A stretch of 64,000 nt of DNA from Escherichia phage vB_EcoM_TH18. The notes beneath the pieces are model-generated. The model did no database searches and had not been told where the DNA came from. It saw only the letters and a program-made list of their open reading frames with translations. Location: the sequence record ON075799. One strand, written 5' to 3'. This document shows positions 1 to 64,000 of this stretch, piece after piece. The translations under genes were made by a program, and so were the position numbers. Each line of letters opens with the position of its first letter. Positions within the stretch are counted from its first letter, which is position 1.

Positions 1-48
1 TATTTAATAGATCTTATAAGTTAGTTTAATTTGATCAGTTAGTATTGT

Positions 49-92
49 GTCCCCAAAACGGGGACATACCCATGTCCCTGAAATGGGGACAT
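49..92. repeat. Two tandem near-identical GC stem-loops (TGTCCCC-AAAAC-GGGGACA and TGTCCCT-GAAAT-GGGGACA)
   Basis: Read directly; they lie downstream of the minus-strand gene ending at 134; no clear U-tract. Confidence 0.4.
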
Positions 93-133
93 ATGGGAGA
101 CTACGTGAGTTAGCCTCCCTGTGTGGGTAAATT

Positions 134-568
134 TTACTCTTCTGGTGTATCCCAATCGAGATGATTATGGAGAAACTTCCTCACGTACTCCCTTGCATCC
201 GTTTCTTGTGTGTGGTCATCTGCCCACATTTTAGCCACATTCCCAGCCGCTTCGTAGAGTTCCCTCTCAAAAGCGGTTAGTCCTGGGAGAATATTTACCA
301 AGAGTTTTTCACTCTCTGAGATATTTTGTGGGTCAAGTGTCATGCTGGGGTCAATTAAGGTTTTCCAACCAGACCCAGAAAATTTCTGTATTTCAAGAGA
401 TTTCCTTGTGCAACTTACAAAATATTTTGTGGTATCTTGTTTAAGCGACCCAAAAATAAATTTACCACCGTTCCAACTCTTCCATGATATATCTATAGAA
501 CACCCCAGAGACAGGAAGTGAATATCCACTAACATGTCGAAAACTTTTAATTTACTTTGCGTGCTCAT
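134..568 (-). CDS. hypothetical protein
   Basis: 144-aa ORF, overlaps start region of next minus gene in operon-like fashion. Confidence 0.5.
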   Translation of the reverse strand: MSTQSKLKVFDMLVDIHFLSLGCSIDISWKSWNGGKFIFGSLKQDTTKYFVSCTRKSLEIQKFSGSGWKTLIDPSMTLDPQNISESEKLLVNILPGLTAFERELYEAAGNVAKMWADDHTQETDAREYVRKFLHNHLDWDTPEE

Positions 569-1988
569 CTAAATTTACAGCCCTTCCAAAAGGTGGTACA
601 AATTTATTATTTCCGCGACCACAAATAACCCAAAGAATATCCCATTTGCGTCCCCAATCTTTTTTCTTGTGGCTTAAATCCTCTATATATCCGTCTGTAA
701 AAATAATAACGTCTTTTGCATCAAAAATGTTATTTTCAATATACTCAAAAGCTGATGCTGCAAGAGTCCCACCAGTGGAATTTACTTTATAATCAAGCAT
801 TTCCTTAATATTTTCGTGTGTATAAACTTTAACCTCTCCGACTTTTGTTGACCAACAGAACAATGTCACGCGAAAAACTCGGTAAAGCTGGCATAATCCT
901 ACAATTTCTCCGAAGATTTTGTCTAAATTTGCCTTCGAAATTGATCCAGATACATCGAAGCCAATAACTATATCTATAGTATTATCGTACTCTCTTCCTG
1001 GTAAAACGATATGCTGTTTTTTGCCGATAGCTCCGTACTGTCGAAGTGCCTGTGTCATAGATCCAGACCTACGAGATGGCTTCCTGTATGTCAGGTTAGA
1101 CTTAATCCGAGAAAGCATACGCTGTTTGATTATCTGAAGATAATTTATGTGTGGTTTACGCATCCTCGCAATAACGTCACGTACCTCTTTCGGCCCCTCT
1201 CCTCCCGCTGCTTCCATTGCTGCTTCGATAAGACCAGATGACCACGACATATTATCATCTTTTTCTGCCTGGTTTGGCACTGGGTGAGGATCTTCATATC
1301 CCAGGGTATTACTGTCCTGATCATAATCCCCTATGTGTGTACCCATAGGTTTGCCAATAGACGGTTGGCCTTTGTTTATGAGACTGTAAATCTCCTCTGC
1401 TGTCATGCCGTGGAAATTAAAATCACAATAGCAATAAGCCATAAACCCAAACTCTTTATCTTTGTCAAAGGTTGTCTGTTTCCCTGTTGGGAAGAAACAC
1501 ATCTGGGTTGAGCGCGGTCCGAGATCAGACACCACCAAATCTGTATTGATATAGTGATCCGCTGCTGTGTTGTAGGTTTTAGAATCAAATGCCTTTCCAC
1601 GGGATAGATGGTCATTTGTAATATGACGTAGCTCGTGCATAAGAATAACAACAACCTCTTTGGGTGTCTTCTTACGGTAAAATACGTTCACATAGTCTTT
1701 ATAGTCATCTTTGTCTTGTTGAGACATTGTTGGGTGGTTATCCACACGTTCAAATACCTTCTTTTTCCTTTCTTCAGGCATACCCATAATAAACTCAGGG
1801 TTGAAGTAGAGGTTTTTGTGATCAGTGGCTGCTGTTGGCAACCATTTCCAGTTCGCAACTAAAGGAAGAGAACTTAACAAAGTACCGTAGAATGGTCGGT
1901 ACTTTAAAAGAGCTATTCGTGCAGATTGGATAACTTTTACAGCATCCTTCTCTAATCTGGCAATCATTTCATATTCGTCTTTTTGCAT
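552..1988 (-). CDS. vWA-domain protein with N-terminal HExxH metallopeptidase-like domain (CobT-like partner of MoxR/CobS ATPases)
   Basis: 'HELRH' zinc-binding-like motif and 'DVSGSIS' MIDAS (DxSxS) motif; RBS GGAGA upstream of ATG. Confidence 0.65.
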   Translation of the reverse strand: MQKDEYEMIARLEKDAVKVIQSARIALLKYRPFYGTLLSSLPLVANWKWLPTAATDHKNLYFNPEFIMGMPEERKKKVFERVDNHPTMSQQDKDDYKDYVNVFYRKKTPKEVVVILMHELRHITNDHLSRGKAFDSKTYNTAADHYINTDLVVSDLGPRSTQMCFFPTGKQTTFDKDKEFGFMAYCYCDFNFHGMTAEEIYSLINKGQPSIGKPMGTHIGDYDQDSNTLGYEDPHPVPNQAEKDDNMSWSSGLIEAAMEAAGGEGPKEVRDVIARMRKPHINYLQIIKQRMLSRIKSNLTYRKPSRRSGSMTQALRQYGAIGKKQHIVLPGREYDNTIDIVIGFDVSGSISKANLDKIFGEIVGLCQLYRVFRVTLFCWSTKVGEVKVYTHENIKEMLDYKVNSTGGTLAASAFEYIENNIFDAKDVIIFTDGYIEDLSHKKKDWGRKWDILWVICGRGNNKFVPPFGRAVNLDEHAK

Positions 1989-2007
1989 AATTATTCTCCA
2001 TACAAAA

Positions 2008-2031
2008 ATAGGCTATCTTTCGACAGCCTAT
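2008..2031 (-). terminator. possible intrinsic terminator/attenuator between minus-strand genes
   Basis: 7-bp stem ATAGGCT/AGCCTAT with extra inner pairs, followed on minus strand by TTTTTGT. Confidence 0.3.
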
Positions 2032-2039
2032 TATACTTG

Positions 2040-2303
2040 TTATTTTTTACTTGTAAATAATTCTATGGTATCAAGCGGCATAAAATTATTACCGCCAGTT
2101 AATCTAGCACCCCATACAGGAACTTGCTTTCTTGGTGGTTGGCTTGGGAACATAAAAAGTACGATAGCTTCTACAGAAGTTTTAATGTTCTTTGCATTTT
2201 TATAACGAACCCTATCACCAACTTTAAAATTTGGTTTATTTCCAGATTCAATCATCTGGGCTTCTTGAAGGGTAGCTGGTCTCCCAAGAATTTCTTCAAA
2301 CAT
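2040..2303 (-). CDS. hypothetical protein
   Basis: 87-aa ORF. Confidence 0.45.
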   Translation of the reverse strand: MFEEILGRPATLQEAQMIESGNKPNFKVGDRVRYKNAKNIKTSVEAIVLFMFPSQPPRKQVPVWGARLTGGNNFMPLDTIELFTSKK

Positions 2304-2499
2304 ACATTTTTACCTTTAATTTCTTGTTACCGATATTCCACCAACTTATAGCACTAAGCTCACTCAGCGCGTGGGGTCCAGAAGTCCCGCATTTCTGACA
2401 ATAAATGTAGTGGAAAACTGTTTGCCCAGAGCGTTTCTGTTTAAGCAAAAGTGCATCATTTTTACAAAATGGGCACGGTTTTGGTAGAAAATCTTTCAT
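2296..2499 (-). CDS. Lar-like zinc-ribbon protein (putative restriction alleviation)
   Basis: 67 aa, 'PCPFCKN...CQKCG' CxxC...CxxC pattern typical of Lar family. Confidence 0.4.
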   Translation of the reverse strand: MKDFLPKPCPFCKNDALLLKQKRSGQTVFHYIYCQKCGTSGPHALSELSAISWWNIGNKKLKVKMYV

Positions 2500-3296
2500 T
2501 AAACCACCTTATTCAGCATAGCTGTGATTTTTGGTAAACTCATTTTCGTATTGATCATGAGTTGTGTTAATGCTGTTTCCATCTTTTCAGAAACAATAAT
2601 AAAATTATCTTTTGCGAACCCTAGTTCCAAATCCATAATAAGAATAGGTTTTGGTGTTTTTGTTAACTTTTCGCCTGTTAGAGAACAGGTGTTTCTTGAA
2701 TATTTAGCCTTAAATTGTGCATAAGTAACGCTAACATTCATACCTGCTTCTGCAAATGTTTTGCAGTAGTTTGCGTATGCAAGTGCAATCTCAACATCAT
2801 CAGGAAGAGATTTTTCTTTCATCTCTTCAACCTGCTCATCAATAATTACATTCTCTGTCTCTTTCATATCTTTTTCCGTAGGTATATATTTCAGTTTTAA
2901 CTTTTCCAGATGGTCTTTTGACATATTCAACATCATTCCTTGGACGATATCCATGTCAAGCGGATCTGCAATCGTTAGAGCTTTCTTTTTGTCTACAAGA
3001 AAATCTTTTAACTGGTTTGCTCTCTTACCGACTACACAAACGTTTCCACGAACATACCCTTTTTTGTCATCTATTCGTTCCACAGATGGGTAGAGAGGGT
3101 CATTAGGTGTTGCAGAAAAAGGTAGGCCTGTGTAATCACAAACACCTTTCCCAAGTAATCCTTTACCCATCATAAACCAGTCATCTTCTGTCAGATTAAA
3201 CTCTATACCCCTTGCTTTGGTATTTCTCTTTTTGAAAAAGAGTCGTGTTTTGAGATGCCTTATCTCTTTGGTTGTAAACTCTTCATTCCAGTCCAT
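2499..3296 (-). CDS. putative homing-endonuclease-like protein (HNH-type variant), free-standing
   Basis: motif 'GIEFNLTEDDW...CDYTG...PSVERIDDKKGYVRGNVCVV' resembles phage HNH-family nucleases; assignment from memory. Confidence 0.3.
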   Translation of the reverse strand: MDWNEEFTTKEIRHLKTRLFFKKRNTKARGIEFNLTEDDWFMMGKGLLGKGVCDYTGLPFSATPNDPLYPSVERIDDKKGYVRGNVCVVGKRANQLKDFLVDKKKALTIADPLDMDIVQGMMLNMSKDHLEKLKLKYIPTEKDMKETENVIIDEQVEEMKEKSLPDDVEIALAYANYCKTFAEAGMNVSVTYAQFKAKYSRNTCSLTGEKLTKTPKPILIMDLELGFAKDNFIIVSEKMETALTQLMINTKMSLPKITAMLNKVV

Positions 3297-3360
3297 ACAG
3301 AATATCTCTGTCGCTTAACTTGTGTTCGTAGTATCTCACAAATTTTCAGTTTGTCAAGTG

Positions 3361-3389
3361 TTGACTTTGATTTTTTAGTTCTGTACATT
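3361..3389 (+). promoter_or_regulatory. sigma70-like promoter for rightward early block
   Basis: TTGACT-N17-TACATT in divergent intergenic region 3297-3425. Confidence 0.4.
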
Positions 3390-3425
3390 CCCCAGAGTTA
3401 ATGAAAGTTTTCTTAGAGGCCAGCT

Positions 3426-4292
3426 ATGATGAAGAATCTGACGGATTATGAAGGGTGTTTTTATTTTGATGACTATCTGCGCTCCACGAGATCTAATAAA
3501 ATAGATTTTGATTATGGTGGGGTATTCCGTGAAGCCCTTATAAGGGAAGTTGAAAGTCACCAACATGAACCAAACCCTTTAATGGAAATCGTAAAACATG
3601 CTCTACTTATGTGTTTTGATACCCGAGATAGGGAATGTTACTGGAAATATTATGTTGAAGCTGACGAGCGTGCTCACATGGCAAGTGTAAACTTAAAGCA
3701 TGAGTTTCCAAGATATGATGTTACTTGTGGGCAAATAACAATCTCTTTCCGAGGCTTTAATTATGGCATGTGTTTAGCAGGATCATTGTCTGCACGAACA
3801 CAAAAATTCCTGTCTGTTTTGTCCCGATTGGGGCATTGGGATGGTAATATGTTTTCCATAAAGGCTTCCTATGTTAGAACAAGCTCGGATATTCTCCGCA
3901 TCAGGGAGATTAACTCCAGTTGCGGATCCTTTTTTCTGGCAGGTTGTTATGGAATGCTTTACCAAAGCAAGATGTATGATTATGCAGGTCATGCTGCAAT
4001 TAAGATAACCAACACGCCAAGCGTAGAGAATAAGAAATCGCACTACTACTTGGTGTGTAATACCCAAGAAGTAATGTATCATCGTGTTGTAGAAAAAGAA
4101 CTAAAAGAGCTTATCTTGGGAGAGATCCCTACCCAGGAGGAACGCTTAATGATAGAGATGGCTGGGTACAAAGGAGAATTTTTTCTTGATTCTCTTGTAG
4201 ATTTTGATAATATCGGTATAAAACCCTTTAATATGAAAGAGGCATATGAATGGTACAATCGAAGTCTGTCCCCAGTAACATTCAAGATTTAA
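3426..4292 (+). CDS. hypothetical protein
   Basis: 288-aa ORF, RBS AGAGG upstream. Confidence 0.55.
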   Translation: MMKNLTDYEGCFYFDDYLRSTRSNKIDFDYGGVFREALIREVESHQHEPNPLMEIVKHALLMCFDTRDRECYWKYYVEADERAHMASVNLKHEFPRYDVTCGQITISFRGFNYGMCLAGSLSARTQKFLSVLSRLGHWDGNMFSIKASYVRTSSDILRIREINSSCGSFFLAGCYGMLYQSKMYDYAGHAAIKITNTPSVENKKSHYYLVCNTQEVMYHRVVEKELKELILGEIPTQEERLMIEMAGYKGEFFLDSLVDFDNIGIKPFNMKEAYEWYNRSLSPVTFKI

Positions 4293-4561
4293 GACCTCAT
4301 CAGGAGTTGGCTTTAGCTATAAAGTTGGCCTCTGAAAACCATCTTAAGCAGAAAGATCGTGGTGGAATGCCATACATTCTTCACCCATTAAGGGTGATGC
4401 ATGAACTTGGTAATGATGACCTACAGCTAATGGCAATTGGTGTCCTTCACGATATTCTTGAGGATACTAAAATTACAGCTTACGATTTGGTAAGGTTAAG
4501 GAAATACCATGAAATGCATCTTAAACTTGTTGATGCAAGAAAAAGATTTGAGGGGAAATAA
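4250..4561 (+). CDS. SpoT/Mesh1-like HD-domain protein (small alarmone-hydrolase-like), short form
   Basis: 'PYILHPLRVMHELG...LMAIGVLHDILEDT' matches the RelA/SpoT HD hydrolase signature; start uncertain (overlaps previous ORF). Confidence 0.5.
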   Translation: MVQSKSVPSNIQDLRPHQELALAIKLASENHLKQKDRGGMPYILHPLRVMHELGNDDLQLMAIGVLHDILEDTKITAYDLVRLRKYHEMHLKLVDARKRFEGK

Positions 4562-4776
4562 TGAATGTTTATCAACCACATCCATTTGATCCAAAGAACA
4601 AAGCGGTGATCCACAGAGAATGGGTGGAGAGAAGGAAAACAAACTGCCCTGTTAAAGGTACAGAGGATTACAATAGGTTTTACACAGCAAAGTTTGTTGA
4701 GTATACCTTTATTAACAAAAAGGGTAAGAAAGTGCATGTTGCAGAATACCCTTTATGGATAAAATGGGAGGATTAG
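4561..4776 (+). CDS. hypothetical protein
   Basis: 71-aa ORF, start overlaps upstream stop. Confidence 0.45.
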   Translation: MNVYQPHPFDPKNKAVIHREWVERRKTNCPVKGTEDYNRFYTAKFVEYTFINKKGKKVHVAEYPLWIKWED

Positions 4777-4777
4777 G

Positions 4778-4990
4778 ATGTATTGTAAACAGCAATATAC
4801 CCACAAAGGGACAATCCAAAACAAAGATTTCGGTTGGGTGTGGGAAGAAAAGTTAAAAGATGAAGGAAACTATTGGGTATCTCAAGATATGCACTCCGCA
4901 TCGGGTAAGAAGGCAAAATACCGTAAGAGAGACGGTAAACGAGTGGGTGGTGATGATTATCTTGATTTAGAATCTATTAAGGAGTTGTAA
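4778..4990 (+). CDS. hypothetical protein
   Basis: 70-aa ORF. Confidence 0.4.
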   Translation: MYCKQQYTHKGTIQNKDFGWVWEEKLKDEGNYWVSQDMHSASGKKAKYRKRDGKRVGGDDYLDLESIKEL

Positions 4991-4991
4991 A

Positions 4992-5348
4992 ATGGCACAG
5001 TGGAAACATCGACTTGATTTACGTGATATCTGGAAAGGTAATCCAGTAGAAGGTAAGGTAGAGCCTTGGGCAGATGATAATATTCACCTGTTTGTAGATA
5101 TGCTTGTAAAAAGAGTAAAACGACTTTTACCAAAGCAAACTGATGAAGAGAATGCTGACTTCGATGGGTGGTTGTATGATATTCTTGAAGAAATGCAGCA
5201 TATCCTCACATATGAAGAATATTTGGAAATCTGTAGCAAAGAGGATAACCCCAACCTTATCGTGAGTCCTCTACAGCAGTTCAATCTGGCCTTGGATGAG
5301 TTCTACGACTGGTGCGATGAAAACAGAGTTTGGGTGGATAAGTGGTAA
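4992..5348 (+). CDS. hypothetical protein
   Basis: 118-aa ORF. Confidence 0.5.
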   Translation: MAQWKHRLDLRDIWKGNPVEGKVEPWADDNIHLFVDMLVKRVKRLLPKQTDEENADFDGWLYDILEEMQHILTYEEYLEICSKEDNPNLIVSPLQQFNLALDEFYDWCDENRVWVDKW

Positions 5349-5584
5349 AACCTCTTGATTTTTCAGAGAGAGCGGAGTATTTAAAAACCGTTGTTAGAGC
5401 GAGGATGACACGACGACAATGGTTTTTAGTTTTTGGTGCAGAAAGAGTAGATAATTTTTCTGCCAAAGACCTTGCATCAAGCATTATCAATCTGTATGCT
5501 GATATTGAATCAGCAGATATAGACAGTATCATTGAAAGTTATCTTGAGCAGAAGAACGATTTAAGGAACGAGACGAATGTCTAG
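5342..5584 (+). CDS. hypothetical protein
   Basis: 80-aa ORF. Confidence 0.45.
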   Translation: MVKPLDFSERAEYLKTVVRARMTRRQWFLVFGAERVDNFSAKDLASSIINLYADIESADIDSIIESYLEQKNDLRNETNV

Positions 5585-6785
5585 TAGAAATATTTTTGAA
5601 GATCATCGTGTTACACTCCGTGATATTCCAAGCCTTATGAAATTTTGTAAGAAGGCAAACAAAGCACTTATGATGTTTGGTGGTGCTGGGCTTGGTAAGA
5701 GTCAAGTCATGAAGCAAGTTGCCAATGAGATGTTTGGTGAACGAGATGATAATCTCGTTGATTTTCGTCTTGCGGATAAAGATCCGACAGACGTAGTAGG
5801 TGTGCAGATTCCTGTAACAGACGATAATGGGAAAACACGTACAGTCTATGCGCTACCAGATTTCTGGCCAGAAGATCCAGATTGGGAAGGCATCATTTTC
5901 CTTGATGAACTTTTACATGCTGATAACTACTTACAGAAAGTGGCTTTCCAGATTGTTTTGGATCATAAAATTGGTAAGTACACCTTTCCAAAAGGCGCAG
6001 TTTTTGCAGCGGCAGGAAACCGTCCTGGTGATGGTACGGCAGTGACCATGATGGAAGCACCTTTGGCTAACCGTTTTATTGTTGTGGAACTTGATTACGA
6101 TGCCTCTGTGTGGATGCAGGATTATGCGTTGCGTAAAAATGTGCATCCATCAGTAATTGGTTTTATCCAGGCCAATCCCGATAAACTGGAAAACTTTGAG
6201 GCCATGTATGAGATTAACAGCCCTGCATATGCCACACCACGCACTTGGGTTACTGCAAGTGATATTCTGTATGCGTATGAGGATGGTGATCTTACTTCTC
6301 GCCTTGCAATGGCTGCTTTGCAAGGGTGTATTGGTGGGCCATTAATGAAAGAGTTATGGTATTACCATACTCGCGTTGCTGGTATGGTTCCCATTGAGAA
6401 AGTAATGGACGGTTCAATTAAAGAGCATACTGGGTCTGATAGCTCTGATGTGTTGTGGACGTTAGGATCACAGGGTTGCATCTGGCTACGTAAGGCTATG
6501 AAGAATACCAACTACACAGATGATCAGATTATTGACTTCTCAGCCAATTTCTTGCAATATCTGTATGATAACTTTGGTAAAGATGATGCTCATTCCAACC
6601 GTGATTTTGTATCATCTGTCTTCATGACGTTTATTAATGACAGCTCTACAGGGAAGGGTATTTTGTTAGATGGTCTTCGTGACAGACTGCCAGCGAAGTT
6701 ACTTAAGAAGTATCCTGTTGTTATGCAGATTATTACTGAATATCATAAGAACTTTGCAAAAGATGTAGATGCAATTTTAAATTAA
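5577..6785 (+). CDS. CobS/MoxR-like AAA+ ATPase
   Basis: Walker A 'GGAGLGKSQ', Walker B 'IIFLDELLH'; size and layout of phage CobS-like ATPases. Confidence 0.7.
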   Translation: MSSRNIFEDHRVTLRDIPSLMKFCKKANKALMMFGGAGLGKSQVMKQVANEMFGERDDNLVDFRLADKDPTDVVGVQIPVTDDNGKTRTVYALPDFWPEDPDWEGIIFLDELLHADNYLQKVAFQIVLDHKIGKYTFPKGAVFAAAGNRPGDGTAVTMMEAPLANRFIVVELDYDASVWMQDYALRKNVHPSVIGFIQANPDKLENFEAMYEINSPAYATPRTWVTASDILYAYEDGDLTSRLAMAALQGCIGGPLMKELWYYHTRVAGMVPIEKVMDGSIKEHTGSDSSDVLWTLGSQGCIWLRKAMKNTNYTDDQIIDFSANFLQYLYDNFGKDDAHSNRDFVSSVFMTFINDSSTGKGILLDGLRDRLPAKLLKKYPVVMQIITEYHKNFAKDVDAILN

Positions 6786-6826
6786 TAGCAGCAGCCTTAA
6801 TGTCTGCTTTTTATAAGGATACCTAA

Positions 6827-7243
6827 ATGAATGATAGGTGGATAAAAACACCCAATGGTGTTGAAGATCTTGATATTGGTAGATGGCTTGTCGTCTTGGC
6901 AGATGGTGAGATCGGCATTTGTGAATCCTATCAAGGCCATAACAGTATTGTTCATGTCATCAACGGATCTTTCTACTTTGATTGTGAACCTGTTATTGCT
7001 TACATGCCAATTCCAGCTATCAGTGATCTTCTGAAAGATCATCTTAAAACAGAGGCTAATTTTAAGACCGCTGGGGCTAAGGTGATGGATCTTGATGATT
7101 GGAATTTCGGTGTCCAAGCGGCTATTTACAGCCCTGAAGATGGAAATGGATACTGGTGTCCTAACGATAACTATGAATCTGACGTTTCCGTGTGGGATAA
7201 AAAACCAGACTGGGCGACACATGTGGTATGGTATAACCGTTGA
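6827..7243 (+). CDS. hypothetical protein
   Basis: 138-aa ORF. Confidence 0.5.
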   Translation: MNDRWIKTPNGVEDLDIGRWLVVLADGEIGICESYQGHNSIVHVINGSFYFDCEPVIAYMPIPAISDLLKDHLKTEANFKTAGAKVMDLDDWNFGVQAAIYSPEDGNGYWCPNDNYESDVSVWDKKPDWATHVVWYNR

Positions 7244-7419
7244 TGACAAAACATAAGTTTAAGAAAGACCAGCTACATGAGAAATGGTGGTTTGAGAGAT
7301 CCGATATGGTTATGGCTGGGTACACCTATAAAAATAGGCGTGTGTTTGTTGTTTGTGCTAAAAATAAAAGCGAGGCATTGGAAAGTATGAATGCCTTCCT
7401 TGAAAGGAGTTGTGAATGA
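7243..7419 (+). CDS. small ORF (58 aa), not in ORF track
   Basis: ATG overlaps upstream stop (TGATG) and its stop overlaps next ATG (ATGA); fills an otherwise empty 170-bp gap. Confidence 0.3.
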   Translation: MTKHKFKKDQLHEKWWFERSDMVMAGYTYKNRRVFVVCAKNKSEALESMNAFLERSCE

Positions 7420-7598
7420 AGGTTAAAATGATTTCTGATTTTTCCGATGTTGCTGGATATCCAAAAACAGGAGATATTCTTGAAGTAAGAGAAGAAATCT
7501 TTAATGGTAGTTTTCTTGAGTGTTACTCTTGCGAATGGAATGGGAAAAGACTTGATATCTATCCATACGAATGCGAAGAGGTATCAGACAATGCTTAA
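7416..7598 (+). CDS. hypothetical protein
   Basis: 60-aa ORF, translationally coupled. Confidence 0.4.
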   Translation: MKVKMISDFSDVAGYPKTGDILEVREEIFNGSFLECYSCEWNGKRLDIYPYECEEVSDNA

Positions 7599-8112
7599 GT
7601 ATAAAGTTGGTTGCTTAATAGAGGCAGCACTTAAAAGGGATGTTAATGTGATAGCTCATGGTTGTAATACATTTTGCACCATGGGGTCTGGAATTGCTAA
7701 AGAAATAAAGAATGCATTCCCAAAAATGTATGCTGAAGATTTAAAGACAGAGAAAGGTGATCGAACAAAACTGGGCAGTTATACTTGGGCTGTCATGAAC
7801 GAAGGTAAGCTGGCGGGTTTTAATTTGTACACACAATACGGCTATAATGGGCGTAGAATGGGTGTTAGAGATTTAAATTATAACGCCCTTTACGATTCTT
7901 TAGCAGCAATGCGAGATTGTTTGCAAAGGCACACAGATGGCTTTATGTCTGATTATAAGATCGGGCTGCCAAAAATAGGTGCTGGGCTAGCAGGTGGGGA
8001 TTGGAAAATCATAGAAACTATGATAGAATCTGTTCTCCATGATTGTGATGTGACAATTTATGTTTTAAATAAAGAGGAGATCCCAGATGGCAAAAGAGAA
8101 CATGCATCCTGA
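7591..8112 (+). CDS. macro-domain protein (ADP-ribose binding/hydrolase family)
   Basis: 'VNVIAHGCN...MGSGIAKEI' and 'IGLPKIGAGLAGGDW' macro-domain signatures; ATG at 7591 with GAGG RBS. Confidence 0.65.
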   Translation: MLKYKVGCLIEAALKRDVNVIAHGCNTFCTMGSGIAKEIKNAFPKMYAEDLKTEKGDRTKLGSYTWAVMNEGKLAGFNLYTQYGYNGRRMGVRDLNYNALYDSLAAMRDCLQRHTDGFMSDYKIGLPKIGAGLAGGDWKIIETMIESVLHDCDVTIYVLNKEEIPDGKREHAS

Positions 8113-8281
8113 TATTGCTTACGATAAAATTGCGGAAGCAATTAAAAGTATTGACCCAAAAATTGTAGATGTGCTGGATCGTAAAGATGCTATGAGCGCA
8201 ATTTATGACGCTTGCTATGAAGTTCTGTGGCAAGATGGTATGGAAGATATTGACGAGGTAGGGGCCAATGATGGAGAGTAA
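8087..8281 (+). CDS. hypothetical protein
   Basis: 64-aa ORF. Confidence 0.4.
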   Translation: MAKENMHPDIAYDKIAEAIKSIDPKIVDVLDRKDAMSAIYDACYEVLWQDGMEDIDEVGANDGE

Positions 8282-8654
8282 ATCTGTGACAGGCTTATCG
8301 AAAGATACATATATTTGTGGGAAGAGATATGCTGGTATCCTGTTTGGTGCTGAACCCTATTTTGGTTTTGGTTATACAAAAGATGTTCGATGCATTTGTG
8401 GATACTTAGCAGATGATCTCAAAAAGCGTGGATTTAGTGGTTCTAGTATCAGGACTTCTGTTGTCGAAAGTCTGATTATGCACGATGGAGAAATCTATGC
8501 TATTACGATGAACAGCGCCTATCGCTTAGGTAGCCTTCAATTACAACATTTTATCTCCAGTCCTGTGTGGAGTCAGGAAATCACGAAACTTCTTGCCCAG
8601 GCAACTCTTGGTGTGACTTTTATTAATAAGGAAGATAGTAATGCAAGCAACTAA
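8268..8654 (+). CDS. hypothetical protein
   Basis: 128-aa ORF. Confidence 0.45.
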   Translation: MMESKSVTGLSKDTYICGKRYAGILFGAEPYFGFGYTKDVRCICGYLADDLKKRGFSGSSIRTSVVESLIMHDGEIYAITMNSAYRLGSLQLQHFISSPVWSQEITKLLAQATLGVTFINKEDSNASN

Positions 8655-9675
8655 GTACCCAAGCACTAGTCAATTTCGCAATGTTATCCGAGCGGTTAAT
8701 GACCGTCTGACTTATGATGGTCGTGATGAGAATGGCAATATAAAGCGTAAGGTTGCCTCTCCAGATCAATATCTCATTTCTTATGTAGGAACAGTTAAAA
8801 TTCACGGGACTAATTGCCGTGTAGTCTTTAATTCTGAAAATGAGGTTGTATACCAGTCCAAAGAACGCGTTTTGTCTTTGGAGGAAGACAATTATGGGTT
8901 TATGGCCTTTATGGTTGAAAAAGACCATAAACCCCTGCTGGGGCAAGTCAAGCAGATCTGCGAAGATCGGGGTATTGAATTTAAGTTCCCAGTAGAAATC
9001 GCTGGGGAATTTGCAGGGAAAGGTATCCAGAAAGGTGTTGCGGTATCTGAAATCATGCCTTTCTTTACTATTTTCCGTGTTGCAGTGGGGAAAGAAAATG
9101 ACCATCGGAAATGGCTAGCTTTAGACGATATTCTTGGCATTGGATTACCAGAACAACGTATTTATAATATTTTAACTTTTGGTAAGTGGGAACTGGATAT
9201 TCCTTTTAACATGCCAGAGACAGTGCAATCAGAAATTGCACAGATTACCGAAGGTGTGGAAAAAGAGTGCCCAGTAGGTAAATATTTTGGCGTATCTGGT
9301 GTTGGTGAGGGTGTGGTATGGACACCTAAAGATCGTCACTTGGCACATGTTTCTTCACTTTGGTTTAAAGTGAAAGGGCAAAAACATTCTGTCTCTAAAG
9401 TGAAAACCCTAGCTGCTGTTGATCCTGTGAAACTGCAATCTATCAAAGATTTTGTGGAGTATGCAGTTACTGAGAACCGTTTACGACAAGGGTTGCAAGA
9501 AATTGGATTGGACATCGCATCTCTGGGGGCATTTATCGCATGGGTTAACCGCGATATCAACAAAGAAGAAGCAGATGTGCTGGAAGCCAACTCTCTTTCT
9601 ATGAGAGATGTGGCGAAGTTCACAACAAACAAAGCCCGTAGTTGGTATATGGAACAACTTAACGAGGTGTCTTAA
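8641..9675 (+). CDS. RNA ligase, Rnl2-like (nucleotidyltransferase)
   Basis: motif I 'KIHGTN', motif IV 'EGVVW', motif V 'FKVKG'. Confidence 0.7.
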   Translation: MQATKYPSTSQFRNVIRAVNDRLTYDGRDENGNIKRKVASPDQYLISYVGTVKIHGTNCRVVFNSENEVVYQSKERVLSLEEDNYGFMAFMVEKDHKPLLGQVKQICEDRGIEFKFPVEIAGEFAGKGIQKGVAVSEIMPFFTIFRVAVGKENDHRKWLALDDILGIGLPEQRIYNILTFGKWELDIPFNMPETVQSEIAQITEGVEKECPVGKYFGVSGVGEGVVWTPKDRHLAHVSSLWFKVKGQKHSVSKVKTLAAVDPVKLQSIKDFVEYAVTENRLRQGLQEIGLDIASLGAFIAWVNRDINKEEADVLEANSLSMRDVAKFTTNKARSWYMEQLNEVS

Positions 9676-9846
9676 TGGCTTTAATTGTTTCTACAACACA
9701 CACAACTGTAGAACGTGGTATGTTAAAGGCAAAGTGTGACACAATTATTTTTGAAGATGAAGAACAGGGCAGAAAGTTTATTGAAGACAATAAAACATTT
9801 GTGTACTCTGTTCAGAAAGCACCTATTGTTAAAGAGAAACAAAACA

Positions 9847-10188
9847 ATGATTACAATTAATGGTAATACAATTTCTGGAAACTATACCAATGGTAGTATC
9901 TCTATCACTACTAAGGGTGATAATGTATATATCAATGGTGATTTAGTTCACACCACAAGCGATAAAAACATCACAGTTATTATCAAAGGTGATGCTAAAG
10001 AGGTACGTACAACATCAGGTGGTATCAATGTCTATGGAAATGTCTCTAATGGCGTGATCTCAACATCTGGGGATATTAATGTTGAAAAAGATATCTTAGG
10101 CAATGTGTCTTCAGTGTCTGGGGATGTCTGCGCAAATACAATCCATGGAAGTGTGAACACAATATCTGGAGATATTACCCATCGTTAA
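9847..10188 (+). CDS. small repeat protein with beta-solenoid-like periodicity
   Basis: 113 aa of reiterated 'SG(D/G)INV...GNVS' units; start chosen at internal ATG 9847. Confidence 0.45.
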   Translation: MITINGNTISGNYTNGSISITTKGDNVYINGDLVHTTSDKNITVIIKGDAKEVRTTSGGINVYGNVSNGVISTSGDINVEKDILGNVSSVSGDVCANTIHGSVNTISGDITHR

Positions 10189-10202
10189 CAGAAAGCCCCT
10201 TT

Positions 10203-10748
10203 ATGGGGCTTATTTGTCTGGAGTTAGTTTTGAAAATAAGATCTTTATTATTTGCTGTTTGCTGTGCACTTTCTCTGTCTATTACCCCTGTTCTAGCCAA
10301 AGAAAGTGCAAAGAAGCCCAGAGTTCTTCATGTTTGTAAGAAGAACGACACAGAGCTTAATATTCTTGCCTGCAATATGTATAAAGAAGGAAGAGGCGAA
10401 GGCGATTATGGAATGATGGGTGTTGCGTTTGTCACGTTGAACAGAAAGGATGACAAAAATTTCCCTCATACTATCAAGAAAGTAGTTTATCAACTTGGGC
10501 AATTCTCTTGGACATTCGGTGGACAATCCTTTAAAGTCTATGAAAAGGACAGATGGTTGAGAGCTAGATTTTATGCTAAAATCTTGATGAGGTTGCATAA
10601 AGACCACAAAAGTTTATACAAAGCTCTTGACTACACAAAATCAGCAACGTACTATCATGCAACTACTGTTAGGCCATCTTGGGCAAAAGTTATGGTGAAA
10701 ACAGTGAAGGTTGGGAATCATATTTTTTACAAGCATCCTGACGTATAA
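10203..10748 (+). CDS. secreted SleB-like cell-wall hydrolase (Hydrolase_2 family), endolysin candidate
   Basis: N-terminal signal-like hydrophobic segment; 'KEGRGE...GMMGVAFVTLNR...FPHTIKKVVYQLGQFS' SleB signature. Confidence 0.6.
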   Translation: MGLICLELVLKIRSLLFAVCCALSLSITPVLAKESAKKPRVLHVCKKNDTELNILACNMYKEGRGEGDYGMMGVAFVTLNRKDDKNFPHTIKKVVYQLGQFSWTFGGQSFKVYEKDRWLRARFYAKILMRLHKDHKSLYKALDYTKSATYYHATTVRPSWAKVMVKTVKVGNHIFYKHPDV

Positions 10749-10768
10749 CTAGTTCATAGAGGTATTGA

Positions 10769-12769
10769 ATGATTATTCAAAGATCTGACAACAAAGTTCA
10801 GGTAACTGGGAACGTAGAAAGATACCAAGCATCAATTGCAATGAATCCTGAGACGTTCAGTATTCTTATCGACGGAATTTATAAAGATAAACCTTTAGCA
10901 GCAGTACGAGAGCCTCTCTTTAACGCTGTAGATGCCCATACAGAGGCAGGGTGTTCTGATAAACCAATCATCATCCACTCACCAACAGACTTGGAGCCTT
11001 GGTATTCTGTTAAGGATACAGGGTTAGGTATGGATCATGAGATGGTAACACGTACATTCATGATGATTGGTGAGTCCACAAAAAGAAACAGTAATGATCT
11101 GGTTGGTGCGAAAGGTATTGGATCAAAAGCACCTCTTGCAGTCACAGATATGTTCACAGTTGTTTCTGTTAAAGACGGAGTGAAAACAACATATTCTGTT
11201 CACAAAAACAGCGGAATACCAGAGGTTGTACCTTTATTCTCTTGTGAAACAACAGAGGAGAATGGTGTAGAAATTAAATTTAACGTAAACACTTGGGAAA
11301 CAGGAGTTTATCGTCAGGCCATTGTAAAATGCCTTCGCTATGCTAAATTTCCATATATTATTAATGATCCTTTTGTTAAAACGCAGATTGAAGATCGTAC
11401 TTATCCTGTTCAGTATCGTTATGAGGATGAAGAGACTGGCTGGGTTCTTGAGATGTATAGTAGCATGTCGAGCAACGCTGATAGTGTTGTTATCATGGGG
11501 CAACAACCATATCTCTCCGATTATCTCTCAACTCGTAAAGAACTGCCCATGATGACGGTATCTATCCCTATTGGGGATTGTAATGTAGATCCAGGCCGAG
11601 AATGGACAGTGGAAGGAAAGAATGACGGAGGATTCCGTGATAAACTTGAAAATTTTGTGACTAAAGCTATCCGACTCCGCGGAGAAGAAATCACAAAAGA
11701 ATTAAGCGATCTGCCAACTTTAAAAGCAGTTCTTGAACATATGAAGTATGTTGGTGGTTATTTCGCTACAAAGTATGGTGCTGCATTTATTGCAAATAAG
11801 TTCAAGAATTATACTGATGGTTCTTACATAGACCACTGTGAAACATATGGTGGCGAAGGCTCACGCCGTGGTAAGGATGAGAAATATTCATACGCAGAGT
11901 TGATGAATGGTCATCCACTGGTTTACAATGATGATCACAAGTATGTGCGCTCTAAATGTAACTGGCTTGCAGAGAAGTTCGGTAAGAGATCGTTTATAAC
12001 CGATGCTGATTACGCTCTGTCCTTATACAGTGATAAATTCTTTGAAGGGATGATTTTCAAGTTATCTGAGCTTGAAAAACGACCAGTGCAAAAAGCAGAT
12101 AAAAAGTATGGTGGCTATGGTTATTACGAACCTGGTCATAAAGTTTGGATAATTAACCAAGATGGCCTCGTAGATGTAACACGTATTTCCCGTGCTCAAT
12201 TCGAGGATATTGAGACGGCTATGGTCTACTGGGGTGGGCAGGTGAAAGGATTATGCCCGTTAGGATACGTTTCCAATCTTAGAACAGTTTGGAGAAAGCA
12301 ACCACCAACATTTCTTAAGAATCTTGGTGTAGCTGGTAAGTTATATATTGTGCCTTTAAACAGATCAAGTTGGCTGCCAGATGAGGCGCGGGTTATAACT
12401 GAGGAGGATATCCATGCTCTTGCAAAAACTAATCTTCTTGAATATCATTTATACCAAGAAGTTGGGAAAGATCATGAGTATCATAACATTGTTAAAGAGC
12501 TTAGCTATTTTGGTGTGGTGGTAGCTAGTTTCCCAAAATGGGAGATGAAGGTAAACATACCCAGTTATTATTCAGTCCCTGGCTACGAAGATAGCCGTGA
12601 GAAAGCATTAGGGATGATTGAGTCTCGGAAGAGAATTGGTAAAAAGCTGCTACAGATTAAGAAAGATCGCTACCCATTGTTAAAATACATTGATGTTAAG
12701 CATTTCAATACTCCAGAGATGCTAGAGTATCGTAAATTTATTGACAGCAAAGGAGAAAAAGATGAGTAA
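10769..12769 (+). CDS. rIIA: rIIA-like protein with N-terminal GHKL (Hsp90/histidine-kinase-like) ATPase domain
   Basis: Bergerat motifs 'EPLFNAVDA', 'DTGLGMD', 'GAKGIGSKA'; followed by rIIB-like gene. Confidence 0.6.
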   Translation: MIIQRSDNKVQVTGNVERYQASIAMNPETFSILIDGIYKDKPLAAVREPLFNAVDAHTEAGCSDKPIIIHSPTDLEPWYSVKDTGLGMDHEMVTRTFMMIGESTKRNSNDLVGAKGIGSKAPLAVTDMFTVVSVKDGVKTTYSVHKNSGIPEVVPLFSCETTEENGVEIKFNVNTWETGVYRQAIVKCLRYAKFPYIINDPFVKTQIEDRTYPVQYRYEDEETGWVLEMYSSMSSNADSVVIMGQQPYLSDYLSTRKELPMMTVSIPIGDCNVDPGREWTVEGKNDGGFRDKLENFVTKAIRLRGEEITKELSDLPTLKAVLEHMKYVGGYFATKYGAAFIANKFKNYTDGSYIDHCETYGGEGSRRGKDEKYSYAELMNGHPLVYNDDHKYVRSKCNWLAEKFGKRSFITDADYALSLYSDKFFEGMIFKLSELEKRPVQKADKKYGGYGYYEPGHKVWIINQDGLVDVTRISRAQFEDIETAMVYWGGQVKGLCPLGYVSNLRTVWRKQPPTFLKNLGVAGKLYIVPLNRSSWLPDEARVITEEDIHALAKTNLLEYHLYQEVGKDHEYHNIVKELSYFGVVVASFPKWEMKVNIPSYYSVPGYEDSREKALGMIESRKRIGKKLLQIKKDRYPLLKYIDVKHFNTPEMLEYRKFIDSKGEKDE

Positions 12770-13754
12770 TCCTTTATTCATGTCACGTCGTGAAGCTCGT
12801 GAATACGCTAAGAAAAATAATATGGTGGTTGTTGATCGTGGTCTAAATGTTCTAAAACGCTGGACAGTTGCACCCAAAAAAGGAATGCCGACAACCAAAA
12901 AGGCTAAGGAAGATCCTGTAGGTATTATGAAGCCAGTGCATACTCTTGCACAACCAATTGTCCTTGTGACCCAAGACAATATCCATATCACTTTGTTAAA
13001 TGGTGAACAATATACTCTAAATAGTAGCAGCCCCATCTTTAAAGAAGTTGGTGTTATCCTTTGGACAGGAGGGATAGATGCTGCTGTACAACGTATTTTA
13101 AAAGAGAAAGAAGCAGAAAAGAAAAAGACCATTGATTTTGGCGATAATTTAGTGTTGATAGATAGTGTTTTGTATTGGCACGGTCAAAAACAGGAAAGCA
13201 GTATTGCTAAGCGAATCATTAAAGATATTGAGAATGATTGCTTTGACGAACGATATGTCAAATTCATGCAGAAGTTGCTACACAACCCGTCGTATGCTTC
13301 TGTTAAAATGCTTTATGATTTTGTAAAACATAATGATCTGGAGATCCTTGAAAACGGAAATATTAAGGCATACAAGAAAATTAAGGCAACTGTAGATGGA
13401 CCACGAGATTGCTATACAGGTAAAGTTCCTAATTATAAAGGGCAAGTTATTTCCATGCCGCGTAATATGGTTGAGGATAATCCCAATAGAACATGTAGCC
13501 AAGGTTTGCATGTTGCATCTATTGACTATGCGGCTACCTTTGAGAAGACTTCAAAGGAACTTGTAGAAGTATCTGTGGATCCGGCAGATATTGTCAGTGT
13601 CCCTTATGACTATAACCAGAAAAAATGCCGTTGCTGTCGCTATGAAGTTCTGACAGGAACACCAAAACCGGTAGGTGCGCCAGATATTATTGTCATTGGT
13701 GTACAGGGTAAAATTCTTGAAGAGATTTATCTACAAGAATCTAAGGAGGACTGA
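12762..13754 (+). CDS. rIIB: rIIB-like protein
   Basis: C-terminal 'MPRNMVEDNPNRTCSQGLHVAS...DIVSVPYDYN' resembles T4 rIIB (from memory); ATG overlaps rIIA stop, RBS AAGGAG. Confidence 0.6.
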   Translation: MSNPLFMSRREAREYAKKNNMVVVDRGLNVLKRWTVAPKKGMPTTKKAKEDPVGIMKPVHTLAQPIVLVTQDNIHITLLNGEQYTLNSSSPIFKEVGVILWTGGIDAAVQRILKEKEAEKKKTIDFGDNLVLIDSVLYWHGQKQESSIAKRIIKDIENDCFDERYVKFMQKLLHNPSYASVKMLYDFVKHNDLEILENGNIKAYKKIKATVDGPRDCYTGKVPNYKGQVISMPRNMVEDNPNRTCSQGLHVASIDYAATFEKTSKELVEVSVDPADIVSVPYDYNQKKCRCCRYEVLTGTPKPVGAPDIIVIGVQGKILEEIYLQESKED

Positions 13755-15058
13755 TGTCTCAATACGGGGTTGGCGTTGAAGATGCTCTTGGCGCTATAAT
13801 GTCCGGTGAAAATGTGTTTATCAGTGGTTATGCAGGTGCTGGAAAGAGTCATACCATAAAAACTATCCAATCCTTATACGCAGGTTCAGTTTTGACAGTA
13901 GCCCCTACAGGGGCTGCTGCCATTAATGTGGATGGTATGACAGCACACAGAGCTTTTGGACTCTCTTTAGGTGTGTCCACTAAAAAAGATGCAGAAGAGA
14001 TAAAGTCAAAAGCTAAGAAATTGCTTAAAAGTAAAGCATTGAAAATACTTATAATCGAAGAAATAAGCATGTTCAGAGCCGACAAACTTTGGGAGATGGA
14101 TATGAAGTGTCGGCTGGCACGTAAAAAACCTAAAGAACCTTTCGGTGGTTTGCAGGTGTGTATGTTCGGGGATTTCTTACAGAATCCACCTGTTTTAAAA
14201 GGTGAAGAAAAAGAGATATACTATCAGTTCCACGACACAGAACTTTGTTGTTTTTCTAAAACATGGAAAGAATTGAACCCATATCCTGTATTTCTTGATA
14301 AAATCTACAGGCAAAGCAGTGTTCATTTTTCAACGCTTCTTAATTGCCTTCGCAAGGGTGAACGTATTCCAGAGATTGTTGAGTTTATGAATACTTATTG
14401 TTACAACATGGGAAAACCCTTGGATGCTATAACAATAACTTCAACAAACGCAGCAGCAGACAAAATAAACAAAAAACGTTTTGATGCAATACCCGGAATC
14501 CCAACAGTTTATAAGGCAAAAAAGACAGGGCAATTTAACCAAACACCTGTACCGGAAGAGTTGTATCTGAAAGAGGGAGCGCAGGTGATGATTACTGTCA
14601 ATGATCCTAAAGGACTAAATGAACCAAGCTATGTGAATGGTTCCCGTGGAGAGATTGTTGAACTACGTAGGTACAGTGTTAAAGTCCGTCTTGAGAATGG
14701 AGATATTGTTGACGTAGAACCTTATGTGTGGGAAAATGTTGAGTATAACCCCATAAAGGTGAAAAACCCAGATGGTACAATAACTGAAGAAATTGAGAAG
14801 ATTATCATTGGTGAGTACAGGGCTTTACCGATTCGCCTTGGGTGGGCTGTTACAATACACAAAGCACAAGGATTAACATTACCGGAAGTTAATGTTGACT
14901 TTGGCAATGGGACTTTTGCACCAGGCATGGCATACGTGGCTTTTAGCAGAGCAACAAGTGCAAAAGGATTAAGGTTATTACGTAGGATCAGGGATAAAGA
15001 TATTATCGTTGATCAACGTCTTGTTAAGTTTTATGAAGAGACTTTCCCTGGTAAGTAG
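13754..15058 (+). CDS. dda: Dda-like SF1B (Pif1/RecD-family) DNA helicase
   Basis: Walker A 'GYAGAGKSH', 'VAPTGAAA', C-terminal 'TIHKAQGLT...AYVAFSRAT'; 434 aa. Confidence 0.7.
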   Translation: MSQYGVGVEDALGAIMSGENVFISGYAGAGKSHTIKTIQSLYAGSVLTVAPTGAAAINVDGMTAHRAFGLSLGVSTKKDAEEIKSKAKKLLKSKALKILIIEEISMFRADKLWEMDMKCRLARKKPKEPFGGLQVCMFGDFLQNPPVLKGEEKEIYYQFHDTELCCFSKTWKELNPYPVFLDKIYRQSSVHFSTLLNCLRKGERIPEIVEFMNTYCYNMGKPLDAITITSTNAAADKINKKRFDAIPGIPTVYKAKKTGQFNQTPVPEELYLKEGAQVMITVNDPKGLNEPSYVNGSRGEIVELRRYSVKVRLENGDIVDVEPYVWENVEYNPIKVKNPDGTITEEIEKIIIGEYRALPIRLGWAVTIHKAQGLTLPEVNVDFGNGTFAPGMAYVAFSRATSAKGLRLLRRIRDKDIIVDQRLVKFYEETFPGK

Positions 15059-15068
15059 GAGATAGCTG

Positions 15069-15494
15069 ATGACCTCATATTCAAAAAGTGAACTTTTAAA
15101 GAAATTTAAAGCTGAATTAAAGGGTTGGTGGGATAATAAAGAATCTCATCATGGTAAAGACACCACACATATCCAGATGGCATCGGTTGATGAAATGATG
15201 GCTGCATTAGGATATGCACCTCGTTCACTACCTAATTACCCAGATGTTAAGGATGGTCGTTTTGGATATTATCGAGCCTGGGGTTCTGAAAGACACCCTC
15301 TAAACCTGTCTTTTGAAGATGCTGTGTCACTTCATAATAATTGTGTTTGTAAAGCTCGTGTTTTAGCACCGGACGCTATCAGCTTTGCTTTACGGAGTAA
15401 AATCGTACAACAGGTGGCTGTCCAGCGTTTGAAAGGTAAAGGTGAGAAAGGGCAGATCAAATCCCAGAAGCGTTGGATTAAGTTCGAGGACTGA
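15069..15494 (+). CDS. hypothetical protein
   Basis: 141-aa ORF. Confidence 0.5.
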   Translation: MTSYSKSELLKKFKAELKGWWDNKESHHGKDTTHIQMASVDEMMAALGYAPRSLPNYPDVKDGRFGYYRAWGSERHPLNLSFEDAVSLHNNCVCKARVLAPDAISFALRSKIVQQVAVQRLKGKGEKGQIKSQKRWIKFED

Positions 15495-15496
15495 TT

Positions 15497-15868
15497 ATGG
15501 AAATATCTACAAGTAAAAGTAAAGGCACAGTAGCAGAAAAAACTTTCCACCGACTCATGGAGATTTCTGAAGAACTCTCTGCAAAAGGTGAGGATCGTAT
15601 GGCGAGTGATGTTAAGGATGCTGCACATGTAATAAACTCCCTGGATGTTATTATCTATCAGTCTTTACAAGCCTGTAAAAGAATGGGTTTTGAATATGAC
15701 CCGACCCTCAAAGAGGGTGAGTTTGCACAAGCGTTCTTCTGGTTGCAGGAAAAAGGCCAGGACGCATATAATTCTCGTATGGCAGACACAAAGTATCTCT
15801 TCTATAAAGGTGTAGAAGAGAAAATAACTGATCTGTTTAACTACTTTAAGGAAAATAAAGATGTTTAA
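15497..15868 (+). CDS. hypothetical protein
   Basis: 123-aa ORF. Confidence 0.5.
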   Translation: MEISTSKSKGTVAEKTFHRLMEISEELSAKGEDRMASDVKDAAHVINSLDVIIYQSLQACKRMGFEYDPTLKEGEFAQAFFWLQEKGQDAYNSRMADTKYLFYKGVEEKITDLFNYFKENKDV

Positions 15869-16043
15869 AGTCGAAGACTTTACAGATTTGAGTCAAGTTT
15901 CAACTGAAAAATTGTTGAAACTACGAGATGTTGCACGAGACAACTTTCTTGAAGCAAAGTTGTCTGCCGAAGAGTCGTGGCAGAGATACGAAGACATTCT
16001 AAATGAAATTAAGGAGCGAGTGCATGTTGAAGAAGCTCTTTAA
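15861..16043 (+). CDS. hypothetical protein
   Basis: 60-aa ORF. Confidence 0.4.
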   Translation: MFKVEDFTDLSQVSTEKLLKLRDVARDNFLEAKLSAEESWQRYEDILNEIKERVHVEEAL

Positions 16044-16350
16044 GTGGTTTTTCCCACCACAACAAAAAGCCGAAAAAGTTTTTGATTTTACTGAGTATAG
16101 GGGTAATGGTCATGATATTACACTGCGTCTCAACCAGTCTGGTGAGGTTGCAGAAGCTGTTATCATCTTATCCGAGGATGTAGAAAAACCGGAGAATGGT
16201 GATTTTGTTATCGTCAATCTTGATGACATTTTTGGTGGTGGGAAAGAAGTGACGACATATGTGATTAGTCACATAGAGTATGTTTCTTCTGAGATCTCAA
16301 GAGCAAGTTTAGTCTTGAGGAAGGAGGATACTAATGCAGACAAAAGCTGA
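16024..16350 (+). CDS. hypothetical protein
   Basis: ATG at 16024 preceded by AAGGAG; upstream in-frame ATG at 16003 less likely. Confidence 0.45.
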   Translation: MLKKLFKWFFPPQQKAEKVFDFTEYRGNGHDITLRLNQSGEVAEAVIILSEDVEKPENGDFVIVNLDDIFGGGKEVTTYVISHIEYVSSEISRASLVLRKEDTNADKS

Positions 16351-16807
16351 TATCTTAATCGAAGATATTGAAAAACTGGCAAAGAAAGCCACTAGAGGGC
16401 ACTGGTGGATAGATAGACATGGACATTCGATGGTATCCTTTCAGGATGATAAGGAAGTAAAAACTGTTTTCATCACAGATCCTAAAATGGGTCCGGCAAA
16501 GAGACATGAGGGAACAGGGAATTTATCTCATTGGCAAAATGACTACGATGCCAGTTACATTGCCACCGCAAGCCCAGATAATGTTCTGTACATTATTAAT
16601 GAGCTAAGAGGAAAACGAGATGCTTATGATAAAATTAAAGAGCATCTCGACAACTTAGACGGTTATGGCGCAGAATTGAAAAAGCGTGTAGAAGCCGAAC
16701 TATATGCTAATGGTTGTCAGAGTTCTCTTGTTCACATATTAGCTTTTGTGGATGCCTTGTTAAAAGAAAATATTGAGTTAAAACAAGAGTTGGGGGAGTA
16801 TGAATAG
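16334..16807 (+). CDS. hypothetical protein
   Basis: 157-aa ORF. Confidence 0.5.
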   Translation: MQTKADILIEDIEKLAKKATRGHWWIDRHGHSMVSFQDDKEVKTVFITDPKMGPAKRHEGTGNLSHWQNDYDASYIATASPDNVLYIINELRGKRDAYDKIKEHLDNLDGYGAELKKRVEAELYANGCQSSLVHILAFVDALLKENIELKQELGEYE

Positions 16808-17084
16808 CAAATCCCCTATGGTAGACATTGAGTTCGAATACGACCATGAGGATCTAGGATTGGTGGTTGTCGAAGCTCTGTTTTCTGTTCAAAAACCTGA
16901 CTTCTTCAGTAAAGAAAGCGACTGGGATTATAACGGTTTTCAGGAACTAGAATATTGCGTTGTATTCAAAAACGGTAAGCAAATCTATCTTGACATTCCA
17001 GATGATGTGCTATACCATCATTTAAGAGAATACCTAAGAGATCTAGAGATAAACGGGTGTTACAATAGAGAAGAAGGTTTCTAG
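16800..17084 (+). CDS. hypothetical protein
   Basis: 94-aa ORF. Confidence 0.45.
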   Translation: MNSKSPMVDIEFEYDHEDLGLVVVEALFSVQKPDFFSKESDWDYNGFQELEYCVVFKNGKQIYLDIPDDVLYHHLREYLRDLEINGCYNREEGF

Positions 17085-17088
17085 AATT

Positions 17089-17310
17089 ATGGTTAAAAAC
17101 ACTGTTAAACTCATTGAGTTCAAAATTAGCAAAACAAAAAGAGAAGAGGTAGAGAGCAAACTGGCCGAACTTCTTGATGATGGTTATGACATTGCAGGAC
17201 AGCATGAAGCTGAAGGTTGGCTGGTGTATACTTTAGTGAAAAGGGTGGCCCAAGTACAAGACATTCCTTACGGGGCTGATGGAAGCCCAGTCCACTCGGC
17301 GTTGCATTGA
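17089..17310 (+). CDS. hypothetical protein
   Basis: 73-aa ORF. Confidence 0.4.
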   Translation: MVKNTVKLIEFKISKTKREEVESKLAELLDDGYDIAGQHEAEGWLVYTLVKRVAQVQDIPYGADGSPVHSALH

Positions 17311-18079
17311 TTTCTGGTATACTCAAAAGGCCCACGTTACGGGCCTGTTTTCTGGTATGGGAGGTGTATTGAGTGACACAGTTTTATGCATGTTTGACGG
17401 ATCAGGTATCATGGGCCACGAATGGGCAAAAAATGGGCACAAAGTGATATGCCTTAATTATGATGGCGCTGATCACGGCGGTTATGAAAGTATCAGAATA
17501 AAACACAAAAACATAGAATACATTAATGTTTGGATAGATGACCAGTTTAACCCAGTAGAGATAGGGCTTTGTAAGCCAAGTATTATATTCGCATTTCCAC
17601 CATGTACAGACATGGCTGTTAGTGGTGCAGCGCATTTCGCAAGAAAAGCTGCAAAAGACCCTTTATTCCAGATAAAGGCTGTAAATACAGCAAAGGTGGC
17701 AGCAAGGTTGGCAGATGAATACGGCTGCCCTTACATGATAGAAAATCCAGTTAGTGTTCTATCTTCTCTGTGGCGTAAACCAGATCATTCATTTCATCCT
17801 TATGAGTACGGCGGGTATCTATCAGAGAATGATGTTCATCCATTTTTTCCAGAATACATAAAACCAAGAGATGCCTACCCTAAGAAGACTTGTTTGTGGA
17901 CAGGTAATGGTTTTAAGATGCCGGAGAAATTACCTGTCCCCGTGTTAAGCGGGTATTCTGATCAACACCTAAAGCTGGGTGGGAAATCAAAAAAGACAAA
18001 GGTTATAAGGTCGCTAACCCCAAGAGGATTTGCCAAAGCCGTATTCCTATATAATGATTTTAGGAGGGTTGGTGGATAA
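17279..18079 (+). CDS. DNA (cytosine-5)-methyltransferase-like protein (short)
   Basis: motif I-like 'LFSGMGG', motif IV-like 'FPPCTDMAVSG', motif VI-like 'ENPVSVL'. Confidence 0.4.
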   Translation: MEAQSTRRCIDFWYTQKAHVTGLFSGMGGVLSDTVLCMFDGSGIMGHEWAKNGHKVICLNYDGADHGGYESIRIKHKNIEYINVWIDDQFNPVEIGLCKPSIIFAFPPCTDMAVSGAAHFARKAAKDPLFQIKAVNTAKVAARLADEYGCPYMIENPVSVLSSLWRKPDHSFHPYEYGGYLSENDVHPFFPEYIKPRDAYPKKTCLWTGNGFKMPEKLPVPVLSGYSDQHLKLGGKSKKTKVIRSLTPRGFAKAVFLYNDFRRVGG

Positions 18080-18221
18080 AAATGTCAAGATTCTCACAGG
18101 AACTAGTATTTCAGAATTAGAATTAAAACTAAACACTTGGTTTAGAAAAGGTTACTGTATTTCAGGTGGCATATCTGTGTGTAATGGCTGGTATATGGCT
18201 GTAGTCACCAAACCCTTCTAA
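18030..18221 (+). CDS. hypothetical protein
   Basis: 63-aa ORF overlapping end of previous gene; weak. Confidence 0.3.
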   Translation: MPKPYSYIMILGGLVDKNVKILTGTSISELELKLNTWFRKGYCISGGISVCNGWYMAVVTKPF

Positions 18222-18230
18222 GGAGAAGAG

Positions 18231-21158
18231 ATGAAGATTACAAAATGGGGGGCTGGTGCATACTTTGAAGGTGAGAACCCAAAAGCATTCCGTCCTGAAC
18301 GAAAAAGTGGTGGTAAAGTGAATTATCAGAAAAAAGAAGAAGAAACCGTAGAGTCTGTCCTAGATAGCACAAGGATCCTGGCTGTCCCCCAAATGGATAT
18401 TAGTTTAGATGCAGCTAAGTACTTTAAGATCAGATCTGCAACAGATTTGAAAGACGGCACTACAGTAGTGGCAACATATCTTCCATATTATGACAAATAT
18501 GGGAAATTGACAGGGTACAAGAAACGAGACTGGTCTGTCCCAAAAGAAAAAAAAGGTCATTTCTCTGTTGTTGGCACAGTGAAGGCCTCCTCTCAATTTT
18601 TTGGGCAACATGAAGCCGCTATGGGATCTGGTAAAAAACAGATCTTTATTGTTGAGGGGGAGGGTGATGTAACGGCTGGCTGGCAAGCTGGGTTTGAGTA
18701 TATTAAATTTCTTCATAGTAATCCTAATACGTCACGTTCAGTACGTGAGTGGGCAAGTAATGCTTTAAAAGGCATCAAAGCCATTCAGGATGGCGAAGAG
18801 GTTTCTAATTGCCCGACATTACCTTTTATCGGGTTGAACTGTGGAACAGCCAATGCGGTGGATACATTTGCCCACAACGAAAAGTTTATCAGGGAATATG
18901 AAAAGATTGTCCTTGGTTTAGACAATGATGAAGCCACAGCAAGGGAAAAAGAACACAGAATTAAGAAAGGTAAGGAAGCCACAGATGATGTTGCTAGTTT
19001 TTTGTTGTCTGACAACATCTATGTTGCACGATACCCGAATGAACGCAATGACCCAAATGGTGTTAAAGATATCCGGGATATTTACAAAAAAGGTAAGTGG
19101 ATGGATATCTGGAACATGTTTGCTAAAGCGCAGGATAAATATGTTCCTGACAAATTGATTGGGTTGGAGAGAATATCTATTGAAAATCTCCGTAAAAAGA
19201 AAAAAGATGGCGTTCCGTTGCCTTGCTTTCCTCGTTTGTATGAACTAACAAGAGGCCCACGAACAGGAGAATTGTGGACACTGACAGGCCCATCTGGAGC
19301 TGGGAAATCAACTTTCTCAAGAAAGATTGAATACGCAATTATCGAGTACCTCCGTAACATGGATATTCCCCGACTAGACGGATGGAAAGAGAACGAGAAG
19401 ATTGCAATTATCCGTCTAGAGGAGGATGAAGAGGAGTCTGTAAACAGTCTATATGCTGAGGAGTTAAAAATTGACCCGAAAGCATTTGTTGCAGACCCAG
19501 AGCAATTTCTTACCGATGAGCAGCACTTAGCGATACACCAACGGTGGATTGCCGAAGATAAGGTTAAAATTTTTGACCACTTTGGTTCAATACCGACTGA
19601 CCAATTGCTACAAAAATTGAAACAGATGGTTTTCCTTGATGGGTGCAGATGGATTATCTTAGATCACTTGTCGATGGTAATATCAGGATTAAAATCTGAT
19701 AACGAGCGAAGAGATTTAGATAACATCATGACGGAATTGGCTGCCTTCTGCAAAAAATATGACGTGTTTATCCTCAGTATCAGCCATATGAAGCGTAAAG
19801 AGATACAGATTCCAAAAGATAAGGATGGTAATCTCTTACCATTTTGGTATCCTGTGCGGAAAGAGGATCTTCGTGGTTGTCTTAACGGTTATGTAGAGTT
19901 CCTTACACCAGAAGGTTGGGTGCAGTTAAAAGACTACACACCGGGACAAAAAGTGGCACAGTGGGCAGACGGGGAGATATCTTTTACTGACGATGTTGAG
20001 CACATTAGACTTGAATGTCGAGAGGATATGTATGCATTCCGCAATTCAAGTTTTGAGATGACTGTCTCTGGAGAGCATCGTGTTCTACTGGATGTGGGGG
20101 GTGAGAAACAAGTTCTCACTGCGGAAGAGATTGCTAAACTGGCAAAATACGCTAGTTTTAAAGAACGATCTTCTATTGTCAGACATTACAGTGCTGGCAA
20201 TTTCCAGACATCATTAACAGAATGGCAAATCCGCGCCATGGTGATGTTTGCCGCTGATGGATGCTATCACAGCAATGGTTTGTGTAAGATGGAATTAAGA
20301 AAAGAGAGGAAAATAGAAAGAGCAACTAAAATTCTTGACAAACTTGGCGTGCATTATTCTCACGCAGTAAATAAAAGAGGGAACACAACCTTCAGGACTA
20401 AGGCATTGACAGAGAAAAAACCTCTACATCTATGCCATAATTGGTTTATTGAACCAAGCCATACCCTCAAAATTCTACTGGATGAGGTGTTCTTGTGGGA
20501 CGGTAGCGATAAAGGTGATAAGGGAAGAGAGTTTACTTCTAAGTATCGAGAAGAGTGTGATGTTGTTCAACACGCTGCTCATGCGAATGGAATGAGCACA
20601 AAACTCTACTCACGAACAGTAAATGGTGTTACATACTACACATTAAGTGTGTATCGGGAAGGTTCTTGTAAAAATAAGACATCTTTACGATCTCTTAAAC
20701 TGGAGAGAGAGCCTTCATGGGATGGATATAAATACTGCTTCAAAGTACCATCCAGCTATTTTGTTGTTCGACAAAACGGTGTGGTGTTCGTCACAGGAAA
20801 TAGTGCAGCACTCGAGCAGTTATCATGGGTTGTATTAGGTGTTGAACCTGAAGAACTCCCTGATCGCTCTCGTGGGCGTATTCGTAGCGTTGTAATGAAA
20901 AACCGTCCACATAAAAAATTAGGTATAGCGGATACTCTGATTATGGATGATAATGGTCAGTTTTCTGATGCATCTGGTTGGGTGTGGGAAGATGGTATGT
21001 TTAAACTTAATGGGGAGGTAATGCTAAGACCTAAATCAATGATTCAAAGTCTGGAACTTGAAACACCTGTGGGGAAAATTGCTGTTTCTGTTCCTCAACA
21101 AGAACCTGCTGTTGTTATTGAGCAACCTGAAGATTTAGATAGCGATTCTCCATTTTGA
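18231..21158 (+). CDS. primase-helicase (T7 gp4-like; Toprim + DnaB-family helicase) containing an intein
   Basis: 'EGEGD'/'DND' Toprim-like, Walker A 'GPSGAGKST', Walker B 'IILDH', helicase motif H4 'DLRG/SAALEQ' interrupted by a 308-aa insert. Confidence 0.7.
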   Translation: MKITKWGAGAYFEGENPKAFRPERKSGGKVNYQKKEEETVESVLDSTRILAVPQMDISLDAAKYFKIRSATDLKDGTTVVATYLPYYDKYGKLTGYKKRDWSVPKEKKGHFSVVGTVKASSQFFGQHEAAMGSGKKQIFIVEGEGDVTAGWQAGFEYIKFLHSNPNTSRSVREWASNALKGIKAIQDGEEVSNCPTLPFIGLNCGTANAVDTFAHNEKFIREYEKIVLGLDNDEATAREKEHRIKKGKEATDDVASFLLSDNIYVARYPNERNDPNGVKDIRDIYKKGKWMDIWNMFAKAQDKYVPDKLIGLERISIENLRKKKKDGVPLPCFPRLYELTRGPRTGELWTLTGPSGAGKSTFSRKIEYAIIEYLRNMDIPRLDGWKENEKIAIIRLEEDEEESVNSLYAEELKIDPKAFVADPEQFLTDEQHLAIHQRWIAEDKVKIFDHFGSIPTDQLLQKLKQMVFLDGCRWIILDHLSMVISGLKSDNERRDLDNIMTELAAFCKKYDVFILSISHMKRKEIQIPKDKDGNLLPFWYPVRKEDLRGCLNGYVEFLTPEGWVQLKDYTPGQKVAQWADGEISFTDDVEHIRLECREDMYAFRNSSFEMTVSGEHRVLLDVGGEKQVLTAEEIAKLAKYASFKERSSIVRHYSAGNFQTSLTEWQIRAMVMFAADGCYHSNGLCKMELRKERKIERATKILDKLGVHYSHAVNKRGNTTFRTKALTEKKPLHLCHNWFIEPSHTLKILLDEVFLWDGSDKGDKGREFTSKYREECDVVQHAAHANGMSTKLYSRTVNGVTYYTLSVYREGSCKNKTSLRSLKLEREPSWDGYKYCFKVPSSYFVVRQNGVVFVTGNSAALEQLSWVVLGVEPEELPDRSRGRIRSVVMKNRPHKKLGIADTLIMDDNGQFSDASGWVWEDGMFKLNGEVMLRPKSMIQSLELETPVGKIAVSVPQQEPAVVIEQPEDLDSDSPF
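19878..20801 (+). mobile_element. intein (308 aa) in helicase motif H4
   Basis: begins Cys 'CLNGYVEFLTPEGW', ends '...VVFVTGN' followed by Ser; flanks rejoin to 'DLRG-SAALEQ' (cf. DnaB 'DLRESGSIEQ'). Confidence 0.6.
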
Positions 21159-21205
21159 GAGAAAAAAGAGGATACATGTAAAATATGATGAGTTAGCTAT
21201 TCGTG

Positions 21206-21256
21206 TTGCCAAGGGGCTTGAGGGATACATTCCCGCCAAGAGAAGCCCTTTGGCAA
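21206..21256 (+). promoter_or_regulatory. long imperfect RNA hairpin between primase-helicase and DNA polymerase
   Basis: 14-bp stem (one G-U) TTGCCAAGGGGCTT / AAGCCCTTTGGCAA with inner GGGA/TCCC stem; no U-tract. Confidence 0.35.
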
Positions 21257-21353
21257 AGAAACATATGTCAAAAATAGGCAGTTTTCCACATAATCTATAA
21301 CCAACTAAGAGATGGGCGACGATACAGTCAAGCCCATCTTGAATAGGAGGAGT

Positions 21354-23390
21354 ATGAAAGGACTTTTTTTAGCCGATACAGAGGCTGATGGATTATTAGA
21401 AGAGGCAACTAAATATCACTGCACACTTTTTAAAGAATATGCTGTAAATAACTGGGTGTTGTTTCTCGATCCTGCTCACAAGGAATATCAGAGTGCAGTT
21501 AATTTTGCACGCAGCAAGGAAGGTGTTAATTTACGAATCCTTTCTTATGATGATTTTTACTCTTGGTTACAGACCGAACCAAGAGGGATAGCAATACATA
21601 ACCTGTTCGGCTATGACTTACGCCTGTGGAAAAAACTTTCTGGGATTGAATATGATATGTTCAAAGACCCAAAATGCATGGGGACGATAGGTAATAAACA
21701 GGTAAATCTTTACGACACTCTTTCAATGAGTCGTGTTCTTTACCCAGACCGCCCATTGCCTAATGGCTGCCCAGACTCTGTATTGAACCCTGTAACAGGA
21801 AAACGTGACAGGGTTGGGCCACACGGCTTATTGGCATGGGGTTATCGTGTAGCAAACAAGAAAGTGCAGATTGATGATTGGCGTAATCAGCCATTGTGGG
21901 AATATGTAAACCGTGTATGGGAAGACGTTATCATTAACGAACTTGTGTGGAAAGCTCTTATTGATGAGTCAAATGGTACGCGATGGCCTGATGACAAGCA
22001 GTTTATGTATACTGATAAACCTCACGGGATGCACCAGATTAATTGGAAAAATGCATTACGTAGGAGAATGCTCACAGACTATTTGATGATAGAGCAAGAA
22101 ATACAGGGTGTATACTTTAATCGGGAGGAGGCAGAAAAATTAAGAGATCGCATAGATAAGATGATGCGAGAAATTGAAGAAGAGGTAGAACCACTTCTTC
22201 CAAAAAAAGAGATGACGAAATCCCAACAACCAAAATTCCCAGCTAACCCTTTTGACACAGCGGGCAATATATCTCATCATGGGTGGAATTGGTTGGAATA
22301 TAAACTTGGCTATCCTGTTAACAGAGAAGCTCTGGAGTTCAAGGCTCCACCAAAAACAGCCTTTAAGAGTAACGGGGATGTAAGTGCAGCAGGGGAGAGA
22401 TATTGCATCCAGAATGGCATTGAAGATCCGGCTTTATACGGTGATTTCATTCGTTCCCAGCGAACCAAAGAGAACACACTCGAACCTTTACCGCCAGATC
22501 TTCTAGAGAAGGCTAAAGAAGACCTTCGAAATAGAAAAATGCCAGATTTAATGGTTCCAATGAAAATCTCTAATCAAGATGATATTAAAAAATATTTGAT
22601 CAAAGATGCTGGTTGGAAACCTACACTGTGGCGTGTAAAAGATGTTACTAAGGATCAATTTAAAAAGGCCCGTGAAGATTCTGAAATCGATGTACTAGTT
22701 AAGAAGTACATAGAAGAGTTGGCAGAATCTGAATATAAATCTCTTATTCTTGAATACCTTAATGATTCAGATGAGAAATTCAACATTTCAGAACGTAAGT
22801 TTGACCATCGCCATGCATCTGAAAGGGGTTATTCAGAGATATTTAAGAAATTTCGGCGCAAGGCACGCCAGTTACCGACATCTCCTCAACTAAAAGATAA
22901 TTTTGGGCATCTGTGCCCAAATCTGGAGAAAATTGATGTGCATATGGCAAAACAGATTGTTAAGTGGCTATCACTTCGTAACAGGCGATCTGTTTTAGAC
23001 CCAATGGATGAGGATAAGACGGATACAGGGTTATTAAATCACCCTCGTTTAGACATTGACGGAAAACTCCCAGCACGTTTTTCTGGAATCACTAACACGG
23101 GCAGGTGCAAGCATACTGTTTGCGCAAACATGCCCAAGCCTGATCCGAAGGTCTTGTTGGGAAAAGAAATGCGGGGTCTTTGGACAGTCCCTGAAGGCTA
23201 CTACCTGATGGGTTGTGATGGATCTAACTTAGAAGGTATGATTGCCGCAGCAGGAGCTTTTGAGTTTGATGGCGGTGAATATTTACGTATCATGATGGAA
23301 GAGGATGCCCATGAACGAAATGCAAGAGCATACACAATAGCCGCAGGAAAGGAGGTAACACGCTCTGGAGGAAAGGGGATTACGTATGGT
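21354..23390 (+). CDS. DNA polymerase (family A, T7 gp5-like) exon 1: 3'-5' exonuclease + polymerase motifs A and first half of B
   Basis: N-term 'MKGLFLADTEADGLLEEATKYHC' like T7 gp5 'DIEANALLESVTKFHC'; motif A 'CDGSNLE'; ends '...RSGGKGITYG' then stops in all frames; ATG 21354 with AGGAGG (ORF-track start 21312 less likely). Confidence 0.7.
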
Positions 23391-24124
23391 TAATGATAGC
23401 CCCCTTACAAAGTAATTTGTAAGGCGCACCCATTGAATTGCTGGGAAGTCTGACCGAGTTATGTCGAAGATAATCAGCAGGTAAGCGAATGCTTCCCTCT
23501 TACAAAAGGAGGGAGAATATGAGTACATTTTGTTGTATAATCTGCGGTGAGCAATGTGTTAAAACTGGTAAAAATCAAAAAGTATGTCTCTCTGAAGGCT
23601 GTAAAAGAGAATATCCAAAGATAAAAACCAGAGAATATAGACGCAGAAAGGCCGAAAAAGAAAATAGGCTTGATAGAGTTGGCATAGGAAAAGGTGGTGG
23701 GCAACCTTGTGGAAAATTGTCCAAATTTTATAAAAATGGTATATCGATGTTTCGTAAGTTATCCCCTGTCATAAAGGAACAGAGAAGATACTGTAATAGA
23801 TGTAATAAAGATCTTCTTTATGCAGGTAAGGATGAATGGTGCGTTCATCATATTGACCATGACAGGACGAATAACGAAATAAGTAATTTTGAATTACTTT
23901 GTAAAAAATGCCATCAAATAGAACATAAATGTTGGGAAGCATTCGAAACTTCAACGACTAGCCGAAAGGCGTAGGGCCAAGCGGTGAGGGAAACCTCCAG
24001 TCTTTTAGACTGCCGAAGCGGTGGGCATCCTGAAAAGGATGAAGATATAGTCTGATCTGCATAGAAATATGTAGCAGTTCCTAAGAGGACGGGCATGGTG
24101 TAGCGAGCCATGTTGAACAATATG
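23391..24124 (+). mobile_element. group I intron 1 (with HNH ORF)
   Basis: splits motif B ('...ITYG | IMYGAQAPKIA'); upstream exon ends in T, insert ends in G; shares 'AATTGC-GGGAA' and 'GATATAGTCTGA' elements with intron 2. Confidence 0.55.
23519..23974 (+). CDS. HNH homing endonuclease (intron-encoded)
   Basis: 'CVHHIDHDRTNNEISNFELLCKKCHQIEH' HNH motif with zinc-binding Cys pairs; RBS AAGGAGGG. Confidence 0.65.
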   Translation: MSTFCCIICGEQCVKTGKNQKVCLSEGCKREYPKIKTREYRRRKAEKENRLDRVGIGKGGGQPCGKLSKFYKNGISMFRKLSPVIKEQRRYCNRCNKDLLYAGKDEWCVHHIDHDRTNNEISNFELLCKKCHQIEHKCWEAFETSTTSRKA

Positions 24125-24457
24125 ATCATGTATGGAGCACAGGCTCCTAAGATAGCCGCAATGCTGGGTATCCCCCTTAATAGAGCACAGGCTGTAATAG
24201 ATGCATTCTGGGATAGTAACTTCGGGTTGAAAATGCGTAGGGAGCGGTTGGAAAAATTCTGGGAGGCAAATGGGAGACGCTATATTCCAGGCATGGACGG
24301 GCGTAAAATTTGGACTCGTTCTAAACATTCTCTGCTGAATGCTTACCAACAAAACGGTGGCGCTTCATTGTTTGACCTCATGGGAGTCCTGTTCCATTGG
24401 GAATTGGTAAAACGGGGATGGTACGACCAAGGTGTCAGGAGGGTTATCTATTACCAT
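24125..24457 (+). CDS. DNA polymerase exon 2 (rest of motif B to start of motif C)
   Basis: 'IMYGAQAPKIAAMLGI...RVIYYH' ; ends exactly before 'DE' of motif C. Confidence 0.6.
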
Positions 24458-24774
24458 AAACAATATTGTGGCTTCATGCAGTAATGCATGTCGAAAACCT
24501 CTCTAATTGACGGGAAAGCTAAGTTGATTCTTATAATTTATTGTGTTATAAGGACAATATGCCAATCCGCAGCGAAGCATCCCTACGGGATGAACGTTCA
24601 ACGACTATCGAAAGCACACTAGTAATGTGTAAGTGAGTAGAGTAGGCCAGCAAGTGCGGTCCAAACGGGAGGAACCCTTGAAAAAGGGTTATGATATAGT
24701 CTGACCCACAGGAGAAATCTTGTGGCTATGCACGTAACGGTGCGGGGGAGAGTAGCGAACTCCTTGAACTGGTG
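24458..24774 (+). mobile_element. group I intron 2 (ORF-less)
   Basis: splits motif C 'YYH | DEIQV'; ends in G; conserved elements shared with intron 1. Confidence 0.5.
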
Positions 24775-25074
24775 GATGAGATACAAGTACAAGTACCGGA
24801 AAGATTTAAATCAATAACGGAGTATTCCAGTTTAGATGCTGCACAAAGCTATGTAGATATGATGCTTGAAAAAGGTCATCGTTTCGACGGACATTATGTG
24901 AAAGCAGGTAAAGTTATTGTTGAACCTGATGTGTACGGGAAATACAGGATACTGCATTGCCCAGTAGGAGAGCTTGCAACAAAATGTGTAGAAAAAGCAT
25001 CTAAGATAATGGGGCTTCCCGTTTTAATTACAGGAGAATATCTTTGTGGTTATACTTGGGCAGATTCCCACTAA
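24775..25074 (+). CDS. DNA polymerase exon 3 (motif C to C-terminus)
   Basis: 'DEIQVQV...' completes HDE; C-terminus '...GYTWADSH' like Pol I-family terminal His. Confidence 0.6.
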   Translation, partial: DEIQVQVPERFKSITEYSSLDAAQSYVDMMLEKGHRFDGHYVKAGKVIVEPDVYGKYRILHCPVGELATKCVEKASKIMGLPVLITGEYLCGYTWADSH

Positions 25075-25083
25075 AAATGGTAA

Positions 25084-25105
25084 GGTGCTGAAAAGCACCT
25101 TTTTT
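25084..25105 (+). terminator. intrinsic terminator after DNA polymerase
   Basis: GGTGCT-GAAA-AGCACC followed by TTTTTT. Confidence 0.6.
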
Positions 25106-25120
25106 GAAAGAAGAGGTGGT

Positions 25121-25480
25121 ATGAGAGTAAAAGGAACCCAGACAACAACACAACTTATTGATGTTGAAGTAAACGACTCTGAAATCAAAAGAATCATAGA
25201 TAGCCAAGACAAAATGATCTTGGCAGAAGCAATTCAACAAAAACTTTTAAACAAATTCTTCAAAAGATGCCTCCCTTCAATAGACGGGGAGATTATCGTA
25301 AGGAAGGACGCTAAGACTGGCAAGATCTTCGTCCATGTTGATGCAGATTGGGATTACCATAATAATGTTGGCGTGGAGAAAGAAATCAGGCCATTGACAC
25401 ACGATGAGGTTGTATTGTATGAAAACATCCTAGGACTACCTGAGTATATAATGTCTTTAGATGTTGAATGGGCTAACTAA
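25121..25480 (+). CDS. hypothetical protein
   Basis: ATG 25121 after RBS AAGAGGTGG. Confidence 0.5.
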   Translation: MRVKGTQTTTQLIDVEVNDSEIKRIIDSQDKMILAEAIQQKLLNKFFKRCLPSIDGEIIVRKDAKTGKIFVHVDADWDYHNNVGVEKEIRPLTHDEVVLYENILGLPEYIMSLDVEWAN

Positions 25481-25546
25481 GAACACTTGCCATAGGCAAT
25501 CTGTTTGTGTATCATTTCACTACCTAACACTTTGTGGAGAATTTCT

Positions 25547-25966
25547 ATGAGAAATGTAAAGATACATGCAATACCAAGTGACTATTTATCGCCACCTGCA
25601 CAAGGGAGTTCCTTCTGTACAGATATGGTTTCTTATGATGACTACAAGAAACTGGAGGGTATGTTCATTGACGTAGCATCAGAAAATGCACTCCTAAAGA
25701 AGTTCATTCGTGAGAGTTGTTATGTTTTCGATGGCGAACAATCAGATATTTTGGATGCATATACCCCAGCAGATCAGTCACCTTTGATGCCTAGTTTGGA
25801 AGCCACAAATAAGTTCCCCACAGAGATGATGGCTCAAGGTGTTCATATGTACGGTATGCTCACAATCCGTATCGGAGAGCAGGAGCAAGAAGAAAGCATC
25901 ATCTATGCTGGTAAACAAGCCCTTCTCTATGCAGAACAACTTCGTAATGGAGATTTCGAACAATGA
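25547..25966 (+). CDS. hypothetical protein
   Basis: ORF from ATG 25547. Confidence 0.45.
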   Translation: MRNVKIHAIPSDYLSPPAQGSSFCTDMVSYDDYKKLEGMFIDVASENALLKKFIRESCYVFDGEQSDILDAYTPADQSPLMPSLEATNKFPTEMMAQGVHMYGMLTIRIGEQEQEESIIYAGKQALLYAEQLRNGDFEQ

Positions 25967-26454
25967 ATTTTGATATTACAAAGCTACATGTCTTACTACA
26001 AAGTTTTTACCTTTCTTACGATGCTTGGGTAAAAAGAGGAGCACCAGATTCTGATATTTTCTCTCGTGACTGCGGTTTGTGTGCCAATTTATATGATTGG
26101 TGTAATGTGAATCATTTGTCCGGCTACAGAGATGACCTACTGGACATGCTGCATGATGATTTCGAAAAAGCGGGGCTAGACAAAAGATTGCCTTTCAACC
26201 AGACAAGCCTCTATAGTAGAGAAATGTTTAAAAATACTTGCCACGAGAACAAAGAACGCTTGCAATGGGTACAAGACAATATAGATTTGTTCAAGAAGGA
26301 GCAAGGGGCTTTAAGAAATAAGTATGAAACTTTGAGTGCTGCTGCTGAAATGGTTGTGTACACATGGGCAAGTGCGGACAGTGAACAATTTGAAGCAAGT
26401 ATGGATAAAAGCGTTTCTGTATTACGGGATGTATTATTCAAAGTGGAAGAATAA
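25963..26454 (+). CDS. hypothetical protein
   Basis: 163-aa ORF, ATGA overlap with upstream gene. Confidence 0.5.
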   Translation: MNFDITKLHVLLQSFYLSYDAWVKRGAPDSDIFSRDCGLCANLYDWCNVNHLSGYRDDLLDMLHDDFEKAGLDKRLPFNQTSLYSREMFKNTCHENKERLQWVQDNIDLFKKEQGALRNKYETLSAAAEMVVYTWASADSEQFEASMDKSVSVLRDVLFKVEE

Positions 26455-26456
26455 TT

Positions 26457-26720
26457 ATGCCAAAACTAACAAAAGAAGAAAAGAAGTGGTTAAAAGACCT
26501 TCAAAGTATCATTGATCGTTGTCCCTCCCCAAAAAAGATAGGTTTTTATACCATAGGGGATAGGCATATTTATCTGTACGATTTACGCCGTGAAGATGAA
26601 ATTTTTAAGGCACTGGACTCTGGGACGGCATTTGATTTTTGCATGGCTGTTGAAAACCTTGACGCTTTGTTTGAAGAGAGTATTACATTTCCCTCGGTAG
26701 TGGCAAGTACAGCAGGATAA
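26457..26720 (+). CDS. hypothetical protein
   Basis: 87-aa ORF. Confidence 0.45.
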   Translation: MPKLTKEEKKWLKDLQSIIDRCPSPKKIGFYTIGDRHIYLYDLRREDEIFKALDSGTAFDFCMAVENLDALFEESITFPSVVASTAG

Positions 26721-26728
26721 GGTGACTT

Positions 26729-27034
26729 ATGAAAAAATTTACAAAAGAGCAGCTACTTAAGCATGTTCGCTCTAATGTTGACCATCTGGAAGACCTCCAA
26801 CAGCGTGTTGGTGAGGCTGGAGATGAGTATAAGAAGATTTTTGATATGGTATCTCTTGATTTGGAGATTGCTAAGATCGCATTAAATGCATTAGAAGCAA
26901 AACCGATTGGTGCTTTCCATATCACAAAGCAGCAAGTCGATGGTACAAGCGACTATATCAAAGATGGAGAATGGCCCATTGATAACGGAACAATTGAAGT
27001 ATACACTTCACCACTTGCTTTTACAGCGTGTTAA
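26729..27034 (+). CDS. hypothetical protein (paralog family 'IAL.ALEAKP')
   Basis: shares 'LEIAKIALNALEAKPIG' motif with 27405..27938. Confidence 0.5.
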   Translation: MKKFTKEQLLKHVRSNVDHLEDLQQRVGEAGDEYKKIFDMVSLDLEIAKIALNALEAKPIGAFHITKQQVDGTSDYIKDGEWPIDNGTIEVYTSPLAFTAC

Positions 27035-27052
27035 TAACAAAAGGGAGCGAGG

Positions 27053-27178
27053 ATGTTCAATAATTTGCCCAGTACTGGTTTTTTCTTGTTTCTTGGGGTT
27101 GTTTGTGCAGTTATTGGTTGGGCAGCTATTGAGTCAATTCTTTGGCTGCTTTCTTTCATACACATAACTATTTATTAA
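27053..27178 (+). CDS. small hydrophobic ORF (41 aa), not in ORF track
   Basis: strong RBS GGGAGCGAGG before ATG 27053; predicted membrane peptide 'MFNNLPSTGFFLFLGVVCAVIGWAAIESILWLLSF...'. Confidence 0.35.
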   Translation: MFNNLPSTGFFLFLGVVCAVIGWAAIESILWLLSFIHITIY

Positions 27179-27186
27179 GGATTGGT

Positions 27187-27402
27187 ATGTTAATAACAAA
27201 GGATAAATACATGAACGGACAAATCTCAATTACTCGACCTAACACAGGTGATGATGACAAGATAAGAATGGCTATTCGTCTGGAGAGAGGAAAAACAATA
27301 ACTGCTCTTGTTACCCCAGAAAATCTTGCATTGGCACTGACCGGAAAGTCAGAACTCCCCGTAGAGCTAGATGTGAGAAATGTTGAGATTAAGGTGAAAT
27401 AG
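27187..27402 (+). CDS. hypothetical protein
   Basis: ATG 27187 after AAGGA; ORF-track TTG start at 27142 less likely. Confidence 0.45.
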   Translation: MLITKDKYMNGQISITRPNTGDDDKIRMAIRLERGKTITALVTPENLALALTGKSELPVELDVRNVEIKVK

Positions 27403-27404
27403 GT

Positions 27405-27938
27405 ATGAGCATTCTTACTAAAGAGAGATTGTTGACAATCAAGCAGTGGCGCGAAACATACGGACTTGGTAGTAACGTTGTACTGCCAGCAGAAGAGGCG
27501 CAAGAACTGGCACGAATTGCTCTGGCATCGCTGGAAGCGAAACCTGTTGCATGGACTGATGAGGAACTGCGTGATGTTAAGCAGTATGGTTTCGGTGAGA
27601 TATTTCAGTGTCCGCCAGATAAATATGCGGACCCGCGTCGTGTAATCTCGCTGTATCGCGAGCCGCCAACACTTACAGTGCCGAAAGTGGAACCGATAGT
27701 AGTAAACGACGACATGGCATACGCATTCCATCATGCACTGTCAGATTCATCGCTAGGCGCTGATGAGGTAGAGGAAATTAAAACTGGGTTGCGTGCAGCC
27801 TTTGCCAACGTCACCACCCAGCCACCATTGATAGTGCCTGATGAAATCGAGCCAGACGATAGCAATACGTTTGATTATGTTGATGGCTGGAACGCCTGTC
27901 GCGCTGCCATGCTCAAAAAGAAGGGGATGAATCAATGA
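27405..27938 (+). CDS. hypothetical protein, GC-richer host-like codon usage (paralog family 'IAL.ALEAKP')
   Basis: 'ARIALASLEAKPVAW' motif; frequent CTG/GCG/CGC codons unlike flanking genes. Confidence 0.5.
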   Translation: MSILTKERLLTIKQWRETYGLGSNVVLPAEEAQELARIALASLEAKPVAWTDEELRDVKQYGFGEIFQCPPDKYADPRRVISLYREPPTLTVPKVEPIVVNDDMAYAFHHALSDSSLGADEVEEIKTGLRAAFANVTTQPPLIVPDEIEPDDSNTFDYVDGWNACRAAMLKKKGMNQ

Positions 27939-28018
27939 CCTGGCCTGAAGCATTCACAACGGTAGGGGTTGTAATGGCTGTAGCATTCGCAGTGTACTCA
28001 GTTTGCCGATGGGGGTGA
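27935..28018 (+). CDS. tiny hydrophobic ORF (27 aa), not in ORF track
   Basis: ATGA overlap with upstream stop; 'MTWPEAFTTVGVVMAVAFAVYSVCRWG'; stop 2 nt before next ATG. Confidence 0.3.
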   Translation: MTWPEAFTTVGVVMAVAFAVYSVCRWG

Positions 28019-28020
28019 TA

Positions 28021-28218
28021 ATGATAAAAGAACAGCCAGAAAATGATACTCAAAAATCACGTTTTCAGCAGTGGTTGGAACAACAACATGATCAGATTGA
28101 TGTGGATTGTGGTTGTGTTTCTATTGAAACATTCATGTATTGGTTACAAGTGGCGTATGAGGCAGGAGGAGATTTAAATGAACAATGGTTATCAACCTGT
28201 CATCTCGGAAATGGCTAA
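28021..28218 (+). CDS. hypothetical protein
   Basis: ATG 28021 with RBS GGGGGTGA. Confidence 0.45.
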   Translation: MIKEQPENDTQKSRFQQWLEQQHDQIDVDCGCVSIETFMYWLQVAYEAGGDLNEQWLSTCHLGNG

Positions 28219-28584
28219 TGTTTCTCTTCCACCTTCGTCACCAAGCCTTAAAGCAGCAACCCAACAACCAGTTGCTTGGCGGTATCGCTACGTGAAAAAA
28301 AAAGCGTTACGGACTCTCAGGGGGAGCCGTGGGTTGGTGACTGGAAATATGTACCGACAAAAGAAGATTGTAACGACAGACCAAACTACGAAATTCAGGC
28401 GTTATACACCACACCTGTAACCTTAGAAGGACTGGTTAAAGCAGTGCGCTTTTATGAACAGGTAAAGCGCGAGAATCCACCAGTCGAAACAGGAGCATGG
28501 AAAGACGCTGTTGACTGGGTGCTCAAAGAGGCATATAATGCAGTCAATAAAACAACACAGGACTTATCAAATTATGAAAATTGA
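28178..28584 (+). CDS. hypothetical protein requiring a -1 frameshift or slippage at an A9 tract (28295-28303), or frameshifted pseudogene
   Basis: Upstream frame 'MNNGYQ...PVAWRYRYVKKK' (RBS GGAGGA) continues sensibly only in the -1 frame 'SVTDSQGEPWVGDWKY...'; downstream ORF's own start is TTG without RBS. Confidence 0.45.
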
Positions 28585-28801
28585 CTACCAAGAATTACGT
28601 AAGTTAGCAGAGATAGCAAGAGATGGTGGTACTTATCAAGAAATAGCGGACTACCGTAGTATGGTAACACCGGAGGTTGTATTGTCACTTCTTGATGAAC
28701 TTAAGAAGTTAGAAGACACAAATATTGACGCTATGTGTCAAATTGCAGAACTTAAAATTAATATCAAGTTGTTGAAGGGAGAGGTGGTTAGCCATGACTG
28801 A
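28574..28801 (+). CDS. hypothetical protein (paralog of 29842..30075)
   Basis: 'MKIDYQELRKLAE...PEVVLSLLDEL' vs 'MTIDYQALREAAE...PETVLELLDEL'. Confidence 0.45.
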   Translation: MKIDYQELRKLAEIARDGGTYQEIADYRSMVTPEVVLSLLDELKKLEDTNIDAMCQIAELKINIKLLKGEVVSHD

Positions 28802-29213
28802 GAAATCAACGCATATTGATGAAATCAATCGTCTTGGCGCTAAATGTGCAACTCTTTTAGAAGAGAAATACCATGATAAAAAGAAAATCTCCGAACTTGC
28901 GACTCGTTGTGCAGAGCTATTAGCTGAAAATATAGTGCTGCACAGGGCAATTAAAGCTGTCCACAATGTTGCTGATGACTCCAGTGGGGTTGCCGATTGG
29001 CATTTGAATGGCGATATTTCTGCATGGGAAGAGGTTCTTCCTGAAATTTATGATATCAAGACCTGGGCCACCGATGCTTTCCTGGCTGAAGTGAGGGCGC
29101 AGGGTGTGGAGATGTTCTCAGAAAAATTCGGAGGTGGCACTCCGCTATCCAATATGGTCAAAGAGGTTGCGGCTGATTTTGCGGCGAAGCTTCGCAAAGG
29201 AGGCAACCAGTGA
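28794..29213 (+). CDS. hypothetical protein
   Basis: 139-aa ORF. Confidence 0.5.
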   Translation: MTEKSTHIDEINRLGAKCATLLEEKYHDKKKISELATRCAELLAENIVLHRAIKAVHNVADDSSGVADWHLNGDISAWEEVLPEIYDIKTWATDAFLAEVRAQGVEMFSEKFGGGTPLSNMVKEVAADFAAKLRKGGNQ

Positions 29214-29854
29214 ATAACCGCTTTTACATGATGTGCTTGCGTGAAACTGTGGGTAATAACGCCTCATTCCATTGCCATAACGGCAATGGTTACAGTTCTG
29301 ATATCGATCGCGCTCATGTTTACACGCTGGAAGAAGCCCAAAAAGCCTGGAATTGTGGACGAGATATCGATCAGCCTGTTTGCGCTGATAGCGTGGATGC
29401 AATGGCTGTGTGGCACGTTGATTGCCAGTACATCCCCACAGAAAGCCTGATTGAGTCAGATTGCACTGCGTATGTGGCCTACAAAAAAGGTAGCTGGAAC
29501 GGCAACGATGTTTACTGGCTTCAACACGGTGGATTGCCAACAGATGACTTCAGTAAAGCGACCATCTTTAGCGTCGCCAACAAAAACGAACCAGGAATAG
29601 TTTGGTTGCCATTTTCCATTGCTGATGCAGCAAAGCGTCGGACGTTCAATATCAATAACTTTAACCGCAGAACAATGGTTCAGGGCGCAGGTTTGGTCAT
29701 GCCTGACTGGTTGAAAGAGCAGAACAGAAGAAAGAAGTCGCGAAGCGGGAAGGTGCGTTGGAATTGTCCGCATTGCGGAAAAATAACCTGGCAGTACAGC
29801 CCATATGATTTTGAAGGCTGTAGTGATTACAACTGTGAAGGATGGCGAGAATGA
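29210..29854 (+). CDS. hypothetical protein with C-terminal Cys-rich zinc-ribbon-like segment; host-like codon usage
   Basis: 'WNCPHCGKITWQYSPYDFEGCSDYNCEGW'; GC-richer codons. Confidence 0.5.
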   Translation: MNNRFYMMCLRETVGNNASFHCHNGNGYSSDIDRAHVYTLEEAQKAWNCGRDIDQPVCADSVDAMAVWHVDCQYIPTESLIESDCTAYVAYKKGSWNGNDVYWLQHGGLPTDDFSKATIFSVANKNEPGIVWLPFSIADAAKRRTFNINNFNRRTMVQGAGLVMPDWLKEQNRRKKSRSGKVRWNCPHCGKITWQYSPYDFEGCSDYNCEGWRE

Positions 29855-30075
29855 CAATTGACTATCAGGCACTGCGTGAGGCGGCGGAACGTGCAATTCC
29901 AGCAATGGAACGCCTGTTAATGCTGCCAGTTGATGATGATTTGTTAAGTGAACAGGAACTTAAAGATTACGGTGTGGATATTGATGCGCTCAACGCCTTC
30001 AAATTTCTGGCCGGACCAGAAACCGTGCTGGAACTGCTGGATGAACTGGAAATTAAAGATGGAGATTGGACATGA
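29842..30075 (+). CDS. hypothetical protein (paralog of 28574..28801), host-like codon usage
   Basis: shared N- and C-terminal motifs; GC-rich codons. Confidence 0.45.
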   Translation: MARMTIDYQALREAAERAIPAMERLLMLPVDDDLLSEQELKDYGVDIDALNAFKFLAGPETVLELLDELEIKDGDWT

Positions 30076-30347
30076 CAAACAAGAAGTTAACAGGCGAACA
30101 ACTTGTTGAGAATCTTAAAGAGAAACTTTGCAACAACCCCTCTTTGGAAGAGAAGTTGTTACTTAAATATTTCGAAGATAATGTGGATATGCTCCCTGTA
30201 GAGTATGCTTGCCCAGAGGGTTTCCACAAAGCATTTCGACAAGTGGATGTATGTAAGAAAGGCTATCAAGATATGGTTATTTGGAGTATTCTTTCAGGAG
30301 GGGATTCTGGAAGGATTTGGGAAGTTATAGAAGAGTTTTTCTCCTGA
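30072..30347 (+). CDS. hypothetical protein
   Basis: ATG 30072 (ATGA overlap) after GGAG. Confidence 0.45.
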   Translation: MTNKKLTGEQLVENLKEKLCNNPSLEEKLLLKYFEDNVDMLPVEYACPEGFHKAFRQVDVCKKGYQDMVIWSILSGGDSGRIWEVIEEFFS

Positions 30348-30354
30348 AGTTGTC

Positions 30355-30540
30355 ATGAAATTTTTATCTGCATTAAGTATTCTCTTCATAGCATTAAAGT
30401 TGTGTGAGATTATAGACTGGTCTTGGTGGTTAGTTCTTGCCCCTCTATACCTACCATGGGCAATTGTTGTTGTTCCTCCTTTAATTATAGCAGTTACAGC
30501 TTTTGTGCTATCTTTTCTTCCAGAAAAAGATAAAAAATAA
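30355..30540 (+). CDS. small membrane protein (two predicted TM helices)
   Basis: 61 aa, 'LSILFIALKL' and 'LVLAPLYLPWAIVVVPPLIIAVTAFVL' hydrophobic segments. Confidence 0.45.
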   Translation: MKFLSALSILFIALKLCEIIDWSWWLVLAPLYLPWAIVVVPPLIIAVTAFVLSFLPEKDKK

Positions 30541-30542
30541 TC

Positions 30543-30571
30543 TTGACATAAAGAACCTCATGGTGTAATAT
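30543..30571 (+). promoter_or_regulatory. strong sigma70-type promoter
   Basis: TTGACA-N17-TAATAT, 31 bp upstream of ATG 30603. Confidence 0.6.
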
Positions 30572-30602
30572 GTAATACTCAGCAACCTTGTAAGGAATAG
30601 AT

Positions 30603-30944
30603 ATGTCTAAAGAAAAACAAACACCTGAAAACAAAGAAGATATCCGTTTTCTTGATCTTGATGAAGGGCAATTTGGAACAATTGTATACTTGTCCAGCGC
30701 TAGCCACCAGATGGGAACAGTAATAGGGTCGAAAGAAATTCGAGAAGAGATGCTAAAGCTCATCCAAAGTGGTAACTATAAAACTGTAGAGGATGCAATT
30801 TCATGGATCCGAGGACACCGTGACAATTTGTTGAAATTAAACACTGCTTCCGCTTTTGCATTGAACCTGCTAAATCAAGTTGAAGATTTAGTGGTAGATA
30901 AGATGTTGAGCGTCGGAAACGAAACTGCTGAAGGCGTTAAGTAA
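30603..30944 (+). CDS. hypothetical protein
   Basis: 113-aa ORF behind strong promoter, RBS AAGGA. Confidence 0.55.
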   Translation: MSKEKQTPENKEDIRFLDLDEGQFGTIVYLSSASHQMGTVIGSKEIREEMLKLIQSGNYKTVEDAISWIRGHRDNLLKLNTASAFALNLLNQVEDLVVDKMLSVGNETAEGVK

Positions 30945-30958
30945 TAAAAGGAGAGAGA

Positions 30959-32131
30959 ATGAGCGTAATCAATGAATTTAAGAATCCAATCAACGGAAAA
31001 GTTGATTATTTTGCAAAAGGTTTTATCAAGTATGTTAATATTCGTCCAGTGAAAAACGCTGACGCAGACGGTATCCGACGTACCCATATCCCTGCTCGCA
31101 ACGGGCAACCAGCTAAAGTTATTGAGGCTACGCACTCAATCAGTTTCCTGATGCAAGAAGTTGACGACAATAACAACGTTATTGACCAACAAAGTCAAGG
31201 TGAATGGATTTCCATGGGTGAGAAAAAACTTCACCCAAACCATGCAGACAAAATTCAGGTAAAATTTGATTCTGGATACAAAGATATTGTGGCGGGGATG
31301 GTTGTTTCTTTCCCTCTCAAAATTACTAAAAGTGGGGATAAAACGTATACAAACGGCACTTTAAACGGAAAGACTTTCAGCATTCTCGATGAAAGTAAAG
31401 TTGGTCAAAGTGCTCCTCGCCAGCAATCTTCTACTCAATCTCCTGCAAATGCCCAAATTAAAGGCACTAAAATTTATGGTGAGATTGCTGCAATCGTTGG
31501 CAATGTGGTGACAGTTAATGATGAGAAGAATGGTCAAGGAAACCTTGTCCTAACAGATGAGCAATTGGCGCAAGTTACGGTAGGTGGTCGTGTCACTGCG
31601 ATTGTTAACCTAAGTGATGGTACGGTCTTAAGTGGGTTTAAAGCCTACGGTCCTGCTGGGCAGACTAAGAAGTCATCTGGCGGCTATGATGCTTTAGGTG
31701 TTGCTTGTGGGCACGGCATCAACGGTGTGAAGGAACTCATTAAAGCTGGTTTTAAGATTGAGGATCGTCTCTCTGCTGCGAAAATGGTTCACAACGCTAC
31801 AGTAGCTATGAAGGCTTTTGTGGCAGAGAGAACAGGAAAAGATGCGGAATCTAATGCGGTAGGTGCTAGTGCTGGTAATGCTATCTTAGTAGCTTGTGCT
31901 TTGTATCATCAAGCCGATAAACTAACAGAAGATGGTATTCTGAATGCCGCTAAAGATGTTTACTTAACGCTGTCAGAGCCGTTTTACGAGTTCTTATCTA
32001 AAGGCGATGGAAAGACACAACAAGAGAACAAACAGGATGCTAAGGAACCTTTGAACAGTTCTAACAGCGATATTCCGAATATGGAATCGCCAGCACCTGA
32101 GTTTGACTTCGATGACAGCATTCCTTTCTAA
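30959..32131 (+). CDS. single-stranded DNA-binding protein (SSB-like)
   Basis: acidic C-terminal tail '...EFDFDDSIPF' like E. coli SSB 'DFDDDIPF'; Gly/Gln-rich linker. Confidence 0.55.
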   Translation: MSVINEFKNPINGKVDYFAKGFIKYVNIRPVKNADADGIRRTHIPARNGQPAKVIEATHSISFLMQEVDDNNNVIDQQSQGEWISMGEKKLHPNHADKIQVKFDSGYKDIVAGMVVSFPLKITKSGDKTYTNGTLNGKTFSILDESKVGQSAPRQQSSTQSPANAQIKGTKIYGEIAAIVGNVVTVNDEKNGQGNLVLTDEQLAQVTVGGRVTAIVNLSDGTVLSGFKAYGPAGQTKKSSGGYDALGVACGHGINGVKELIKAGFKIEDRLSAAKMVHNATVAMKAFVAERTGKDAESNAVGASAGNAILVACALYHQADKLTEDGILNAAKDVYLTLSEPFYEFLSKGDGKTQQENKQDAKEPLNSSNSDIPNMESPAPEFDFDDSIPF

Positions 32132-32156
32132 AAGTAACATTTGTTAATATAAAAAA

Positions 32157-32182
32157 GGGAGCTTTTAGCTCCCTTTTCTTTT
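32157..32182. terminator. bidirectional intrinsic terminator at convergence of early and late blocks
   Basis: GGGAGCT-TTT-AGCTCCC flanked by A6 and TTTTCTTTT. Confidence 0.6.
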
Positions 32183-32186
32183 GCTA

Positions 32187-34130
32187 TCACGCCACATTAA
32201 TATTAAATTTCGCCAACGGCGATGTAATGTCACCTTTACTGGTTGTTTGAACATATGCAACACCAAATAAAACCGTACCCGCAGCATATCCGTATTGTTT
32301 TACTTGATCTGCGTGGGTAAATGTGTAACTATTAGTGGTCAATGTTTGTTGAGATATAACATCCCCTGTCAGGACATCAAAGTTAACAAGGGAGAACTTG
32401 TTATAATCTCTGGTATCCCATGACAAAAGAATGTCTTGGTTAGCTTGTCTTACTGCCTTTCCTCCACTAGGAACTTTCATATCCACCCAAGCAGGAGGTG
32501 TGCTCGACAAGTCTTCCATGTTAGCCAAGGATATCGCAGCATTCTTATAAATTGTTGGTCGGTACTGTATTCTTAAACCATTACCTGCCCCAGAAACAAC
32601 ATAATTGCCATAGTCTTCAGCACCATCAACCCAAGAGCCAATTATAACGTCGCCATTGGAATCTGCCACCAACTGTTGTTGAATATTTCTATAACGATAC
32701 CACTCAACACCACCTACCTCAACACTACCATCAAAGCATCTACCAAGAGTCTGCAATACAATCTTGGCTTCTGGGTTTGCAATAGCAGAACGGATATTAT
32801 CAAAGATTGCGGTCATAGCAGACTGAAAACGAGCATCATCGCTATGTTTCCCTTCTTCTTTTGCTGCTGCCACCATAGCATCTTGCTCTCCTAACGACCA
32901 GAAAACAGCCTTAATTTTATCCTTATAAGGTTTAACCTTCGCAAGGAATTGTGTTAGACATGGACCTGCTGTGGAGGAACTAACGTCATACCAGTAATTT
33001 GTGGCTGGCCCTGTAGAGGAGTTTGCCTGTGCTTCTGCACAAGATGCAATGAATGTGGCATTTATTGGTAATACCTCTGCTGGGTAAAACCCTTTGTGAA
33101 GAGCATACTCATTACGTGCTACGGTTGCACTTTGGCTTGTTTTGTCCCTACCGGAAAAAGAATTAAAATGCGCTGCTGCGTTATCGCCGCCAGCAAAAAC
33201 AAGCACCTCTTTAACAAAAGAGTCGTCAACAGTAACATTATTATTAAAAGCTATAGGTATTGTTTCTGGATTTGATCCTTTGATGTGCACAATAAGATAT
33301 GTAGGGGCAAATCCAAAGATAGGGACTGACTCTGTAACATCAAAGAATACAAATGTGTCTTTGGTTTTCTTACTCCACACAACCTCCATCCCCTCAGAGT
33401 CATAAACCTCTACGGTATAAATATCATCCGAGGAGGGAAATTGAACATCCCACGCTATCTTAATGTCACCATAGCTGTTGGCTACAGCAGTAGGATTTGT
33501 AAGTGCTGGAGCTATATCTACATATACATCGGTAAGTGTCGTTACTATCACATCTCTATAGGTTCCTTTCATACCACAATGCCCGACACCTCTACCAGCA
33601 CATGTAATGATACCACTAGGAGCCAGACTTAATACATCAGGTGTTTCAGAAACTGCGGTGACATAAAAATCATCATCCTCCATAACTTCTGCTGGAGAGA
33701 TGTTAAAGCCAATCATATTCCTATTCGGATTGCCTGGGTCAAAAGACGGGTCGCCTTTATAGACAAACCAGAATCTATCTCCAACACTTCTACTGCCTAT
33801 AGGATCAACATCAATGCGTAATGTGTCAACATGACCATTGATTTGTGCTGTCAAGGTCTTTTCTTCATCTCCTTTACCCGTCTTTGCAGACATTGTAATG
33901 ATAAAATCACCATCTTCAAGAAAAGATACTAACCCTGTAGGGTCAACAGATACAATCGTCGGTTTGTCTGGTGTAAACGTTATATCATGCAAGTCTGCAC
34001 CTTCCGGCACAACAGACCATATTAATTGTGCTTTGCCTCCTTTAAGACACGTACCGAGGGAGGTTAAGGAAACGGAGTTGGCTAGAGGGTTATTGGAAAT
34101 AATGATATAAAAACAAGGAATTGGATACAT
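32187..34130 (-). CDS. tail fiber/tailspike protein, possibly with carbohydrate esterase-like domain
   Basis: 648 aa from ATG 34130 (RBS AGGAGG); position in fiber cluster; esterase call is weak. Confidence 0.45.
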   Translation of the reverse strand: MYPIPCFYIIISNNPLANSVSLTSLGTCLKGGKAQLIWSVVPEGADLHDITFTPDKPTIVSVDPTGLVSFLEDGDFIITMSAKTGKGDEEKTLTAQINGHVDTLRIDVDPIGSRSVGDRFWFVYKGDPSFDPGNPNRNMIGFNISPAEVMEDDDFYVTAVSETPDVLSLAPSGIITCAGRGVGHCGMKGTYRDVIVTTLTDVYVDIAPALTNPTAVANSYGDIKIAWDVQFPSSDDIYTVEVYDSEGMEVVWSKKTKDTFVFFDVTESVPIFGFAPTYLIVHIKGSNPETIPIAFNNNVTVDDSFVKEVLVFAGGDNAAAHFNSFSGRDKTSQSATVARNEYALHKGFYPAEVLPINATFIASCAEAQANSSTGPATNYWYDVSSSTAGPCLTQFLAKVKPYKDKIKAVFWSLGEQDAMVAAAKEEGKHSDDARFQSAMTAIFDNIRSAIANPEAKIVLQTLGRCFDGSVEVGGVEWYRYRNIQQQLVADSNGDVIIGSWVDGAEDYGNYVVSGAGNGLRIQYRPTIYKNAAISLANMEDLSSTPPAWVDMKVPSGGKAVRQANQDILLSWDTRDYNKFSLVNFDVLTGDVISQQTLTTNSYTFTHADQVKQYGYAAGTVLFGVAYVQTTSKGDITSPLAKFNINVA

Positions 34131-34146
34131 TACTCCTCCTAAAACA

Positions 34147-34166
34147 AAGGCCACAACTGTGGCCTT
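34147..34166 (-). terminator. intrinsic terminator/attenuator between fiber genes
   Basis: AAGGCCAC-AACT-GTGGCCTT then TTTGTTTT on minus strand. Confidence 0.45.
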
Positions 34167-34171
34167 TTATA

Positions 34172-35926
34172 TTATGGTTGTGGTCTGCGGACAATAACAG
34201 TGTCAACAACCCCATCTTCAACACCATTAAATGTCAATTGAAGGATGGTAACTGAATTTGCTGCTGTATTAACAGTTTCACTGTTAAGGACAACATAATT
34301 AGGATCCAGAGTTATACTGTGTCCACCTGTGGCATCCTGCGTCAGATAAATCATAGCGGAGAAAGGTTGTTGTGGGTCAGGCCATGCTCCGATTGTCAGA
34401 TTCTTATTCACTGTGACATTATAAATGTTGGATGTGCCACTTGGTGTCCATGTTGCCGTTGGGTCGCCAACTTCTTCCGATTGTAAAGTTAGGAAACCCA
34501 CATTGGTGGAAGAAAGTTGTGTCTGACCGTTAACAAATAACTGATTTGTCGTTACACTATTTTGGGAAGAGAGAGATGCTACGTTAACATTCTGACCTGT
34601 TAAATCAATCGTAATACCGGATACAGTTCCCTTGACAATCAAATTGTTTACTGTCGTTGTGCCAGAAGATCTATTTAAGACTACATCACCATCAGAGACA
34701 ATTTTACCAAGGTTAGAAGTTCCGTTAACCGTCAGATCACCGTCTACAGATCCGTCGCCAGTCGCAGTGAATCCCTCCCCCAAAGTTAATAGCCCTGTGA
34801 CATTACCAGTTGTAGAGGAGAAATCTTTGAGGCTGGCTTGCCCATTAACAACAAGGTTGTTAGTAACTTCTAAGCTCTCACATGTTGTACTGTTGAGATT
34901 GGTATTACCATTGACTTGTAAATCACCACCTACAGTAACCCCTTGTGCCGTTGTTACAGAATTAGGCGAGATATCTTCCCCATTGACAGAAAAAGAAAGT
35001 CCTGTTACAGTACCTGTAATCTTTAAGTTTTCAAGCTCTGTCATCCCAGAAACTTTAAGACGAGCTTCAGAGGGGTCTTTTTTAGAGTTGCCTGTAATAT
35101 AAACATAGTCGAAGGTATTATTACCAAGACCTGTGAAAGACATTGTTGTATTGTCTGCTACTGGCACACCGTTTATAATGATGTCTGTATGTAGCTGATG
35201 TGTCTGCGCTGAGTATGCTTCAAGCCTTGTTTTTATAAACGTCGGGTTAGAATCATCACTGTAGGCAAAAGATAAACTTGAATTATCTTTTGTTAAGATA
35301 AGATTCTGGAATTTTCCTGTTTGATTGTCAGCGTTAACAGGCCCATTAAATGTTGATACACCGCCAACAGAAAGCGTATTAAGACTCGCTAAACCTGTTA
35401 CAGTAAGATCCGCGAATGTACCATTTCCACCCGCAATCCCAGCTAAAGCAGTAGCAATAGCTCTAGTAACGAATTGTGTTGTTGCTAGTGTTGTGCTGTT
35501 ACTATCTGCTGATGGTGTTGGTGCTTGAGGGTTCCCTGTAAAGATAGGACTGTCAATAGGCGCAAATAGTTGCGACATAGATTCTGAATCGTTGTATAAT
35601 CTCCAGTTAACATTGTTGATCGGGTTAGAAGGCAACACCACCGGAGAGCTTTCAGTTGCACCGGGGGCATACCACCATTGGACACCTCTTTCCCCTGTAT
35701 AAGCATACAACTGATTAAATACTGTTGCCTGTTGCCCAGCAACCCACGGCAGTGGAGGTGTTTTAAAGAATAAATTGTCAAAAAATGCTTTTCTGACTGT
35801 AGGTATCAGACTACCATCCTCTGTAACTACAGTTTCAGTTGCTGTTCCATTGACAATTTTATGAAGGCGTTCAGAATCTTCTACAACCTGATCTACCGCC
35901 TGTTCAAATTTAGTCATGTCCGCCAC
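34172..35926 (-). CDS. tail fiber protein
   Basis: 'SPIFTGNPQAPTPSADSNSTTLATTQFV' conserved fiber N-region motif; Gly/Thr/Asn/Ser-rich repeats. Confidence 0.65.
   Translation of the reverse strand: MADMTKFEQAVDQVVEDSERLHKIVNGTATETVVTEDGSLIPTVRKAFFDNLFFKTPPLPWVAGQQATVFNQLYAYTGERGVQWWYAPGATESSPVVLPSNPINNVNWRLYNDSESMSQLFAPIDSPIFTGNPQAPTPSADSNSTTLATTQFVTRAIATALAGIAGGNGTFADLTVTGLASLNTLSVGGVSTFNGPVNADNQTGKFQNLILTKDNSSLSFAYSDDSNPTFIKTRLEAYSAQTHQLHTDIIINGVPVADNTTMSFTGLGNNTFDYVYITGNSKKDPSEARLKVSGMTELENLKITGTVTGLSFSVNGEDISPNSVTTAQGVTVGGDLQVNGNTNLNSTTCESLEVTNNLVVNGQASLKDFSSTTGNVTGLLTLGEGFTATGDGSVDGDLTVNGTSNLGKIVSDGDVVLNRSSGTTTVNNLIVKGTVSGITIDLTGQNVNVASLSSQNSVTTNQLFVNGQTQLSSTNVGFLTLQSEEVGDPTATWTPSGTSNIYNVTVNKNLTIGAWPDPQQPFSAMIYLTQDATGGHSITLDPNYVVLNSETVNTAANSVTILQLTFNGVEDGVVDTVIVRRPQP
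35514..35554. repeat. 41-bp exact DNA repeat (copy 1) shared with 58173..58213
   Basis: GGTGTTGGTGCTTGAGGGTTCCCTGTAAAGATAGGACTGTC, encodes 'DSPIFTGNPQAPTP' on minus strand. Confidence 0.8.
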
Positions 35927-35936
35927 AAGAATCTCC

Positions 35937-36200
35937 TTATTGGTCTGACTCTTCTCTACGTTGTGATTCTACACCCCAGCGTAGGGATATTAACTTACTT
36001 ATTAACTGTGGAGCAGCCACTGTGGGGGCATACACCCACATATACCACTCCGTTAATGTGCCTTTGAAACCCCAATCTAAAAAAACTGCTGTCATTGCAG
36101 CTAATCCGATATTACTCCAAAATTTAGTGTGGGAGGCCTTTTCTGGATTTACTGGGGATCTGACAAGATCTTTTAAAAATTTCAATATTGATTTTAGCAT
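35937..36200 (-). CDS. small membrane protein (holin-like topology)
   Basis: 87 aa, hydrophobic segments then charged C-terminus 'ESQRREESDQ'. Confidence 0.4.
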   Translation of the reverse strand: MLKSILKFLKDLVRSPVNPEKASHTKFWSNIGLAAMTAVFLDWGFKGTLTEWYMWVYAPTVAAPQLISKLISLRWGVESQRREESDQ

Positions 36201-36215
36201 AATACATTAGAATCC

Positions 36216-36689
36216 TCAATAATTTACTCCAGGAACAATTCTGGCTATAATTATGAAACCAACAACAACAGAAGTCTCAAGCAATTCTTTTATTGTACCG
36301 CTTTTGTATGCGGCGCATAATAAAAGAACTTCCATAAATGTTGGATATGATGAATTTATCGTGAAGCCTAATGCGTTTGGTAAAATAAATGGGAACTGCA
36401 TAACTAAAATTTGGCAAAACAGAACAGGAAGAGATAGTACAAGCATTAGCTTTTTTCTCCATCCTGTCAAAACACATGCAGTAAAGAAAATCAGAGATAT
36501 ATCAAGGAACCAACAGAAAGTTAGGTAGAGTGACAAGTCAAATGCGTAGATATGGTAACAGAACCACCAGTATAATATATTCTCTGACACGATATGAACC
36601 ATGCCAAATACTGACATGGCTCGGATCCCCTTATCATTATCAAGAAGTAGCACTGCAAAGCATATAAAGTACAGTGCAGAACTTATCAT
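36216..36689 (-). CDS. polytopic membrane protein
   Basis: 157 aa with about four hydrophobic helices. Confidence 0.5.
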   Translation of the reverse strand: MISSALYFICFAVLLLDNDKGIRAMSVFGMVHIVSENILYWWFCYHIYAFDLSLYLTFCWFLDISLIFFTACVLTGWRKKLMLVLSLPVLFCQILVMQFPFILPNALGFTINSSYPTFMEVLLLCAAYKSGTIKELLETSVVVGFIIIARIVPGVNY

Positions 36690-37000
36690 TTCATTTGGCT
36701 CTCTATAAGAATTTTAAGTTGATCTATAAGATCAACTCTCAAACTGCTCACATCCTCTTTTAAATCTTTTCTAAAATCTGAAACATCGTCGCGGACAGCT
36801 TTCAGCTTTTTATCAAGAATCTCATCAAGTTTCTCTTTAGTGACCATCTCTGCCTTAATTCTTATGATGTCCCTATCAAGTTCATCAAGACGTTGTTGTG
36901 TCTTTTTATAGTCTGAGTATGTTAACTTCAGAACACCAACTAAGAAAAACGTCAATACGCCCCATACGGCTTTTAAGATAGCAAATAGGTCAATAGACAT
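36686..37000 (-). CDS. membrane-anchored coiled-coil protein (i-spanin-like topology)
   Basis: N-terminal TM 'LFAILKAVWGVLTFFLVGVL' then charged coiled coil. Confidence 0.45.
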   Translation of the reverse strand: MSIDLFAILKAVWGVLTFFLVGVLKLTYSDYKKTQQRLDELDRDIIRIKAEMVTKEKLDEILDKKLKAVRDDVSDFRKDLKEDVSSLRVDLIDQLKILIESQMK

Positions 37001-37011
37001 TCTTTAGCTCC

Positions 37012-37596
37012 TTAATCAACAGATGGTCTTAGAGGCCACTCTATGTTTGGGGCATCCTCTGTTTTAATGCTTAGTATTTCACAACGATACATCTTCAGTT
37101 TCTTAAGCGTGTCCTCCATGTGTTTCGGTAGTTTTTTACCTGTTACCTGTTCATAGTCCCCATATGTTTGGATATATTGACTTGCCCAAGCAATTTCCTT
37201 ATCCTTGCGGAGTTTTGCTTCCTGTATAGATCGAAAATAGGTATAAGCAAATTCTCCATCTTTAAATGCCACGTCACCGAGGTCATACTCAATGCCTTTA
37301 GGCAAATTTTCTACCGAAACAACGGCTATTTTCCATCCGCTGAAAGGAGTACACCCATCAAAACCTTCATAGCAAACGCAGCAAACCCTATCGTCGAGGT
37401 CCAGCGAAAGAAAGGCATATTTTCCCGGATCTATTTGGGAGTTCAATTCTTCTGCTATTTCATAATAGTCTTTCCCCGTGGATTCTTCGTAGAAAAAAGG
37501 GGCGAAAGGGTTAACTTCCAACAATCTTTTCGTGGCTCCTGTTGCATTATCAGGGAGGGGAGAATAAGGGAAAAATGGTCCAAATATTTTGTTCAT
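37012..37596 (-). CDS. hypothetical protein (possible tail fiber assembly factor)
   Basis: directly downstream of fiber gene; no motif. Confidence 0.35.
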   Translation of the reverse strand: MNKIFGPFFPYSPLPDNATGATKRLLEVNPFAPFFYEESTGKDYYEIAEELNSQIDPGKYAFLSLDLDDRVCCVCYEGFDGCTPFSGWKIAVVSVENLPKGIEYDLGDVAFKDGEFAYTYFRSIQEAKLRKDKEIAWASQYIQTYGDYEQVTGKKLPKHMEDTLKKLKMYRCEILSIKTEDAPNIEWPLRPSVD

Positions 37597-37613
37597 GCAA
37601 CTCTCCTGAATGA

Positions 37614-38708
37614 TTACACTCTACTTACGTTGTGCCAGACACCATTAACTTGTTTCTGGATGTATGCATAGTAAACCCCACCAATGTTGTCTGCTGAGTT
37701 TTTACCAACATCTTGAGGATAGATACCTGTCATAACTGCACCCGCTGGCGCTTGCCAGTTCCAAGATATTTCGTTACCACCGGGCCAGTACCATGTGTTA
37801 CCTGTTAATCTAACATCTTGAACACCACCTGTTTGGATATTGACATTGCCGTTACCATCTGCACCAACACCATTAACAGATCTTACGATATTTCTCCCAG
37901 CAACTGTAGCAGAGTTATTATTTACAATTAGTGCATTTACGTTTGCTGTCCCATTAACTCTTGCAGATGGTGTTGTTAATGAGCTTGTTGCTACAACAGT
38001 CTGACCTTGAATTTGTCCTGTAGCCGTCAAAGAGGATGTTCTTGTTGTGGTGAATGTTGCATTTGTGCCATTAACATTTGTTCCTTGTACAGTGCCTGTG
38101 GCAACAACATTTCCTGTTACTTTACACAAAGCCGCTGAGGAGCTAATAGCATTAAGCTCCATCATAGTAAACATCCCAGAGTTACCTGAAGGAGAGAATC
38201 GGAAACGTATAGAATCTACACCGTTTGTCCCTGCTGTTCCTGGATTATCTCCAAGAACAAAATCCCAGTACGTCCAGTCAGAAGCTGGATTCGTAGTTGT
38301 GATATACGCAGTATCTGTTTCAGAAGGTTGAAAATTCAATCTCGGCAATGACAAAGCTCCTGTCATTGTATCTCCCGTTACATTCACGTAACGGTTGTCG
38401 GCTTCTGATCTACTCCACACATCAAGGTTGATTCTGGATGTTTCCTTGTCAGCTAAATCAGACAGATTTTCACTTCTTCTTAAAAATCTTGTATCTAATT
38501 CAGGTATCTGATCTCCTGTAACATATTTTATCCAACTTGTCATCATATAAAGAACATAGTTAAATTCTTCACAAGCTGGTTTTTCTCCCATATCCCAACC
38601 TTTTAACCAAAGATCGTCAATAGGTCTTATTTTATTCTCCCCATGAGTATTAGGGAGAATCACATCTCCCGCTGCCCAAATCTCGATTGGTATACTTGGT
38701 ATAGCCAT
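37614..38708 (-). CDS. tail fiber protein
   Basis: 'VTGDTMTGAL' fiber motif, Thr/Gly/Asn-rich C-terminal region. Confidence 0.6.
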   Translation of the reverse strand: MAIPSIPIEIWAAGDVILPNTHGENKIRPIDDLWLKGWDMGEKPACEEFNYVLYMMTSWIKYVTGDQIPELDTRFLRRSENLSDLADKETSRINLDVWSRSEADNRYVNVTGDTMTGALSLPRLNFQPSETDTAYITTTNPASDWTYWDFVLGDNPGTAGTNGVDSIRFRFSPSGNSGMFTMMELNAISSSAALCKVTGNVVATGTVQGTNVNGTNATFTTTRTSSLTATGQIQGQTVVATSSLTTPSARVNGTANVNALIVNNNSATVAGRNIVRSVNGVGADGNGNVNIQTGGVQDVRLTGNTWYWPGGNEISWNWQAPAGAVMTGIYPQDVGKNSADNIGGVYYAYIQKQVNGVWHNVSRV

Positions 38709-38723
38709 AAAAGTATCTCCTTC

Positions 38724-40787
38724 TTAAACTTCTGGTGGGGTATCTTTTAAATACCCTTTCAATGCTGTATGCCCCATATGAAAGACTGCGGATTGAGAGT
38801 TGTGCACTGTTATAGAATCATGCATTACTTGTGGATACGCCCATATGTATTGATAAATATCTGGAAACTTAAACTCATTAAGAACAATGTTCCCTATAAT
38901 CATTTTCCAAAGATATTCTCTATAATTAGAATTAGGGTCAAATCCGTATAATGGTGCTAGCCCTTCGTCTGGAACAAATCCTGCCAGATAATGTATCTTA
39001 TCTTCTTTAAATTTTAAGACATCTCGCGGAATGGTGATGGCCTGGAATGATTTTTCCATTTTTCCTTGAAGTAACCAGTCATAGCACTCGGAGCAATAGA
39101 AATCAAAATTCTCAGGTGTATAACTACCACTAGGGAAATTTATCTTTTCCATAATACCATTACCAATAATGGATGGTAAGAACGGTAAAAGTGTTATTTT
39201 TGCATTAGGATAAGATTTTTTAAGATCAGCACCGAATTTTACCACTCGCTCTCCTAGACACTGTCTTAGAAAATCTACATACTCATCATAGGGCGTTCCG
39301 GTCTTAAAGTCATAAATTGTTCCCATGTCTTGAGCATACAATCCAGTCTCTTCATTAAAACGCGCTTTTGTAGTATAATCATACACACAAGGTAAATTTG
39401 TAGCAGTATTATACCACCACCAAGGTTCCCCTATCTGAATGATAACAACCTGGTTAACTTGTTCGCATGTGGCTGCTATTTTATTTATTACACTTTGGAT
39501 ATATTGCATACCCTCGTTAATATTAGGTGATAATACCCAACTTGGTGGTGTGTATCCTGTTTCAGCTAATGCATCATTCCAGTCGTGCTGAACCCACTCT
39601 GGAGGACAAACTGTACTCATCAACTCAAAACTAATAGAATTGATAACCTTATAACCATTTGCTCGTGTCAGTGCGAAATAGTTATTCATCCATTGTAGGG
39701 TTGCATTATTGACAGGGACATCTTTGTTCAGTTTCCATGCGGAGCTTTCCCAAGAGAACTCGTAATAATGCGACATACCATTATAGTGATTTATCATATC
39801 TCTATAACCGAGTTTTAAGCAGTTATCCACCACTCTCTCCGGTGTAAGATTATACATATCATCATAAGATGTACACATGCGTATATCATGAGCAGGAATT
39901 GTCAAATTATTAACTCTCATCATTGTATAGCCTGTATCAGGCTCTTTAAGAGTTATTTTCAACATAAGATTCTGATTTTCTTTAGGGACAATATCTTCTC
40001 CTTCTGCATACTTCTCAGATATCATAGAAAAGAAAAACTGATCCACTTGAGAGGTATCCACTGCCACGTCCACATCAGGACCAGATTTTAAATTTGAAAA
40101 ATCAAGTTTGATTGTGGCCCTTTTATAATCCTCGCTGATATCTTCAGCATAAGCGTACAGAGGGATATAATGGGTTGCCCCATCTAAAAGTTTAAGAGTT
40201 AATGTTGGGGTCAATTTCTCATTATTGAAATCAGGCATTCCGTCGCCCAACTCTATATCGAACCACAGTTTAGCGTTTCGAAGGTCTGTGTGATCTTGAA
40301 AAGAGATCCCTTTATGATCATACTTATCTTTTGTGCTCCAAATAACCCCTGCCAGACCACTGACAGTTCTATTAGTCATATAAGCTGTAAGTATATTACC
40401 ATTAGATATTATAGAGCAACTTTCTGTGGGTTGAGAATCAATTGTCCAATATTTAGGTAGAAACATTTTCTCTTCTTTTGTTCCCCATCCCAACTCAGAC
40501 ATGTCCTCCTTGGTGCTAATAACACATCTGGAAGCCAGCCTGTCTAGCCTTGCACCAAAAGACGGGTTACTCATTTTTAAAGTAAATTCCCTTGGTAATG
40601 AGTTTTTAGGATGTTGTTTTATCTCCACAGGTATTTGTACAGACTTTTCCCCTTTAGGAATTGTTGCCGTACCTACCTTGGGTGTGTAATCTCTTCCAGC
40701 AATAGCTGTGTTTGATATTGTTTCATAGTCAAAGCTAACAGCTACAGAGTCATCTTCTCTTCTGGCTGTGAAAATAGCCTCTGCCAT
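38724..40787 (-). CDS. tailspike/tail-associated protein with N-terminal Calx-beta-like domain
   Basis: 'DYETISNTAIAGRDYT...GEKSVQIPVEI' Calx-beta-like; 687 aa in fiber cluster. Confidence 0.5.
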   Translation of the reverse strand: MAEAIFTARREDDSVAVSFDYETISNTAIAGRDYTPKVGTATIPKGEKSVQIPVEIKQHPKNSLPREFTLKMSNPSFGARLDRLASRCVISTKEDMSELGWGTKEEKMFLPKYWTIDSQPTESCSIISNGNILTAYMTNRTVSGLAGVIWSTKDKYDHKGISFQDHTDLRNAKLWFDIELGDGMPDFNNEKLTPTLTLKLLDGATHYIPLYAYAEDISEDYKRATIKLDFSNLKSGPDVDVAVDTSQVDQFFFSMISEKYAEGEDIVPKENQNLMLKITLKEPDTGYTMMRVNNLTIPAHDIRMCTSYDDMYNLTPERVVDNCLKLGYRDMINHYNGMSHYYEFSWESSAWKLNKDVPVNNATLQWMNNYFALTRANGYKVINSISFELMSTVCPPEWVQHDWNDALAETGYTPPSWVLSPNINEGMQYIQSVINKIAATCEQVNQVVIIQIGEPWWWYNTATNLPCVYDYTTKARFNEETGLYAQDMGTIYDFKTGTPYDEYVDFLRQCLGERVVKFGADLKKSYPNAKITLLPFLPSIIGNGIMEKINFPSGSYTPENFDFYCSECYDWLLQGKMEKSFQAITIPRDVLKFKEDKIHYLAGFVPDEGLAPLYGFDPNSNYREYLWKMIIGNIVLNEFKFPDIYQYIWAYPQVMHDSITVHNSQSAVFHMGHTALKGYLKDTPPEV

Positions 40788-40799
40788 ATGTGGTCTCCT

Positions 40800-41477
40800 C
40801 TACTCTGTTGCATCTACAGAAATATTGTCAACATAAATAAGGATGTCATCCGATGTTCTTGGTGGATCCGGTACGTAAACTAGATGGGCTAAACCACCAT
40901 CACCAGTTCTTGATTTCTCTGTCACAGATCCGAATCCAAGTGCATGTTTGTCATTCTTAAAACCAAACGCTAAACCCACAGACTCTGTTAGTCTAAGATG
41001 CGTTGGTAACGGTAATAGGTCAAGTATCTCATCTATCGCTGCTGCTAAGTCGAAACAGCTTTTTGATACGTTTACGTCAAAGCGATAATTATCCCCTTTG
41101 TATGTTGTAAAATTTCCAGTACCAAACAGTTGATTTAATGTCTCAATAAATTCTGGTCTTGTACCGTGTCTTGCAGATCCAGCAGCCAAGATCATTATTA
41201 TTGCCCGATAAGTGGCATCATCAAGTCCATTTCTCTCAATACCAACTTGATTGCCTATCTCATCAAGATTCAGCCCTGCGGCATTCCTTAATAATCTTCC
41301 TTCTGATAGCTTTACAAGCATCTCATCAATAGCTTTCAATCTTTCAAGGTATATTGTCAGAAATTTTACAAGATTCTTTTTCTCTTTCAGAAAATCACCA
41401 GGGAGATAATCAATACCTCCCTCAACGAAATCTGGCAGTGTGTGTATATGATTTACATCTTTCAAATAGTCTGCCAT
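40800..41477 (-). CDS. baseplate protein (gpI/gp48-like position)
   Basis: gene order after J-like protein. Confidence 0.4.
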   Translation of the reverse strand: MADYLKDVNHIHTLPDFVEGGIDYLPGDFLKEKKNLVKFLTIYLERLKAIDEMLVKLSEGRLLRNAAGLNLDEIGNQVGIERNGLDDATYRAIIMILAAGSARHGTRPEFIETLNQLFGTGNFTTYKGDNYRFDVNVSKSCFDLAAAIDEILDLLPLPTHLRLTESVGLAFGFKNDKHALGFGSVTEKSRTGDGGLAHLVYVPDPPRTSDDILIYVDNISVDATE

Positions 41478-41487
41478 AATAATATCC

Positions 41488-42981
41488 TTAAAGAACTTGC
41501 TGGAAAGTTATGTCATTTAACTCCACAGCGAAAACTTCTGTCATAGTAGCAACAATATCGTTATTAGTATACGTACTGTCTGGCTCACCTTTGTTTTTGA
41601 CATCTACAAAAAGTTGAGTAAATCTACCTGATGAGATGGAAGACCCTACAGCAGAAACAAGTTGGATATTGTATAATGTATCTGCAATACTAAGTGGATC
41701 AACAACAGCTTTAAGGGAATCCCTGATCGTGTTCTGTTCTGTAAGGGATAGTAATTTACCTTTATACCTGACACGAATTTCAAGTTGCCTTACTTTTGCC
41801 TTGCTATGATAAATTCTTTCTACTTGGTCATCCTCTGTAGTCACATCATAGAATACATCCCCATAAGTGGCATTAGAGAGTGCTATAGTATTATAAAGCG
41901 CCTTACTAATATCTTCTGTAGCTCCACCATAAACTACTGTCTCAAACTTATACGCTGGGACACCGTACTCGTTTGTCACACCAGTATTGTTGGAGAAAAT
42001 TTTAACCTTACTTACACCCGGCACATTTAAAACAGCAGAAACAATCGCAGGTCGTGTTGCGGCAGCGCCTGCTGATGTAGTGTTTGAAGCCCTCAACTTA
42101 TATTCGGTATCCGTCTCAACATCTGTACCATCACTAAATGCTTCCCTGTTCGTCAAGCTAACAAAACCACTTGGTGTTGGGCTTATGTTGGTAACTGTCT
42201 CTGCTTCTCTAGATATCTCCCCAGCTTCAACAGCGATAACATCCATGGTTATTGTTCTTTGACCAAGTAGAGGTGATGTTCTAAAGTCCACAGGGGCATT
42301 AAGACCAATCATTTTCTTATTTTGATCATAACCTATAAACATACTTCCTGAAGAAGATTCGATGAAGATCTTATCTTCGTTCAGATAAGTTGTATTATCG
42401 ACTATAAACTCTTTCATAGCCATCATAAAAGAGTTTAATTCGGTGCTGTTTGGGGTTTTGTTTTTCAGAGATAGGTTCAGTGTCTTTGTTGTCCCATCAT
42501 TCTGGTTAACTATCTGAATGATGTAGTTACCAAGAACCCAATCTTGATTAGTTATCTGCTGCGCTATGATATTACCAGCAACGGCGGTATCTTCTGTTAA
42601 CACAAAATTTCCACCGTCAATACTGTATGTTGCGGCATCATAAATCATATTATACGGCACTGTGTTATTAATTACCATTTGAACAGTACCGGACCCTTTG
42701 GTTTTTCCTCTACGGAATATCCCACGACGACCAAGAATCTCGTCAAGATATATACCTTCTGCCCCTGCTAGTGTTTGTGCTGCATAAATAGATGCAGCCA
42801 AAAGAATTAATTGATATTCCCTTTCGTTGAAAATAGTAGTGATCTTATCAACAACGGAGTTAGTTTGGGTGTTAAAGTTTTCACCAAAAGCTCTAATAAG
42901 GGATTGCTTAGTATCTGTTATCAAGTCATCAAGGGACGGAATTGAAAAACCGTAGTCATTTAATCCAAATTGAGCAGCCAC
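41488..42981 (-). CDS. baseplate J-like protein
   Basis: 497 aa; GTG start with RBS GAGGAGG; position and size typical of gpJ/gp6-like wedge. Confidence 0.5.
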   Translation of the reverse strand: MAAQFGLNDYGFSIPSLDDLITDTKQSLIRAFGENFNTQTNSVVDKITTIFNEREYQLILLAASIYAAQTLAGAEGIYLDEILGRRGIFRRGKTKGSGTVQMVINNTVPYNMIYDAATYSIDGGNFVLTEDTAVAGNIIAQQITNQDWVLGNYIIQIVNQNDGTTKTLNLSLKNKTPNSTELNSFMMAMKEFIVDNTTYLNEDKIFIESSSGSMFIGYDQNKKMIGLNAPVDFRTSPLLGQRTITMDVIAVEAGEISREAETVTNISPTPSGFVSLTNREAFSDGTDVETDTEYKLRASNTTSAGAAATRPAIVSAVLNVPGVSKVKIFSNNTGVTNEYGVPAYKFETVVYGGATEDISKALYNTIALSNATYGDVFYDVTTEDDQVERIYHSKAKVRQLEIRVRYKGKLLSLTEQNTIRDSLKAVVDPLSIADTLYNIQLVSAVGSSISSGRFTQLFVDVKNKGEPDSTYTNNDIVATMTEVFAVELNDITFQQVL

Positions 42982-43063
42982 GATTATGCCTCCTCTTGTA
43001 AATTATTATAAGATGTGGTTATTTTACCACAATATGTCTTAATTATAAATAGTAAACACAAAT

Positions 43064-43083
43064 AAAGGGGCATAAGCCCCTTT
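43064..43083 (-). terminator. intrinsic terminator/attenuator
   Basis: AAAGGGGC-ATAA-GCCCCTTT then T-rich on minus strand. Confidence 0.45.
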
Positions 43084-43086
43084 CCA

Positions 43087-43614
43087 TTATTCATTAGTTG
43101 CCCACTTATTCCACCAAGTTGCGTCGCCTGTACGAGGCAAACGGAAATTGATGAGATAATAGAGTTTGTTAGCCCAAAGTATCCAGCCATCATCATCGCA
43201 AAGGATTGTTGTCCCTGCATCAGCTTCTGGATAATAATACTCATCCTGCCCTATAAAGGCAATCCTAACAACCTCTTGTTCTTTGGTTGTCACTTCAAAA
43301 TATGCTTGATAGCTTCTTGTCCCTGAGTCCATTGTGGAATGAAAATAAGTTATTTCCAAAACGTCCGGTTCCTGCCTCGTCACCTCTTTTATCTTATTAT
43401 CAAGTACAGTCTTCATAACCTTCTTGCTAATATATGTTCGATATGGAAATCCGAATGTCTCATCGAAATACCAGTCTCCTTGCCAGACATTAAACCTTAG
43501 CCACAAACGTTGACGAAGACTAACTTGGTTTGATTCTATCAGTTTAAGACCTTCTGAGACATCGAGATCCCCAGTAACAGGATCCATTAATAAATCAGAA
43601 TAGAGAGTTGCCAT
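43087..43614 (-). CDS. baseplate wedge protein (gpW/gp25-like position)
   Basis: gene order; 175 aa. Confidence 0.4.
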   Translation of the reverse strand: MATLYSDLLMDPVTGDLDVSEGLKLIESNQVSLRQRLWLRFNVWQGDWYFDETFGFPYRTYISKKVMKTVLDNKIKEVTRQEPDVLEITYFHSTMDSGTRSYQAYFEVTTKEQEVVRIAFIGQDEYYYPEADAGTTILCDDDGWILWANKLYYLINFRLPRTGDATWWNKWATNE

Positions 43615-43623
43615 TTACACTCC

Positions 43624-44325
43624 TTATTTGTTAGGGACATTTGTGTCACTTTCACCAGATGGGTCTGTCCAAACATAGTGATGTGTGTGTCTTGTAAACC
43701 AGTCGTAGAAATCATTTAGATTCACACCTCTAGCTGTCACAATATTCCCATCTGGTGTCACCTTCGCCCCATTCATCTCTATATTCCCATCGGGCTTCGC
43801 TGTCAATGTCGCAGACCCGTTGGTAAAAGACATTTTGCCATCTTTATCAACAGTAAATGTTCCCACTGGGCCTTTTAATACAAAATCCCCTTCAGGGGCA
43901 AGAGAGAAATGAACTTGATCGTTCCATAATTCCACATTGTTTGGGTCGATAACCATTGCATTCCCATCACTGTGAACACCAATGATTGACCACCCAGGAA
44001 ATAAACCGTGTGTCGTTAAGTCATTAGCATCTGACTCATTTCTCTCTGAAAAAGATAACCCGACAATATCACCTGGTTTAACAGGCAATGTAAGTCTTGC
44101 CTTACCGCCGTTTGCGCTTGGCATCGAAAGCGGCACATCGAAAACAGCAGGATATGCATCTACTGTTCCGTCATCGAAATTAGTGGATGCTAAAGGTTGT
44201 ACAGTTGCTGAGGGTATGCTATAATCAACCTCAACAACCTTCGCCCTTAATCCTGTATGGATGTCTCTAGCTTGTCTCGCAAACCACTGATTCAATGCTG
44301 CGTCCATTCTTTGAATTGCTGCCAT
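43624..44325 (-). CDS. baseplate central spike-like protein
   Basis: gene order; 233 aa with Gly/Asp-rich beta-like repeats. Confidence 0.4.
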   Translation of the reverse strand: MAAIQRMDAALNQWFARQARDIHTGLRAKVVEVDYSIPSATVQPLASTNFDDGTVDAYPAVFDVPLSMPSANGGKARLTLPVKPGDIVGLSFSERNESDANDLTTHGLFPGWSIIGVHSDGNAMVIDPNNVELWNDQVHFSLAPEGDFVLKGPVGTFTVDKDGKMSFTNGSATLTAKPDGNIEMNGAKVTPDGNIVTARGVNLNDFYDWFTRHTHHYVWTDPSGESDTNVPNK

Positions 44326-45323
44326 TATTCCTCCACAACACCACCACGGGCTTCAGCAAGGCCAATTTCGGAAATCCAATCTCCACCTTCAAGTTGCCCT
44401 TTGTGTGTCAAATATACTACTTTATAAAAACCTGTATATTTATGACTCTTCAAATAAATTGTGCTCTCAGGAATAATTGCCCCATTAAGCTCTGTGGTCA
44501 CAACCAGCCCAGCGTCCTCTTTTATTCTTGCTCTACTTGGTCTTGTATCCGTGCCAGGTTTAGGTTTCCTTTTTTTCTTTTTGCTTTCTTTCTCAAGTCT
44601 TCTTTTAGCAGGTTCTGGATTCTGTGGGGTTGGAGAATCATGCATCCCAGATTCTGCGCTTATTTCAAAAACAGCGTTCTTAAATCTTTTACCTTGGGTT
44701 GTCCAGTACACAGCGCCGTCTTGGACACTAAATGTGGAACCTGTATTTCTAGCTAATCTCTCAAGATTATTAGCAGCATTCCCTGTGAATGCCATTGATT
44801 GTTGTAGAGTCTTATTCCCGAATTTAACAACTTTTCCGATAGGTAATTTTAAATCGGAAATTAAATCATTAAGGACAGTGTCTAAAGGTGTTCCTTTTTT
44901 ATATGATCTTGCTGTTTTAGCAGTCATAATATTTGTGGTTGCATCACCAAGGATCATTTTTGTTTGGCGAGTATTTCCATCCCATTTATCCTGAACAAAC
45001 TCTACTGTCCCAGAGAATAACATTTGGTTTTCACCATCAAACCCAGCCTCCAACACTATGGCTATAGATTCTCTCTGGTTGGCATCTAAATAGCTAACTG
45101 TTTCATCACTCAAATTGTAAATTGTTACGTAACCTTTGTTAGGGTCTTTTGAGTTGTCTTTTTTAACTTCAAATTCTATATTTGCAGAACCGTACTCATT
45201 ACTTACAACATAAGCATCCTTATTATTCCGATTTGTATAATCTGAAATATTTGTCGGCTTCTCTCCAATATATACTGGTTTACCTATTGTTAGTTTGTAT
45301 GTTCTTGTTCTATAAGATGGCAT
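44325..45323 (-). CDS. baseplate hub-like protein
   Basis: gene order after tape measure; Lys-rich segment 'KESKKKKRKPKPG'. Confidence 0.4.
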   Translation of the reverse strand: MPSYRTRTYKLTIGKPVYIGEKPTNISDYTNRNNKDAYVVSNEYGSANIEFEVKKDNSKDPNKGYVTIYNLSDETVSYLDANQRESIAIVLEAGFDGENQMLFSGTVEFVQDKWDGNTRQTKMILGDATTNIMTAKTARSYKKGTPLDTVLNDLISDLKLPIGKVVKFGNKTLQQSMAFTGNAANNLERLARNTGSTFSVQDGAVYWTTQGKRFKNAVFEISAESGMHDSPTPQNPEPAKRRLEKESKKKKRKPKPGTDTRPSRARIKEDAGLVVTTELNGAIIPESTIYLKSHKYTGFYKVVYLTHKGQLEGGDWISEIGLAEARGGVVEE

Positions 45324-45328
45324 AATTA

Positions 45329-45679
45329 TTACTCCTCACCTGTTAACTCCTCATCAGGAGATGAATAAAGAAGTTGGAGATCTGCAAGAAATCCGATATT
45401 GTACCTTCCGACACGTTTTGTAGACTGTTTAAAAGAAAAGACCCTTAATTGCCCAGACGGAATATTTTCAAGATACTTGAAAGGCTCGAAGATATCAAAT
45501 ATAGTTGTCAACTTAAAAGAAATTGTTGGTGTTGCTCCAACATCACCAAAATATACCAACCAAGATTCATCTCTCTCATTCCATTGAAATCTAATCTCGT
45601 ATGTTTGGCTGTCCAAGACAACTCTCATTGTTTGATCAGCAAAACCATCTATATCCCACACAAAAGTTATTTTGGACAT
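45329..45679 (-). CDS. hypothetical tail protein
   Basis: 116-aa ORF in baseplate module. Confidence 0.4.
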   Translation of the reverse strand: MSKITFVWDIDGFADQTMRVVLDSQTYEIRFQWNERDESWLVYFGDVGATPTISFKLTTIFDIFEPFKYLENIPSGQLRVFSFKQSTKRVGRYNIGFLADLQLLYSSPDEELTGEE

Positions 45680-45701
45680 ATGTATTCTCCTGTTTGCAAA
45701 A

Positions 45702-46553
45702 TTATTTCATAGGATTACCATCCAAATCCTTCCATTGGCCTGTTGTAGGATTGTATGTACCTGCTTTGCGTAACACTGTCGCACCATCCCAATGCATATC
45801 TTTAGCCATTTGTGCATACGCATCTTTTGTCCAAGGACCATTAAAAATACTTTTATGCACCATGATATCAACTTCTTGTTGTGTAGCAGATGACTGGACA
45901 GCGCCTTTTTGTTTTGTTTTACCTGATTTTTTAGGATCTGTGTAGATAGTAGCTAAAACAGTCTTTCCTAATGTGAATGTACGGAACTCTGTGAACTCTA
46001 ATTGAAAAACTAATGCCGCACCATCTGAATTGCTACGAGATGCCTCCATTGAAGTAAGGATGTAATTATCTAAGATTCTATCCTCTGTCACAAGGGTTAC
46101 AATTTGTCGTTGATCTATGAGACGCTCAAGCACTTCCAGAGCTTTTTCTGGTCTTTTTGAGGCAGCGGGGTTCTGATTATCGGTGTCTTTATCTATATAA
46201 TTAAACTGAATAATTGAAAGTGGTGATGAGCTAACCCTCGCACTAAAAGAGAATTTCCCATCTTCTATTACACCGTGGTCACTGAACTTAACCCTATCTT
46301 CAACTGCATACGAAGTTTTATCCACAGTTCTTGTATAGGAGTGTTCTTCAACAACATCAAAAATTATAGCTAAATCATCTGTATAATTTTTATCTTTCAG
46401 TTCAATATTACGCCCACCATAATTCAAGCCACTTGCGAAAAGTGTATACTTAATGCCGGAACTTGTTTCCTGTGCACTACTCACCTTTCTTTCGACATTT
46501 GCTGTGGCTTTCCCTTGCTGTGGTTTTGACTGGTTATTGGAAACTGAAGCCAT
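45702..46553 (-). CDS. tail protein (post-tape-measure)
   Basis: 283-aa ORF directly downstream of tape measure. Confidence 0.4.
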   Translation of the reverse strand: MASVSNNQSKPQQGKATANVERKVSSAQETSSGIKYTLFASGLNYGGRNIELKDKNYTDDLAIIFDVVEEHSYTRTVDKTSYAVEDRVKFSDHGVIEDGKFSFSARVSSSPLSIIQFNYIDKDTDNQNPAASKRPEKALEVLERLIDQRQIVTLVTEDRILDNYILTSMEASRSNSDGAALVFQLEFTEFRTFTLGKTVLATIYTDPKKSGKTKQKGAVQSSATQQEVDIMVHKSIFNGPWTKDAYAQMAKDMHWDGATVLRKAGTYNPTTGQWKDLDGNPMK

Positions 46554-46610
46554 AGAAACCTCACTTGTTATTGTATGATTTTATCATAAATATTTTATTA
46601 AAACAACAAA

Positions 46611-46628
46611 AAGGGGCAAAAGCCCCTT
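46611..46628 (-). terminator. intrinsic terminator after tape measure gene
   Basis: AAGGGGC-AAAA-GCCCCTT then TTTTTGTTGTTTT on minus strand. Confidence 0.5.
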
Positions 46629-46632
46629 CAAA

Positions 46633-49017
46633 TTATTGAGGGACAGCGAGAATAAGATTAATGTTATCCATGTTAGCTGTCTCTATTTGCTGATCAATCA
46701 TATTACGCAATTCTCCAGCATCTATTTTAATTGTTATTTCACCACTGACAGGCTCGGTAGGAATAACCATAGGAGCTACAGTTTGACCTGTAGCAGATCC
46801 GCCAGGCATTAGATTATGGGATTGAAGATAGTTGGCTTTATCCTGCATATGCCCAGCCCATAAACTATCCCACCATTGAGAAAGGCCGCCTGAAATACTC
46901 CTGTTCTTAACAAAATCTTCCTGCATTGATTTTGTAGGTATTTGGTCAGAACTTGGTTCTTCGGAGTCATCAACATCCAAACCTGTTGCTGCTATAGCGG
47001 CTGTTGCTAACAAACCGATCCAACCTTTCCCGCGTCTCAGGAATTTTGGTATTCTTGGTTTTCTTGGATTTTTAGGTTTATCACCTCCAGAGCCGTCACC
47101 ATCACCAAAGATATCCTTCAATACTTTCAATGTTCCAGTTATTCCAGCAATTTTAGCCAAGATTCTGAATACTCTAACCAAGGAAGCCGCGAAGAATAGA
47201 GCACCGAGACCCCAACCTATCCAGTTAGTCGCTTTTTGGAATGTCTCACTCTCTTTTACCCACTGTGGTATAGAATTTTTTATTGCCAGGTTGATAAACA
47301 GAAGTGTATCTACCACCGTTAGGGATATATCCTTAAACCCCTGTATAAATCTTGCAACAAATTCCCCTAAATTAGTGGCTAACTCTCCATTGGTATCCAA
47401 TACGTCAGCTAGGGTATTAAACGTTTTAGTTAATTCATCCCCAAATCCACTTTCAAATATCTTATTTTGAAAGTTCATCCACGTTTGTTGTAAACGCTGC
47501 ATAGCAACACGGTTGCTTTCTTGTGCCTTGGTAAGTGCACCACCTTTTCTTGCGGCCTCGGCATAATACTTAGCGACCAAAGGAAGAATTTCTGAAGCCT
47601 TTAGCTCTCCCTTCTTCATCATATCCATTAATTTTGCAATGTCTATAGATGAATCATTGAATGCTTCTTGTGTGGCTTTAAGGAATACATTAAGAGAACC
47701 TGGAATACCTTCGGAAAGTTGTGATTTTAACTCCTCAGCCATGATCTGACCTTTACCCATCATTTGTTGGATAGCGGTAATACCACGCTGGTATTTTACA
47801 GGATCAACCTGAAGTGCAGTAGCATATTCTGAGAAACCTTTGAATAGTTCGTCATTTTGCGCCTTGCTCAAAACACCATTAGCAGATATAGCCATTTGGG
47901 TATAACCTTGGGCGGCTGTTTTTAAATCCAAACCCAATCTGTAAGATTGCTCCCGAACAAACTGCATTCTTTTCGCAGCTTCTTCTGAATCATCAGAAAC
48001 CATTAACATGGTAGCTTCCATGCCTTGAAAGAATTGCCCTGTTTTCACAACACTCGCGGCAGCATTAAAAGCGCCATAAGCAGCAGAGACACTAATTAAT
48101 GTGCTACGAAGGTTTTTCAACCCTTGGTCAAGAGATAGTGTATTTGCCTTAGCTTTGCGGAGTCCTGTTTCCATTGCTGCCAATTCAGCACGGAAATTAG
48201 AAGCTCTCATAGTCTGGCTTTGCATAAATCTCTTTTCCAGATCATCATAACCTTTAATTTTAGATCTGAAATCGTCACCATACTTAGCACGAAGTCTTAC
48301 AGCAGCGTTAGCAATTGTTGATTGTTTTGCAGCCTTTATCCTTTCTGCTCTTAACGCTTCTCTTTCTTTCTTTTTATTGGCATCTTTTTCTGCCTTAATC
48401 TCATCCGCTGTTTTTTCTTTCGGGATAGATTTATGATAGCGTTCCATAGCAGAGTTCTGAGCAGCCACAAGACTTGGATCGTGACGACTATTAGGATCCC
48501 CAACAATACCAGAGGCCGATCCTGAAGACCTTCTTGCTGCAAGTTCTTGCTGTAATCTTGCTTGACGGGCAGCAGATATTTCTGGATTTGTCCCATATCC
48601 AGAACCTGTTTTTTCCATCTGCTTCAACTTTGATTTTAATGCATTATATTCTTTTTGTTCTTCAGGTGTTCTTCTGTTTGTTAGTCTGGCTACTGCTTGC
48701 TTTCTTCTCGCACTCTCAACTTTAGCTATTTGTTCACGAGCACGAGCTTCCTTTTTTGCCATTGCAATAGCATGTGCTGTAGATTTTGCTTGCTCTGCAC
48801 GTTCAGTTTGGTGTAATCTTTTAGCTACAAGACGAGCCTCTTGCGCGGAACGTTTATAAATTGCTGCCGGATTACTTTTATTAGAAGTGAAAGCTCTGTT
48901 AGTCTTTTCCCATTCACTTTTCAGGGATTTTATAGCTTTCATTGCACGACCGTAACTGGTGCGGTCTACAGACCACTCGACAGTATTTACGGTTTTAGTT
49001 ACTATGATATTCGCCAT
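46633..49017 (-). CDS. tail tape measure protein
   Basis: 794 aa, long coiled-coil/Ala-Lys-Glu-rich N-part, hydrophobic segment, Gly-rich C-part. Confidence 0.65.
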   Translation of the reverse strand: MANIIVTKTVNTVEWSVDRTSYGRAMKAIKSLKSEWEKTNRAFTSNKSNPAAIYKRSAQEARLVAKRLHQTERAEQAKSTAHAIAMAKKEARAREQIAKVESARRKQAVARLTNRRTPEEQKEYNALKSKLKQMEKTGSGYGTNPEISAARQARLQQELAARRSSGSASGIVGDPNSRHDPSLVAAQNSAMERYHKSIPKEKTADEIKAEKDANKKKEREALRAERIKAAKQSTIANAAVRLRAKYGDDFRSKIKGYDDLEKRFMQSQTMRASNFRAELAAMETGLRKAKANTLSLDQGLKNLRSTLISVSAAYGAFNAAASVVKTGQFFQGMEATMLMVSDDSEEAAKRMQFVREQSYRLGLDLKTAAQGYTQMAISANGVLSKAQNDELFKGFSEYATALQVDPVKYQRGITAIQQMMGKGQIMAEELKSQLSEGIPGSLNVFLKATQEAFNDSSIDIAKLMDMMKKGELKASEILPLVAKYYAEAARKGGALTKAQESNRVAMQRLQQTWMNFQNKIFESGFGDELTKTFNTLADVLDTNGELATNLGEFVARFIQGFKDISLTVVDTLLFINLAIKNSIPQWVKESETFQKATNWIGWGLGALFFAASLVRVFRILAKIAGITGTLKVLKDIFGDGDGSGGDKPKNPRKPRIPKFLRRGKGWIGLLATAAIAATGLDVDDSEEPSSDQIPTKSMQEDFVKNRSISGGLSQWWDSLWAGHMQDKANYLQSHNLMPGGSATGQTVAPMVIPTEPVSGEITIKIDAGELRNMIDQQIETANMDNINLILAVPQ

Positions 49018-49036
49018 AGATTTTCCTCAATAAAAA

Positions 49037-49063
49037 AGCCAGGTTCCGAGAAGGAACCTGGCT
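49037..49063 (-). terminator. stem-loop (attenuator) upstream of tape measure gene
   Basis: 11-bp stem AGCCAGGTTCC/GGAACCTGGCT followed by T6 on minus strand. Confidence 0.4.
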
Positions 49064-49068
49064 TGAGA

Positions 49069-49311
49069 TTAACCTCTTCTACCTCGGCGCGACCTATTTG
49101 CAGCGGCGGCAGCATTGGCTGCACTTTGTTCCTCTCTCTCCTGTACGTCTTGGATAAACTCTTCAATATCAAGATATTCGTTCAGTTTAAGCAGGTAGGC
49201 CATGTCAGCAGACTCAAGTGAGGAATAAGACTCACCTTTAAAACTCTTCAGAGCACGACACCACAAATAATCGAACCAAGTCAATGAGCTATTTTTTCTT
49301 GCATAATTCAT
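49069..49311 (-). CDS. hypothetical protein (possible tail assembly chaperone component)
   Basis: 80 aa between chaperone-like gene and tape measure. Confidence 0.4.
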   Translation of the reverse strand: MNYARKNSSLTWFDYLWCRALKSFKGESYSSLESADMAYLLKLNEYLDIEEFIQDVQEREEQSAANAAAAANRSRRGRRG

Positions 49312-49346
49312 AGCTCTCAGGACAACTTTCGAAATATTAGACGGTG

Positions 49347-49814
49347 TTACTCCGCTTCCTCTGCCTGATCCATCGTGTTCAGTTGATGGGTCTGACCCAG
49401 GCGTCCCAGAAGATCCTGAAGGTTTGCGAAACCGTCTTTCGTGAAAAAACAGCCGTAGTTAACCTCCAGCACTTTTGCCACGAGTTTGATAAGGTCCATC
49501 ATCTTCCCTTGGAAAATATCATCAATGTCTACCTTACCTGCCATACCATCAACAGACACATCGTCCAGAATTAGCGCAAAAAGTTCTTCAATATTATCTT
49601 GCTCCATCTGGTCAAACAGGTATAATACTGCTGTTGGGATAGCATCAGAAAGATTCTGCCCACCAGACATAAGTGCTCCAGAAATGGATGCCATTGGAAC
49701 AGCAATATAACGTCCTATCTTAGGAATATTTTTAAATGCTTTTGTTGGGGACCAATGTGTAATAACAAAGTTGTGACCCGCCAAGTCAATTTCAGTTGTT
49801 TGTCTGATTTTCAT
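49347..49814 (-). CDS. putative tail assembly chaperone
   Basis: position between tube and tape measure; ATG 49814 with RBS GCAGGAG preferred over GTG 49880. Confidence 0.4.
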   Translation of the reverse strand: MKIRQTTEIDLAGHNFVITHWSPTKAFKNIPKIGRYIAVPMASISGALMSGGQNLSDAIPTAVLYLFDQMEQDNIEELFALILDDVSVDGMAGKVDIDDIFQGKMMDLIKLVAKVLEVNYGCFFTKDGFANLQDLLGRLGQTHQLNTMDQAEEAE

Positions 49815-49889
49815 GCACGCTCCTGCGTCTTTAGAAGTTGAACTATCCTTACGTGTATAAAGGCCACATCCATGTGGCACACGAAATTA

Positions 49890-50363
49890 TTAAACGATAC
49901 CGGAAAGTCCAGCGAGGCCAAAGCCAACAGAGGACAGAGTATCAGGACTCAACCAAGCATCCAGAATACCAATTTCCCAGTCCATCTGACCAACTTCCGT
50001 TCCATAAGTCAGATCAGGCTGTTTCTGAATCCATCCAATTGTACTCAAACCCATACCTTGAGAACCTTCCAGAAGAACAGGGAAGAAAATAAGGCCAGTT
50101 ACGGATGCTTGTTTTTGCCAGTTTGCTAAATTACCATTCCATGATGCTGTATTCTGAAGAGAAACCGTCATAACACCAGATTGGTTACGGGACAGTGCAG
50201 CAGATAGCTCACCATCAACCCCCATGTGGGGGTTGATATTGTCTTCGTTACGTGACACAACAATTTTCGTGTCCGCTGCGAATCCTGTTACTCTTTGAGT
50301 CATCAGGTACAGTTTTACTTTTTTAGGGTCATATGCATACGGCGTTAGAATAGCTGTATTCAT
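49890..50363 (-). CDS. tail tube protein
   Basis: 157 aa immediately downstream of sheath-size gene. Confidence 0.5.
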   Translation of the reverse strand: MNTAILTPYAYDPKKVKLYLMTQRVTGFAADTKIVVSRNEDNINPHMGVDGELSAALSRNQSGVMTVSLQNTASWNGNLANWQKQASVTGLIFFPVLLEGSQGMGLSTIGWIQKQPDLTYGTEVGQMDWEIGILDAWLSPDTLSSVGFGLAGLSGIV

Positions 50364-50366
50364 TTA

Positions 50367-51779
50367 TTACACTCCTGCTGTTACTGTCTGTGCGTTACCA
50401 GAATTTGAACCTGTTTTGTCCAGCATGACAGTCATACGGATCTTGACAAAATGTAGCGGTGTGTTGTATACCAGTTCCACTTTCACGTTGTTAAGTGTAC
50501 GTGCTGCCAGATCGTTAGTAGGTATGCTTCCACGCAGAGGGATTGTGATTACAGGGTCGAAGAAGACCTTGTTAACCTCATCATAACCTGTTAAAATAGC
50601 CCCGTTAGAAATACCTACGTTGATAGGGTTATTCATGATGACAGACTTCAGATTAGGAAGGTCATCATCGCTCATTTTAACAGACAGCCCCATGTTGGAT
50701 CTGCGAGACATATATCCGAAAACACTTTCTTCGGTGCGGAACTTAAGCCAGTGACCAAATCTCACAACATCTACATAATTACCAGAAGCGCACTTACCTT
50801 CATAGAAGGAGCCTACACCATTAATCATGCGGTAGAAGTTAAGATTCTTACCCCAGATTGTCATGCGGTCAGTGGCACTCAAGGTAGGTGCAATAACTCC
50901 GTCCATAGTCTTCAGGTGAATAGAATCCCCGTAAGAAGGATCGTTAGATGCCATTGCCCCGATAATTCCTCCTTCTGGGTAGGCGCTGTCTGCCAGCGGA
51001 TCGTACATACCAATAGATGTGTCGTATTGCAGAGCTTTCAGTTCATCTGCAATAGAGTCACTATCGGCAGTTTTAGATTTTTCATCAGCAGTTGAGTAAA
51101 CATGCATCTTGTAATTTGCAGCGGCGAATGCGGCGGCACTTAAGATAGATGTTTTTGTATGTGACTCAGTACTGACAAAATACCAGTTCTCATTTGCGGT
51201 CATAACCTGCGGAAGAACAGAAGAAACTGTCTCATCGGAGGTATTGGTGATGACCATATTTCCGCTATCTTTACCAACACTAAACTTGCCACTGTCTTTT
51301 GGGGCAATTGTTACTTTAGCTTCGCTTGCTGTTGCCGTAAGTACAGTCTTCAGCGTTGTATCCGCATTAATAGCGTCAGCCAGAGATGTGGCGATTGCAG
51401 AAGGCTCTGAAGATACATTTACATTGACAAGTATGCTCTTTTGATAAGCCCCTGTCACAAAGTTTAGAGCTACAGGTGTTTCTGGGTCTGTATTTGTCTG
51501 GTCTGTAAAATCCACAACCGTATTGGTGAAGCCTTGGCGACCAATCATCAAATATTGTGGACGGAATGTTCCAGAAAATGCCTTAGATGCATAATTATAT
51601 GCAGGTGTTCCAACAGCAAATCCATCATCAACTAATTGACTAAGTTCGGTATAAGCACGAACTCTTTCTGGGAAGACATTATGGATCGCAAGGAACAGTG
51701 GGGTTTCAAACCCTTTTGTGTCGATTGGTTGAGTACCAAGTGTGACTGTTACATCAACCACCTTGTCATTATAAGCCAT
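50367..51779 (-). CDS. tail sheath protein
   Basis: 470 aa preceding tube gene; structured 5' leader upstream. Confidence 0.5.
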   Translation of the reverse strand: MAYNDKVVDVTVTLGTQPIDTKGFETPLFLAIHNVFPERVRAYTELSQLVDDGFAVGTPAYNYASKAFSGTFRPQYLMIGRQGFTNTVVDFTDQTNTDPETPVALNFVTGAYQKSILVNVNVSSEPSAIATSLADAINADTTLKTVLTATASEAKVTIAPKDSGKFSVGKDSGNMVITNTSDETVSSVLPQVMTANENWYFVSTESHTKTSILSAAAFAAANYKMHVYSTADEKSKTADSDSIADELKALQYDTSIGMYDPLADSAYPEGGIIGAMASNDPSYGDSIHLKTMDGVIAPTLSATDRMTIWGKNLNFYRMINGVGSFYEGKCASGNYVDVVRFGHWLKFRTEESVFGYMSRRSNMGLSVKMSDDDLPNLKSVIMNNPINVGISNGAILTGYDEVNKVFFDPVITIPLRGSIPTNDLAARTLNNVKVELVYNTPLHFVKIRMTVMLDKTGSNSGNAQTVTAGV

Positions 51780-51905
51780 CGATTTCCTCTTTTATTTCTG
51801 TACGTACAGTTATTGACCAGCACTTATTTGTGCTGTGTTATGGGTTATTTCCCCACATCGTGATCACCAATAAGCCAGTGCTTATCAATAACCAAAATAT
51901 TTCTT

Positions 51906-52436
51906 TTAATCCTCTCTCGGAAAATGATATGAAAGTTGCGCATTGAGGGTTTCCAAATCTTCGAAAACTCCAGTGTCTGTTTCTGCAAAGCAAACATTAA
52001 AAGTTATCAGCACTACAGCCCGAGTTTCATATTTTTGGACATTCAAAGGAACTCTCAACCGAGATATTGTTGAAGAGGAGGAATATGCAAAAGGTGAATT
52101 AGTTGGGAAATACTTATCGTATATAAAAGGTAAGTTCATAGCCTGTAGAATACGACTTAGGGCATTTGGTGCTTTACCACGATAAGCAGTCAATGTATAT
52201 ACAACTTCATAGTTATGGACTGTCATCGCTCGACCATCATCAGTAAATCCATCGTCTGATTGCCAGTCAAGCTGATCTACAGCAGTGAGGTCCACTAGAA
52301 TAAACTCACCATCAACTTTAGGTATTTCATCTTCCCCTGCCAGCACGACTTTCCTACCAGTAACTTCTTTACAAAAAGAACCTATTGTTTTCGTCAAGGC
52401 ATCGAAGATTTCATCTGTACTGATAAAATCAGTCAT
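51906..52436 (-). CDS. neck/tail completion protein (hypothetical)
   Basis: position between head and tail modules. Confidence 0.35.
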   Translation of the reverse strand: MTDFISTDEIFDALTKTIGSFCKEVTGRKVVLAGEDEIPKVDGEFILVDLTAVDQLDWQSDDGFTDDGRAMTVHNYEVVYTLTAYRGKAPNALSRILQAMNLPFIYDKYFPTNSPFAYSSSSTISRLRVPLNVQKYETRAVVLITFNVCFAETDTGVFEDLETLNAQLSYHFPRED

Positions 52437-52870
52437 TAAATACCTCCGTTTGTTCCTTCTGGTATTGCCACCACATAGGCTCTGAACCTAGAGACACCTG
52501 TGGTCTGATACAAATCAGATTTAATAACTGTGAACCACTCCATCTCACCACGAGAGTTCATTAATAGGATCTGATCAGCCATGTTATCAGATCCTTCTAC
52601 TGGGCCTTTTAACATCACAGATGAATACACTGTAAAGGAATCATACTGTCTGCCACCTTCAGGAACTAATTGGGACGTGTAATCCCTAGCTGCTTTACCA
52701 CTAATAGGTTGAACAACACATTCAGGTACATCAAATTCAACATACTCAATATCCAACCCACCATTTTCAAATGGGTTATCTAAGTCTGTCTTTTTGAACT
52801 GTCTGTGTCTACCTTTCATGGTGACTCTGGGTATCAATTTGTTCTTTCCTATAAGTTTGTATCCCGCCAT
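52436..52870 (-). CDS. neck/tail completion protein (hypothetical)
   Basis: position. Confidence 0.35.
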   Translation of the reverse strand: MAGYKLIGKNKLIPRVTMKGRHRQFKKTDLDNPFENGGLDIEYVEFDVPECVVQPISGKAARDYTSQLVPEGGRQYDSFTVYSSVMLKGPVEGSDNMADQILLMNSRGEMEWFTVIKSDLYQTTGVSRFRAYVVAIPEGTNGGI

Positions 52871-52873
52871 AAT

Positions 52874-53350
52874 TTACGCCCCTGAACCTCTTCTGTTCGA
52901 AATTTTATAAGTCGTGGAATCTCTTAAATCCCCATAGTGATACATAGCTGCACTAAAACCTTTGACATCTGCCCATGCATCTGATACAGTATTATGAGGG
53001 AAAAGCCCAGAGTCTATTACAAACTTAATTTTTTCAGCACCTGCTTTACCAATTTTTTTCAGCATTGGGGTTGGATTATTACTTCCAGATACTAACGTGC
53101 CGAATAACTCCTTCTGTAATTTCTCCAAATCCTTTTGAAAGGACACAGCCGCGCTAGTTATGAATGTACGGGCTGGAAGATTATTCCAGCCTTGTTCATG
53201 GATAGCTGCCAGAGTTGCAGTATTCAGTCCTGAATAGTGTGGGTCATCATAATAACCATAAGAGACTTGTTTTTTATCAAGTTGCTGTACAGAATTATAA
53301 AAATTCTCCACAGCACTTAAATCTTGATGAGATTTAAATTTTGTTCTCAT
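52874..53350 (-). CDS. neck/head-tail joining protein (hypothetical)
   Basis: position. Confidence 0.35.
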   Translation of the reverse strand: MRTKFKSHQDLSAVENFYNSVQQLDKKQVSYGYYDDPHYSGLNTATLAAIHEQGWNNLPARTFITSAAVSFQKDLEKLQKELFGTLVSGSNNPTPMLKKIGKAGAEKIKFVIDSGLFPHNTVSDAWADVKGFSAAMYHYGDLRDSTTYKISNRRGSGA

Positions 53351-53415
53351 GAGAACTCCCGTTAAGGTATTTTACCACATTATTCAAGCAAAATCAATAA
53401 TTAGGAATACGATTG

Positions 53416-53934
53416 TCAATAATACCTGTGTTTTGGGTATCTCCGAGGAATACCGGGGACTCCTGTTTGAGGAACTATACCAGAAACATCAAACGGGCTT
53501 CTGGAGTTTGGATTGTTCTTGACACGCCAAAACTCATCCTGCCGCACACCACCCACAATAATCAAACCAGAGACACCATTCAGACAACTATTGACGTAAT
53601 CAGGGTTTTGCAGTAGCCAGTCCAGAAAATCTTTCCAGTTCTGGTATGACGAGCCACCTTTCACCTGTATTGTCTCATCACCTATCTTTTCCAATCTTTC
53701 TGTGATGGATGCCTCACCAGAATTTATCTCTTGAAGAATTAACCATCTTAACACAGCTACCATTGTGTTATAGACCACTTTCCACATATCGCAGGGCGTA
53801 GATGATGGATTAGGCCAGTTTGCTCTTTTTTTCTCCATCTCAAGGAATGCCATAATAACTTCATCAGGTAATGTCTCTGGGGATATTGACCCGAGCAGGA
53901 GCCTGATGTAATCAACAATTTCTTGGTCTGTCAT
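53416..53934 (-). CDS. head-tail connector-like protein (hypothetical)
   Basis: position. Confidence 0.35.
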   Translation of the reverse strand: MTDQEIVDYIRLLLGSISPETLPDEVIMAFLEMEKKRANWPNPSSTPCDMWKVVYNTMVAVLRWLILQEINSGEASITERLEKIGDETIQVKGGSSYQNWKDFLDWLLQNPDYVNSCLNGVSGLIIVGGVRQDEFWRVKNNPNSRSPFDVSGIVPQTGVPGIPRRYPKHRYY

Positions 53935-54006
53935 CTAACTCTCCATTCTATGTTACTTGTTAGTAACTATATTATCACAAAATACAATTTTTGTCATTAA
54001 AAACGC

Positions 54007-54034
54007 TTGACACGAAAAATTCCACAGGTAAGAT
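54007..54034 (+). promoter_or_regulatory. sigma70-like promoter for plus-strand moron
   Basis: TTGACA-N16-TAAGAT upstream of RBS GGAGG and ATG 54062. Confidence 0.5.
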
Positions 54035-54061
54035 AAGTACAACAATTGCTATGGAGGATTT

Positions 54062-54466
54062 ATGAAAAATATTTTAAAAATTACAATTGGCCTGTGCGTC
54101 TGTGCTGTTATTGCAGCGGGAACTCTCCAATATGTGAAAAAGAACCCAGACATTAATGATTATAAATCTGTCGAGGCAAGTTGGTTGTCGCCAGAAGAAA
54201 AAGATGAGGCAATCAGCCGTATTGTGCAATTATCTTGCGATAAAAGATTCAGAGAAGCATTTAAGCCAGACGTTATTGTTGTGTCATCAGGCTTTGAAGG
54301 CAGGATCGCAGAGCAAGCGGAAGCATATCAATATTTTGATGATGTCGCAATTATCTCAGGAAAACAATCTTACACTGGAAAATACATCTGTACTTTTTAC
54401 AAAGATGGGCGTGAACCGTATATTAATGCAAACTTGAATAAGGGAGTACAAGAACTCCTAAAATAA
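54062..54466 (+). CDS. small secreted or membrane-anchored protein encoded by an opposite-strand moron in the late region
   Basis: 134 aa, N-terminal signal-like 'MKNILKITIGLCVCAVIAAG'; own promoter and terminator. Confidence 0.55.
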   Translation: MKNILKITIGLCVCAVIAAGTLQYVKKNPDINDYKSVEASWLSPEEKDEAISRIVQLSCDKRFREAFKPDVIVVSSGFEGRIAEQAEAYQYFDDVAIISGKQSYTGKYICTFYKDGREPYINANLNKGVQELLK

Positions 54467-54467
54467 A

Positions 54468-54488
54468 AGACCCCGAAGGGTCTTTTTA
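54468..54488. terminator. bidirectional intrinsic terminator
   Basis: AGACCC-CGAA-GGGTCT followed by TTTTT; A-rich on the other side. Confidence 0.6.
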
Positions 54489-54746
54489 TTACGACATAAT
54501 ACCAGCGGCTTTCAACTTGGCAAGCAAAGCATTAAAATCACTTACCAACGTAGAGACATCTGAAGCCATAGAATCTGCTTGTGTTTGTGCTTTCTTAACA
54601 CCTCCTAATGCCGATTCCGTAGCCGCTGGAAGAACATAGCTATCTGAGCCTCCAGCAACAATATCTTCGATTTTCACAGATTTTCCAGTTTTTATATCAA
54701 TAAGGCTTGATGCATATACTTTACCAGCCACACCTGTAGTTGCCAT
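54489..54746 (-). CDS. small fiber-related protein (N-terminal module paralog)
   Basis: 'MATTGVAGKVYASSLIDIKTGK' parallels N-terminus of 57110..58360. Confidence 0.45.
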   Translation of the reverse strand: MATTGVAGKVYASSLIDIKTGKSVKIEDIVAGGSDSYVLPAATESALGGVKKAQTQADSMASDVSTLVSDFNALLAKLKAAGIMS

Positions 54747-54756
54747 AATTATCCCC

Positions 54757-56547
54757 TTAGTTGTTTAGATAAGAATATTGCAAGAAATATTTAAATTCGT
54801 GGACTTGTTCGTCCGCTCCTGCAATAGGAATGATTCCATTAAGTCCTGATAAACCGTCTCCACGAAGAAGTTTAGTTATTACCTTCGTCTTAGGATCAAT
54901 GGTATGCGTAGGGACTGTTGGTAAAATAAGCCATACAGCCACTGTAGGTTGCCCTGATCCGACAACACTTGGATATTCTGCATAGATATCATAATCAAGA
55001 TACGTACCGTCTTCCGTACAAGGTATCTCTGTCAAACGAACATCCACCATAACATCTGTGCTGCCAGCAGGTGATCTGTTCAAATAAACTGTTGTTTTCA
55101 AATATATAGAAGACCCTGATCTTCCTGCTGCGTTTTTCGCTGAAGGTATGTCACTATAATTGAAAGAGAAATTCCCAGATGTTGCTGACAACCTCATAGT
55201 CGGCTGAGGAGAAAATGGGATATTAAAGCTCGCTTGTTGACTTGAATCATCTGTCATTGTAAAAGTTAGTGTAACCTGTTGTGCACTATCTATTTCTTTA
55301 ACAACAGCATTAACAGATTTTATTGTTTGTCCATCAGCACCTTTAGGAATACCTAAGTTAAGAACTTGTGAAGGGGAATCACCAGTTATTGATGCGGTCG
55401 CCTGTTGCCCACTTTGCAAAGAGGAAACTGTGCCGATAGATAGTGAATAGGTGGCAGAACTTCCTCCAAGGTCTACCCAAGAAACAGGGGTACTAGGGTC
55501 TGAGCCTCTAATTGTATACTTAACACTACCATCCGCGCCATAAAACAAGATCAACTTACTTGCCGTTGCTGAAGTTTTATCGTTTTGCCAATTATCTAGC
55601 CATATTATTTCAAATACGCCAGAGTTTGCTGGGGATTGTATATGGGCATAATACCTCCCCGGCATGGTCTGATTGGCAAGAGAAGCGATCTCATCAATGT
55701 TTAGCAACGATAAGGTGACACCATCACTCGCTGCCATACCGTACCCAAAACTTCCCGGTATGGCAGCAACACCAGCCGTGCGATCATGAATATTCGCTTG
55801 TTTGGCAGTTAACAAATCATACCACACTGCTGGGTCACTTAGATTGTTACCACGGATCGTATATTTCATATGACCGTCTTTACCAAAAAAGAGAACCAGC
55901 TTTGTTGCTGTCTGGCTTGTTTTGTCACCCCAGCCATTATCCAGCCAGATAATTTCTGTTATTCCTGTCATTTCCTCCGATTTTGTGGTGAAAGTATAAT
56001 ACCTTCCCGGATGTAAGTTATGGGCAGAACGCGCAACATCACCAAGACTGTTAGCAATAAGTGAAGTTCCTCCAGGATTTGTCATTCCGTAGCCGAAAGC
56101 GCCAGGCAAAGCTGCAACACCAGGTGCAGAATCATAAAGCCATTCTTGCACTTTGGTAGGAGCAACATACAACCCCTCTTCTCCTTCAGAGGTTATATTT
56201 GTTAAAGCGTTTCCTTCTTTAGGAGAAATCGGAATATTTATTTCAGGTGCTGTTACATATAATGCTCCTTGCTTCAACTCCAGCAGGTTATTTGCAGCAG
56301 GACTCACCTTAACAGCTAACCCATTATCTCCAGCTTGGAGAGCATTATTTTCATCTTCTGCCACCACAACAACACCTTTAAGAGGTGTAGCTTCTCCCCC
56401 ATCACCTAATAATTTAAGCGTGAGGGTATCTTCCGTATGCAACTTAAATTTATCTCCGAGTGTACCGCCAGAAGTATCTATACTATAACCGTTAGGTAAG
56501 ATAACTTCAGCATTTACAACTTTATCTTTATAATCCATAACTACCAC
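54757..56547 (-). CDS. fiber / receptor-binding-like protein with internal tandem domain duplication
   Basis: two ~110-aa repeats '...PG(A/S)FGYGM...PGRYY...EIIWLDN...KYTIRG...'. Confidence 0.5.
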   Translation of the reverse strand: MVVMDYKDKVVNAEVILPNGYSIDTSGGTLGDKFKLHTEDTLTLKLLGDGGEATPLKGVVVVAEDENNALQAGDNGLAVKVSPAANNLLELKQGALYVTAPEINIPISPKEGNALTNITSEGEEGLYVAPTKVQEWLYDSAPGVAALPGAFGYGMTNPGGTSLIANSLGDVARSAHNLHPGRYYTFTTKSEEMTGITEIIWLDNGWGDKTSQTATKLVLFFGKDGHMKYTIRGNNLSDPAVWYDLLTAKQANIHDRTAGVAAIPGSFGYGMAASDGVTLSLLNIDEIASLANQTMPGRYYAHIQSPANSGVFEIIWLDNWQNDKTSATASKLILFYGADGSVKYTIRGSDPSTPVSWVDLGGSSATYSLSIGTVSSLQSGQQATASITGDSPSQVLNLGIPKGADGQTIKSVNAVVKEIDSAQQVTLTFTMTDDSSQQASFNIPFSPQPTMRLSATSGNFSFNYSDIPSAKNAAGRSGSSIYLKTTVYLNRSPAGSTDVMVDVRLTEIPCTEDGTYLDYDIYAEYPSVVGSGQPTVAVWLILPTVPTHTIDPKTKVITKLLRGDGLSGLNGIIPIAGADEQVHEFKYFLQYSYLNN

Positions 56548-57113
56548 CCAACTTTTATCCTTTGTAATTCCTCAACTGTAGAGGCTGAAAGCACTTGGTC
56601 TTTCATTTCTCGTTGCTTAGTGTATATTGAATCATTCTTAGTTGCCAACTCGGAAGACATAGCTACAACAAAATTTTCAAATTCAGAACTACTCATCTCA
56701 ACAGGTTTGTTATCAGCATCTCTCCAAATCACAGCTTGTTTAGCCGGAGATGCTTTTTGTGCTAATAATACTGGATAAATACGACATAAGGTTGCATTAT
56801 CAACATCATACCTTGCACCATTATAAGAAACAATAGTCGTAGAGCTTTCTTCCAGTTTTCTCCACTCTTTTATTTCTGATAACATCTGTTGCTTTAATGC
56901 CTCGATAAATTGAGGGTTTGCTGTATACGGGGCAATCTCTCCAAAACTACCAGATTGTAAGGAATCCCAAACTGCTTTCCCAGTTTCACTATAGTCGTTG
57001 CTAGAAGCGGTGTATGGGAGATAATCAGAAAAACCATTAAAAAGTACCAGACAATCAACGTCACCATTAAGAAGATATTGTGGAGACTTAATATCTTTAA
57101 TATCCAGCATCAT
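56541..57113 (-). CDS. hypothetical protein (fiber-associated)
   Basis: 190 aa between two fiber genes. Confidence 0.4.
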   Translation of the reverse strand: MMLDIKDIKSPQYLLNGDVDCLVLFNGFSDYLPYTASSNDYSETGKAVWDSLQSGSFGEIAPYTANPQFIEALKQQMLSEIKEWRKLEESSTTIVSYNGARYDVDNATLCRIYPVLLAQKASPAKQAVIWRDADNKPVEMSSSEFENFVVAMSSELATKNDSIYTKQREMKDQVLSASTVEELQRIKVGW

Positions 57114-58360
57114 GCGATCCTCATAAAAAGACCAATATAACCTGTATCAGTACCATTTTTATTGCTTGGTGAACCGGATAAGGCTATAAACGTACCTCGC
57201 TGTGTTTCAGTACTGTGTGTAACAGAAACTGGCGTACTTTGAAATGCACCTGTTGTGGAAACCTTACTATAAAGAGTTATACAGCCTATGCGGGAACCTG
57301 GGATGGTCTGACCACGAACAAGTTTTCTGTTTGAATCAGTGTTCGAAGCGCCAAGATACACTCCCAACATCACCCCTCCAACATCAGGACTTCCCCATGT
57401 GTTTCCTACGGTTGATTGTAAATAGGAGAATTGTCCTTTTATATTTACCCAATCACCATCAGCAAAACTGGTTAGTAAGCGATAATAATACAATTCACCA
57501 TTTATGCCATAAAAATAGGCATGTTTACTATTTTTTGCTGCTTGCTCTGCATTCTCTGCTGGATATGGTGACAATACCTCAACCATACCTTTAAAAGTAA
57601 TCCCTTCAATAATACGTGTGTCACCTGAAGATAAATCTTGGTGAACAAGGTAACGACCAGGTTGTGCACTTCTCAACCAAGAAACCCATTCCTCTGGCCC
57701 ATTCTTCTCTTGAAAAACAACTTCTTTCTCGGCAGGGATAAACGCCCCAAAACCAAATGCCCCTGGTAAAGATACTACCCCATCTGTGGCATCATAGATA
57801 TCGTTTTGTACACCTTTTGTGGCAGCGGTTTTTATACCCAAGTAATCAAGAACCCCAGTTTTTGAATCTTGCCCTATGATAACTCGACCAACAGCAGAGA
57901 GATTTGCCAAAGCCATTACGTTTTTATCACTGAAATAAGCTAATTTATTTCCAGCAGTAATCAATCCTGACAAAGATGTCAGTATTTCACTCAACGGTTG
58001 TTTACCAGCAAGAGCGTTAGTGATTGTTGTTGCAAAGTTCGGGTCATCGCCTAATGCCTTCGCTAATTCATTGAGAGTATCTAATGTTTCAGGCGCTGAG
58101 TCAGCCAATTTTGCAATTAAACCCTTCACATATTCTACATTAGCTATTTCCTTTCCAATAGCATCATCCAACGGTGTTGGTGCTTGAGGGTTCCCTGTAA
58201 AGATAGGACTGTCTAAAGGAGCTTTGGATGCAATAAGATCCGTTATATCTTCTGGAATATTCCCACCACCCAACTCATCAAAATTTATTTTCTTTCCTGT
58301 TTTCTGGTCAACCAATGCACGACCATAAATTAAACCACCAACACCTGTTGTTGCTGTCAT
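57110..58360 (-). CDS. fiber protein
   Basis: 'DSPIFTGNPQAPTP' motif and a copy of the PGAFG...PGRY domain. Confidence 0.55.
   Translation of the reverse strand: MTATTGVGGLIYGRALVDQKTGKKINFDELGGGNIPEDITDLIASKAPLDSPIFTGNPQAPTPLDDAIGKEIANVEYVKGLIAKLADSAPETLDTLNELAKALGDDPNFATTITNALAGKQPLSEILTSLSGLITAGNKLAYFSDKNVMALANLSAVGRVIIGQDSKTGVLDYLGIKTAATKGVQNDIYDATDGVVSLPGAFGFGAFIPAEKEVVFQEKNGPEEWVSWLRSAQPGRYLVHQDLSSGDTRIIEGITFKGMVEVLSPYPAENAEQAAKNSKHAYFYGINGELYYYRLLTSFADGDWVNIKGQFSYLQSTVGNTWGSPDVGGVMLGVYLGASNTDSNRKLVRGQTIPGSRIGCITLYSKVSTTGAFQSTPVSVTHSTETQRGTFIALSGSPSNKNGTDTGYIGLFMRIA
58173..58213. repeat. 41-bp exact DNA repeat (copy 2) shared with 35514..35554
   Basis: identical 41-mer inside second fiber gene. 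Confidence 0.8.
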
Positions 58361-58389
58361 TGCTTAACTCCTTGAAAAAAAAAAACATT

Positions 58390-58899
58390 TTATGATGCTT
58401 CTAATTCAGATTTAAGATCAGCAATCATCTTTTCAAAGGATTTGTTTTTAGTTAGTGTAACACCTTTAGAAAGTGCAAACTCAACTAATCTATCTTTACT
58501 ACCTTTTTTATCAGCTTCATCATTCAGAGACATTGCTTCCTCTAAAATCAGATCAATAGATAGATTTTCTTTATCAGCCTTTTTATCTTGCACTTCTACA
58601 ATCTTGGCATCAACTACCTTACCCAAGTTTTTCGGACTAGGGATATCTTTGTTGAAGAACACGATATAAGATCCCATACGAATAGTAGAGTGCTGTGCAT
58701 CAACATCTAAACCAGACAGCTCTGCAAGAGCAGTGAAAAACTCAACAGTGTTTCTGAATGCTTTGTGTTGTGTTCCCACACATAAACCGTTCAAAGGTAG
58801 TCTTGCTGAGACCGCTGCATTTAATTGCGGGGCGTATGCACCAAAAAACTTAAATAATTCCACCTTATTAGGGAAAATACGATAATTTTGATTCGCCAT
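58390..58899 (-). CDS. hypothetical protein
   Basis: 169-aa ORF downstream of capsid gene. Confidence 0.45.
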   Translation of the reverse strand: MANQNYRIFPNKVELFKFFGAYAPQLNAAVSARLPLNGLCVGTQHKAFRNTVEFFTALAELSGLDVDAQHSTIRMGSYIVFFNKDIPSPKNLGKVVDAKIVEVQDKKADKENLSIDLILEEAMSLNDEADKKGSKDRLVEFALSKGVTLTKNKSFEKMIADLKSELEAS

Positions 58900-58980
58900 A
58901 AAATCTCCTTTTATTCCTTAGTAAAAACCACTTCACACCACAGGATAAGCGGCTATTATTAAGGCCGGAATGTGAAAAAA

Positions 58981-59004
58981 GGGGAGGTGATAATTCACCT
59001 CCCC
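58981..59004 (-). terminator. strong intrinsic terminator after major capsid gene
   Basis: 10-bp stem GGGGAGGTGA-TAAT-TCACCTCCCC followed by T6 on minus strand. Confidence 0.65.
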
Positions 59005-59030
59005 TCATTAGAGGTAGCATTTAAGCTATC

Positions 59031-60044
59031 TTATTCGAAAGTACCAGTAGAACGTACAACCAGTTCAGGACGGGTGTTAACCGTCAAGAAGGAAGTTTCA
59101 GATTCAACTTTCTCTTCACGCAGATATGCAGAAGATTTGTACCACAGATACAGTTCTTCAGCTACAGTGTTTGCTTCACGAGCATCATCTGCCGGAGCAT
59201 AATGGATCTGGAACATATCATCAATACCTTGCGGCAGGATGTATGCTTCACCATCTGGGATATATCCAGAGATGTCTTCAATGTAGGTTACGTTCTTGTG
59301 AACAAACATACGGTTGTTGGCATTCTCAGAACCCATACCCAGACGACGACGCAGCGGCTCTTGGGTAGAAGAATAATACTGGTATGCATTCATGATCAGC
59401 GGATGGGCGATCAGAGCAGAGAACCATTTACGAGAAGCCAGAACAATGATATTGTAGTTATTACCGTTATCACCTGCATTGTCGATGATGTATGCGCGAG
59501 CGTCTTTCTCAATCAGGTCAGACGGGTCAACCGCAACATCTGTGAAGTTGATATTGGCAGTGTGCTGGGTAACTCCCCACTCAGTAAAGTAGTTGTACTG
59601 TGCGGTAGGATCTTGTGGAGACCATGATTTACCCATGATTGCCTGAACCATTGCTTTTTCTTTCAGTTGTTCATGAGAAACGCGAATACGCTTAACTACG
59701 CGAGCAACTACGTCTTCAACAGTTCTAGGAGCGTCCGTAGTGAAGTATTTACGGAAGTTCTGAACATCTGCCGCAGTGATCTGACGATCCAGAGGGAAGA
59801 ACGGAATGTTGAAGTTCTTGATTTGGGCTTTTTCACTACCAACATAGTTACGTTCTCCACCACGACGACGTGCAGGAATATCCGCAACAATTTCGTCAAC
59901 ACGCTCAACACGAGCAATTGTGGTTTCACCATGATAAGCGGTGAACAGATCCATGTTGGTAATCAGGCGATACTGACGTGGAACAAGTTCCAGTGCTGCG
60001 CCAAGGTTTACGATTTGAAAGTCGTTAGTCTGTACTGCTGCCAT
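59031..60044 (-). CDS. major capsid protein (lambda gpE-like head module)
   Basis: 337 aa, preceded by decoration/scaffold-like genes, followed by strong terminator. Confidence 0.5.
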   Translation of the reverse strand: MAAVQTNDFQIVNLGAALELVPRQYRLITNMDLFTAYHGETTIARVERVDEIVADIPARRRGGERNYVGSEKAQIKNFNIPFFPLDRQITAADVQNFRKYFTTDAPRTVEDVVARVVKRIRVSHEQLKEKAMVQAIMGKSWSPQDPTAQYNYFTEWGVTQHTANINFTDVAVDPSDLIEKDARAYIIDNAGDNGNNYNIIVLASRKWFSALIAHPLIMNAYQYYSSTQEPLRRRLGMGSENANNRMFVHKNVTYIEDISGYIPDGEAYILPQGIDDMFQIHYAPADDAREANTVAEELYLWYKSSAYLREEKVESETSFLTVNTRPELVVRSTGTFE

Positions 60045-60067
60045 TTATAAATTCTCCTTGATGCAAA

Positions 60068-60490
60068 TTAGCTGATAGCCGTTACTTTAATATCTTCAGA
60101 ACCATCGTAATATTTATCGGTGATTTTCAGACCTCTTGCCTCAAGAGCTTTAATAGCAGTCTCGTCAATTCCAGTAGAACCATCAGAGAACACAATCTTG
60201 GACTTATTCAGAGTAAGGCCACGAACAGCAACAACAAAATTATATTTAGTTCCTACTTGGAACGGGGTAACAGGTTCGTATGCAGGTACAAGGTCATGGT
60301 CAACCAGAACACCATAAGCCTGAGCAGCATCACCAGATGCAGCCAGAGTACCGTCTTCTTTAACGATCATACCAGCTTTCATACCTGCTGCGTACTGAAT
60401 CTCCATTTCCTTGAAGCTATAGCCTTGGTCAGAAGAATCAACTTTACCCAGTACAATGTCAGAGTAGAAACCTTGAATTGGATTAGCCAT
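60068..60490 (-). CDS. head decoration-like protein
   Basis: 140 aa immediately upstream of capsid gene. Confidence 0.4.
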   Translation of the reverse strand: MANPIQGFYSDIVLGKVDSSDQGYSFKEMEIQYAAGMKAGMIVKEDGTLAASGDAAQAYGVLVDHDLVPAYEPVTPFQVGTKYNFVVAVRGLTLNKSKIVFSDGSTGIDETAIKALEARGLKITDKYYDGSEDIKVTAIS

Positions 60491-60508
60491 TTATTTAATC
60501 TCCTCGAA

Positions 60509-61510
60509 TTACGCGTTCATTGCAGCCGCTTCGCGTGCACGGGCGCGAGCTTTTTCTACGTTGGCTTTCAGAATATCTTCAGCAGACTTATTAATATCGT
60601 CTGTAGTAGCTTCAGCACCGGAACCATGTTCAGCAGTAGCAAATTCTTTTTTCACAGTTTCAACTTCTTCTTCAAGCTCTTTAATACGAGCTTGTGCTTT
60701 TTCCAGAATAGCCACCATGGGTGCATTAGCTTTCTCGATAATGAAATTAGCCAGTGCTTCATGATCAGAGTCAGCAGCGAAAGTGAAAGTTTTTGCTTTA
60801 TTCAGAGCTTCTTTCTTTTCCACTTCAACAGCAGCTTTGATAATTTCATCAGCTTTAGCAGCTTTGGCTTCAGCTTCTTCTAATTTTTTAACCAGATCCA
60901 GATATTCCTGAGATTTGGTCACATCAACATTATTAGACACTGAGGTCTCCTCTTTTTTCTTGGATTTATCAACTACAGGATTTGAACCTGCTTCTTTGAC
61001 GACCCCAGTCACCTGGAGATCTTTATCATCACCCTCTACGAAAGTGATTCCTAATTCTGCAACACCTTTTTCAAACAATTGTTGTAATTTTAACAACTCA
61101 TATTGCTTAGCGAGATCTAATTCTTTACCTTCGTGAGCAGCTTTAGCAATTGTTATTGCTTGCACGCGTTCTTCAAGAAATTCTTGATGTTGTGCATTCC
61201 ACGCCACAATAAATTCATCATCAGGGTTTTGCGCCGCATCGTATTCAAGTTCAGTTTCAAAACCAAGAAGTTTTGCCAGCAGTTCTGCATCATCATGCCA
61301 CATGTAGAAGAATCTACGCAGAAATTCTTCAAAGCTCATGGTAACAGTTACTTGCTGTAGGGCTTTGATAACGTCTTTAGTAAGCTGCTCTGGTTTAAGA
61401 TCAGACTTCATAAGAAGTGACACTGGTCTTAAATTAGCAGAATACCCTTGAAGCTCATGACACAGTGCAATACCCTTCTCCTTAATGGCTTTGGCCTTTA
61501 CAATTGTCAT
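60509..61510 (-). CDS. scaffolding protein
   Basis: 333 aa, Ala/Glu/Lys-rich coiled coil ('EEAEAKAAKADEIIKAAVEVEKKEA'). Confidence 0.5.
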   Translation of the reverse strand: MTIVKAKAIKEKGIALCHELQGYSANLRPVSLLMKSDLKPEQLTKDVIKALQQVTVTMSFEEFLRRFFYMWHDDAELLAKLLGFETELEYDAAQNPDDEFIVAWNAQHQEFLEERVQAITIAKAAHEGKELDLAKQYELLKLQQLFEKGVAELGITFVEGDDKDLQVTGVVKEAGSNPVVDKSKKKEETSVSNNVDVTKSQEYLDLVKKLEEAEAKAAKADEIIKAAVEVEKKEALNKAKTFTFAADSDHEALANFIIEKANAPMVAILEKAQARIKELEEEVETVKKEFATAEHGSGAEATTDDINKSAEDILKANVEKARARAREAAAMNA

Positions 61511-62196
61511 TCGTCCTCTTCCTCTGTTTCATCTAGATAACCCAGACATTCGATACCGAAATCAACATCTGTTATTTCTCCTGTTGCTGTGTCCACACGC
61601 CCAGAGCACTGGATGCTTAAACCACCAACAACATTTGCTTTTTTCAAATTCCACAAATCAGGATCATTATACTTAACCTTGGCTACCCATGTTCCTGCTT
61701 TAATTATCTGTTCCGTCCCAATGACCACAACATCCAGTTCTTCTTGAATCCAAGTTTTTTCAATAGTGAATGCATCAGTCTCGCTAAGATGGAATAAATT
61801 TTCTTTCACCAAACCAGCAGCGAGTGCCTTATCGTAGGATTCTTTTGCCTTTACTATCGTTTCAGGAGACATCCACTCTCCATGGGCATCCTTAGTATTT
61901 GGCTCATAAATAACCTCATAAGAGATCATTTGTTCCGCATCTTTTTGGATATTAACTACAGATGTTTCTTTATTAAGACTCTTTTTAATATTTAGAGATA
62001 AAACTCTCTCAGAAGCCTTTTCTACAGAGATTCCTGGAGAATGGCCTGAAGCAATCAGGCCATTAGCGATATTCAGTATCTTGCTCTTTTGAACAAGAGA
62101 CAGATCAGATACTGATGAAGGAAGGTCTTTAATGCTTTTAAATTTCATTATTTCCCCATTAACAGTTATTTTAACATCGTTCTTTTTCTTTTGCAA
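61507..62196 (-). CDS. putative prohead protease/head morphogenesis protein
   Basis: 229 aa between portal and scaffold; no catalytic motif confirmed. Confidence 0.35.
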   Translation of the reverse strand: MQKKKNDVKITVNGEIMKFKSIKDLPSSVSDLSLVQKSKILNIANGLIASGHSPGISVEKASERVLSLNIKKSLNKETSVVNIQKDAEQMISYEVIYEPNTKDAHGEWMSPETIVKAKESYDKALAAGLVKENLFHLSETDAFTIEKTWIQEELDVVVIGTEQIIKAGTWVAKVKYNDPDLWNLKKANVVGGLSIQCSGRVDTATGEITDVDFGIECLGYLDETEEEDE

Positions 62197-62217
62197 GTTA
62201 TTTCAGAAGGTTGGGTG

Positions 62218-63759
62218 TTAATTCTCTAAATTAGAAACAGAATTATCCCTCACTGTTGATATTTTTGATGTTCCGTTACCTGTTGACCCCGGAGTCATCC
62301 CATCCCCAGAACGACTTACATCCTGACCAAGAATTTGCAACAACTCCTCAAGATCCATATCTTCTGGGATTTCTTCGTCAAAACCACCAACCTCAAGAAT
62401 TTTATTAATAACTGTAGGTGTTTTAGGCAAATATCCAACAGCACCGATACGCTGAACAAATTTAGAGAATCCTTCCATATCAACTTCTTGAATAAGCCCA
62501 GGTTTTAATCTTGGCATATCTTCGTCAGATAATCTTATATCATTCAAAGCAAGAAGTTGGGGTATTAAGTTCTTATTGAACGCCTCGGTAATAATATCAA
62601 TATCTCTCTGGACAAAATGACCATGGATAGTTTGTTTTGATTCTGAAAGATTATAAGATCCCTGCCCGTCGTTACCTAAGTTAATAAACCCAGCACCAAA
62701 GCGATCAAGAATAGCCTTCTTACGAGAATTAACAAGCTCTTGAGTGCTGTATTGTTTACCTGCCCCATCTATCCCTTTGAGAGACATTTCATATTGTTTA
62801 CCACCTTGGTTATTGAGATCAGATGGTAAAATAAAGTAGGCTTGTTCTCCAGCATGTGCGTTAGCAGCATCTGCCATTAGTCCTTGCACCATAGCAGCTT
62901 CTGGTGATGTTGGGTCTATTGCTGCTTTATTAAGGATCTGGGAAGGTATTTTAAGTTCTATGATGCCACCAAGATCTTTAGATGCCCCAATAGTCTCCAA
63001 ATTTTCTATAAGGATCTTCTCTCGGAATGCCCTATAACAACCTACTAACGGTGATACCCCAGCCGGGTTGGATTCCGTACCTCCCAAACTCATTATCATC
63101 AACTTATTAACTGGAATAAAAACATCATCACCATTAGTTAATTTACGGATAATGCTTAAAGTGTCACCTAGCATTCCGTTTTGTAAATTAGAGAAAGCCA
63201 AACTGCTTTGGTTAATGCCCTTCAGCGTCTTGCCATCGGCATCAAATACCCAAGGCTTTGATCTGGAAAGACTGCACTGCGGCCTGAATGCAATTTTATC
63301 AATCGTAATATACCCAGCATACCTTGAAGTATCTGGCTCAGTACGATAAACTTTTTCAAATATCGAAAACCCATACTCATTGAACGTTGCTGCGCTTCTG
63401 GCTATATCACGCAGAGTTTGTTGATTAGCAAGATTCTTCAGTGCATACTCCACAAACTCAGCAGCTTTCTTAGATTTTCTGCTATCTCTGTTATACAAGA
63501 TTTTAAAATCATTGAATGCTTTGGTTACAAAGACATATTTTGTATCAAGGGCTGTGGAAACTGTGTGGTCTTGCTTCATGGCTTCAACAGTGGCGATGAA
63601 ATTAGGCCATCTCAACTCCTTAACTTTCATAATCTCTGATTCAGCCCTAAGTTGAGAAAGAGCACCAGAGCCTAACTCCCCAGTGCGAAGACGACTAACA
63701 GCAAGTCTCTCATTACCTGCTTTAGAAATCTCTTCTTGTTGTGCAAATCTTGTTGACAC
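62218..63759 (-). CDS. portal protein
   Basis: 513 aa, first gene of head module downstream of terminase fragment. Confidence 0.5.
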   Translation of the reverse strand: MSTRFAQQEEISKAGNERLAVSRLRTGELGSGALSQLRAESEIMKVKELRWPNFIATVEAMKQDHTVSTALDTKYVFVTKAFNDFKILYNRDSRKSKKAAEFVEYALKNLANQQTLRDIARSAATFNEYGFSIFEKVYRTEPDTSRYAGYITIDKIAFRPQCSLSRSKPWVFDADGKTLKGINQSSLAFSNLQNGMLGDTLSIIRKLTNGDDVFIPVNKLMIMSLGGTESNPAGVSPLVGCYRAFREKILIENLETIGASKDLGGIIELKIPSQILNKAAIDPTSPEAAMVQGLMADAANAHAGEQAYFILPSDLNNQGGKQYEMSLKGIDGAGKQYSTQELVNSRKKAILDRFGAGFINLGNDGQGSYNLSESKQTIHGHFVQRDIDIITEAFNKNLIPQLLALNDIRLSDEDMPRLKPGLIQEVDMEGFSKFVQRIGAVGYLPKTPTVINKILEVGGFDEEIPEDMDLEELLQILGQDVSRSGDGMTPGSTGNGTSKISTVRDNSVSNLEN

Positions 63760-63774
63760 GAATTATCCCCTCTG

Positions 63775-64000
63775 TTATATTCTTTTATACAAGGTAGGAG
63801 CTACAATTTTTGGAATAACAACAGGTTTGACTATTTCTTCTTTTTCAAGATAATTTATCCCAGAAGAAATGGCGTCGACCCAATCGTCTTTTCTTGTCGT
63901 TGTACTCCTTTCCCCATTGAACTTTTCAAGCTCTGTCATAAGGGCTTCATAAGTTTTAGGATCAAAACTATCACGAACTATTCTCACCATACCTGCTTGA
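63775..64000 (-). CDS. 3' end of a larger gene truncated by window edge (likely terminase large subunit C-terminus)
   Basis: reading frame open to position 64000; '...RKDDWVDAISSGINYL' ; position upstream of portal. Confidence 0.4.
   Translation of the reverse strand, partial: QAGMVRIVRDSFDPKTYEALMTELEKFNGERSTTTRKDDWVDAISSGINYLEKEEIVKPVVIPKIVAPTLYKRI

Follow-up and report, generated by a model that had tools for sequence, protein, structure and literature searches.

The window analysed here is a stretch of 64,000 nucleotides from Escherichia phage vB_EcoM_TH18 (ON075799), whose lineage is Avunavirus, Vequintavirinae. Near its beginning, within the early/replication region, lie two genes that an earlier note on this DNA had read as a vWA/HExxH protein, at 552-1988(-), and a CobS/MoxR-like ATPase, at 5577-6785(+). 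Both ORFs exist. They diverge from starts at 1988(-) and 5577(+), and the distance between them, which the note had put at about 3.6 kb, measures 3,588 bp; the anti-restriction-like and HD genes said to lie in between are found there as a Lar-like and an HD/SpoT-like ORF. The genes and the region between the two units are as follows.

134..568, minus strand: ORF of 144 aa (PHROG 6790), its start and the vWA gene's end overlapping by 17 nt
552..1988, minus strand: zincin-vWA fusion protein of 478 aa, N-terminal DUF2201_N and C-terminal DUF2201
2040..2303, minus strand: small conserved ORF directly upstream of the vWA gene (PHROG 10489, 1.7e-34)
2296..2499, minus strand: Lar-like restriction-alleviation ORF of 67 aa (PF14354, 9.1e-10, exceeding the gathering score; PHROG 599)
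2499..3296, minus strand: Srd/anti-sigma-like, endonuclease-VII-like ORF, first gene of the vWA-side unit (PHROG 3118, 3.7e-94)
3297..3425, no strand: divergent intergenic region of 129 bp, source of both transcription units
3426..4292, plus strand: ORF that opens the ATPase-side unit (PHROG 10920, with the label 'thymidylate kinase')
4250..4561, plus strand: HD/SpoT-like phosphohydrolase ORF (TIGR00691, 1.1e-11; PHROG 990, 3.3e-25)
5405..5584, plus strand: small ORF of 59 aa, its end overlapping the ATPase start by 8 nt
5577..6785, plus strand: MoxR-class AAA+ ATPase of 402 aa, N4 gp24-like (PHROG 1297)

The Srd-like ORF also matches PHROG 1400, 'Srd anti-sigma factor' (6e-15); a Pfam search of its product gave no match. 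Its homolog precedes the vWA gene in every core Vequintavirinae phage sampled, the PHROG 10489 ORF is kept beside the vWA gene in the PVP-SE1, Klebsiella and Erwinia relatives, and the overlap between 134-568 and the vWA gene recurs in PVP-SE1. The small ORFs flanking the vWA gene (87 and 144 aa) fall in PHROGs that carry a putative 'tail protein' label. On the ATPase side, no Pfam or NCBIfam support was found for the 'thymidylate kinase' label of 3426-4292. The HD ORF is shorter than its counterpart in Av-05 through an in-frame 186-bp deletion, and its TIGR00691 and PHROG 990 matches are both far below the full-length cut-offs; CR3-like phages likewise have an HD gene upstream of the ATPase. 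PVP-SE1 and FV3 have a small ORF at the position matching 5405-5584, and the ATPase unit runs on into the rIIA/B, helicase, ligase and DNA polymerase genes.

The product of 552-1988 is the N4 gp25-like partner of the ATPase. Its description as a vWA/HExxH protein is borne out by two Pfam matches that exceed the gathering score, DUF2201_N (E 2e-20, 'putative metallopeptidase') and DUF2201 (E 3e-10, 'VWA-like'), and by the following codons.

1608..1637, minus strand: zincin motif H118-E-L-R-H122 with the further conserved H127
1557-1559, minus strand: D144
942..956, minus strand: MIDAS D345-V-S-G-S349
765-767, minus strand: MIDAS T408
693-695, minus strand: MIDAS D432

The metallopeptidase-like N-terminal domain has an HExxH motif (HELRH, 118-122) with H127 and D144 as putative further metal ligands. 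An alignment of 25 diverse homologs shows no variation at H122, H127 or D144; all phage-type members also keep H118 and E119, and three bacterial sequences have KQALH instead. In a profile search the stretch also weakly matches MJ1213, a minimal metallopeptidase (E 0.059). The C-terminal domain has the Rossmann-like fold of a vWA domain and a complete MIDAS motif, DxSxS...T...D, in which D345, S347, G348, S349, T408 and D432, together with G407, are invariant in the 25 homologs, and the family profile aligns this stretch to the MIDAS of the integrin alpha-X I-domain (E 1.5e-4). A conserved segment of lower confidence, 296-335 (YRKPSRR...P330), is only a candidate for the element that contacts the ATPase.

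The 5577-6785 protein matches PHROG 1297, 'ATPase' (1.4e-104), and its sole Pfam match is weak and sub-threshold (bpMoxR, 0.0045). We place it in the MoxR class (clade 7, AAA_5/AAA_3) of AAA+ proteins because of the domain content of its homologs, a profile search against the PDB and its predicted fold. Distant homologs carry PF07726 (AAA_3, MoxR) and PF07728 (AAA_5), the family profile finds the AAA domains of Midasin at 7e-23, and the best Foldseek matches of the AF2 model (mean pLDDT 86.7) are CbbQ2 (6l1q, 3.7e-8) and NorQ (9qh8 and others, 6e-8). The MoxR half of the name 'CobS/MoxR-like' is therefore kept, and the CobS half, for which no specific match was obtained, is dropped. The elements of the AAA+ core are encoded on the plus strand.

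5679-5702, plus strand: Walker A, GGAGLGKS, G35-S42
5802-5852, plus strand: helix-2 beta-hairpin insert (H2i), residues 76-92, AF2 model
5892-5909, plus strand: Walker B, FLDE 108-111
5967-5984, plus strand: pre-sensor-1 hairpin, residues 131-136, AF2 model
6012-6023, plus strand: sensor 1, N148 with R149
6063-6077, plus strand: LANRF motif with R166
6237-6242, plus strand: sensor 2, P221-R222

Walker A and B, sensor 1, the arginine finger R166 and sensor 2 are invariant among 27 ATPase homologs, so the core is intact. AF2 predicts the H2i as two strands (76-81, 87-92) that follow helix 70-74 and precede the Walker B strand (104-110), and a small hairpin (131-136) ahead of the sensor-1 strand (140-147).

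The earlier note held that MoxR ATPases normally adjoin their vWA partner, and gene order across phages and bacteria agrees. In bacteria the ATPase gene immediately precedes the vWA gene, in the same orientation, in 77 of 77 loci, a taxonomically narrow sample of mostly Chromatiales-like Gammaproteobacteria; a bacterial locus (L069) has an AAA_5 gene followed by a gene for DUF2201_N plus DUF2201. All the more distant phages sampled, 23 contigs that include jumbo phages and the sister genus Certrevirus (CR3), have the same order on one strand, and the gap ranges from -1 to 1,582 bp. ATPase then vWA on the same strand is the general state. Here the vWA gene does not adjoin the MoxR ATPase gene; adjacency is the usual correlate of the MoxR-vWA family, rather than a biochemical requirement. 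All 21 genomes or contigs of core Vequintavirinae show a single conserved order, divergent with gaps of 3.4-5.1 kb. The synteny comparison that the note had proposed thus sets one conserved divergent layout in the related phages against adjacency in distant ones. Since one Vequintavirinae-like contig has the two genes at least 35.8 kb apart, linkage is dispensable, which could also mean that the proteins are able to act independently. Every contig with one gene also holds its partner (45 phage genomes or contigs). Across 39 loci, identity to the TH18 proteins correlates between ATPase and vWA protein with r = 0.97, as is expected of any pair of core genes passed on vertically.

The rearrangement of a chaperone-like pair that the note had suggested is upheld, in that the families are cognate, adjoin each other elsewhere and are split in all 21 core genomes or contigs. 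The split is an old, lineage-wide rearrangement and is not particular to the TH18 phage. It is assigned to the ancestor shared by the core Vequintavirinae, namely the Avuna-, Seuna-, Vequinta-, Klebsiella KB57-like and Erwinia Hena1-like phages. There, the vWA gene moved behind the Srd-like gene, into the opposite unit of the divergent promoter region, and the ATPase gene remained within the HD...ATPase...macro-Rnl2-rIIA unit.

A MoxR/vWA-metallopeptidase pair, N4 gp24/gp25-like, has already been described in group 2.2 jumbo phages, with virion assembly plus proteolytic processing as its proposed role (Iyer, Anantharaman, Krishnan, Burroughs, Aravind, Viruses 2021, PMC7824862). Both protein families and the N-terminal metallopeptidase-vWA architecture match the TH18 pair, and tblastn connects the TH18 proteins to g208/g209 of fHe-Yen9-04 and to genes annotated 'N4 gp24-like' and 'N4 gp25-like'. 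The jumbo-phage genes are adjacent on one strand, unlike the divergent arrangement of the core Vequintavirinae sampled. In the Vequintavirinae, adjacent-type CR3-like phages included, the vWA proteins have extra inserts at ~68-110, 160-185 and 310-325, and the ATPases have a longer C-terminus than their jumbo-phage counterparts. The bacterial operon of AAA_5 and DUF2201_N/DUF2201 ('predicted metal-dependent peptidase') shows ~22-25% identity over the full-length vWA protein and shares the HExxH...H...D and MIDAS motifs, although some members lack the HE of HExxH and, in contrast to the split TH18 pair, its genes are always adjacent. The pair is an ordinary gene-order variant of a well-known system, not a new one.

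Other MoxR-vWA systems (reviewed in PMC7159879) are more remote. NorQ-NorD and CbbQ-CbbO have only 13-18% sequence identity to the phage pair; NorD and CbbO lack a zincin domain, and the phage ATPase has an additional C-terminal helical region of ~130 aa compared with NorQ/CbbQ. Their targets, cNOR (metal insertion into NO reductase) and Rubisco (activation), respectively, are irrelevant to a coliphage. In NorQD the vWA partner docks on the ATPase ring with a finger in the pore and its C-terminus on the post-sensor-1 loop; no counterpart of the NorD finger or of this C-terminal contact was identified in the phage protein. Midasin/Rea1, a single giant eukaryotic polypeptide with six AAA_5 modules and a C-terminal MIDAS domain that serves ribosome biogenesis, is related at the family-class level only. 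The MoxR-type ATPase and vWA protein of Acidianus two-tailed virus, which act in tail development (PMC7824862, PMC7159879), are also a viral MoxR-vWA pair, but they belong to an archaeal virus and have no peptidase domain.

Three promoter-like features bear on the expression of the two genes.

2007..2057, minus strand: promoter-like TTTACA-16-TATAAT (11/12) overlapping a terminator-like hairpin, 51-nt gap upstream of the vWA gene
3357->3330, minus strand: σ70-like match TTGACA-16-GATACT with TG, towards the Srd-like/vWA unit
3361->3389, plus strand: σ70-like match TTGACT-17-TACATT, towards the ATPase unit

A vWA-facing match of 10-11/12 occurs at the equivalent site in Av-05, PVP-SE1, a Klebsiella phage, an Erwinia Hena1-like phage and FV3, and the PVP-SE1 record annotates this site as a promoter. 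The ATPase-facing match is weaker and was not found in some of the genera. A promoter scan of 1-8000 gave 26 sites against 23.6 in shuffled sequence, that is, no excess; what speaks for the intergenic matches is only their position and conservation. The site at 2007-2057 may be an internal regulatory point; FV3 lacks the 51-nt gap, and there the upstream gene abuts the vWA gene. From these patterns separate regulation of the vWA and ATPase genes is only a possibility, and outward units from one 129-bp region would fit co-timed early expression equally well.

Taken together, we consider it probable that the TH18 genes are the phage version of a cognate MoxR AAA+/vWA-adaptor pair, homologous to N4 gp24/gp25 and the bacterial operon, split ancestrally and with an early or middle target favoured. 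As the catalytic motifs are all intact and the genes always co-occur, the split proteins most likely still work together. How they might do so is suggested by analogy with NorQ-NorD, CbbQ-CbbO, RavA-ViaA and Midasin, and in particular by the cryo-EM study of NorQD (PMC13036017). The ATPase would form a hexameric ring onto which the vWA domain docks, the Mg2+ site of the MIDAS would capture an acidic residue of the target protein, and ATP hydrolysis would remodel the target; the fused HExxH zincin domain could then cut the target or a neighbouring protein.

Readings in which the genes are not such a pair can be given little weight. For a reading as cobaltochelatase-like CobS/CobT metabolic genes it can be said that CobS, too, belongs to the AAA_5-type ATPases and that CobT likewise has a vWA domain. 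This identity is unsupported and very improbable: the ATPase has no CobS-specific match in Pfam or NCBIfam and finds its nearest solved folds in CbbQ and NorQ, its partner bears a zincin N-domain (DUF2201_N) unlike CobT, and the genes nearby include none annotated as CobN-like. The sub-threshold bpMoxR match could be taken to mean that two unrelated families resemble a MoxR/vWA pair by chance, but the domains of its homologs, the profile search against the PDB and its predicted fold agree on the MoxR class for the ATPase, and homologs of these exact proteins adjoin each other in the 23 phage contigs and 77 bacterial loci, which leaves a negligible chance of this. Profile searches, a check that the earlier note had named, return cognate MoxR-ATPase and vWA partner families, and the unrelated-families reading is refuted.

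A different question is whether the pair has come apart in function, with the zincin-vWA protein acting by itself or using a MoxR ATPase of the host (RavA, for instance), the phage ATPase serving another client, and the two being regulated separately, as the note had suggested. Their different transcription units, the promoter-like site and hairpin at 2007-2057, which may act as an internal promoter, the weaker and less conserved ATPase-facing match and the contig with the genes far apart would all fit. Against this, the genes co-occur in 45 of 45 phage genomes or contigs, the ATPase and MIDAS motifs are all invariant, the divergent layout is stable over at least five genera and one 129-bp region starts both units; we think such uncoupling unlikely. 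Where a joint target is concerned, the pair could instead be a chaperone/protease that helps head or tail proteins to assemble and to mature by proteolysis, which would rival only the early-target part of our reading. That was proposed for the group 2.2 homologs (PMC7824862), has its parallel in the role shown for the Acidianus pair, and might find an echo in the 'tail protein' labels, which are unsupported in the present analysis. The pair sits beside Srd-like, Lar-like, HD, macro, Rnl2 and rIIA genes of the early/replication region, downstream of the σ70-like matches, and the structural module is far off on different units; we hold an assembly role to be possible but doubtful. Because the genes are in the early/replication region, downstream of these promoter matches, a target inside the cell in the early or middle phase, namely a replication or takeover protein of the host or the phage, is somewhat more likely, and this departs from the sole published proposal, that of virion assembly (PMC7824862).

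We would like to point out that, with the vWA-zincin gene kept directly behind the Srd-like gene, in what would be an early σ70-driven unit, and opposite the ATPase, the cognate pair could also have changed its role and become an early host-takeover or counter-defence device, in which a host protein is captured by the MIDAS and then unfolded or cleaved, by the pair or by the vWA-protease alone. We regard this as quite improbable. Such a role, if true, is one that no MoxR-vWA system has so far been shown to have, and separation of the genes would permit the motor and the adaptor to differ in dosage or timing.

The two genes are divergently transcribed and lie 3,588 bp apart, as the earlier note had described (about 3.6 kb). 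The anti-restriction-like and HD genes that it placed between them are present as a Lar-like ORF (2296-2499, minus strand; PF14354, 9e-10) and an HD/SpoT-like ORF (4250-4561, plus strand), and the interval also contains a Srd-like ORF (2499-3296, minus strand) and several small ORFs.

Other features of the region (window positions)
552-1988, minus strand: zincin-vWA ORF, 478 aa; Pfam DUF2201_N 'putative metallopeptidase' (2e-20) and DUF2201 'VWA-like' (3e-10)
2007-2057, minus strand: promoter-like site TTTACA-16-TATAAT (11/12), overlapping a hairpin (11-bp stem, then a T-run)
3297-3425, both directions: 129-bp region between the two units, with back-to-back σ70-like matches
3426-4292: PHROG 10920 ('thymidylate kinase' label), opening the ATPase-side unit
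5577-6785, plus strand: ATPase ORF, 402 aa; PHROG 1297 'ATPase' (1e-104)
7591-8112: DarG-like macro-domain protein (NCBIfam, 5.7e-10), farther down the ATPase unit
8641-9675: Rnl2-family RNA ligase (6.8e-10), downstream in the ATPase unit

That the minus-strand gene encodes a vWA/metallopeptidase-like protein is borne out by its DUF2201_N and DUF2201 matches and by the presence of both HExxH and MIDAS residues; VWA_CoxE is also matched in Pfam, below threshold. In an alignment of 25 homologs reaching down to ~22% identity, H122, H127 and D144 are invariant, as is the MIDAS set (D345, S347, G348, S349, G407, T408 and D432), and H118 and E119 of HExxH are kept in every phage-type member. By tblastn, the protein is matched in 547 of 50,697 phage records. 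Its names in databases include two mis-annotations: 'HNH endonuclease' in PHROG 1314, and hence in the RefSeq records of Av-05, PVP-SE1, FV3 and CR3, and 'DNA repair ATPase' in one GenBank record.

The plus-strand gene had been called 'CobS/MoxR-like'. We retain the MoxR class and reject the CobS identity, for which there was no specific support. The ATPase's own Pfam match is weak (bpMoxR, 0.0045), and its remote homologs carry PF07726 (AAA_3, MoxR) and PF07728 (AAA_5). The family profile matches the AAA modules of Midasin (7e-23), and the closest solved folds to the AF2 model (pLDDT 86.7) are the MoxR ATPases CbbQ and NorQ. Visible in this model are both a helix-2 beta-hairpin insert and a pre-sensor-1 hairpin, which are defining features of this AAA+ clade (PMC13036017, PMC7159879). 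Among homologs, no variation is seen in Walker A, Walker B, sensor 1, R166 of the LANRF motif or sensor 2, and ATPase-like matches occur in 823 of 50,697 phage records (tblastn). Records of the rV5 family name the protein 'MoxR ATPase'; that of Salmonella phage SSBI34 mis-annotates it as 'ribosomal protein uS19'. PDB sequence searches with either single protein returned nothing useful, so that profiles and predicted structures were required, and a search of NCBIfam gave no meaningful family for either. All Vequintavirinae-type ATPases also have, after the helix-2 insert, a strongly conserved FWPxDPDW motif (residues 93-103, window 5853-5885; P94, W97, P98, D100, P101, W103); it does not belong to the standard AAA+ motifs, and may form a pore entrance or a partner contact.

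Gene order was surveyed with HMMs from both alignments, run against six-frame ORFs from loci retrieved around one gene or the other; for the vWA gene, related loci were searched for with a profile from a 9-sequence sub-alignment of the 25. Bases 1-8000 of the window match Escherichia phage 18-1-2 (OK136180.1, partial genome; Avunavirus, Vequintavirinae) at 100% identity and phage Av-05 at 95%. The divergent layout, with gaps of 3.4-5.1 kb, was seen in each of the 21 genomes or contigs in which the vWA protein shares 45% identity or more with that of the window (18-1-2, Av-05, PVP-SE1-like, Klebsiella KB57-like, Erwinia Hena1-like and rV5/FV3-like phages). They share one order on the ATPase side, [rIIA - endolysin - ... 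Rnl2 - macro - ... ATPase ... HD - PHROG10920], and one on the vWA side, [Srd-like - (PHROG10489) - vWA - (PHROG6790)].

In all 23 more distant phage contigs, which include CR3-like Certrevirus of the same subfamily, jumbo phages and others, the two genes share a strand and the ATPase gene precedes the vWA gene (gap -1 to 1,582 bp). A bacterial homolog of the vWA protein lies directly behind an AAA_5 gene, and in species-representative bacterial genomes the ATPase is immediately upstream on the same strand at 77/77 loci with enough upstream DNA, a taxonomically narrow sample of mostly Chromatiales-like Gammaproteobacteria. The expectation that a MoxR-type ATPase normally sits beside its vWA partner is thus upheld in both sets. 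As adjacency is found in distant phages and in bacteria, it is ancestral by parsimony and the divergent layout is derived, in agreement with the rearrangement suggested earlier. By the same criterion, one old rearrangement at the root of the core Vequintavirinae accounts for it. The order in CR3 directly after the divergent point (HD, three ORFs, ATPase, vWA) suggests that the ATPase side stayed put and that it was the vWA gene that moved.

On one Vequintavirinae-like contig, IMGVR_UViG_3300045988_163358, at least 35.8 kb separates the two genes, even on the assumption of a circular genome. The vWA gene is still behind the Srd-like gene (~103.4-104.9 kb) and the ATPase gene still ahead of rIIA (~4.2-5.4 kb). 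Over the 8 kb upstream of the Srd-like gene, all genes share one strand, which points to a second, larger rearrangement. Megablast found no close match in the phage collection to L018, the locus of this contig that holds the vWA gene. A 413-aa ORF upstream of that gene was considered as a divergent ATPase and rejected: it has no Pfam match, and the real ATPase is elsewhere on the contig. In Pseudomonas phage Ettore (OR805294.1, 288 kb), the ATPase (105361-106278) and vWA (109314-110468) genes are on the same strand ~3 kb apart, and the pair may have been separated more than once in evolution. Litunavirus is a further candidate for such a separation.

Within the shared region at 3297-3425, the σ70-like match toward the Srd-like/vWA unit scores 10-11/12 and has a counterpart in the corresponding place in Av-05, PVP-SE1, a Klebsiella phage, an Erwinia phage and FV3; the PVP-SE1 record annotates it as a promoter. 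The match on the ATPase side is weaker and was found in only some of the genera. The site at 2007-2057 lies in a 51-nt gap before the vWA gene; PVP-SE1 has a similar gap of 50 nt and FV3 has none. Since the promoter scan overall showed no enrichment over shuffled sequence (26 vs 23.6), we treat these sites as leads only. Usable transcription data for Vequintavirinae were not found in the literature. The ATPase unit continues into rIIA/B, helicase, ligase and DNA polymerase genes, and the structural module lies beyond these on the opposite strand, which places both genes of the pair in the early/replication part of the genome.

The Srd-like gene is always first in the vWA-side unit. Its labels disagree ('anti-termination protein' in GenBank, 'HNH endonuclease' in RefSeq, 'anti-sigma factor' in rV5); the N-terminal ~100 residues match PHROGs for T4 Srd (a σ70 decoy) and for endonuclease VII, and there is no Pfam match. 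The first gene on the other side, 3426-4292, is conserved in position, yet shows only 26-27% identity between genera, and its product has no match in Pfam, NCBIfam or PADLOC. Compared with Av-05 (8171-8668 of comparison locus L001), the HD/SpoT-like gene has lost 186 bp (62 aa) in frame, so that its product has 103 aa here vs 165 aa in Av-05 and may be inactive. The missing segment is bounded exactly by two copies of a 10-bp direct repeat, GATTTGGTAA, a pattern suggestive of slippage or recombination. The macro-domain and Rnl2 genes are kept in PVP-SE1-, Klebsiella- and Erwinia-type relatives, and may form a counter-defence set combining reversal of ADP-ribosylation with RNA repair. Labels such as 'tail protein', 'baseplate wedge subunit', 'exonuclease' and 'internal head protein' are attached to tiny ORFs of the early region, and count among the probable mis-annotations. 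Farther along, Av-05 RefSeq 77462-82318 (35463-40319 of comparison locus L150) has three separate 'DNA polymerase' CDSs, and three CDSs for HNH endonucleases are interleaved with them; in the window counterpart there are long ORFs of different size, 18231-21158 and 21312-23393.

By analogy with NorQ-NorD, CbbQ-CbbO, RavA-ViaA and Midasin (PMC13036017, PMC7159879), the ATPase would form a hexameric ring on which the vWA domain docks. A target protein would be bound through an acidic side chain by the MIDAS Mg2+ site and remodelled by movement that ATP drives. Every phage member has an intact HExxH in the fused zincin domain, and this domain would probably cleave the captured protein or a neighbour. 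Strict co-occurrence, invariant sequence motifs and parallel divergence of the two proteins fit a continued joint function, although any two core genes would be expected to show a correlation such as that found here (r = 0.97 over 39 loci). From the genomic context we would suggest, with low confidence, that the target is early or middle and intracellular rather than part of virion assembly. A structural role, based on PHROG 'tail protein' labels of flanking small ORFs, was set aside because these labels are putative. A defence-island reading was dropped, as PADLOC matched neither the pair nor two intervening genes to known defence components.

Both proteins fall into known families, and a phage pair of this kind has already been described (Iyer et al. 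2021, PMC7824862). In N4-like phages the vWA matches are annotated 'N4 gp25-like' and the ATPase matches 'N4 gp24-like', and in jumbo phage fHe-Yen9-04 the two adjoin as g208/g209. In the searchable papers we found neither an explicit description of the split nor a functional study of any phage member of the pair. What differs here is the gene order, a difference common to a whole lineage of well-sequenced phages; the split on its own reveals no new biology. The pair is widespread, and the phages with it that are in use for therapy research include N4-like, Vequintavirinae and jumbo ones; the finding brings out mis-annotations of both proteins that have propagated through databases. It is also relevant to annotation pipelines and guilt-by-association searches that demand neighbouring MoxR and vWA genes. 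The natural split in rV5, Av-05 and PVP-SE1 is a convenient system in which the partners can be deleted or expressed independently, and it shows that, in one large phage lineage, adjacency is dispensable for the pair.

Follow-up and report, generated by a model that had tools for sequence, protein, structure and literature searches.

An internally deleted, predicted non-functional allele of an Aph1/PbcSpo-type small alarmone hydrolase gene in a Vequintavirinae phage

The window analysed here, a 64-kb stretch of phage DNA, is 100% identical, at identical coordinates, to Escherichia phage 18-1-2 (OK136180.1), a partial genome assigned to Avunavirus, Vequintavirinae. At 4250..4561 on the + strand lies an ORF of 103 aa with an ATG start, which carries the stretch 'PYILHPLRVMHELG...LMAIGVLHDILEDT', is annotated in OK136180.1 as 'guanosine-3',5'-bis(diphosphate) 3'-pyrophosphohydrolase', and appears from the alignments described below to be an allele of the Vequintavirinae Aph1/PbcSpo-type small alarmone hydrolase gene that has undergone an internal deletion. 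A Shine-Dalgarno-like AAAGAGG, read from the sequence, is found at 4236..4242 (+), 7 nt 5' of the ATG at 4250 and within the 3' end of an upstream 288-aa gene (3426..4292, +). This neighbour is conserved in Av-05 and PVP-SE1, and its 3' end runs into the start of the hydrolase gene, with an overlap of 43 nt in the window and in Av-05 and of 37 nt in PVP-SE1. On the other side, a TAATG stop/start overlap (4559..4563, +) joins the hydrolase gene to a downstream DUF7202 gene, a translational coupling that the in-frame deletion leaves intact. The 'thymidylate kinase' label of the 288-aa gene comes from phrog_10920 and also stands in the Av-05 and PVP-SE1 RefSeq records; no match to the protein was found in Pfam, NCBIfam, PADLOC or PDB sequences, and on these comparisons the label looks unsupported. 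We also considered this gene as a synthetase partner of the hydrolase, and discarded it for lack of any detectable similarity in the same four collections. PADLOC returned nothing for the hydrolase gene or its neighbours.

The surrounding block offers several observations of its own. The downstream 71-aa ORF (4561..4776, +), a strong match to DUF7202 / phrog_2008 (E 3e-36), has no annotation in OK136180.1, a record that skips peg.8; Av-05 and the E. coli WGS contig JZOQ01000142.1 both annotate it. The function of a 265-aa protein (2499..3296, -) is annotated inconsistently: OK136180.1 calls it 'anti-termination protein', Av-05 and PVP-SE1 have 'HNH endonuclease', and its PHROG matches include Srd-like anti-sigma / sigma-70 decoy proteins (E 1e-18 and 6e-15). 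A MoxR-like AAA ATPase (phrog_1297; 5577..6785, +) belongs to the same block as a DUF2201/vWA-like 478-aa gene (~552..1988, -), a MoxR-vWA pair whose conservation extends to PVP-SE1 and rV5. Across all 64 kb of the window, ARAGORN predicted no tRNA gene.

The 103-aa protein matches phrog_990 'metal-dependent phosphohydrolase' (E 3.3e-25) and TIGR00691 (E 1.1e-11) and, among PDB sequences, the (p)ppApp hydrolase 7SMG (E 1.3e-9, residues 21-80 aligned) and Rel/SpoT/Mesh1 (E 1e-6 to 1e-4). By these sequence comparisons, with similarity well beyond chance, the ORF is homologous to the HD-domain alarmone hydrolases. A sequence-only reading of the window had proposed such a phage-borne homologue in an ORF of about 100 aa at 4250-4561; the ORF is there, and the phrog_990, 7SMG and TIGR00691 matches uphold the homology. 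The profile search that this reading had called for thus recovered the family at significant scores, but left Pfam HD_4 below its gathering score (16.9 bits for the 103-aa protein and 15.8 for its full-length counterpart, against a cut-off of 27.2). Within NCBIfam, which holds no Aph-type model, matches were confined to the first ~70-120 positions of long RelA/SpoT models. The matching part of the 103-aa protein was always about residues 20-83, which is the first half of the family models; its C-terminal piece gave an additional, non-significant match to 7SMG, and similarity to the 7SMG protein across the whole HD domain, including the family-defining C-terminal 53 residues, was not found for the 103-aa protein. 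The HD motif and its upstream His are present (H45 and H67-D68, the latter encoded at nt 4448..4453), together with E71-D72. The guanine-contacting Arg-Arg-Ser of TtRel (R43, R44, S45) is replaced by D36-R37-G38.

We then compared the gene with its counterpart in Av-05, which matches a 2.2-kb region here at 91.6% identity in a stretch ~150 bases longer, and whose orthologue is 165 aa long (hereafter, this full-length form is the parent). Nucleotide alignment revealed a single clean gap of 186 bp (62 codons) in the window gene, in frame, with both flanks near-identical to Av-05, including the last 22-25 codons and the stop. In the parent a 10-bp direct repeat, GATTTGGTAA, bounds the gap on either side; in Av-05 as well as in the metagenomic full-length allele L006, its copies lie at positions 235 and 421 of the gene. 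The two copies encode Asp-Leu-Val in the same frame, lie 186 bp apart, and extend to a match of 13/14 bases. Removing in silico the segment between the repeats yields a 312-nt ORF that differs from the window gene at 11 nt when Av-05 is used and at 7 nt with L006. Three parts of the window gene (all +) can be told apart accordingly: a retained N-terminal half (residues 1-78, 4250..4483), the junction, where the alignment with Av-05 places the sole remaining copy of GATTTGGTAA (4484..4493), and a C-terminal remnant, ..RLRKYHEMHLKLVDARKRFEGK followed by the stop (4494..4561), which corresponds to the end of the parent's last helix.

These alignments indicate that the window gene is an internal, in-frame, microhomology-mediated deletion rather than a C-terminal truncation. 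Over its last 22-25 residues (..LVRLRKYHEMHLKLVDARKRFEGK) the 103-aa protein has the genuine C-terminus of the 165-aa parent, so that 'truncated', the term first applied to this ORF, holds for its abnormal length but not for the manner of its shortening, and the statement that it ends soon after the HD motif has to be withdrawn: what is missing is 62 internal residues. The full-length form is ancestral because these residues align to the conserved core of the family, namely to residues 67-128 of the 7SMG protein and to the core of 45 homologues, and for the same reason we rejected an insertion of 186 bp in Av-05. A split or translocated gene was likewise rejected, as tblastn of the deleted peptide gave no significant match elsewhere in the 64-kb window (best E 1.7). 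Among 50,697 phage records the deleted DNA is present only in the two of Av-05, and it is absent from those of 18-1-2, 19-1-2 and 24-2-1. Two substitutions, M11I and K84R (K146R in full-length numbering), are specific to the 103-aa allele, both of them conservative.

The consequences of the deletion were read from structure models. An AlphaFold model of the parent, made from the full-length allele P0001 and a 46-sequence alignment (pLDDT 93.4, pTM 0.87), shows the eight-helix HD fold, with helices at 16-30, 44-53, 58-66 (plus a short 69-72), 77-82, 87-95, 104-111, 115-128 and 139-164. The deleted residues are 79-140 or 82-143, the boundary being ambiguous because of the repeat. Four of the eight main helices are lost: the deletion takes out most of helix 77-82, the helices 87-95, 104-111 and 115-128 and the loop that follows, and fuses the remaining stub of helix 77-82 to the last helix. 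The family has 28 positions that are invariant or nearly so, and five of them disappear: T97, K121, D124, N128 and R133. D124, in the KLADLKDNM motif of the parent, lines up with the Asp in 'LADRLHNM' of Rel; going by what is generally known of HD domains, it would be the fourth metal ligand in the H..HD..D set. The Asp and Asn of the (A/H)DLxDN motif (D110 and N114 in the 7SMG protein; D124 and N128 in the parent) are therefore both absent from the window protein, as they fall inside the 186-bp deletion. What the 103-aa protein keeps is three of the four canonical metal ligands (H45, H67, D68), the ED pair, D36, K85 and Y86.

Structure prediction had also been proposed for the short protein, and gave a four-helix AF2 model (pLDDT 81.6, pTM 0.62, with lower confidence around the junction) whose retained N-terminal half contains helices 16-30, 44-52 and 58-72. 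AlphaFold gives no measure of stability, and this model is not evidence of folding. Its matches cover half an HD domain at most: in a fold search it superposed on only 64-77 columns of any HD hydrolase, no match reached E 0.001, and the Foldseek match to 7SMG covered 64 columns (TM(target) 0.40, E 0.013). The eight-helix HD fold seen in the parent is not found in the model of the 103-aa protein.

7SMG is Aph1, adenosine 3'-pyrophosphohydrolase 1 of Bacteroides caccae (Ahmad et al. 2023, PMC10083569), and it is also the closest structure to the parent. In sequence, parent residues 21-152 align with Aph1 9-138 at E 6.8e-26, as compared to E 1e-7 to 1e-5 for Rel, SpoT and Mesh1. In structure, 7SMG is the best PDB match of the parent model (target-normalised TM 0.90-0.92, rmsd 1.2-1.7 Å, 36% identity), with Mesh1 next at TM ~0.64 and rmsd >3 Å. 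SpoT/Rel domains and Mesh1/HDDC3 belong to the same HD-domain superfamily and share the H..HD..ED..D metal/catalytic motifs, yet their similarity to the parent is much weaker (TM 0.63-0.69, rmsd >3 Å). Aph1 and the parent are alike in being compact eight-helix HD domains without the extra C-terminal helix of Mesh1 and PaSAH, and both are phage-encoded; the guanine-stacking Arg (TtRel R43) is Asp in the window gene, likewise in Aph1. On sequence and model comparison, then, the parent sits nearest, among characterised families, to the Aph1-type (p)ppApp hydrolase / PbcSpo-type small alarmone hydrolase, with E 6.8e-26 and TM 0.91 against 7SMG, and the label 'SpoT/Mesh1-like' gives way to this one.

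Residues were mapped between Aph1 and the parent by sequence alignment, in a numbering that agrees with D24-K25-A26 and Y90 of PMC10083569. Of the six Aph signature residues described there (D24, R96, D116, R119, K133, Y134), the parent keeps five, as D36, D130, R133, K147 and Y148, and has G110 in place of R96. Also conserved are Aph1 H33 (parent H45), H53 and D54 (H67, D68), E57 and D58 (E71, D72), D110 (D124) and N114 (N128). The window protein retains three of the six: D36 (Aph1 D24), in the N-terminal half along with H45, H67-D68 and E71-D72, and K85 and Y86 (Aph1 K133, Y134), in the C-terminal remnant. Measured against Aph1, the window allele thus keeps the first ~60 alignable residues and the last helix, and is without equivalents of D110, N114, D116 and R119, the last three of which align with parent N128, D130 and R133. 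In Aph1, N114 contacts the ribose, as the equivalent Asn does in TtRel, D116 and R119 are among the residues that set adenine specificity, and a change of D24 together with R119A confers activity on ppGpp (PMC10083569). Mutation of the HD metal centre (HD-to-Ala) inactivates Aph1 and abolishes protection, the N- and C-terminal segments build its tetramer interfaces, and the characterised small alarmone hydrolases all have at least eight helices (PMC10083569). The genomic settings differ: Aph1 belongs to a temperate phage, where its neighbour is a (p)ppApp synthetase toxin fused to MuF, unlike the window gene, which lies in a virulent-type Vequintavirinae genome with no adjoining synthetase.

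The sequence-only reading had further suggested that a phage alarmone hydrolase could counter host defences. A small alarmone hydrolase of the PbcSpo subfamily from PVP-SE1 neutralised all five toxic synthetases tested, namely CapRel, PhRel, PhRel2, FaRel and FaRel2 (Jimmy et al. 2020, PMC7229694), and some small alarmone hydrolases reverse tRNA 3'-pyrophosphorylation (bioRxiv 10.1101/2021.04.30.441581). The PVP-SE1 protein gp220 (169 aa) shares 63% identity with the full-length allele across 160 aa, and 67% with residues 5-83 of the window protein. Its gene directly follows, and overlaps, the 'thymidylate kinase'-labelled gene, in a block that likewise ends in the MoxR-like ATPase, and by sequence and position gp220 can be taken as the orthologue of the window gene. 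Because gp220 is the sole match in the PVP-SE1 genome, it is almost certainly the hydrolase that was tested. We infer from this a counter-defence role for the parent, an idea that appears well founded for the full-length orthologue; gp220 is full length, however, and with 62 internal residues missing from the window allele the PVP-SE1 activity is not simply transferable to it; the 103-aa allele probably no longer has this role.

We next asked how widespread the short allele is. The exact 103-aa protein occurs in 4 GenBank accessions and 6 contigs, while full-length alleles are found on well over 100 contigs (62+17+14+8+6+4+4 and more). A separately deposited E. coli WGS contig, JZOQ01000142.1 (GCA_002972075.1), matches the window at 99.97% identity along 6.3 kb, with no difference in the hydrolase gene, and RefSeq WP_198646634.1 (84 aa) is the same allele called from an internal TTG start. 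The 103-aa allele is therefore real, as its presence in the separately deposited E. coli assembly attests; it is also rare, and probably recent. The two copies compared at the DNA level, from the window and from JZOQ01000142.1, are identical and offer no differences from which selection since the deletion could be read. A search of 1.84 billion representatives recovered 4,872 relatives, the best 150 of which are mostly 140-220 aa long. The short homologues examined among these 150 are fragments cut at the C-terminus whose sequence continues into helices 4 and 5, and none is a fusion of N-terminal half and last helix like the 103-aa protein. A natural ~100-aa 'minimal' family was rejected on this ground, the short matches having a different architecture.

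A further allele, P0124 (207 aa, on 2 ENA contigs), begins as the hydrolase, through residue 134 (..DNMDVKRL), and continues as the last ~73 residues of a 118-aa protein, encoded in the window at 4992..5348 (..VKRLLPKQ..). The junction falls at a short repeat, GTAAAACG (11/12 bases), and the implied deletion of 646 bp, within the equivalent of window 4250..5348, takes the hydrolase C-terminus, the DUF7202 gene and a 70-aa gene. P0124 looks, from its sequence, like a second, independent deletion allele, and fits a hydrolase gene that is dispensable in some settings.

Taken together, these data lead us to regard the window gene as a loss-of-function deletion allele of a small alarmone hydrolase carried by Vequintavirinae phages, to which we assign a probability of roughly 85%; the 103-aa product is predicted from its missing residues to be catalytically dead. 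Against this stand an intact ORF with a good ribosome-binding site, the moderately confident four-helix AF2 model, the metal ligands, ED pair and Aph signature equivalents that remain, the survival of those terminal segments that build the tetramer interfaces in Aph1, and the persistence of the allele in at least two separately deposited data sets, where it was not instantly purged. That the ORF was mis-assembled or mis-sequenced and the real phage carries the full 165-aa gene is extremely unlikely: the three GenBank records do come from one study, are 100% identical here and are all partial genomes, but the same allele recurs in JZOQ01000142.1 and in WP_198646634.1, and a 10-bp repeat should be too short to collapse an assembly made from far longer k-mers or reads. 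Nor do we see much prospect for a minimal, still active hydrolase of (p)ppGpp or (p)ppApp working with about half the usual domain, which we hold to be very unlikely. The H..HD..ED core is intact and the similarity to hydrolase domains significant, but the protein has neither the fourth metal-ligand Asp nor the conserved Asn, lacks the helices enclosing the active site, falls short of the eight helices or more of all characterised small alarmone hydrolases, and matches only half a domain in the fold search; among the best 150 of the 4,872 relatives, homologues run to 140-220 aa and the short ones are fragments. Of the two options offered by the sequence-only reading, a minimal or a decayed version, it is accordingly the second that applies, an internally deleted copy of a 165-aa gene: the fourth metal ligand and near-invariant residues are deleted, and the short architecture was not found among the relatives.

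A non-catalytic role would be compatible with the loss of activity. The 103-aa protein could act as a binder or sponge for alarmones or pyrophosphorylated tRNA, or as a poison subunit of full-length Aph-type tetramers of the host or a co-infecting phage. The retained termini correspond to the parts that form the tetramer interfaces in Aph1, D36, H45, H67, D68, E71, D72, K85 and Y86 are all kept, the AF2 model of the protein is not disordered, the allele is found in separately deposited assemblies, and it has its own M11I and K84R, though both are conservative. We nevertheless consider such a role unlikely, as there is no sign of a family with the N-half plus C-helix architecture, the loss of four core helices would expose the hydrophobic core, the rarity of the allele and the identity of the copies seen fit a recent neutral event, and P0124, a second and different deletion in the same gene, points to simple dispensability. 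Nothing points to a residual non-catalytic role. That the half-domain has been kept for a new function, as a non-catalytic alarmone/tRNA-pyrophosphate binder or a dominant negative against Aph-type hydrolases of the host or competing phages, is a decidedly slim prospect; were it true, it would, with P0124, mark a counter-defence gene as repeatedly remodelled or lost in the field.

For the loss-of-function allele we propose the following course of events. The ancestral 165-aa protein would have been an eight-helix HD-domain enzyme of the Aph1/PbcSpo type, which strips the 3'-pyrophosphate from (p)ppApp and, in some small alarmone hydrolases, also from pyrophosphorylated tRNA ends, and phages may have used it to neutralise toxic alarmone synthetases with which their hosts defend themselves by abortive infection or through toxin-antitoxin systems. 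The 18-1-2 lineage would then have lost 186 bp when the 10-bp repeats recombined or replication slipped from one to the other, and with this segment four helices, the putative fourth metal-ligand Asp, the conserved Asn and two residues predicted to confer adenine specificity. As the number of lost bases is divisible by three, the gene keeps its reading frame along with its ribosome-binding site and the TAATG coupling, and the remnant therefore still looks like a tidy small gene. It probably owes this tidiness only to the chance that the repeats lie 186 bp (62 codons) apart.

The hydrolase family, its counter-defence role and the hydrolase annotation of this copy are already known. What changes is the annotation: in place of the GenBank 'ppGpp pyrophosphohydrolase', a more fitting entry would be a defective Aph1/PbcSpo-type small alarmone hydrolase allele with an internal deletion. 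The allele also amounts to a natural experiment, in which one Avunavirus lineage appears to have lost a gene whose orthologue neutralises toxic alarmone synthetases, and at least one further allele seems to have lost it through a different microhomology deletion. Such repeated loss suggests that the function is dispensable or costly on hosts without these defences.

Two observations concern the deposited sequences of this phage group. Phage contigs of the group have been deposited inside E. coli genome assemblies. In addition, assemblies repeatedly end at ~77-82 kb (79,447; 79,833; 77,392; 79,534; 80,953; 81,347; 82,179), against 121-138 kb for complete relatives, which suggests a recurrent assembly break at a repeat.

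What the first reader, a model, noticed from the sequence alone, without database searches (positions are those of the whole stretch)
7591..9675. Macro-domain protein and Rnl2-type RNA ligase in one early operon
A macro-domain protein (7591..8112) and an Rnl2-like RNA ligase (8641..9675, motifs KIHGTN / EGVVW / FKVKG) flank two small unknown ORFs. Together they look like a nucleic-acid repair or de-modification unit, for example against host anticodon nucleases or ADP-ribosylating toxins. No polynucleotide kinase/phosphatase partner was recognised.
Basis: partly seen in the sequence, partly recalled or inferred. Interest (0 to 1): 0.5.

Follow-up and report, generated by a model that had tools for sequence, protein, structure and literature searches.

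The report
Phage macrodomain beside two-part RNA ligase
An E. coli phage carries, side by side in one tightly packed gene string, a DarG-like ADP-ribose-removing enzyme and an Rnl2-like RNA ligase that has its own small helper protein; both are known kinds of phage counter-defence genes and most likely work separately rather than as one repair pathway.

Summary
The window is Escherichia phage 18-1-2 (Avunavirus). 7591-8112 encodes a stand-alone macrodomain protein. 8641-9675 encodes an intact Rnl2-like ATP-dependent RNA ligase. Two small overlapping ORFs lie between them, on the same strand.

- The macro protein is a homologue of T4 Tk.4 (36% identity), named AdfM in a 2025 preprint as the T4 factor needed to resist DarTG2.
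- The ligase matches T4 Rnl2 best by fold and by profile, but scores far below the Rnl2 equivalog cut-off.
- The 128-aa "unknown" ORF (8268-8654) is the ligase's own accessory beta-barrel. It is fused to the N-terminus of the ligase in other phages. The database label "methyltransferase" is unfounded.
- No kinase, phosphatase or Rnl1 partner is detectable. The ligase therefore probably seals 3'-OH/5'-phosphate nicks directly.
- Macro-ligase linkage is confined to one ligase clade. That clade also keeps SleB and helicase neighbours. An inner branch and about 65 other loci lack the linkage. In Vequintavirus the whole 3.4-kb block is absent.

Best reading: two independent counter-defence modules in one accessory cassette. 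Both genes are already annotated in RefSeq. The modest novelty is the split or fused ligase helper domain.

The parts
7591..8112 (+). Stand-alone macrodomain protein (173 aa) of the DarG/TARG1/Poa1p class, a member of the T4 Tk.4 (AdfM) family. Predicted ADP-ribosyl hydrolase.
   Evidence: Pfam Macro above cut-off. phrog_335 E 1e-61. 36% identity to T4 Tk.4, E 4e-25. PADLOC DarG E 3.6e-11. NCBIfam DarG NF048014 E 5.7e-10 over the macro part. H23, N26, the M31-G32-x-G34 loop, N78/Y80/Q82 and the P127-x-I129-G130-x-G132 loop are invariant in 14 family members including T4.
8087..8281 (+). 64-aa acidic ORF of unknown function. It overlaps the macro stop by 26 nt and the next ORF by 14 nt.
   Evidence: AGGAG-type Shine-Dalgarno sequence upstream. 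phrog_35483 E 5e-38. Homologues seen only in Av-05 (L006) and Raoultella phage Ro1 (L016). No Pfam or PADLOC hit.
8268..8654 (+). 128-aa accessory protein of the ligase: a six-stranded beta-barrel followed by two helices. It is a separate gene here and is fused to the ligase N-terminus in other phages.
8641..9675 (+). Rnl2-like ATP-dependent RNA ligase (344 aa): nucleotidyltransferase domain with motifs I-V intact, plus a C-terminal helical domain.
   Evidence: PF09414 above cut-off. T4 Rnl2 is the only PDB sequence hit. AF2 model pLDDT 91. Foldseek top hits are full-length T4 Rnl2 (2hvr/2hvq), E 7e-12. TIGR02307 Rnl2 aligned over residues 48-324 to model positions 27-305 of 326, but only 39 bits against a cut-off of 197. 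K53, H55, E123, E223, K243 and K245 are invariant in 54 homologues.
9675..9860 (+). 61-aa ORF whose start codon overlaps the ligase stop codon by one base. It is conserved next to the ligase in Vequintavirinae-type phages. Function unknown.
   Evidence: phrog_9816 E 2e-30. Present directly downstream of the ligase in 9 of the 80 viral loci and in L088 and L089.
9847..10188 (+). 113-aa repeat (beta-solenoid-like) protein, the last gene before the terminator-like hairpin. Function unknown.
   Evidence: Conserved downstream of the ligase in 8 loci and in L088, L089 and L091. Only a weak Pfam FapA match, E 0.024.
10193..10211 (+). Terminator-like GC-rich hairpin (AAGCCCC-TTTAT-GGGGCTT) followed by a T-rich tail. 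Likely end or attenuation point of the transcription unit.
   Evidence: It is the terminator-like site with the most G-C pairs in the scan (7 pairs, 5 of them G-C), and it lies between genes. Sequence checked.

Best explanation
The stretch is part of a variable accessory cassette (about 6827-10188) in the long rightward operon of an Avunavirus phage. The cassette holds two separate counter-defence modules.

Module 1 is the macrodomain protein (7591-8112). It belongs to the T4 Tk.4/AdfM family and acts like the DarG antitoxin. It binds ADP-ribose attached to nucleic acid and hydrolyses the glycosidic link. The most likely substrate is the ADP-ribosyl-thymidine that DarT2-type toxins put on single-stranded phage DNA, so that replication can go on.

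Module 2 is a two-gene RNA ligase, made of the 128-aa beta-barrel protein (8268-8654) and the Rnl2-like ligase (8641-9675). The ligase is adenylylated on Lys53, transfers AMP to a 5'-phosphate and seals 3'-OH/5'-phosphate nicks in base-paired RNA. Nicked tRNA is the most likely target. The beta-barrel probably helps substrate binding or targeting.

The phage has no recognisable end-healing kinase or phosphatase. The nicks it repairs are therefore probably those left by metal-dependent host nucleases (Toprim or HNH type), which need no healing.

Shown: the gene structures, the homologies, the intact motifs, the fusion, and the distribution across phages. Inferred: the substrates, the independence of the two modules, and the early timing of expression.
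For: Macro:
- It is in the same PHROG as T4 Tk.4 (phrog_335) and is 36% identical to it, E 4e-25.
- It matches DarG models in PADLOC and NCBIfam.
- Knockout of T4 tk.4 sensitises T4 to DarTG2.

Ligase:
- It passes the Pfam cut-off and its motifs are invariant.
- Its best structural and profile match is T4 Rnl2, including the C-terminal domain.
- Relatives sit in RNA-repair cassettes with cREC, Rnl1, an AAA_33 kinase and a DNA ligase, and are fused to a metallophosphoesterase.

Accessory protein:
- It is homologous to N-terminal extensions of the ligase in fusion proteins that include Salmonella phage SSBI34 and Acinetobacter phage ABPH49. Further fused proteins were found (ligase domain confirmed).
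- It lies immediately upstream of the ligase wherever it is a separate gene.

No healing partner:
- tblastn with T4-type Pnkp, Rnl1, small RNA kinases, cREC and metallophosphoesterase finds nothing in the window or in the whole Av-05 genome.
- Pfam finds none in the operon or in other non-structural ORFs.

Healing can be unnecessary: the Toprim tRNase P2-OLD leaves 5'-P/3'-OH ends, and a single nick was resealed by T4 Rnl1 and by Rnl2 with no healing step (PMC12445682).

Independence of the modules:
- The macro family is in 2961 phage records and the ligase in 153.
- About 65 of the 80 ligase loci have no such macro within 10 kb.
- An inner branch of the macro-linked clade lacks the macro.
- Vequintavirus keeps a macro paralogue elsewhere and has no ligase of this family.

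Cassette context: the flanking genes are known or reported counter-defence genes. rIIA/rIIB act against RexAB. The MoxR ATPase of Bas54 was reported necessary to overcome the predicted system DS-28; the window's MoxR is about 51% identical to those of other BASEL Vequintavirus phages.
Against: - Within one ligase clade the macro gene has stayed next to the ligase across Escherichia, Salmonella, Klebsiella, Erwinia and Acinetobacter phages, at ligase identities down to 46%. In the two fused-ligase phages it lies immediately upstream, and in SSBI34 the stop and start overlap. This could reflect functional coupling rather than inherited gene order.
- The AdfM result is from one preprint. It concerns a protein only 36% identical, and no enzymology was reported.
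- TARG1 Asp125 is not conserved (Ala134 here), and the equivalent of TARG1 Lys84 could not be placed. The chemistry and the substrate are therefore unproven.
- Iyer et al. argue that phage macrodomains mostly target soluble ADP-ribose derivatives (PMC9503650).
- To my knowledge, the in vivo role of T4 Rnl2 itself is not established.
- No experiment exists for any protein of this phage.
Confidence: 0.6

Rival explanations
1. Coupled pathway. The macro protein and the ligase act in succession on the same damaged nucleic acid. For example, the macrodomain removes ADP-ribose from RNA or DNA ends or bases modified by a host ADP-ribosyltransferase, and the ligase, with its beta-barrel partner, then reseals the strand.
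For: The macro gene is adjacent to, or within about 1.9 kb upstream of, the ligase throughout one clade that spans phages of several host genera. In SSBI34 and ABPH49 it lies directly upstream of the fused ligase gene. All genes between the two overlap, which is compatible with coupled translation. From my own knowledge, TARG1-class macrodomains have been reported to remove ADP-ribose from phosphorylated nucleic-acid ends.
Against: The same clade also keeps SleB and the helicase as neighbours, so the adjacency can be plain synteny. Ligases of an inner branch (L013, L014, L092) and about 65 other loci have no such macro and pair with Rnl1, a kinase or Pnkp instead. The macro family is about 20 times more widespread than the ligase. 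T4 tk.4 gives its DarTG2 phenotype as a single gene.
Confidence: 0.15
2. The macro protein handles small molecules rather than DNA adducts. It would hydrolyse soluble ADP-ribose derivatives: ADP-ribose-1''-phosphate or its cyclic phosphate from NAD-dependent RNA 2'-phosphate removal, O-acetyl-ADP-ribose, or ADP-ribose-derived immune signals or toxins.
For: Among solved structures, yeast Poa1p, an ADP-ribose-1''-phosphate phosphatase, is second only to the uncharacterised BT1257. Iyer et al. propose soluble substrates for most phage macrodomains and describe macro, 2H and KptA in NAD-dependent RNA-end clean-up. The related phage Av-05 also encodes NAMPT and Prs, which indicates pressure on NAD metabolism. 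In Vibrio phage VPG01 the macro gene lies next to Prs.
Against: No KptA/Tpt1, 2H or sirtuin was found in the operon, and no 2H homologue in the window. From my own knowledge, Rnl2-type ligases do not create 2'-phosphate junctions. The only genetic datum for the family is DarTG2 sensitivity.
Confidence: 0.15
3. The ligase serves phage nucleic-acid metabolism rather than counter-defence. It would seal nicks in RNA-DNA hybrids during replication or process phage RNAs.
For: No full-size DNA ligase homologous to those next to related ligases was found in the window or in Av-05. The ligase lies in the same operon as replication genes (helicase, polymerase further on).
Against: From my own knowledge, Rnl2-type enzymes need ribonucleotides at the 3'-OH side of the nick. 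The whole block is absent from Vequintavirus phages with the same backbone, so it is dispensable. Relatives sit in classical RNA-repair cassettes.
Confidence: 0.07

Closest known systems
T4 Tk.4 = AdfM (anti-DarT factor, macrodomain), phrog_335
   Same: A stand-alone phage macrodomain of about 155-175 aa. It is 36% identical (E 4e-25), has the same conserved loops, and gives the same ranking of PDB relatives (BT1257 > Poa1p > DarG/TARG1).
   Different: The genomic context differs: T4 tk.4 lies in the regB-vs-tk cluster. Function is untested here. The window protein has a longer insert after the NLYTQ strand and a C-terminal tail.
DarG antitoxin macrodomain (DarTG toxin-antitoxin) and human TARG1
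   Same: Same macrodomain class. It matches the PADLOC and NCBIfam DarG models over the macro part and DarG/TARG1 structures by sequence.
   Different: It has no C-terminal DarT-binding domain and no darT neighbour, and it scores far below the DarG equivalog cut-off (39 bits against 250). TARG1 Asp125 is replaced by Ala.
T4 RNA ligase 2 (RnlB, Rnl2 family, TIGR02307)
   Same: The nucleotidyltransferase motifs I-V are shared. There is a C-terminal helical domain. T4 Rnl2 is the best fold match (E 7e-12) and the best profile match, spanning both domains.
   Different: Only 17% identity, and 39 bits against a 197-bit equivalog cut-off. There is an extra conserved N-terminal segment of about 47 aa (S8, Q11, R13 invariant or nearly so). 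It has a dedicated beta-barrel partner, in trans or fused, which T4 Rnl2 lacks as far as I know.
T4 tRNA repair system (Rnl1 + Pnkp) and the phage cREC / kinase / phosphoesterase / Rnl1 cassettes described by Iyer et al. 2022
   Same: Relatives of this ligase lie inside such cassettes (L013, L014, L092). The presumed purpose, resealing broken tRNA, is the same.
   Different: This phage has no Rnl1, no Pnkp, no small kinase, no cREC and no metallophosphoesterase. It can therefore handle only ends that are already 3'-OH/5'-phosphate, unless host enzymes heal them.

Membership tests
Rnl2-type RNA ligase (T4 RnlB; Pfam PF09414, NCBIfam TIGR02307) | Covalent nucleotidyltransferase domain with motif I lysine (KxHGxN) and motifs Ia, III, IIIa, IV and V | tested here: met
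   KIHGTN 53-58, R76, GEFAG (E123), F145, EGVVW (E223) and FKVKG (K243, K245) are all invariant or nearly so in 54 homologues. PF09414 scores 40.4 bits against a cut-off of 27.
Rnl2-type RNA ligase (T4 RnlB; Pfam PF09414, NCBIfam TIGR02307) | C-terminal all-helical domain of the Rnl2 type | tested here: met
   The AF2 model is helical from about residue 253 to 343. The Foldseek top hits are full-length T4 Rnl2 with about 370 aligned columns, against 266 for the N-domain-only entry. TIGR02307 aligns to model position 305 of 326. The domains were not superposed separately; the whole-chain TM-score is only 0.42.
Rnl2-type RNA ligase (T4 RnlB; Pfam PF09414, NCBIfam TIGR02307) | Score above the curated equivalog cut-off of TIGR02307 | tested here: not met
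   39 bits against a cut-off of 197.15. It is a distinct Rnl2-like clade, not an Rnl2 equivalog.
Rnl2-type RNA ligase (T4 RnlB; Pfam PF09414, NCBIfam TIGR02307) | Sealing of 3'-OH/5'-phosphate nicks in duplex RNA | not testable with these tools
   Requires an enzyme assay.
Tk.4/AdfM phage macrodomain family (phrog_335) | Macrodomain with conserved ADP-ribose-binding loops and significant homology to T4 Tk.4 | tested here: met
   Pfam Macro 23.8 bits against 22. phrog_335 E 1e-61. BLASTP to T4 Tk.4 E 4e-25. The loop residues are invariant in 14 members.
Tk.4/AdfM phage macrodomain family (phrog_335) | Protects the phage from DarTG2 | not testable with these tools
   Known only for T4 tk.4, from a knockout in a preprint.
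DarG antitoxin of DarTG systems | Macrodomain plus C-terminal DarT-binding domain, encoded next to darT | tested here: not met
   The protein is 173 aa and matches only the macro part of the models: positions 9-151 of 338 in NCBIfam NF048014 (39 bits against a cut-off of 250), and positions 1-60 of 329 for the best stretch in PADLOC DarG. Its neighbours are small ORFs and the ligase; none of the eight operon proteins scanned gave any other PADLOC hit.
TARG1-type catalytic mechanism | Catalytic Lys84 and Asp125 (human TARG1 numbering) | tested here: inconclusive
   The position of Asp125 is Ala134 here and Gly in T4 Tk.4. The position of Lys84 could not be aligned with confidence.
T4-type tRNA repair system (Rnl1 + Pnkp) / healing-and-sealing cassettes | A 5'-kinase and a 2',3'-phosphatase or phosphoesterase encoded with the ligase | tested here: not met
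   No tblastn match of Pnkp, Rnl1, small kinases, cREC or metallophosphoesterase in the window or in Av-05. No such Pfam domain in the ORFs scanned.
NAD-dependent RNA 2'-phosphate removal (KptA/Tpt1 + 2H + macro) | KptA/Tpt1 or a sirtuin, and a 2H phosphoesterase, in the neighbourhood | tested here: not met
   No such Pfam family among the operon proteins. Of the 2H cluster representatives, only one weak match (E 0.004) was found, outside the window in the T4-like block of Av-05. Not every ORF of the window was scanned.

The most novel reading that the evidence does not exclude
The macro protein, the beta-barrel protein and the Rnl2-like ligase form one conserved three-part system. It would repair nucleic acid that a host defence has both ADP-ribosylated and broken, or whose ends are capped with ADP-ribose. 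The macrodomain uncaps, the barrel recognises the lesion, and the ligase seals, with no kinase or phosphatase needed. This would be a new healing-and-sealing logic for phage RNA or DNA repair.
Probability: 0.1. Interest if true: 0.7.

Novelty: new variant of a known kind. Interest (0 to 1): 0.33.

Why it matters
Both enzyme kinds are known and already annotated, so the finding as written is ordinary. Three points have some value.
- The ligase clade has a dedicated beta-barrel partner, split or fused, that I did not find described in the few papers read here. It is currently mislabelled 'methyltransferase' in PHROGs and RefSeq. Correcting the label and testing the partner would extend the catalogue of RNA ligase architectures.
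- A ligase without any healing enzyme fits the recent finding that Toprim tRNases leave directly ligatable ends. That gives a testable role for Rnl2-type ligases, whose function in vivo is, as far as I know, not established.
- The cassette offers a natural test of whether AdfM-type macrodomains act alone.

Tried and rejected
- **Upstream 288-aa protein as the missing kinase.** RefSeq labels it 'thymidylate kinase'. It has no visible P-loop motif in its sequence and no Pfam hit. Rejected.
- **HD-domain gene as an end-healing phosphoesterase.** It gives only a weak HD_4 (SpoT-like) match, and in this phage it is truncated to 103 aa, against 165 aa in Av-05. Rejected.
- **128-aa ORF as a methyltransferase.** This is the PHROG and RefSeq label. 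There is no methyltransferase domain. The fold resembles only the non-catalytic RFTS domain of DNMT1. Rejected.
- **Search for T4-type Pnkp, Rnl1, 2H, small kinases, cREC and metallophosphoesterase** in the window and in Av-05. Nothing was found.
- **Sensitive iterative HMM for the macro family over the 80 ligase loci.** It stayed at 12 loci.
- **Promoter scan.** Not above chance.
- **Rfam scan of 3000-13000.** Nothing.
- **tRNA scan of the window.** None.
- **Fold search against afdb50.** The library was not available.
- **Mapping of TARG1 Lys84.** Ambiguous.
- **Literature search for a defence-related role of Rnl2.** Only the in vitro OLD result was found.
Full report
**Identity of the window.** Bases 7000-10500 are 100% identical to Escherichia phage 18-1-2 (OK136180.1, positions 7000-10500) and 95.4% identical to Escherichia phage Av-05. 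Both are Avunavirus, Vequintavirinae. RefSeq already annotates the Av-05 orthologues as 'macro domain-containing protein', 'hypothetical protein', 'methyltransferase' and 'RNA ligase family protein'.

**The observation.** The four ORFs are there.
- The macro ORF passes Pfam's Macro cut-off narrowly (23.8 bits against 22). It is a strong member of phrog_335 (E 1e-61).
- The ligase passes PF09414 (40 bits against 27) and phrog_548 (E 1e-72).
- The quoted motifs are real: KIHGTN at 53-58, EGVVW at 223-227, FKVKG at 242-246. K53, H55, E123, E223, K243 and K245 are invariant in an alignment of 54 homologues.
- Every gene junction from 7243 to 10188 overlaps by 1-26 nt, and each ORF, including the 64-aa one, has a Shine-Dalgarno-like sequence.
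- The first good terminator-like hairpin is at 10193-10211, just after the second small ORF downstream of the ligase.
- Promoter-like matches are at chance level, so 'early' remains an inference.
- Rfam and tRNA scans found nothing.

**The macro protein.**
- Its nearest solved relatives are BT1257, yeast Poa1p, SCO6735, DarG and TARG1.
- It matches the DarG models of PADLOC (E 3.6e-11) and NCBIfam (E 5.7e-10, macro part only, far below the equivalog cut-off).
- tblastn finds homologues in 2961 of 50,697 phage records, among them T4 tk.4. The pairwise match to T4 Tk.4 is 36% identity, E 4e-25.
- A 2025 preprint found tk.4 to be the single T4 gene depleted on a DarTG2 host. It confirmed this with a clean knockout and named the gene adfM.
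- The ADP-ribose-binding loops are invariant between the window protein, T4 Tk.4 and 12 other members.
- TARG1 Asp125 is not conserved (Ala134), and the Lys84 position could not be aligned. The chemistry is therefore inferred from family membership, not from catalytic residues.

**The ligase.**
- By sequence it finds only T4 Rnl2 in the PDB (E 0.003, N-domain).
- An AlphaFold model (pLDDT 91) finds full-length T4 Rnl2 first (E 7e-12, about 370 aligned columns). Rnl1, REL1 and Naegleria Rnl5 rank lower.
- The TIGR02307 Rnl2 profile aligns over residues 48-324, but at 39 bits against a 197-bit cut-off.
- It is therefore Rnl2-like in architecture but a separate clade. That clade has 2215 database relatives and occurs in 153 phage records.

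**The 128-aa ORF belongs to the ligase.**
- Several ligase homologues are 455-469 aa long (P0038, P0050, P0051, P0053, P0058, P0113).
- Their N-terminal extensions align with the 128-aa protein. BLASTP gives E 9e-14, 8e-13 and 5e-8.
- Where the gene is separate it lies directly upstream of the ligase. In one contig it is separated from the ligase only by an inserted HNH endonuclease gene.
- The model (pLDDT 80) is a six-stranded barrel plus two helices.
- A profile search of 1.8 billion representatives finds 149 proteins. Most are small phage-type proteins matching the barrel core, with weak links to DUF6957. BFVD hits are all uncharacterised.

**Is the macro gene linked to the ligase?** I fetched 80 viral loci with ligase homologues at 38-96% identity.
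- A Tk.4-type macro lies within 10 kb in 12 of them, and this number is stable under an iterated HMM. Nine are syntenic Vequintavirinae-type phages, two are Vibrio Thalassavirus (macro 4-5 kb away), and one has it 8.6 kb downstream.
- Other recurrent neighbours are ATP-dependent DNA ligase (22 loci), Rnl1 (16), T4-like Pnkp (9), a 2H-type protein (9, judged from its two H-x-S/T motifs) and an unknown family (13).
- The two named phages with a fused barrel-ligase gene, Salmonella phage SSBI34 and Acinetobacter phage ABPH49, have the macro gene immediately upstream.
- In a neighbour-joining tree of the ligase domain, all macro-linked ligases fall in one clade. An inner branch of that clade (L013, L014, L092) lacks the macro. 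It carries Rnl1, a small kinase and a DNA ligase; L092 also has a cREC gene and a metallophosphoesterase fused to the ligase.
- The macro-linked clade also retains SleB and the helicase next to the ligase. Inherited gene order therefore explains the adjacency as well as functional coupling does.
- In Vequintavirus (Bas57 MaxTheCat) the backbone runs MoxR, one ORF, SleB, rIIA, rIIB, helicase. The whole 6827-10188 block is missing.
- In PMBT16, a 136-kb E. coli phage whose record gives no taxonomy below 'Viruses' (I take it to be Vequintavirus-like), a more distant macro paralogue sits elsewhere.

**End healing.** Neither T4-type Pnkp, Rnl1, small RNA kinases, cREC nor metallophosphoesterase has any match in the window or in the complete Av-05 genome. 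Pfam scans of the operon and of ten further non-structural ORFs found none. This is not an obstacle. The Toprim tRNase P2-OLD leaves 5'-phosphate/3'-OH ends, and a singly nicked tRNA was resealed by T4 Rnl1 and by Rnl2 without healing (PMC12445682).

**Conclusion.**
- The domain calls are right, and the DarTG idea for the macro protein is reasonable.
- The 'repair unit' reading is not supported as a coupled pathway, though it is not excluded: I give it about 0.15.
- The better description is an accessory cassette with two counter-defence modules, an AdfM-like macrodomain and a two-part Rnl2-like ligase. The cassette sits among other counter-defence genes, namely a MoxR ATPase (reported for Bas54) and rIIA/rIIB.
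- The novelty is modest and lies in the ligase's accessory barrel and in its lack of healing partners.

Noticed in passing
L005 (Av-05 NC_025830.1, about 102.8-114.1 kb), outside the window: The Av-05 record carries a block with T4 gene order: regB, vs.1, vs, tk.4, tk.3-tk.1, tk, rI, and also e, denV and internal head protein genes. One 2-kb stretch is 77% identical to T4 at the DNA level. This is either a horizontally acquired Tevenvirinae segment or a chimeric assembly. It would give Av-05 a second macro gene. The 18-1-2 scaffold begins near the position that corresponds to one edge of this block.
   Followed up: partly
window 4250-4561: The SpoT-like HD-domain gene is 103 aa here, against 165 aa in Av-05. 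Only residues 1-83 align, so the C-terminal half is lost and the gene is probably inactive in this phage.
   Followed up: partly
window 5577-6785 (+) and 552-1988 (-): A MoxR-type AAA ATPase and a divergently placed VWA/metallopeptidase (DUF2201) protein form a conserved pair. The Vequintavirus Bas54 MoxR ATPase was reported as needed to overcome the predicted defence system DS-28. The window protein is about 51% identical to the MoxR of other BASEL Vequintavirus phages.
   Followed up: partly
window 3426-4292, 7243-7419, 7416-7598, 8268-8654: The RefSeq/PHROG product names for the Av-05 orthologues look unfounded. 'Thymidylate kinase' is a 288-aa protein with no P-loop and no Pfam hit. 'Baseplate wedge subunit' is 58 aa. 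'Exonuclease' is 60 aa. 'Methyltransferase' is the beta-barrel ligase partner.
   Followed up: partly
proteins P0161, P0170, P0242: The barrel core of the 128-aa protein belongs to a wide family of small phage proteins. It also occurs fused to a 6-pyruvoyl-tetrahydropterin synthase-like domain (P0161), and five times over in giant proteins of 1446 and 2582 aa.
   Followed up: no
L089 661-1155: An HNH homing-endonuclease gene is inserted exactly between the barrel-protein gene and the ligase gene in one metagenomic relative.
   Followed up: no
window 6827-10188 compared with L093 10198-10578: The 3.4-kb block from the 138-aa ORF to the 113-aa ORF is replaced by a single 126-aa ORF in Vequintavirus Bas57, between the conserved MoxR and SleB genes. 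This marks the site as a variable accessory slot.
   Followed up: yes
window 9847-10188: The 113-aa protein is made of short Gly/Asn/Val-rich repeats and looks like a beta-solenoid, with a weak FapA match. It is conserved downstream of the ligase even in Acinetobacter phage ABPH49.
   Followed up: no

Follow-up and report, generated by a model that had tools for sequence, protein, structure and literature searches.

The gene under study encodes a free-standing protein of 113 residues, predicted to be a β-helix and assigned to PHROG 3163, within a 64,000-nt stretch of phage DNA (the window; Table 1). The stop codon of an upstream 61-aa ORF overlaps its start by 14 nt, within ATGATTACAATTAA, which suggests that translation of the two may be coupled. 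The 61-aa ORF keeps its position across the Vequintavirinae and forms a conserved family of its own (phrog_9816); thus, the two ORFs are not mutual alternatives. Downstream, a terminator-like hairpin (7-bp stem with 5 GC pairs in a pattern scan; RNA fold −16.3 kcal/mol, z −2.4) is followed by a SleB-like cell-wall hydrolase gene, whose probable true start, read from the sequence, is TTG 10230, after GGAG 10220–10223.

Table 1. Genes, RNA feature and predicted protein parts at the locus, numbered from the first nucleotide of the window.
Feature	Position	Strand	Details
Upstream 61-aa ORF	9675..9860	+	phrog_9816, E 2.4e-30
Target ORF	9847..10188	+	ATG 9847, TAA 10186-10188; 113 codons and stop
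Predicted N-terminal β-hairpin region, residues 1-41	9847..9969	+	M-I-T-I-N-G ... Y-I-N-G-D-L-V
Predicted rung 1, residues 42-58	9970..10020	+	ITVIIKGDAKEVRTTSG; from sequence and alignment register; strands E43-46, E50-55
Predicted rung 2, residues 59-75	10021..10071	+	GINVYGNVSNGVISTSG; strands E59-62, E66-74
Predicted rung 3, residues 76-92	10072..10122	+	DINVEKDILGNVSSVSG; strands E77-79, E86-91
Predicted rung 4, residues 93-108	10123..10170	+	DVCANTIHGSVNTISG; strands E94-96, E103-107
Predicted last half-rung and short basic C-terminal tail, residues 109-113	10171..10185	+	DITHR; strand E110-112
Terminator-like hairpin	10193..10211	+	AAGCCCC-TTTAT-GGGGCTT, then ATTTGTCT; begins 5 nt past the target stop
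Downstream SleB-like cell-wall hydrolase	10203..10748	+	Hydrolase_2 E 4.9e-20; signal-peptide-like N-terminus

The same ORF is present in phage Av-05 (GenBank entry Av05_00151, labelled hypothetical protein). The two versions differ by 12 substitutions, 11 of which fall at codon position 3, and the only non-synonymous change is S38N. This pattern is one of purifying selection, and there is good support for a real gene, maintained by selection, in an Av-05-type coliphage of the Vequintavirinae. An in-frame longer start at GTG 9736, adding 37 amphipathic residues, was judged unlikely. The extension occupies an alternative frame of the conserved 61-aa ORF, and the substitutions relative to Av-05 do not discriminate between the frames. 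Its peptide MKNRAKSLLK also precedes another, different gene in a Klebsiella phage and, thus, looks like a by-product of conserved nucleotides.

Six residue types (I16, G15, T14, N14, S13 and V12) make up 84 of the 113 residues (74%), and two motifs, T-x-S-G-D-[IV] and G-N-V, are reiterated along the chain. SGGINV (57–62), SGDINV (74–79), SGDV (91–94) and SGDI (107–110) are present, and GNVS occurs at residues 64–67 and 85–88. A BLOSUM autocorrelation of the protein against 2,000 shuffles gave peaks at lag 7 (z 3.4), lag 16 (z 2.5), lag 17 (z 2.4) and lag 33 (z 3.1), indicating that the repeat is real, with a full unit of 16–17 residues. The first-pass annotation had described an ORF of reiterated Gly/Asn/Val/Ser/Thr-rich units of 8–10 residues. 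Composition, motifs and autocorrelation bear out the reiteration itself; the period is longer than proposed, the 8–10-residue units being half-rungs of the 16–17-residue structural period. Tandem Repeats Finder detected no array within the ORF at the DNA level; the reiteration is ancient and exists at the protein level only.

The AlphaFold2 model of the protein is confident and all β (pLDDT 87.6, pTM 0.76), in agreement with the β-solenoid fold that had been suspected from the repeats. With good support, it predicts a single-chain, right-handed β-helix, consisting of an N-terminal hairpin region, four rungs of 16–17 residues and a last half-rung, in which the turns are fixed by the reiterated T-x-S-G-D-[IV] motif. 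Left-handed helices align only at ∼10 Å rmsd. The hairpin region, which bears the family motif I-x-I-N-G-x-x-Y-x-G ... V-x-I-D/N-G and has predicted strands at E2–4, E7–9, E17–23, E26–29 and E32–36, probably caps the helix.

An alignment of 82 family sequences is without any conserved stretch of 7–10 columns. Its conserved positions are as follows: in the hairpin region, N5, G6, G11 and G31 vary hardly at all (nearly invariant); G75 is invariant, and G64 and S74 nearly so, in rung 2; S91 and G92 are invariant, with D76 and G85 nearly so, in rung 3; and rung 4 has the invariant G108 together with the nearly invariant D93, G101, T105 and S107. These are structural turn residues, while the faces of the helix are variable, a pattern in keeping with a scaffold or decoy that adapts to its partners and not with an active site. 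In 244 family proteins, the residues that follow the last SGD[IV] form a C-terminal tail of 3 residues in the median; it contains K or R in 86% and carries a mean net charge of +1.6. The target protein has no signal peptide, transmembrane segment or catalytic motif; transmembrane or signal sequences are seen in a few distant relatives only.

A match to phrog_3163, whose function label in the database is unknown, covers residues 2–113 on profile positions 16–120 of 121 (E 8.7e-28, 97.7 bits). The initial, word-indexed homolog search returned only 6 proteins, and the extent of the family is visible by exhaustive and profile searches. Exhaustive searching with HMMER yielded 1,894 related clusters at E≤1e-3 (370 at E≤1e-10), a family-profile search gave 2,322 matches, and tblastn of the target protein hit 105 phage records. 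Most relatives are 110–150 aa long, and the family is spread over large lytic phages (Vequintavirinae, KVP40-like, jumbo and Ackermannviridae), phage-plasmids (host genus Acinetobacter), giant viruses and a few bacteria. The target belongs, with good support, to this very large, virus-centred family (PHROG 3163). Related loci in viral contigs were searched with a 7-sequence alignment; bacterial genomes were searched with a single narrow pattern, whose 2 loci are uninformative on prevalence.

Curated families offer little for the protein itself. It matches no Pfam model above threshold, and scans of Pfam, NCBIfam and PADLOC assigned it to no curated family. PF26811.1, a precomputed match in three relatives, is not mentioned in the literature searched, and the rV5 genome and proteome paper has nothing on the gene. 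PADLOC-DB defence models at E≤0.1 matched neither the target nor seven of eight relatives scanned. The eighth, P0017, has one weak match to a 2TM 'Effector' (E 0.0026), located in an N-terminal transmembrane extension outside the β-helix.

The nearest folds, with good support, are the Toastrack/DUF2807 'putative adhesins' and the β-helices of bactofilin, CAP/TBCC-type proteins and the MinC C-terminal domain. A Foldseek search of the model against the PDB gave nothing at E≤0.001; among the first 25 matches listed, the only one with a probability above 0.5 was MinC in the MinCD complex (0.75). The likeness to MinC and to the CAP/TBCC (CARP) β-helices is at the fold level only, no better than that to many other β-helices, and sequence similarity to the MinC C-terminal domain or CAP/TBCC was not detected. 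When the family profile was searched against PDB sequences, no solved Toastrack or bactofilin appeared at E≤1; weak matches to a nuclear movement protein and ribosomal protein L6 are spurious.

By sequence, the family is closest to Toastrack (DUF4097), not to bactofilin, an assignment with good support from the Pfam comparisons. Toastrack (DUF4097, PF13349, with DUF2154 and DUF2807) was defined by Ravi et al. 2024 on structures that include 4QRK; the proposal there is that it assembles complexes beneath the membrane, Band-7 being one of the partners in the phage shock protein (PSP) system (PMC11237479). Matches at E<0.01 among the 82 relatives number 10 for DUF4097, 7 for Bactofilin and 4 for FapA (PF03961). 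Two relatives exceed the DUF4097 gathering cut-off of 22.9 bits, namely P0220 (29.6 bits; 38% identical to the target protein) and P0187 (23.8 bits; 28% identical), and three are named 'DUF4097 and DUF4098 domain-containing protein YvlB' by JGI. The target itself does not match DUF4097 at E≤1 and, as a result, its link to Toastrack is only transitive. The best Pfam match of the target is FapA (14.7 bits, E 0.024), below the cut-off of 31; one Acinetobacter phage-plasmid homolog is annotated 'FapA family protein'.

Toastrack and the target share a single-chain, right-handed β-helix with S-G-D-[IV]-type turns, and for both a cytoplasmic location and no enzymatic activity are predicted. They differ in size, the Toastrack model having 247 positions, about twice the length of the target. 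The DUF4097 matches of the relatives cover only model positions 103–187, suggesting that the Toastrack-specific intertwined N-terminal region is absent from the target. Unlike Toastrack, the target is virus-borne and free-standing, unfused to PspC, LiaI-LiaF-TM or other membrane anchors, and none of its neighbours is of psp or lia type.

Across the Vequintavirinae, the gene order RNA ligase, 61-aa ORF, target, exported SleB-like hydrolase, rIIA, rIIB is conserved. The first-pass annotation had placed the gene in an early block beside a SleB-like hydrolase, and this placement is confirmed: the block is of a non-structural, early type. Beyond the Vequintavirinae-type subfamily, the neighbours are mixed (ClpP, dUTPase, Mom, DHFR, NAPRTase, TerD and others). 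No universal partner emerged when 32 proteins encoded downstream and 35 encoded upstream were scanned with Pfam, and the loci of P0005, P0007 and P0117, which are fused or long relatives, did not bring out a recurrent hydrolase link. In every lineage inspected, the family gene lies in an early or accessory block.

From the fold and the genomic context, we consider it most likely, at low confidence, that the protein is a non-enzymatic platform for binding other proteins early in infection, perhaps under the inner membrane. Made with the early or accessory genes, it would, like its Toastrack- and bactofilin-type relatives, act as no enzyme and instead serve in the cytoplasm as a rigid surface on which proteins make contact. 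Its site of action would probably be close to the inner membrane, and it may belong functionally to an envelope-directed block with the exported SleB-like peptidoglycan hydrolase, rIIA and rIIB. Hints of a tie to the membrane and envelope are the N-terminal tails of many relatives and the transmembrane or signal sequences of a few, the conserved gene order, the pairing with a SleB-like gene in two distant phages that also have a Band_7 gene upstream, the Glucosaminidase neighbour of a fused relative, and the sub-membrane complexes proposed for Toastrack. The mixed neighbours outside the subfamily, the hairpin before the SleB-like gene and the missing tail of the target speak against it. Since the target lacks an N-terminal tail, any action at the membrane would proceed through a partner or through the short basic C-terminus. 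Taken as a whole, a genuine β-helix gene with a putative non-enzymatic scaffold role at the envelope is the best explanation that we can offer, and it is a tentative one.

The protein adds a member to a known fold class; thousands of related genes lie in phage-plasmids, in giant viruses and, within large lytic phages, in the early or accessory parts of the genome. With a confident fold and a link to Toastrack and bactofilin, a 'hypothetical protein' becomes a candidate, amenable to testing, for phage handling of the host envelope. Polymerisation, or the hijacking of an envelope system, would make it a phage-host interaction factor of a new class; as a simple adaptor, it would still provide a useful annotation for PHROG 3163. 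Judged by the window alone, this is a conserved accessory gene of an ordinary kind.

A more specific proposal, which we regard as unlikely, is that of a virus-specific minimal β-helix that self-assembles, or docks onto host β-helix machinery, at the cytoplasmic face of the membrane, taking the form of a phage cytoskeleton (a 'mini-bactofilin') or of a Toastrack decoy. If so, envelope growth, division or envelope-stress signalling would be rewired during infection by a device common to phages, phage-plasmids and giant viruses. The literature searched describes no phage-encoded factor of bactofilin or Toastrack type.

Alternatively, the protein would be a phage bactofilin, whose β-helix units would assemble end to end, independently of nucleotides, into filaments or sheets at the inner membrane, reorganising host envelope growth or division or positioning phage proteins. 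This, too, has a low probability. Bactofilin (PF04519; structures 6RIA/6RIB) has a compact right-handed β-helix core of about six windings. The target is, like bactofilin, a small cytoplasmic β-helix, with a similar length and rung size, and is about as large as such a core. A BFVD match is annotated 'Bactofilin [Myoviridae sp.]' (E 4.4e-5), and the helix ends at the C-terminus with no obvious cap, followed in the family by a tail of only 3–5 residues. Membership in the family, one of the possibilities raised at first, found no support in the HMM search: the target does not match PF04519 at E≤1, and the best relatives (E 8.7e-5 and 2.5e-5) reach at most 23.1 bits, below the cut-off of 27.9. 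In addition, the family profile misses bactofilins among the PDB sequences, and the turn motif T-x-S-G-D is distinct from that of bactofilin. The target also has a separate hairpin region where bactofilin has a disordered tail. This region (residues 1–41) would block one end of the helix, allowing tail-to-tail dimers at most and not bipolar stacking.

The N-terminal tails of the relatives bear on the same question. Tails of 9–30 residues are present in 111 of 244 family proteins (about 45%). Just under half of these (53 of 111, 48%) combine F or W with a net positive charge, compared to 27% of neighbouring ORFs, a modest enrichment (odds ratio 2.4, p 8e-4). Such basic-aromatic tails resemble the bactofilin membrane-targeting consensus MFSKKKK (PMC12448750) and speak for the bactofilin reading. 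The target, in contrast, begins directly at the core (MITING), without a membrane-targeting tail. Reading the tails as amphipathic helices is not backed by the AlphaFold2 model of a tailed relative, which shows low-confidence coil there (pLDDT 43); the enrichment in hydrophobic moment is modest.

It is also rather improbable that the protein is a dedicated partner of the exported SleB-like hydrolase, as a cytoplasmic holdase, export escort or inhibitor, or of rIIA/rIIB. The gene lies directly upstream of the Hydrolase_2 gene in all Vequintavirinae loci examined, and the pair is kept in two more distant metagenomic phages (L032 and L036) with differing other flanks, where SleB is only 33–40% identical and where, in these two only, an SPFH/Band_7 gene lies upstream. 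The gene following a fused 294-aa relative encodes a different type of peptidoglycan hydrolase, Glucosaminidase, and a Vibrio KVP40-like homolog is located three genes upstream of rIIA. However, most other lineages have no hydrolase nearby, and the two metagenomic phages are of one subfamily with the target, so that common inheritance may be all that the pairing reflects. The signal peptide on the hydrolase, absent from the target, implies different final compartments, and the terminator-like hairpin between the two genes further argues against such a partnership.

A decoy for a host sub-membrane β-helix system, with MinC/MinD division-site control and a Psp/Lia-type envelope-stress sensor as candidates, would keep the infected cell from dividing or dampen its stress response; we consider this very unlikely. 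The MinC match in the Foldseek search, the conserved turns and variable faces, and the tie of Toastrack domains to PspC/Lia signalling (PMC11237479) are consistent with it. Against it, the structural scores are no better than those for unrelated β-helices, and similarity to MinC is absent at the sequence level. E. coli PspC is not known to contain a Toastrack domain. The family is also found in giant viruses, whose hosts have neither MinCD nor Psp/Lia-type systems.

It is highly improbable that the protein belongs to the virion, whether as a short fibre, a spike or a baseplate β-helix; the first-pass annotation had named a fibre-like fold as one option, and nothing supports a fibre or virion role. 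A match to phrog_430 (baseplate hub and tail lysozyme) is weak (E 0.0013, residues 13–106) and attributable to repeat composition. Two homologs carry structural labels: that of GAP31 is called 'tail protein', and that of an Erwinia phage 'putative baseplate hub subunit and tail lysozyme'. The T4 gp5-type helix shares the short repeats rich in Gly/Val/Ser/Asn with the target. However, it is formed by three intertwined chains in a large virion protein, whereas AlphaFold2 gives a confident helix from the single chain of 113 residues, encoded outside the structural genes. The gene is always found among RNA ligase, rIIA/B and nucleotide metabolism genes, never in a structural module, and homologs are present in phage-plasmids, bacteria and giant viruses.

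Lastly, the biased composition and the 14-nt overlap might suggest a chance ORF in low-complexity sequence, with the overlapping upstream ORF as the real product, and the first-pass annotation had set this possibility beside that of a disordered protein without homologs; it is already refuted by the PHROG match, by the thousands of homologs from the exhaustive and profile searches and by the concentration of substitutions at third codon positions, and we find a confidently predicted fold and two ORFs from separate conserved families that overlap by those 14 nt only.

The 113-residue protein is built largely from six residue types (I, G, T, N, S and V make up 84 of its 113 residues), and its periodicity is evident from autocorrelation peaks at lag 7 (z = 3.4), lags 16–17 (z = 2.5 and 2.4) and lag 33 (z = 3.1), relative to 2,000 shuffles. 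No tandem repeat was found in the gene at the DNA level. The reiterated short motifs named in the first-pass annotation are confirmed; its units of 8–10 residues, however, correspond to half-rungs, the complete rungs being 16–17 residues long. Each of the four rungs is closed by T/S-x-S-G, and the fourth is followed by a terminal half-rung, DITHR. In the 82-sequence family alignment, an N-terminal hairpin region (I-x-I-N-G-x-x-Y-x-G ... V-x-I-D-G-K) precedes the repeated rung consensus G-x-V-x-T-x-S-G-D-[IV]. G75, S91, G92 and G108 are invariant, and D76, D93, S74, S107, T105, G85 and G101 nearly so; the conserved positions of the family are turn residues, and the faces are variable. The C-terminal tail is short (median 3 residues) and usually basic.

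Modeling with AlphaFold2 from the same alignment yielded 14 short strands and no helix (pLDDT 87.6, pTM 0.76), in support of the earlier beta-solenoid reading, and a second family member is predicted to have the same architecture. The predicted fold, a right-handed beta-helix, is well supported. Among the fold comparators, which include FwdC-type GXGXG helices, left-handed helices could be aligned with the model only at about 10 Å rmsd. A Foldseek search of the model against the PDB gave nothing significant, and a search of BFVD returned family members and one entry named 'Bactofilin [Myoviridae sp.]' (E = 4.4e-5).

The Pfam scan of the protein found nothing above threshold, the sole match being FapA (E = 0.024), NCBIfam and PADLOC scans of it were empty, and a family profile search identified no solved relative by sequence. 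Among the 82 relatives scanned, matches at E<0.01 were obtained to Toastrack (DUF4097; 10), bactofilin (7) and FapA (4). Two relatives, P0220 (38% identity to our protein; 29.6 bits) and P0187 (28%; 23.8 bits), pass the DUF4097 gathering cut-off of 22.9 bits, with matches confined to the model's central rungs (positions 103–187 of 247), and three relatives are named 'DUF4097 and DUF4098 domain-containing protein YvlB' by JGI. Judged by sequence, the best description of the family is a free-standing relative of Toastrack that is both divergent and truncated. Toastrack itself is predicted to be intracellular and in most cases occurs in fusion with PspC, LiaI-LiaF-TM or another membrane anchor; it has been proposed to provide two large sheets for the assembly of sub-membrane signalling complexes (PMC11237479). 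PF26811.1, which has precomputed matches on three relatives (P0210, P0217 and P0220) and no mention in the literature searched, may already describe this family. The protein adds a member to a fold class that is already known, and PHROG 3163 lists it with no function assigned; we regard the fold and family assignment as very likely correct. On fold, bactofilins are as close to the family as Toastrack, and polymerize without nucleotides (PMC12448750). Membership of the bactofilin family itself did not hold up (the first-pass annotation had named a bactofilin-like fold), since the scan of the protein gave no bactofilin match and no relative reached the bactofilin cut-off; that the protein is a self-polymerizing phage bactofilin is rather unlikely. 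No phage-encoded bactofilin or Toastrack was described in the literature searched.

The family is large and virus-centered, without a characterized member, a conclusion that is well supported. Homologs were detected by tblastn in 105 phage records (Klebsiella, Vibrio, Salmonella, Escherichia, Cronobacter, Erwinia, Acinetobacter and Aeromonas phages), including Seunavirus PVP-SE1 (gp242), jumbo phage GAP32, KVP40-like vibriophages and one Ackermannviridae phage. They also occur in 36 'plasmid' records, 27 of them from Acinetobacter; those among the matches listed are about 105–107 kb and non-mobilizable, and we read them as phage-plasmids because of this size and because the 102-kb Acinetobacter phage Ab15 carries the gene. 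When 1.84 billion cluster representatives were searched exhaustively with HMMER, 1,894 matched at E≤1e-3 and 370 passed the stricter limit of E≤1e-10; most are 110–150 residues long. A profile search of a 5.8-billion-protein set gave 2,322 matches. Members are also found on a giant-virus-like contig with ankyrin repeats, a PIF1 helicase and an RRM (P0161, L042:7001-7585) and in Sylvanvirus (BFVD A0A3G5AK49, 32% identity); therefore, the family extends beyond phages to the giant viruses of eukaryotes. In bacteria, members were seen on a Burkholderia ubonensis chromosome and within a Halomonas island, and a Pseudomonas MAG encodes one with a signal peptide. Among the longer versions there are transmembrane segments, a zinc ribbon, duplications or additional domains. 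One subfamily (P0037, L009:798-1682; P0117, L046:435-1322; P0003–P0007) shares the MITING start of our protein and has a 50–60-residue insert (KSMKDYIKEQAEKGEVLENV...); some of its members have a C-terminal domain of ~115 residues with no Pfam match, and one is followed by a Glucosaminidase gene.

Among 244 family proteins of 100–175 residues, 114 begin directly at the core, as ours does, and 111 have an N-terminal tail of 9–30 residues (e.g. MNIFKSLFG, MFKKFLKGFF, MNFFKKLFS, MKKMFKMFKKK, MDIFKKLQK). An F or W together with net positive charge within the first 12 residues is seen in 48% of tailed proteins vs 27% of neighboring ORFs (odds ratio 2.4, p = 8e-4). AlphaFold2 models such a tail as low-confidence coil. 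A flexible peptide that binds lipid would be expected to look like this, but the model is no confirmation of one. Bactofilins bind membranes cooperatively, in the polymer, via a short N-terminal peptide with the consensus MFSKKKK (PMC12448750). An extension, MGLRE[WY]L-x-[VA]-K, is conserved in the Seunavirus and Klebsiella-phage orthologs and is lacking in the Avunavirus protein.

Features of the beta-helix gene, its product and its surroundings
Feature	Position	Remarks
Macro-domain protein (putative phosphatase)	7504–8112	Macro, E = 7e-5
Several small ORFs		after the Macro-domain gene
RNA ligase 2	8641–9675	phrog_548, E = 9.8e-73
61-aa ORF	9675–9860	phrog_9816
Beta-helix protein gene	9847–10188	ATG to TAA, 113 aa
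Rungs 1–4 of the protein	residues 42–58, 59–75, 76–92, 93–108	17, 17, 17 and 16 residues
Terminator-like hairpin	10193–10211	between beta-helix and SleB-like genes; -16.3 kcal/mol, z = -2.4
SleB-like Hydrolase_2 protein	10203–10748	
rIIA	10769–12769	followed by rIIB and a helicase

The upstream block is accessory, with an RNA-repair or ADP-ribose flavor; in phage Av-05, a MoxR-type ATPase is annotated a few genes further upstream. The order RNA ligase, 61-aa ORF, (gp241), beta-helix protein, SleB-like, rIIA, rIIB is common to Avunavirus, Seunavirus and Klebsiella Vequintavirinae. In every Vequintavirinae locus checked, the 61-aa ORF directly follows the RNA ligase gene. An extra small gene, the PVP-SE1 gp241 homolog, separates this ORF from the beta-helix gene in Seunavirus and is absent from Avunavirus. 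The pairing with the SleB-like gene is kept in two more distant metagenomic phages (L032 and L036), where SleB identity is only 33–40%; an SPFH/Band_7 membrane protein of 306–314 residues is encoded immediately upstream instead (L032:3017-3937, L036:3017-3961). A Glucosaminidase gene follows that of a fused 294-residue relative, and the KVP40-like homolog is three genes upstream of rIIA/rIIB. Elsewhere no common theme unites the neighbors, which are typical accessory genes (ClpP, dUTPase, Mom, DHFR, NAPRTase, TerD, antirestriction, phosphoesterases).

The annotated ATG (10203) of the SleB-like gene falls within the hairpin. With an in-frame TTG at 10230, after GGAG at 10220–10223, the protein would begin with a typical Sec signal peptide, MKIRSLLFAVCCALSLSITPVLA, followed by KE. 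Export of the hydrolase is therefore probable, and the annotated start is, from the sequence, probably nine codons too long. The hydrolase gene lies in an early-type block directly before rIIA/rIIB, an arrangement common to Vequintavirinae. It would encode a second hydrolase, since the characterized endolysin of PVP-SE1 is a different gene, gp146 (PMC3352856).

We propose that the protein would be a non-enzymatic protein-binding platform, produced early in infection and probably acting near the inner membrane. This proposal is based on the absence of catalytic features, the conserved turns and variable faces, the exclusive use of relatives at the membrane as scaffolds, as polymers or as modules for binding partners, the many family members with basic-aromatic tails or membrane anchors, and the envelope-flavored neighborhood of the Vequintavirinae subfamily. 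The mechanism, which draws on such analogies, is tentative and by itself doubtful; as an overall explanation, fold, family and platform role together are a reasonable possibility, somewhat short of probable. A dedicated partnership with the SleB-like hydrolase or with rIIA/rIIB would fit the conserved gene order and would fit poorly with the varied neighbors elsewhere; we consider it quite unlikely. That the protein serves as a decoy for host MinCD or for a system of the Psp type, which the Toastrack likeness could accommodate, is very unlikely. Polymerization or hijacking of an envelope system, taken together, is improbable, and would raise the otherwise modest importance of the protein if true. 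A fibre role is unlikely, and that the protein is part of a virion fibre is highly unlikely. Reported partners of the phage shock protein (PSP) system include both Band-7 and Toastrack proteins (PMC11237479), and Band-7 is found beside the homolog and the SleB-like gene in the two metagenomic phages.

That the ORF is a real gene is well supported, and the contrary can practically be dismissed: it matches phrog_3163 (function not assigned) end to end (E = 8.7e-28), and 11 of its 12 substitutions relative to Av-05 are at codon position 3, with a single amino-acid change. Over 9000–11000 the sequence is 100% identical to that of Escherichia phages 18-1-2, 19-1-2 and 24-2-1; identity to Escherichia phage Av-05 (Vequintavirinae, Avunavirus) is 95.4%, and the counterpart there, Av05_00151, is annotated as 'hypothetical protein'. 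A start at the in-frame GTG at 9736 would lengthen the protein by 37 amphipathic residues (9736–9846; hydrophobic moment 0.70). This extension is open in Av-05 as well; it reads through the conserved 61-aa ORF in the alternative frame, looks like a by-product and is probably not coding. Its peptide MKNRAKSLLK also precedes a different gene in a Klebsiella phage locus (L026). The 61-aa ORF belongs to a conserved family (E = 2.4e-30) and overlaps the beta-helix gene by 14 nt; both are genes, and their translation is probably coupled. The 61-aa ORF terminates 14 nt within the beta-helix gene, at ATGATTACAATTAA.
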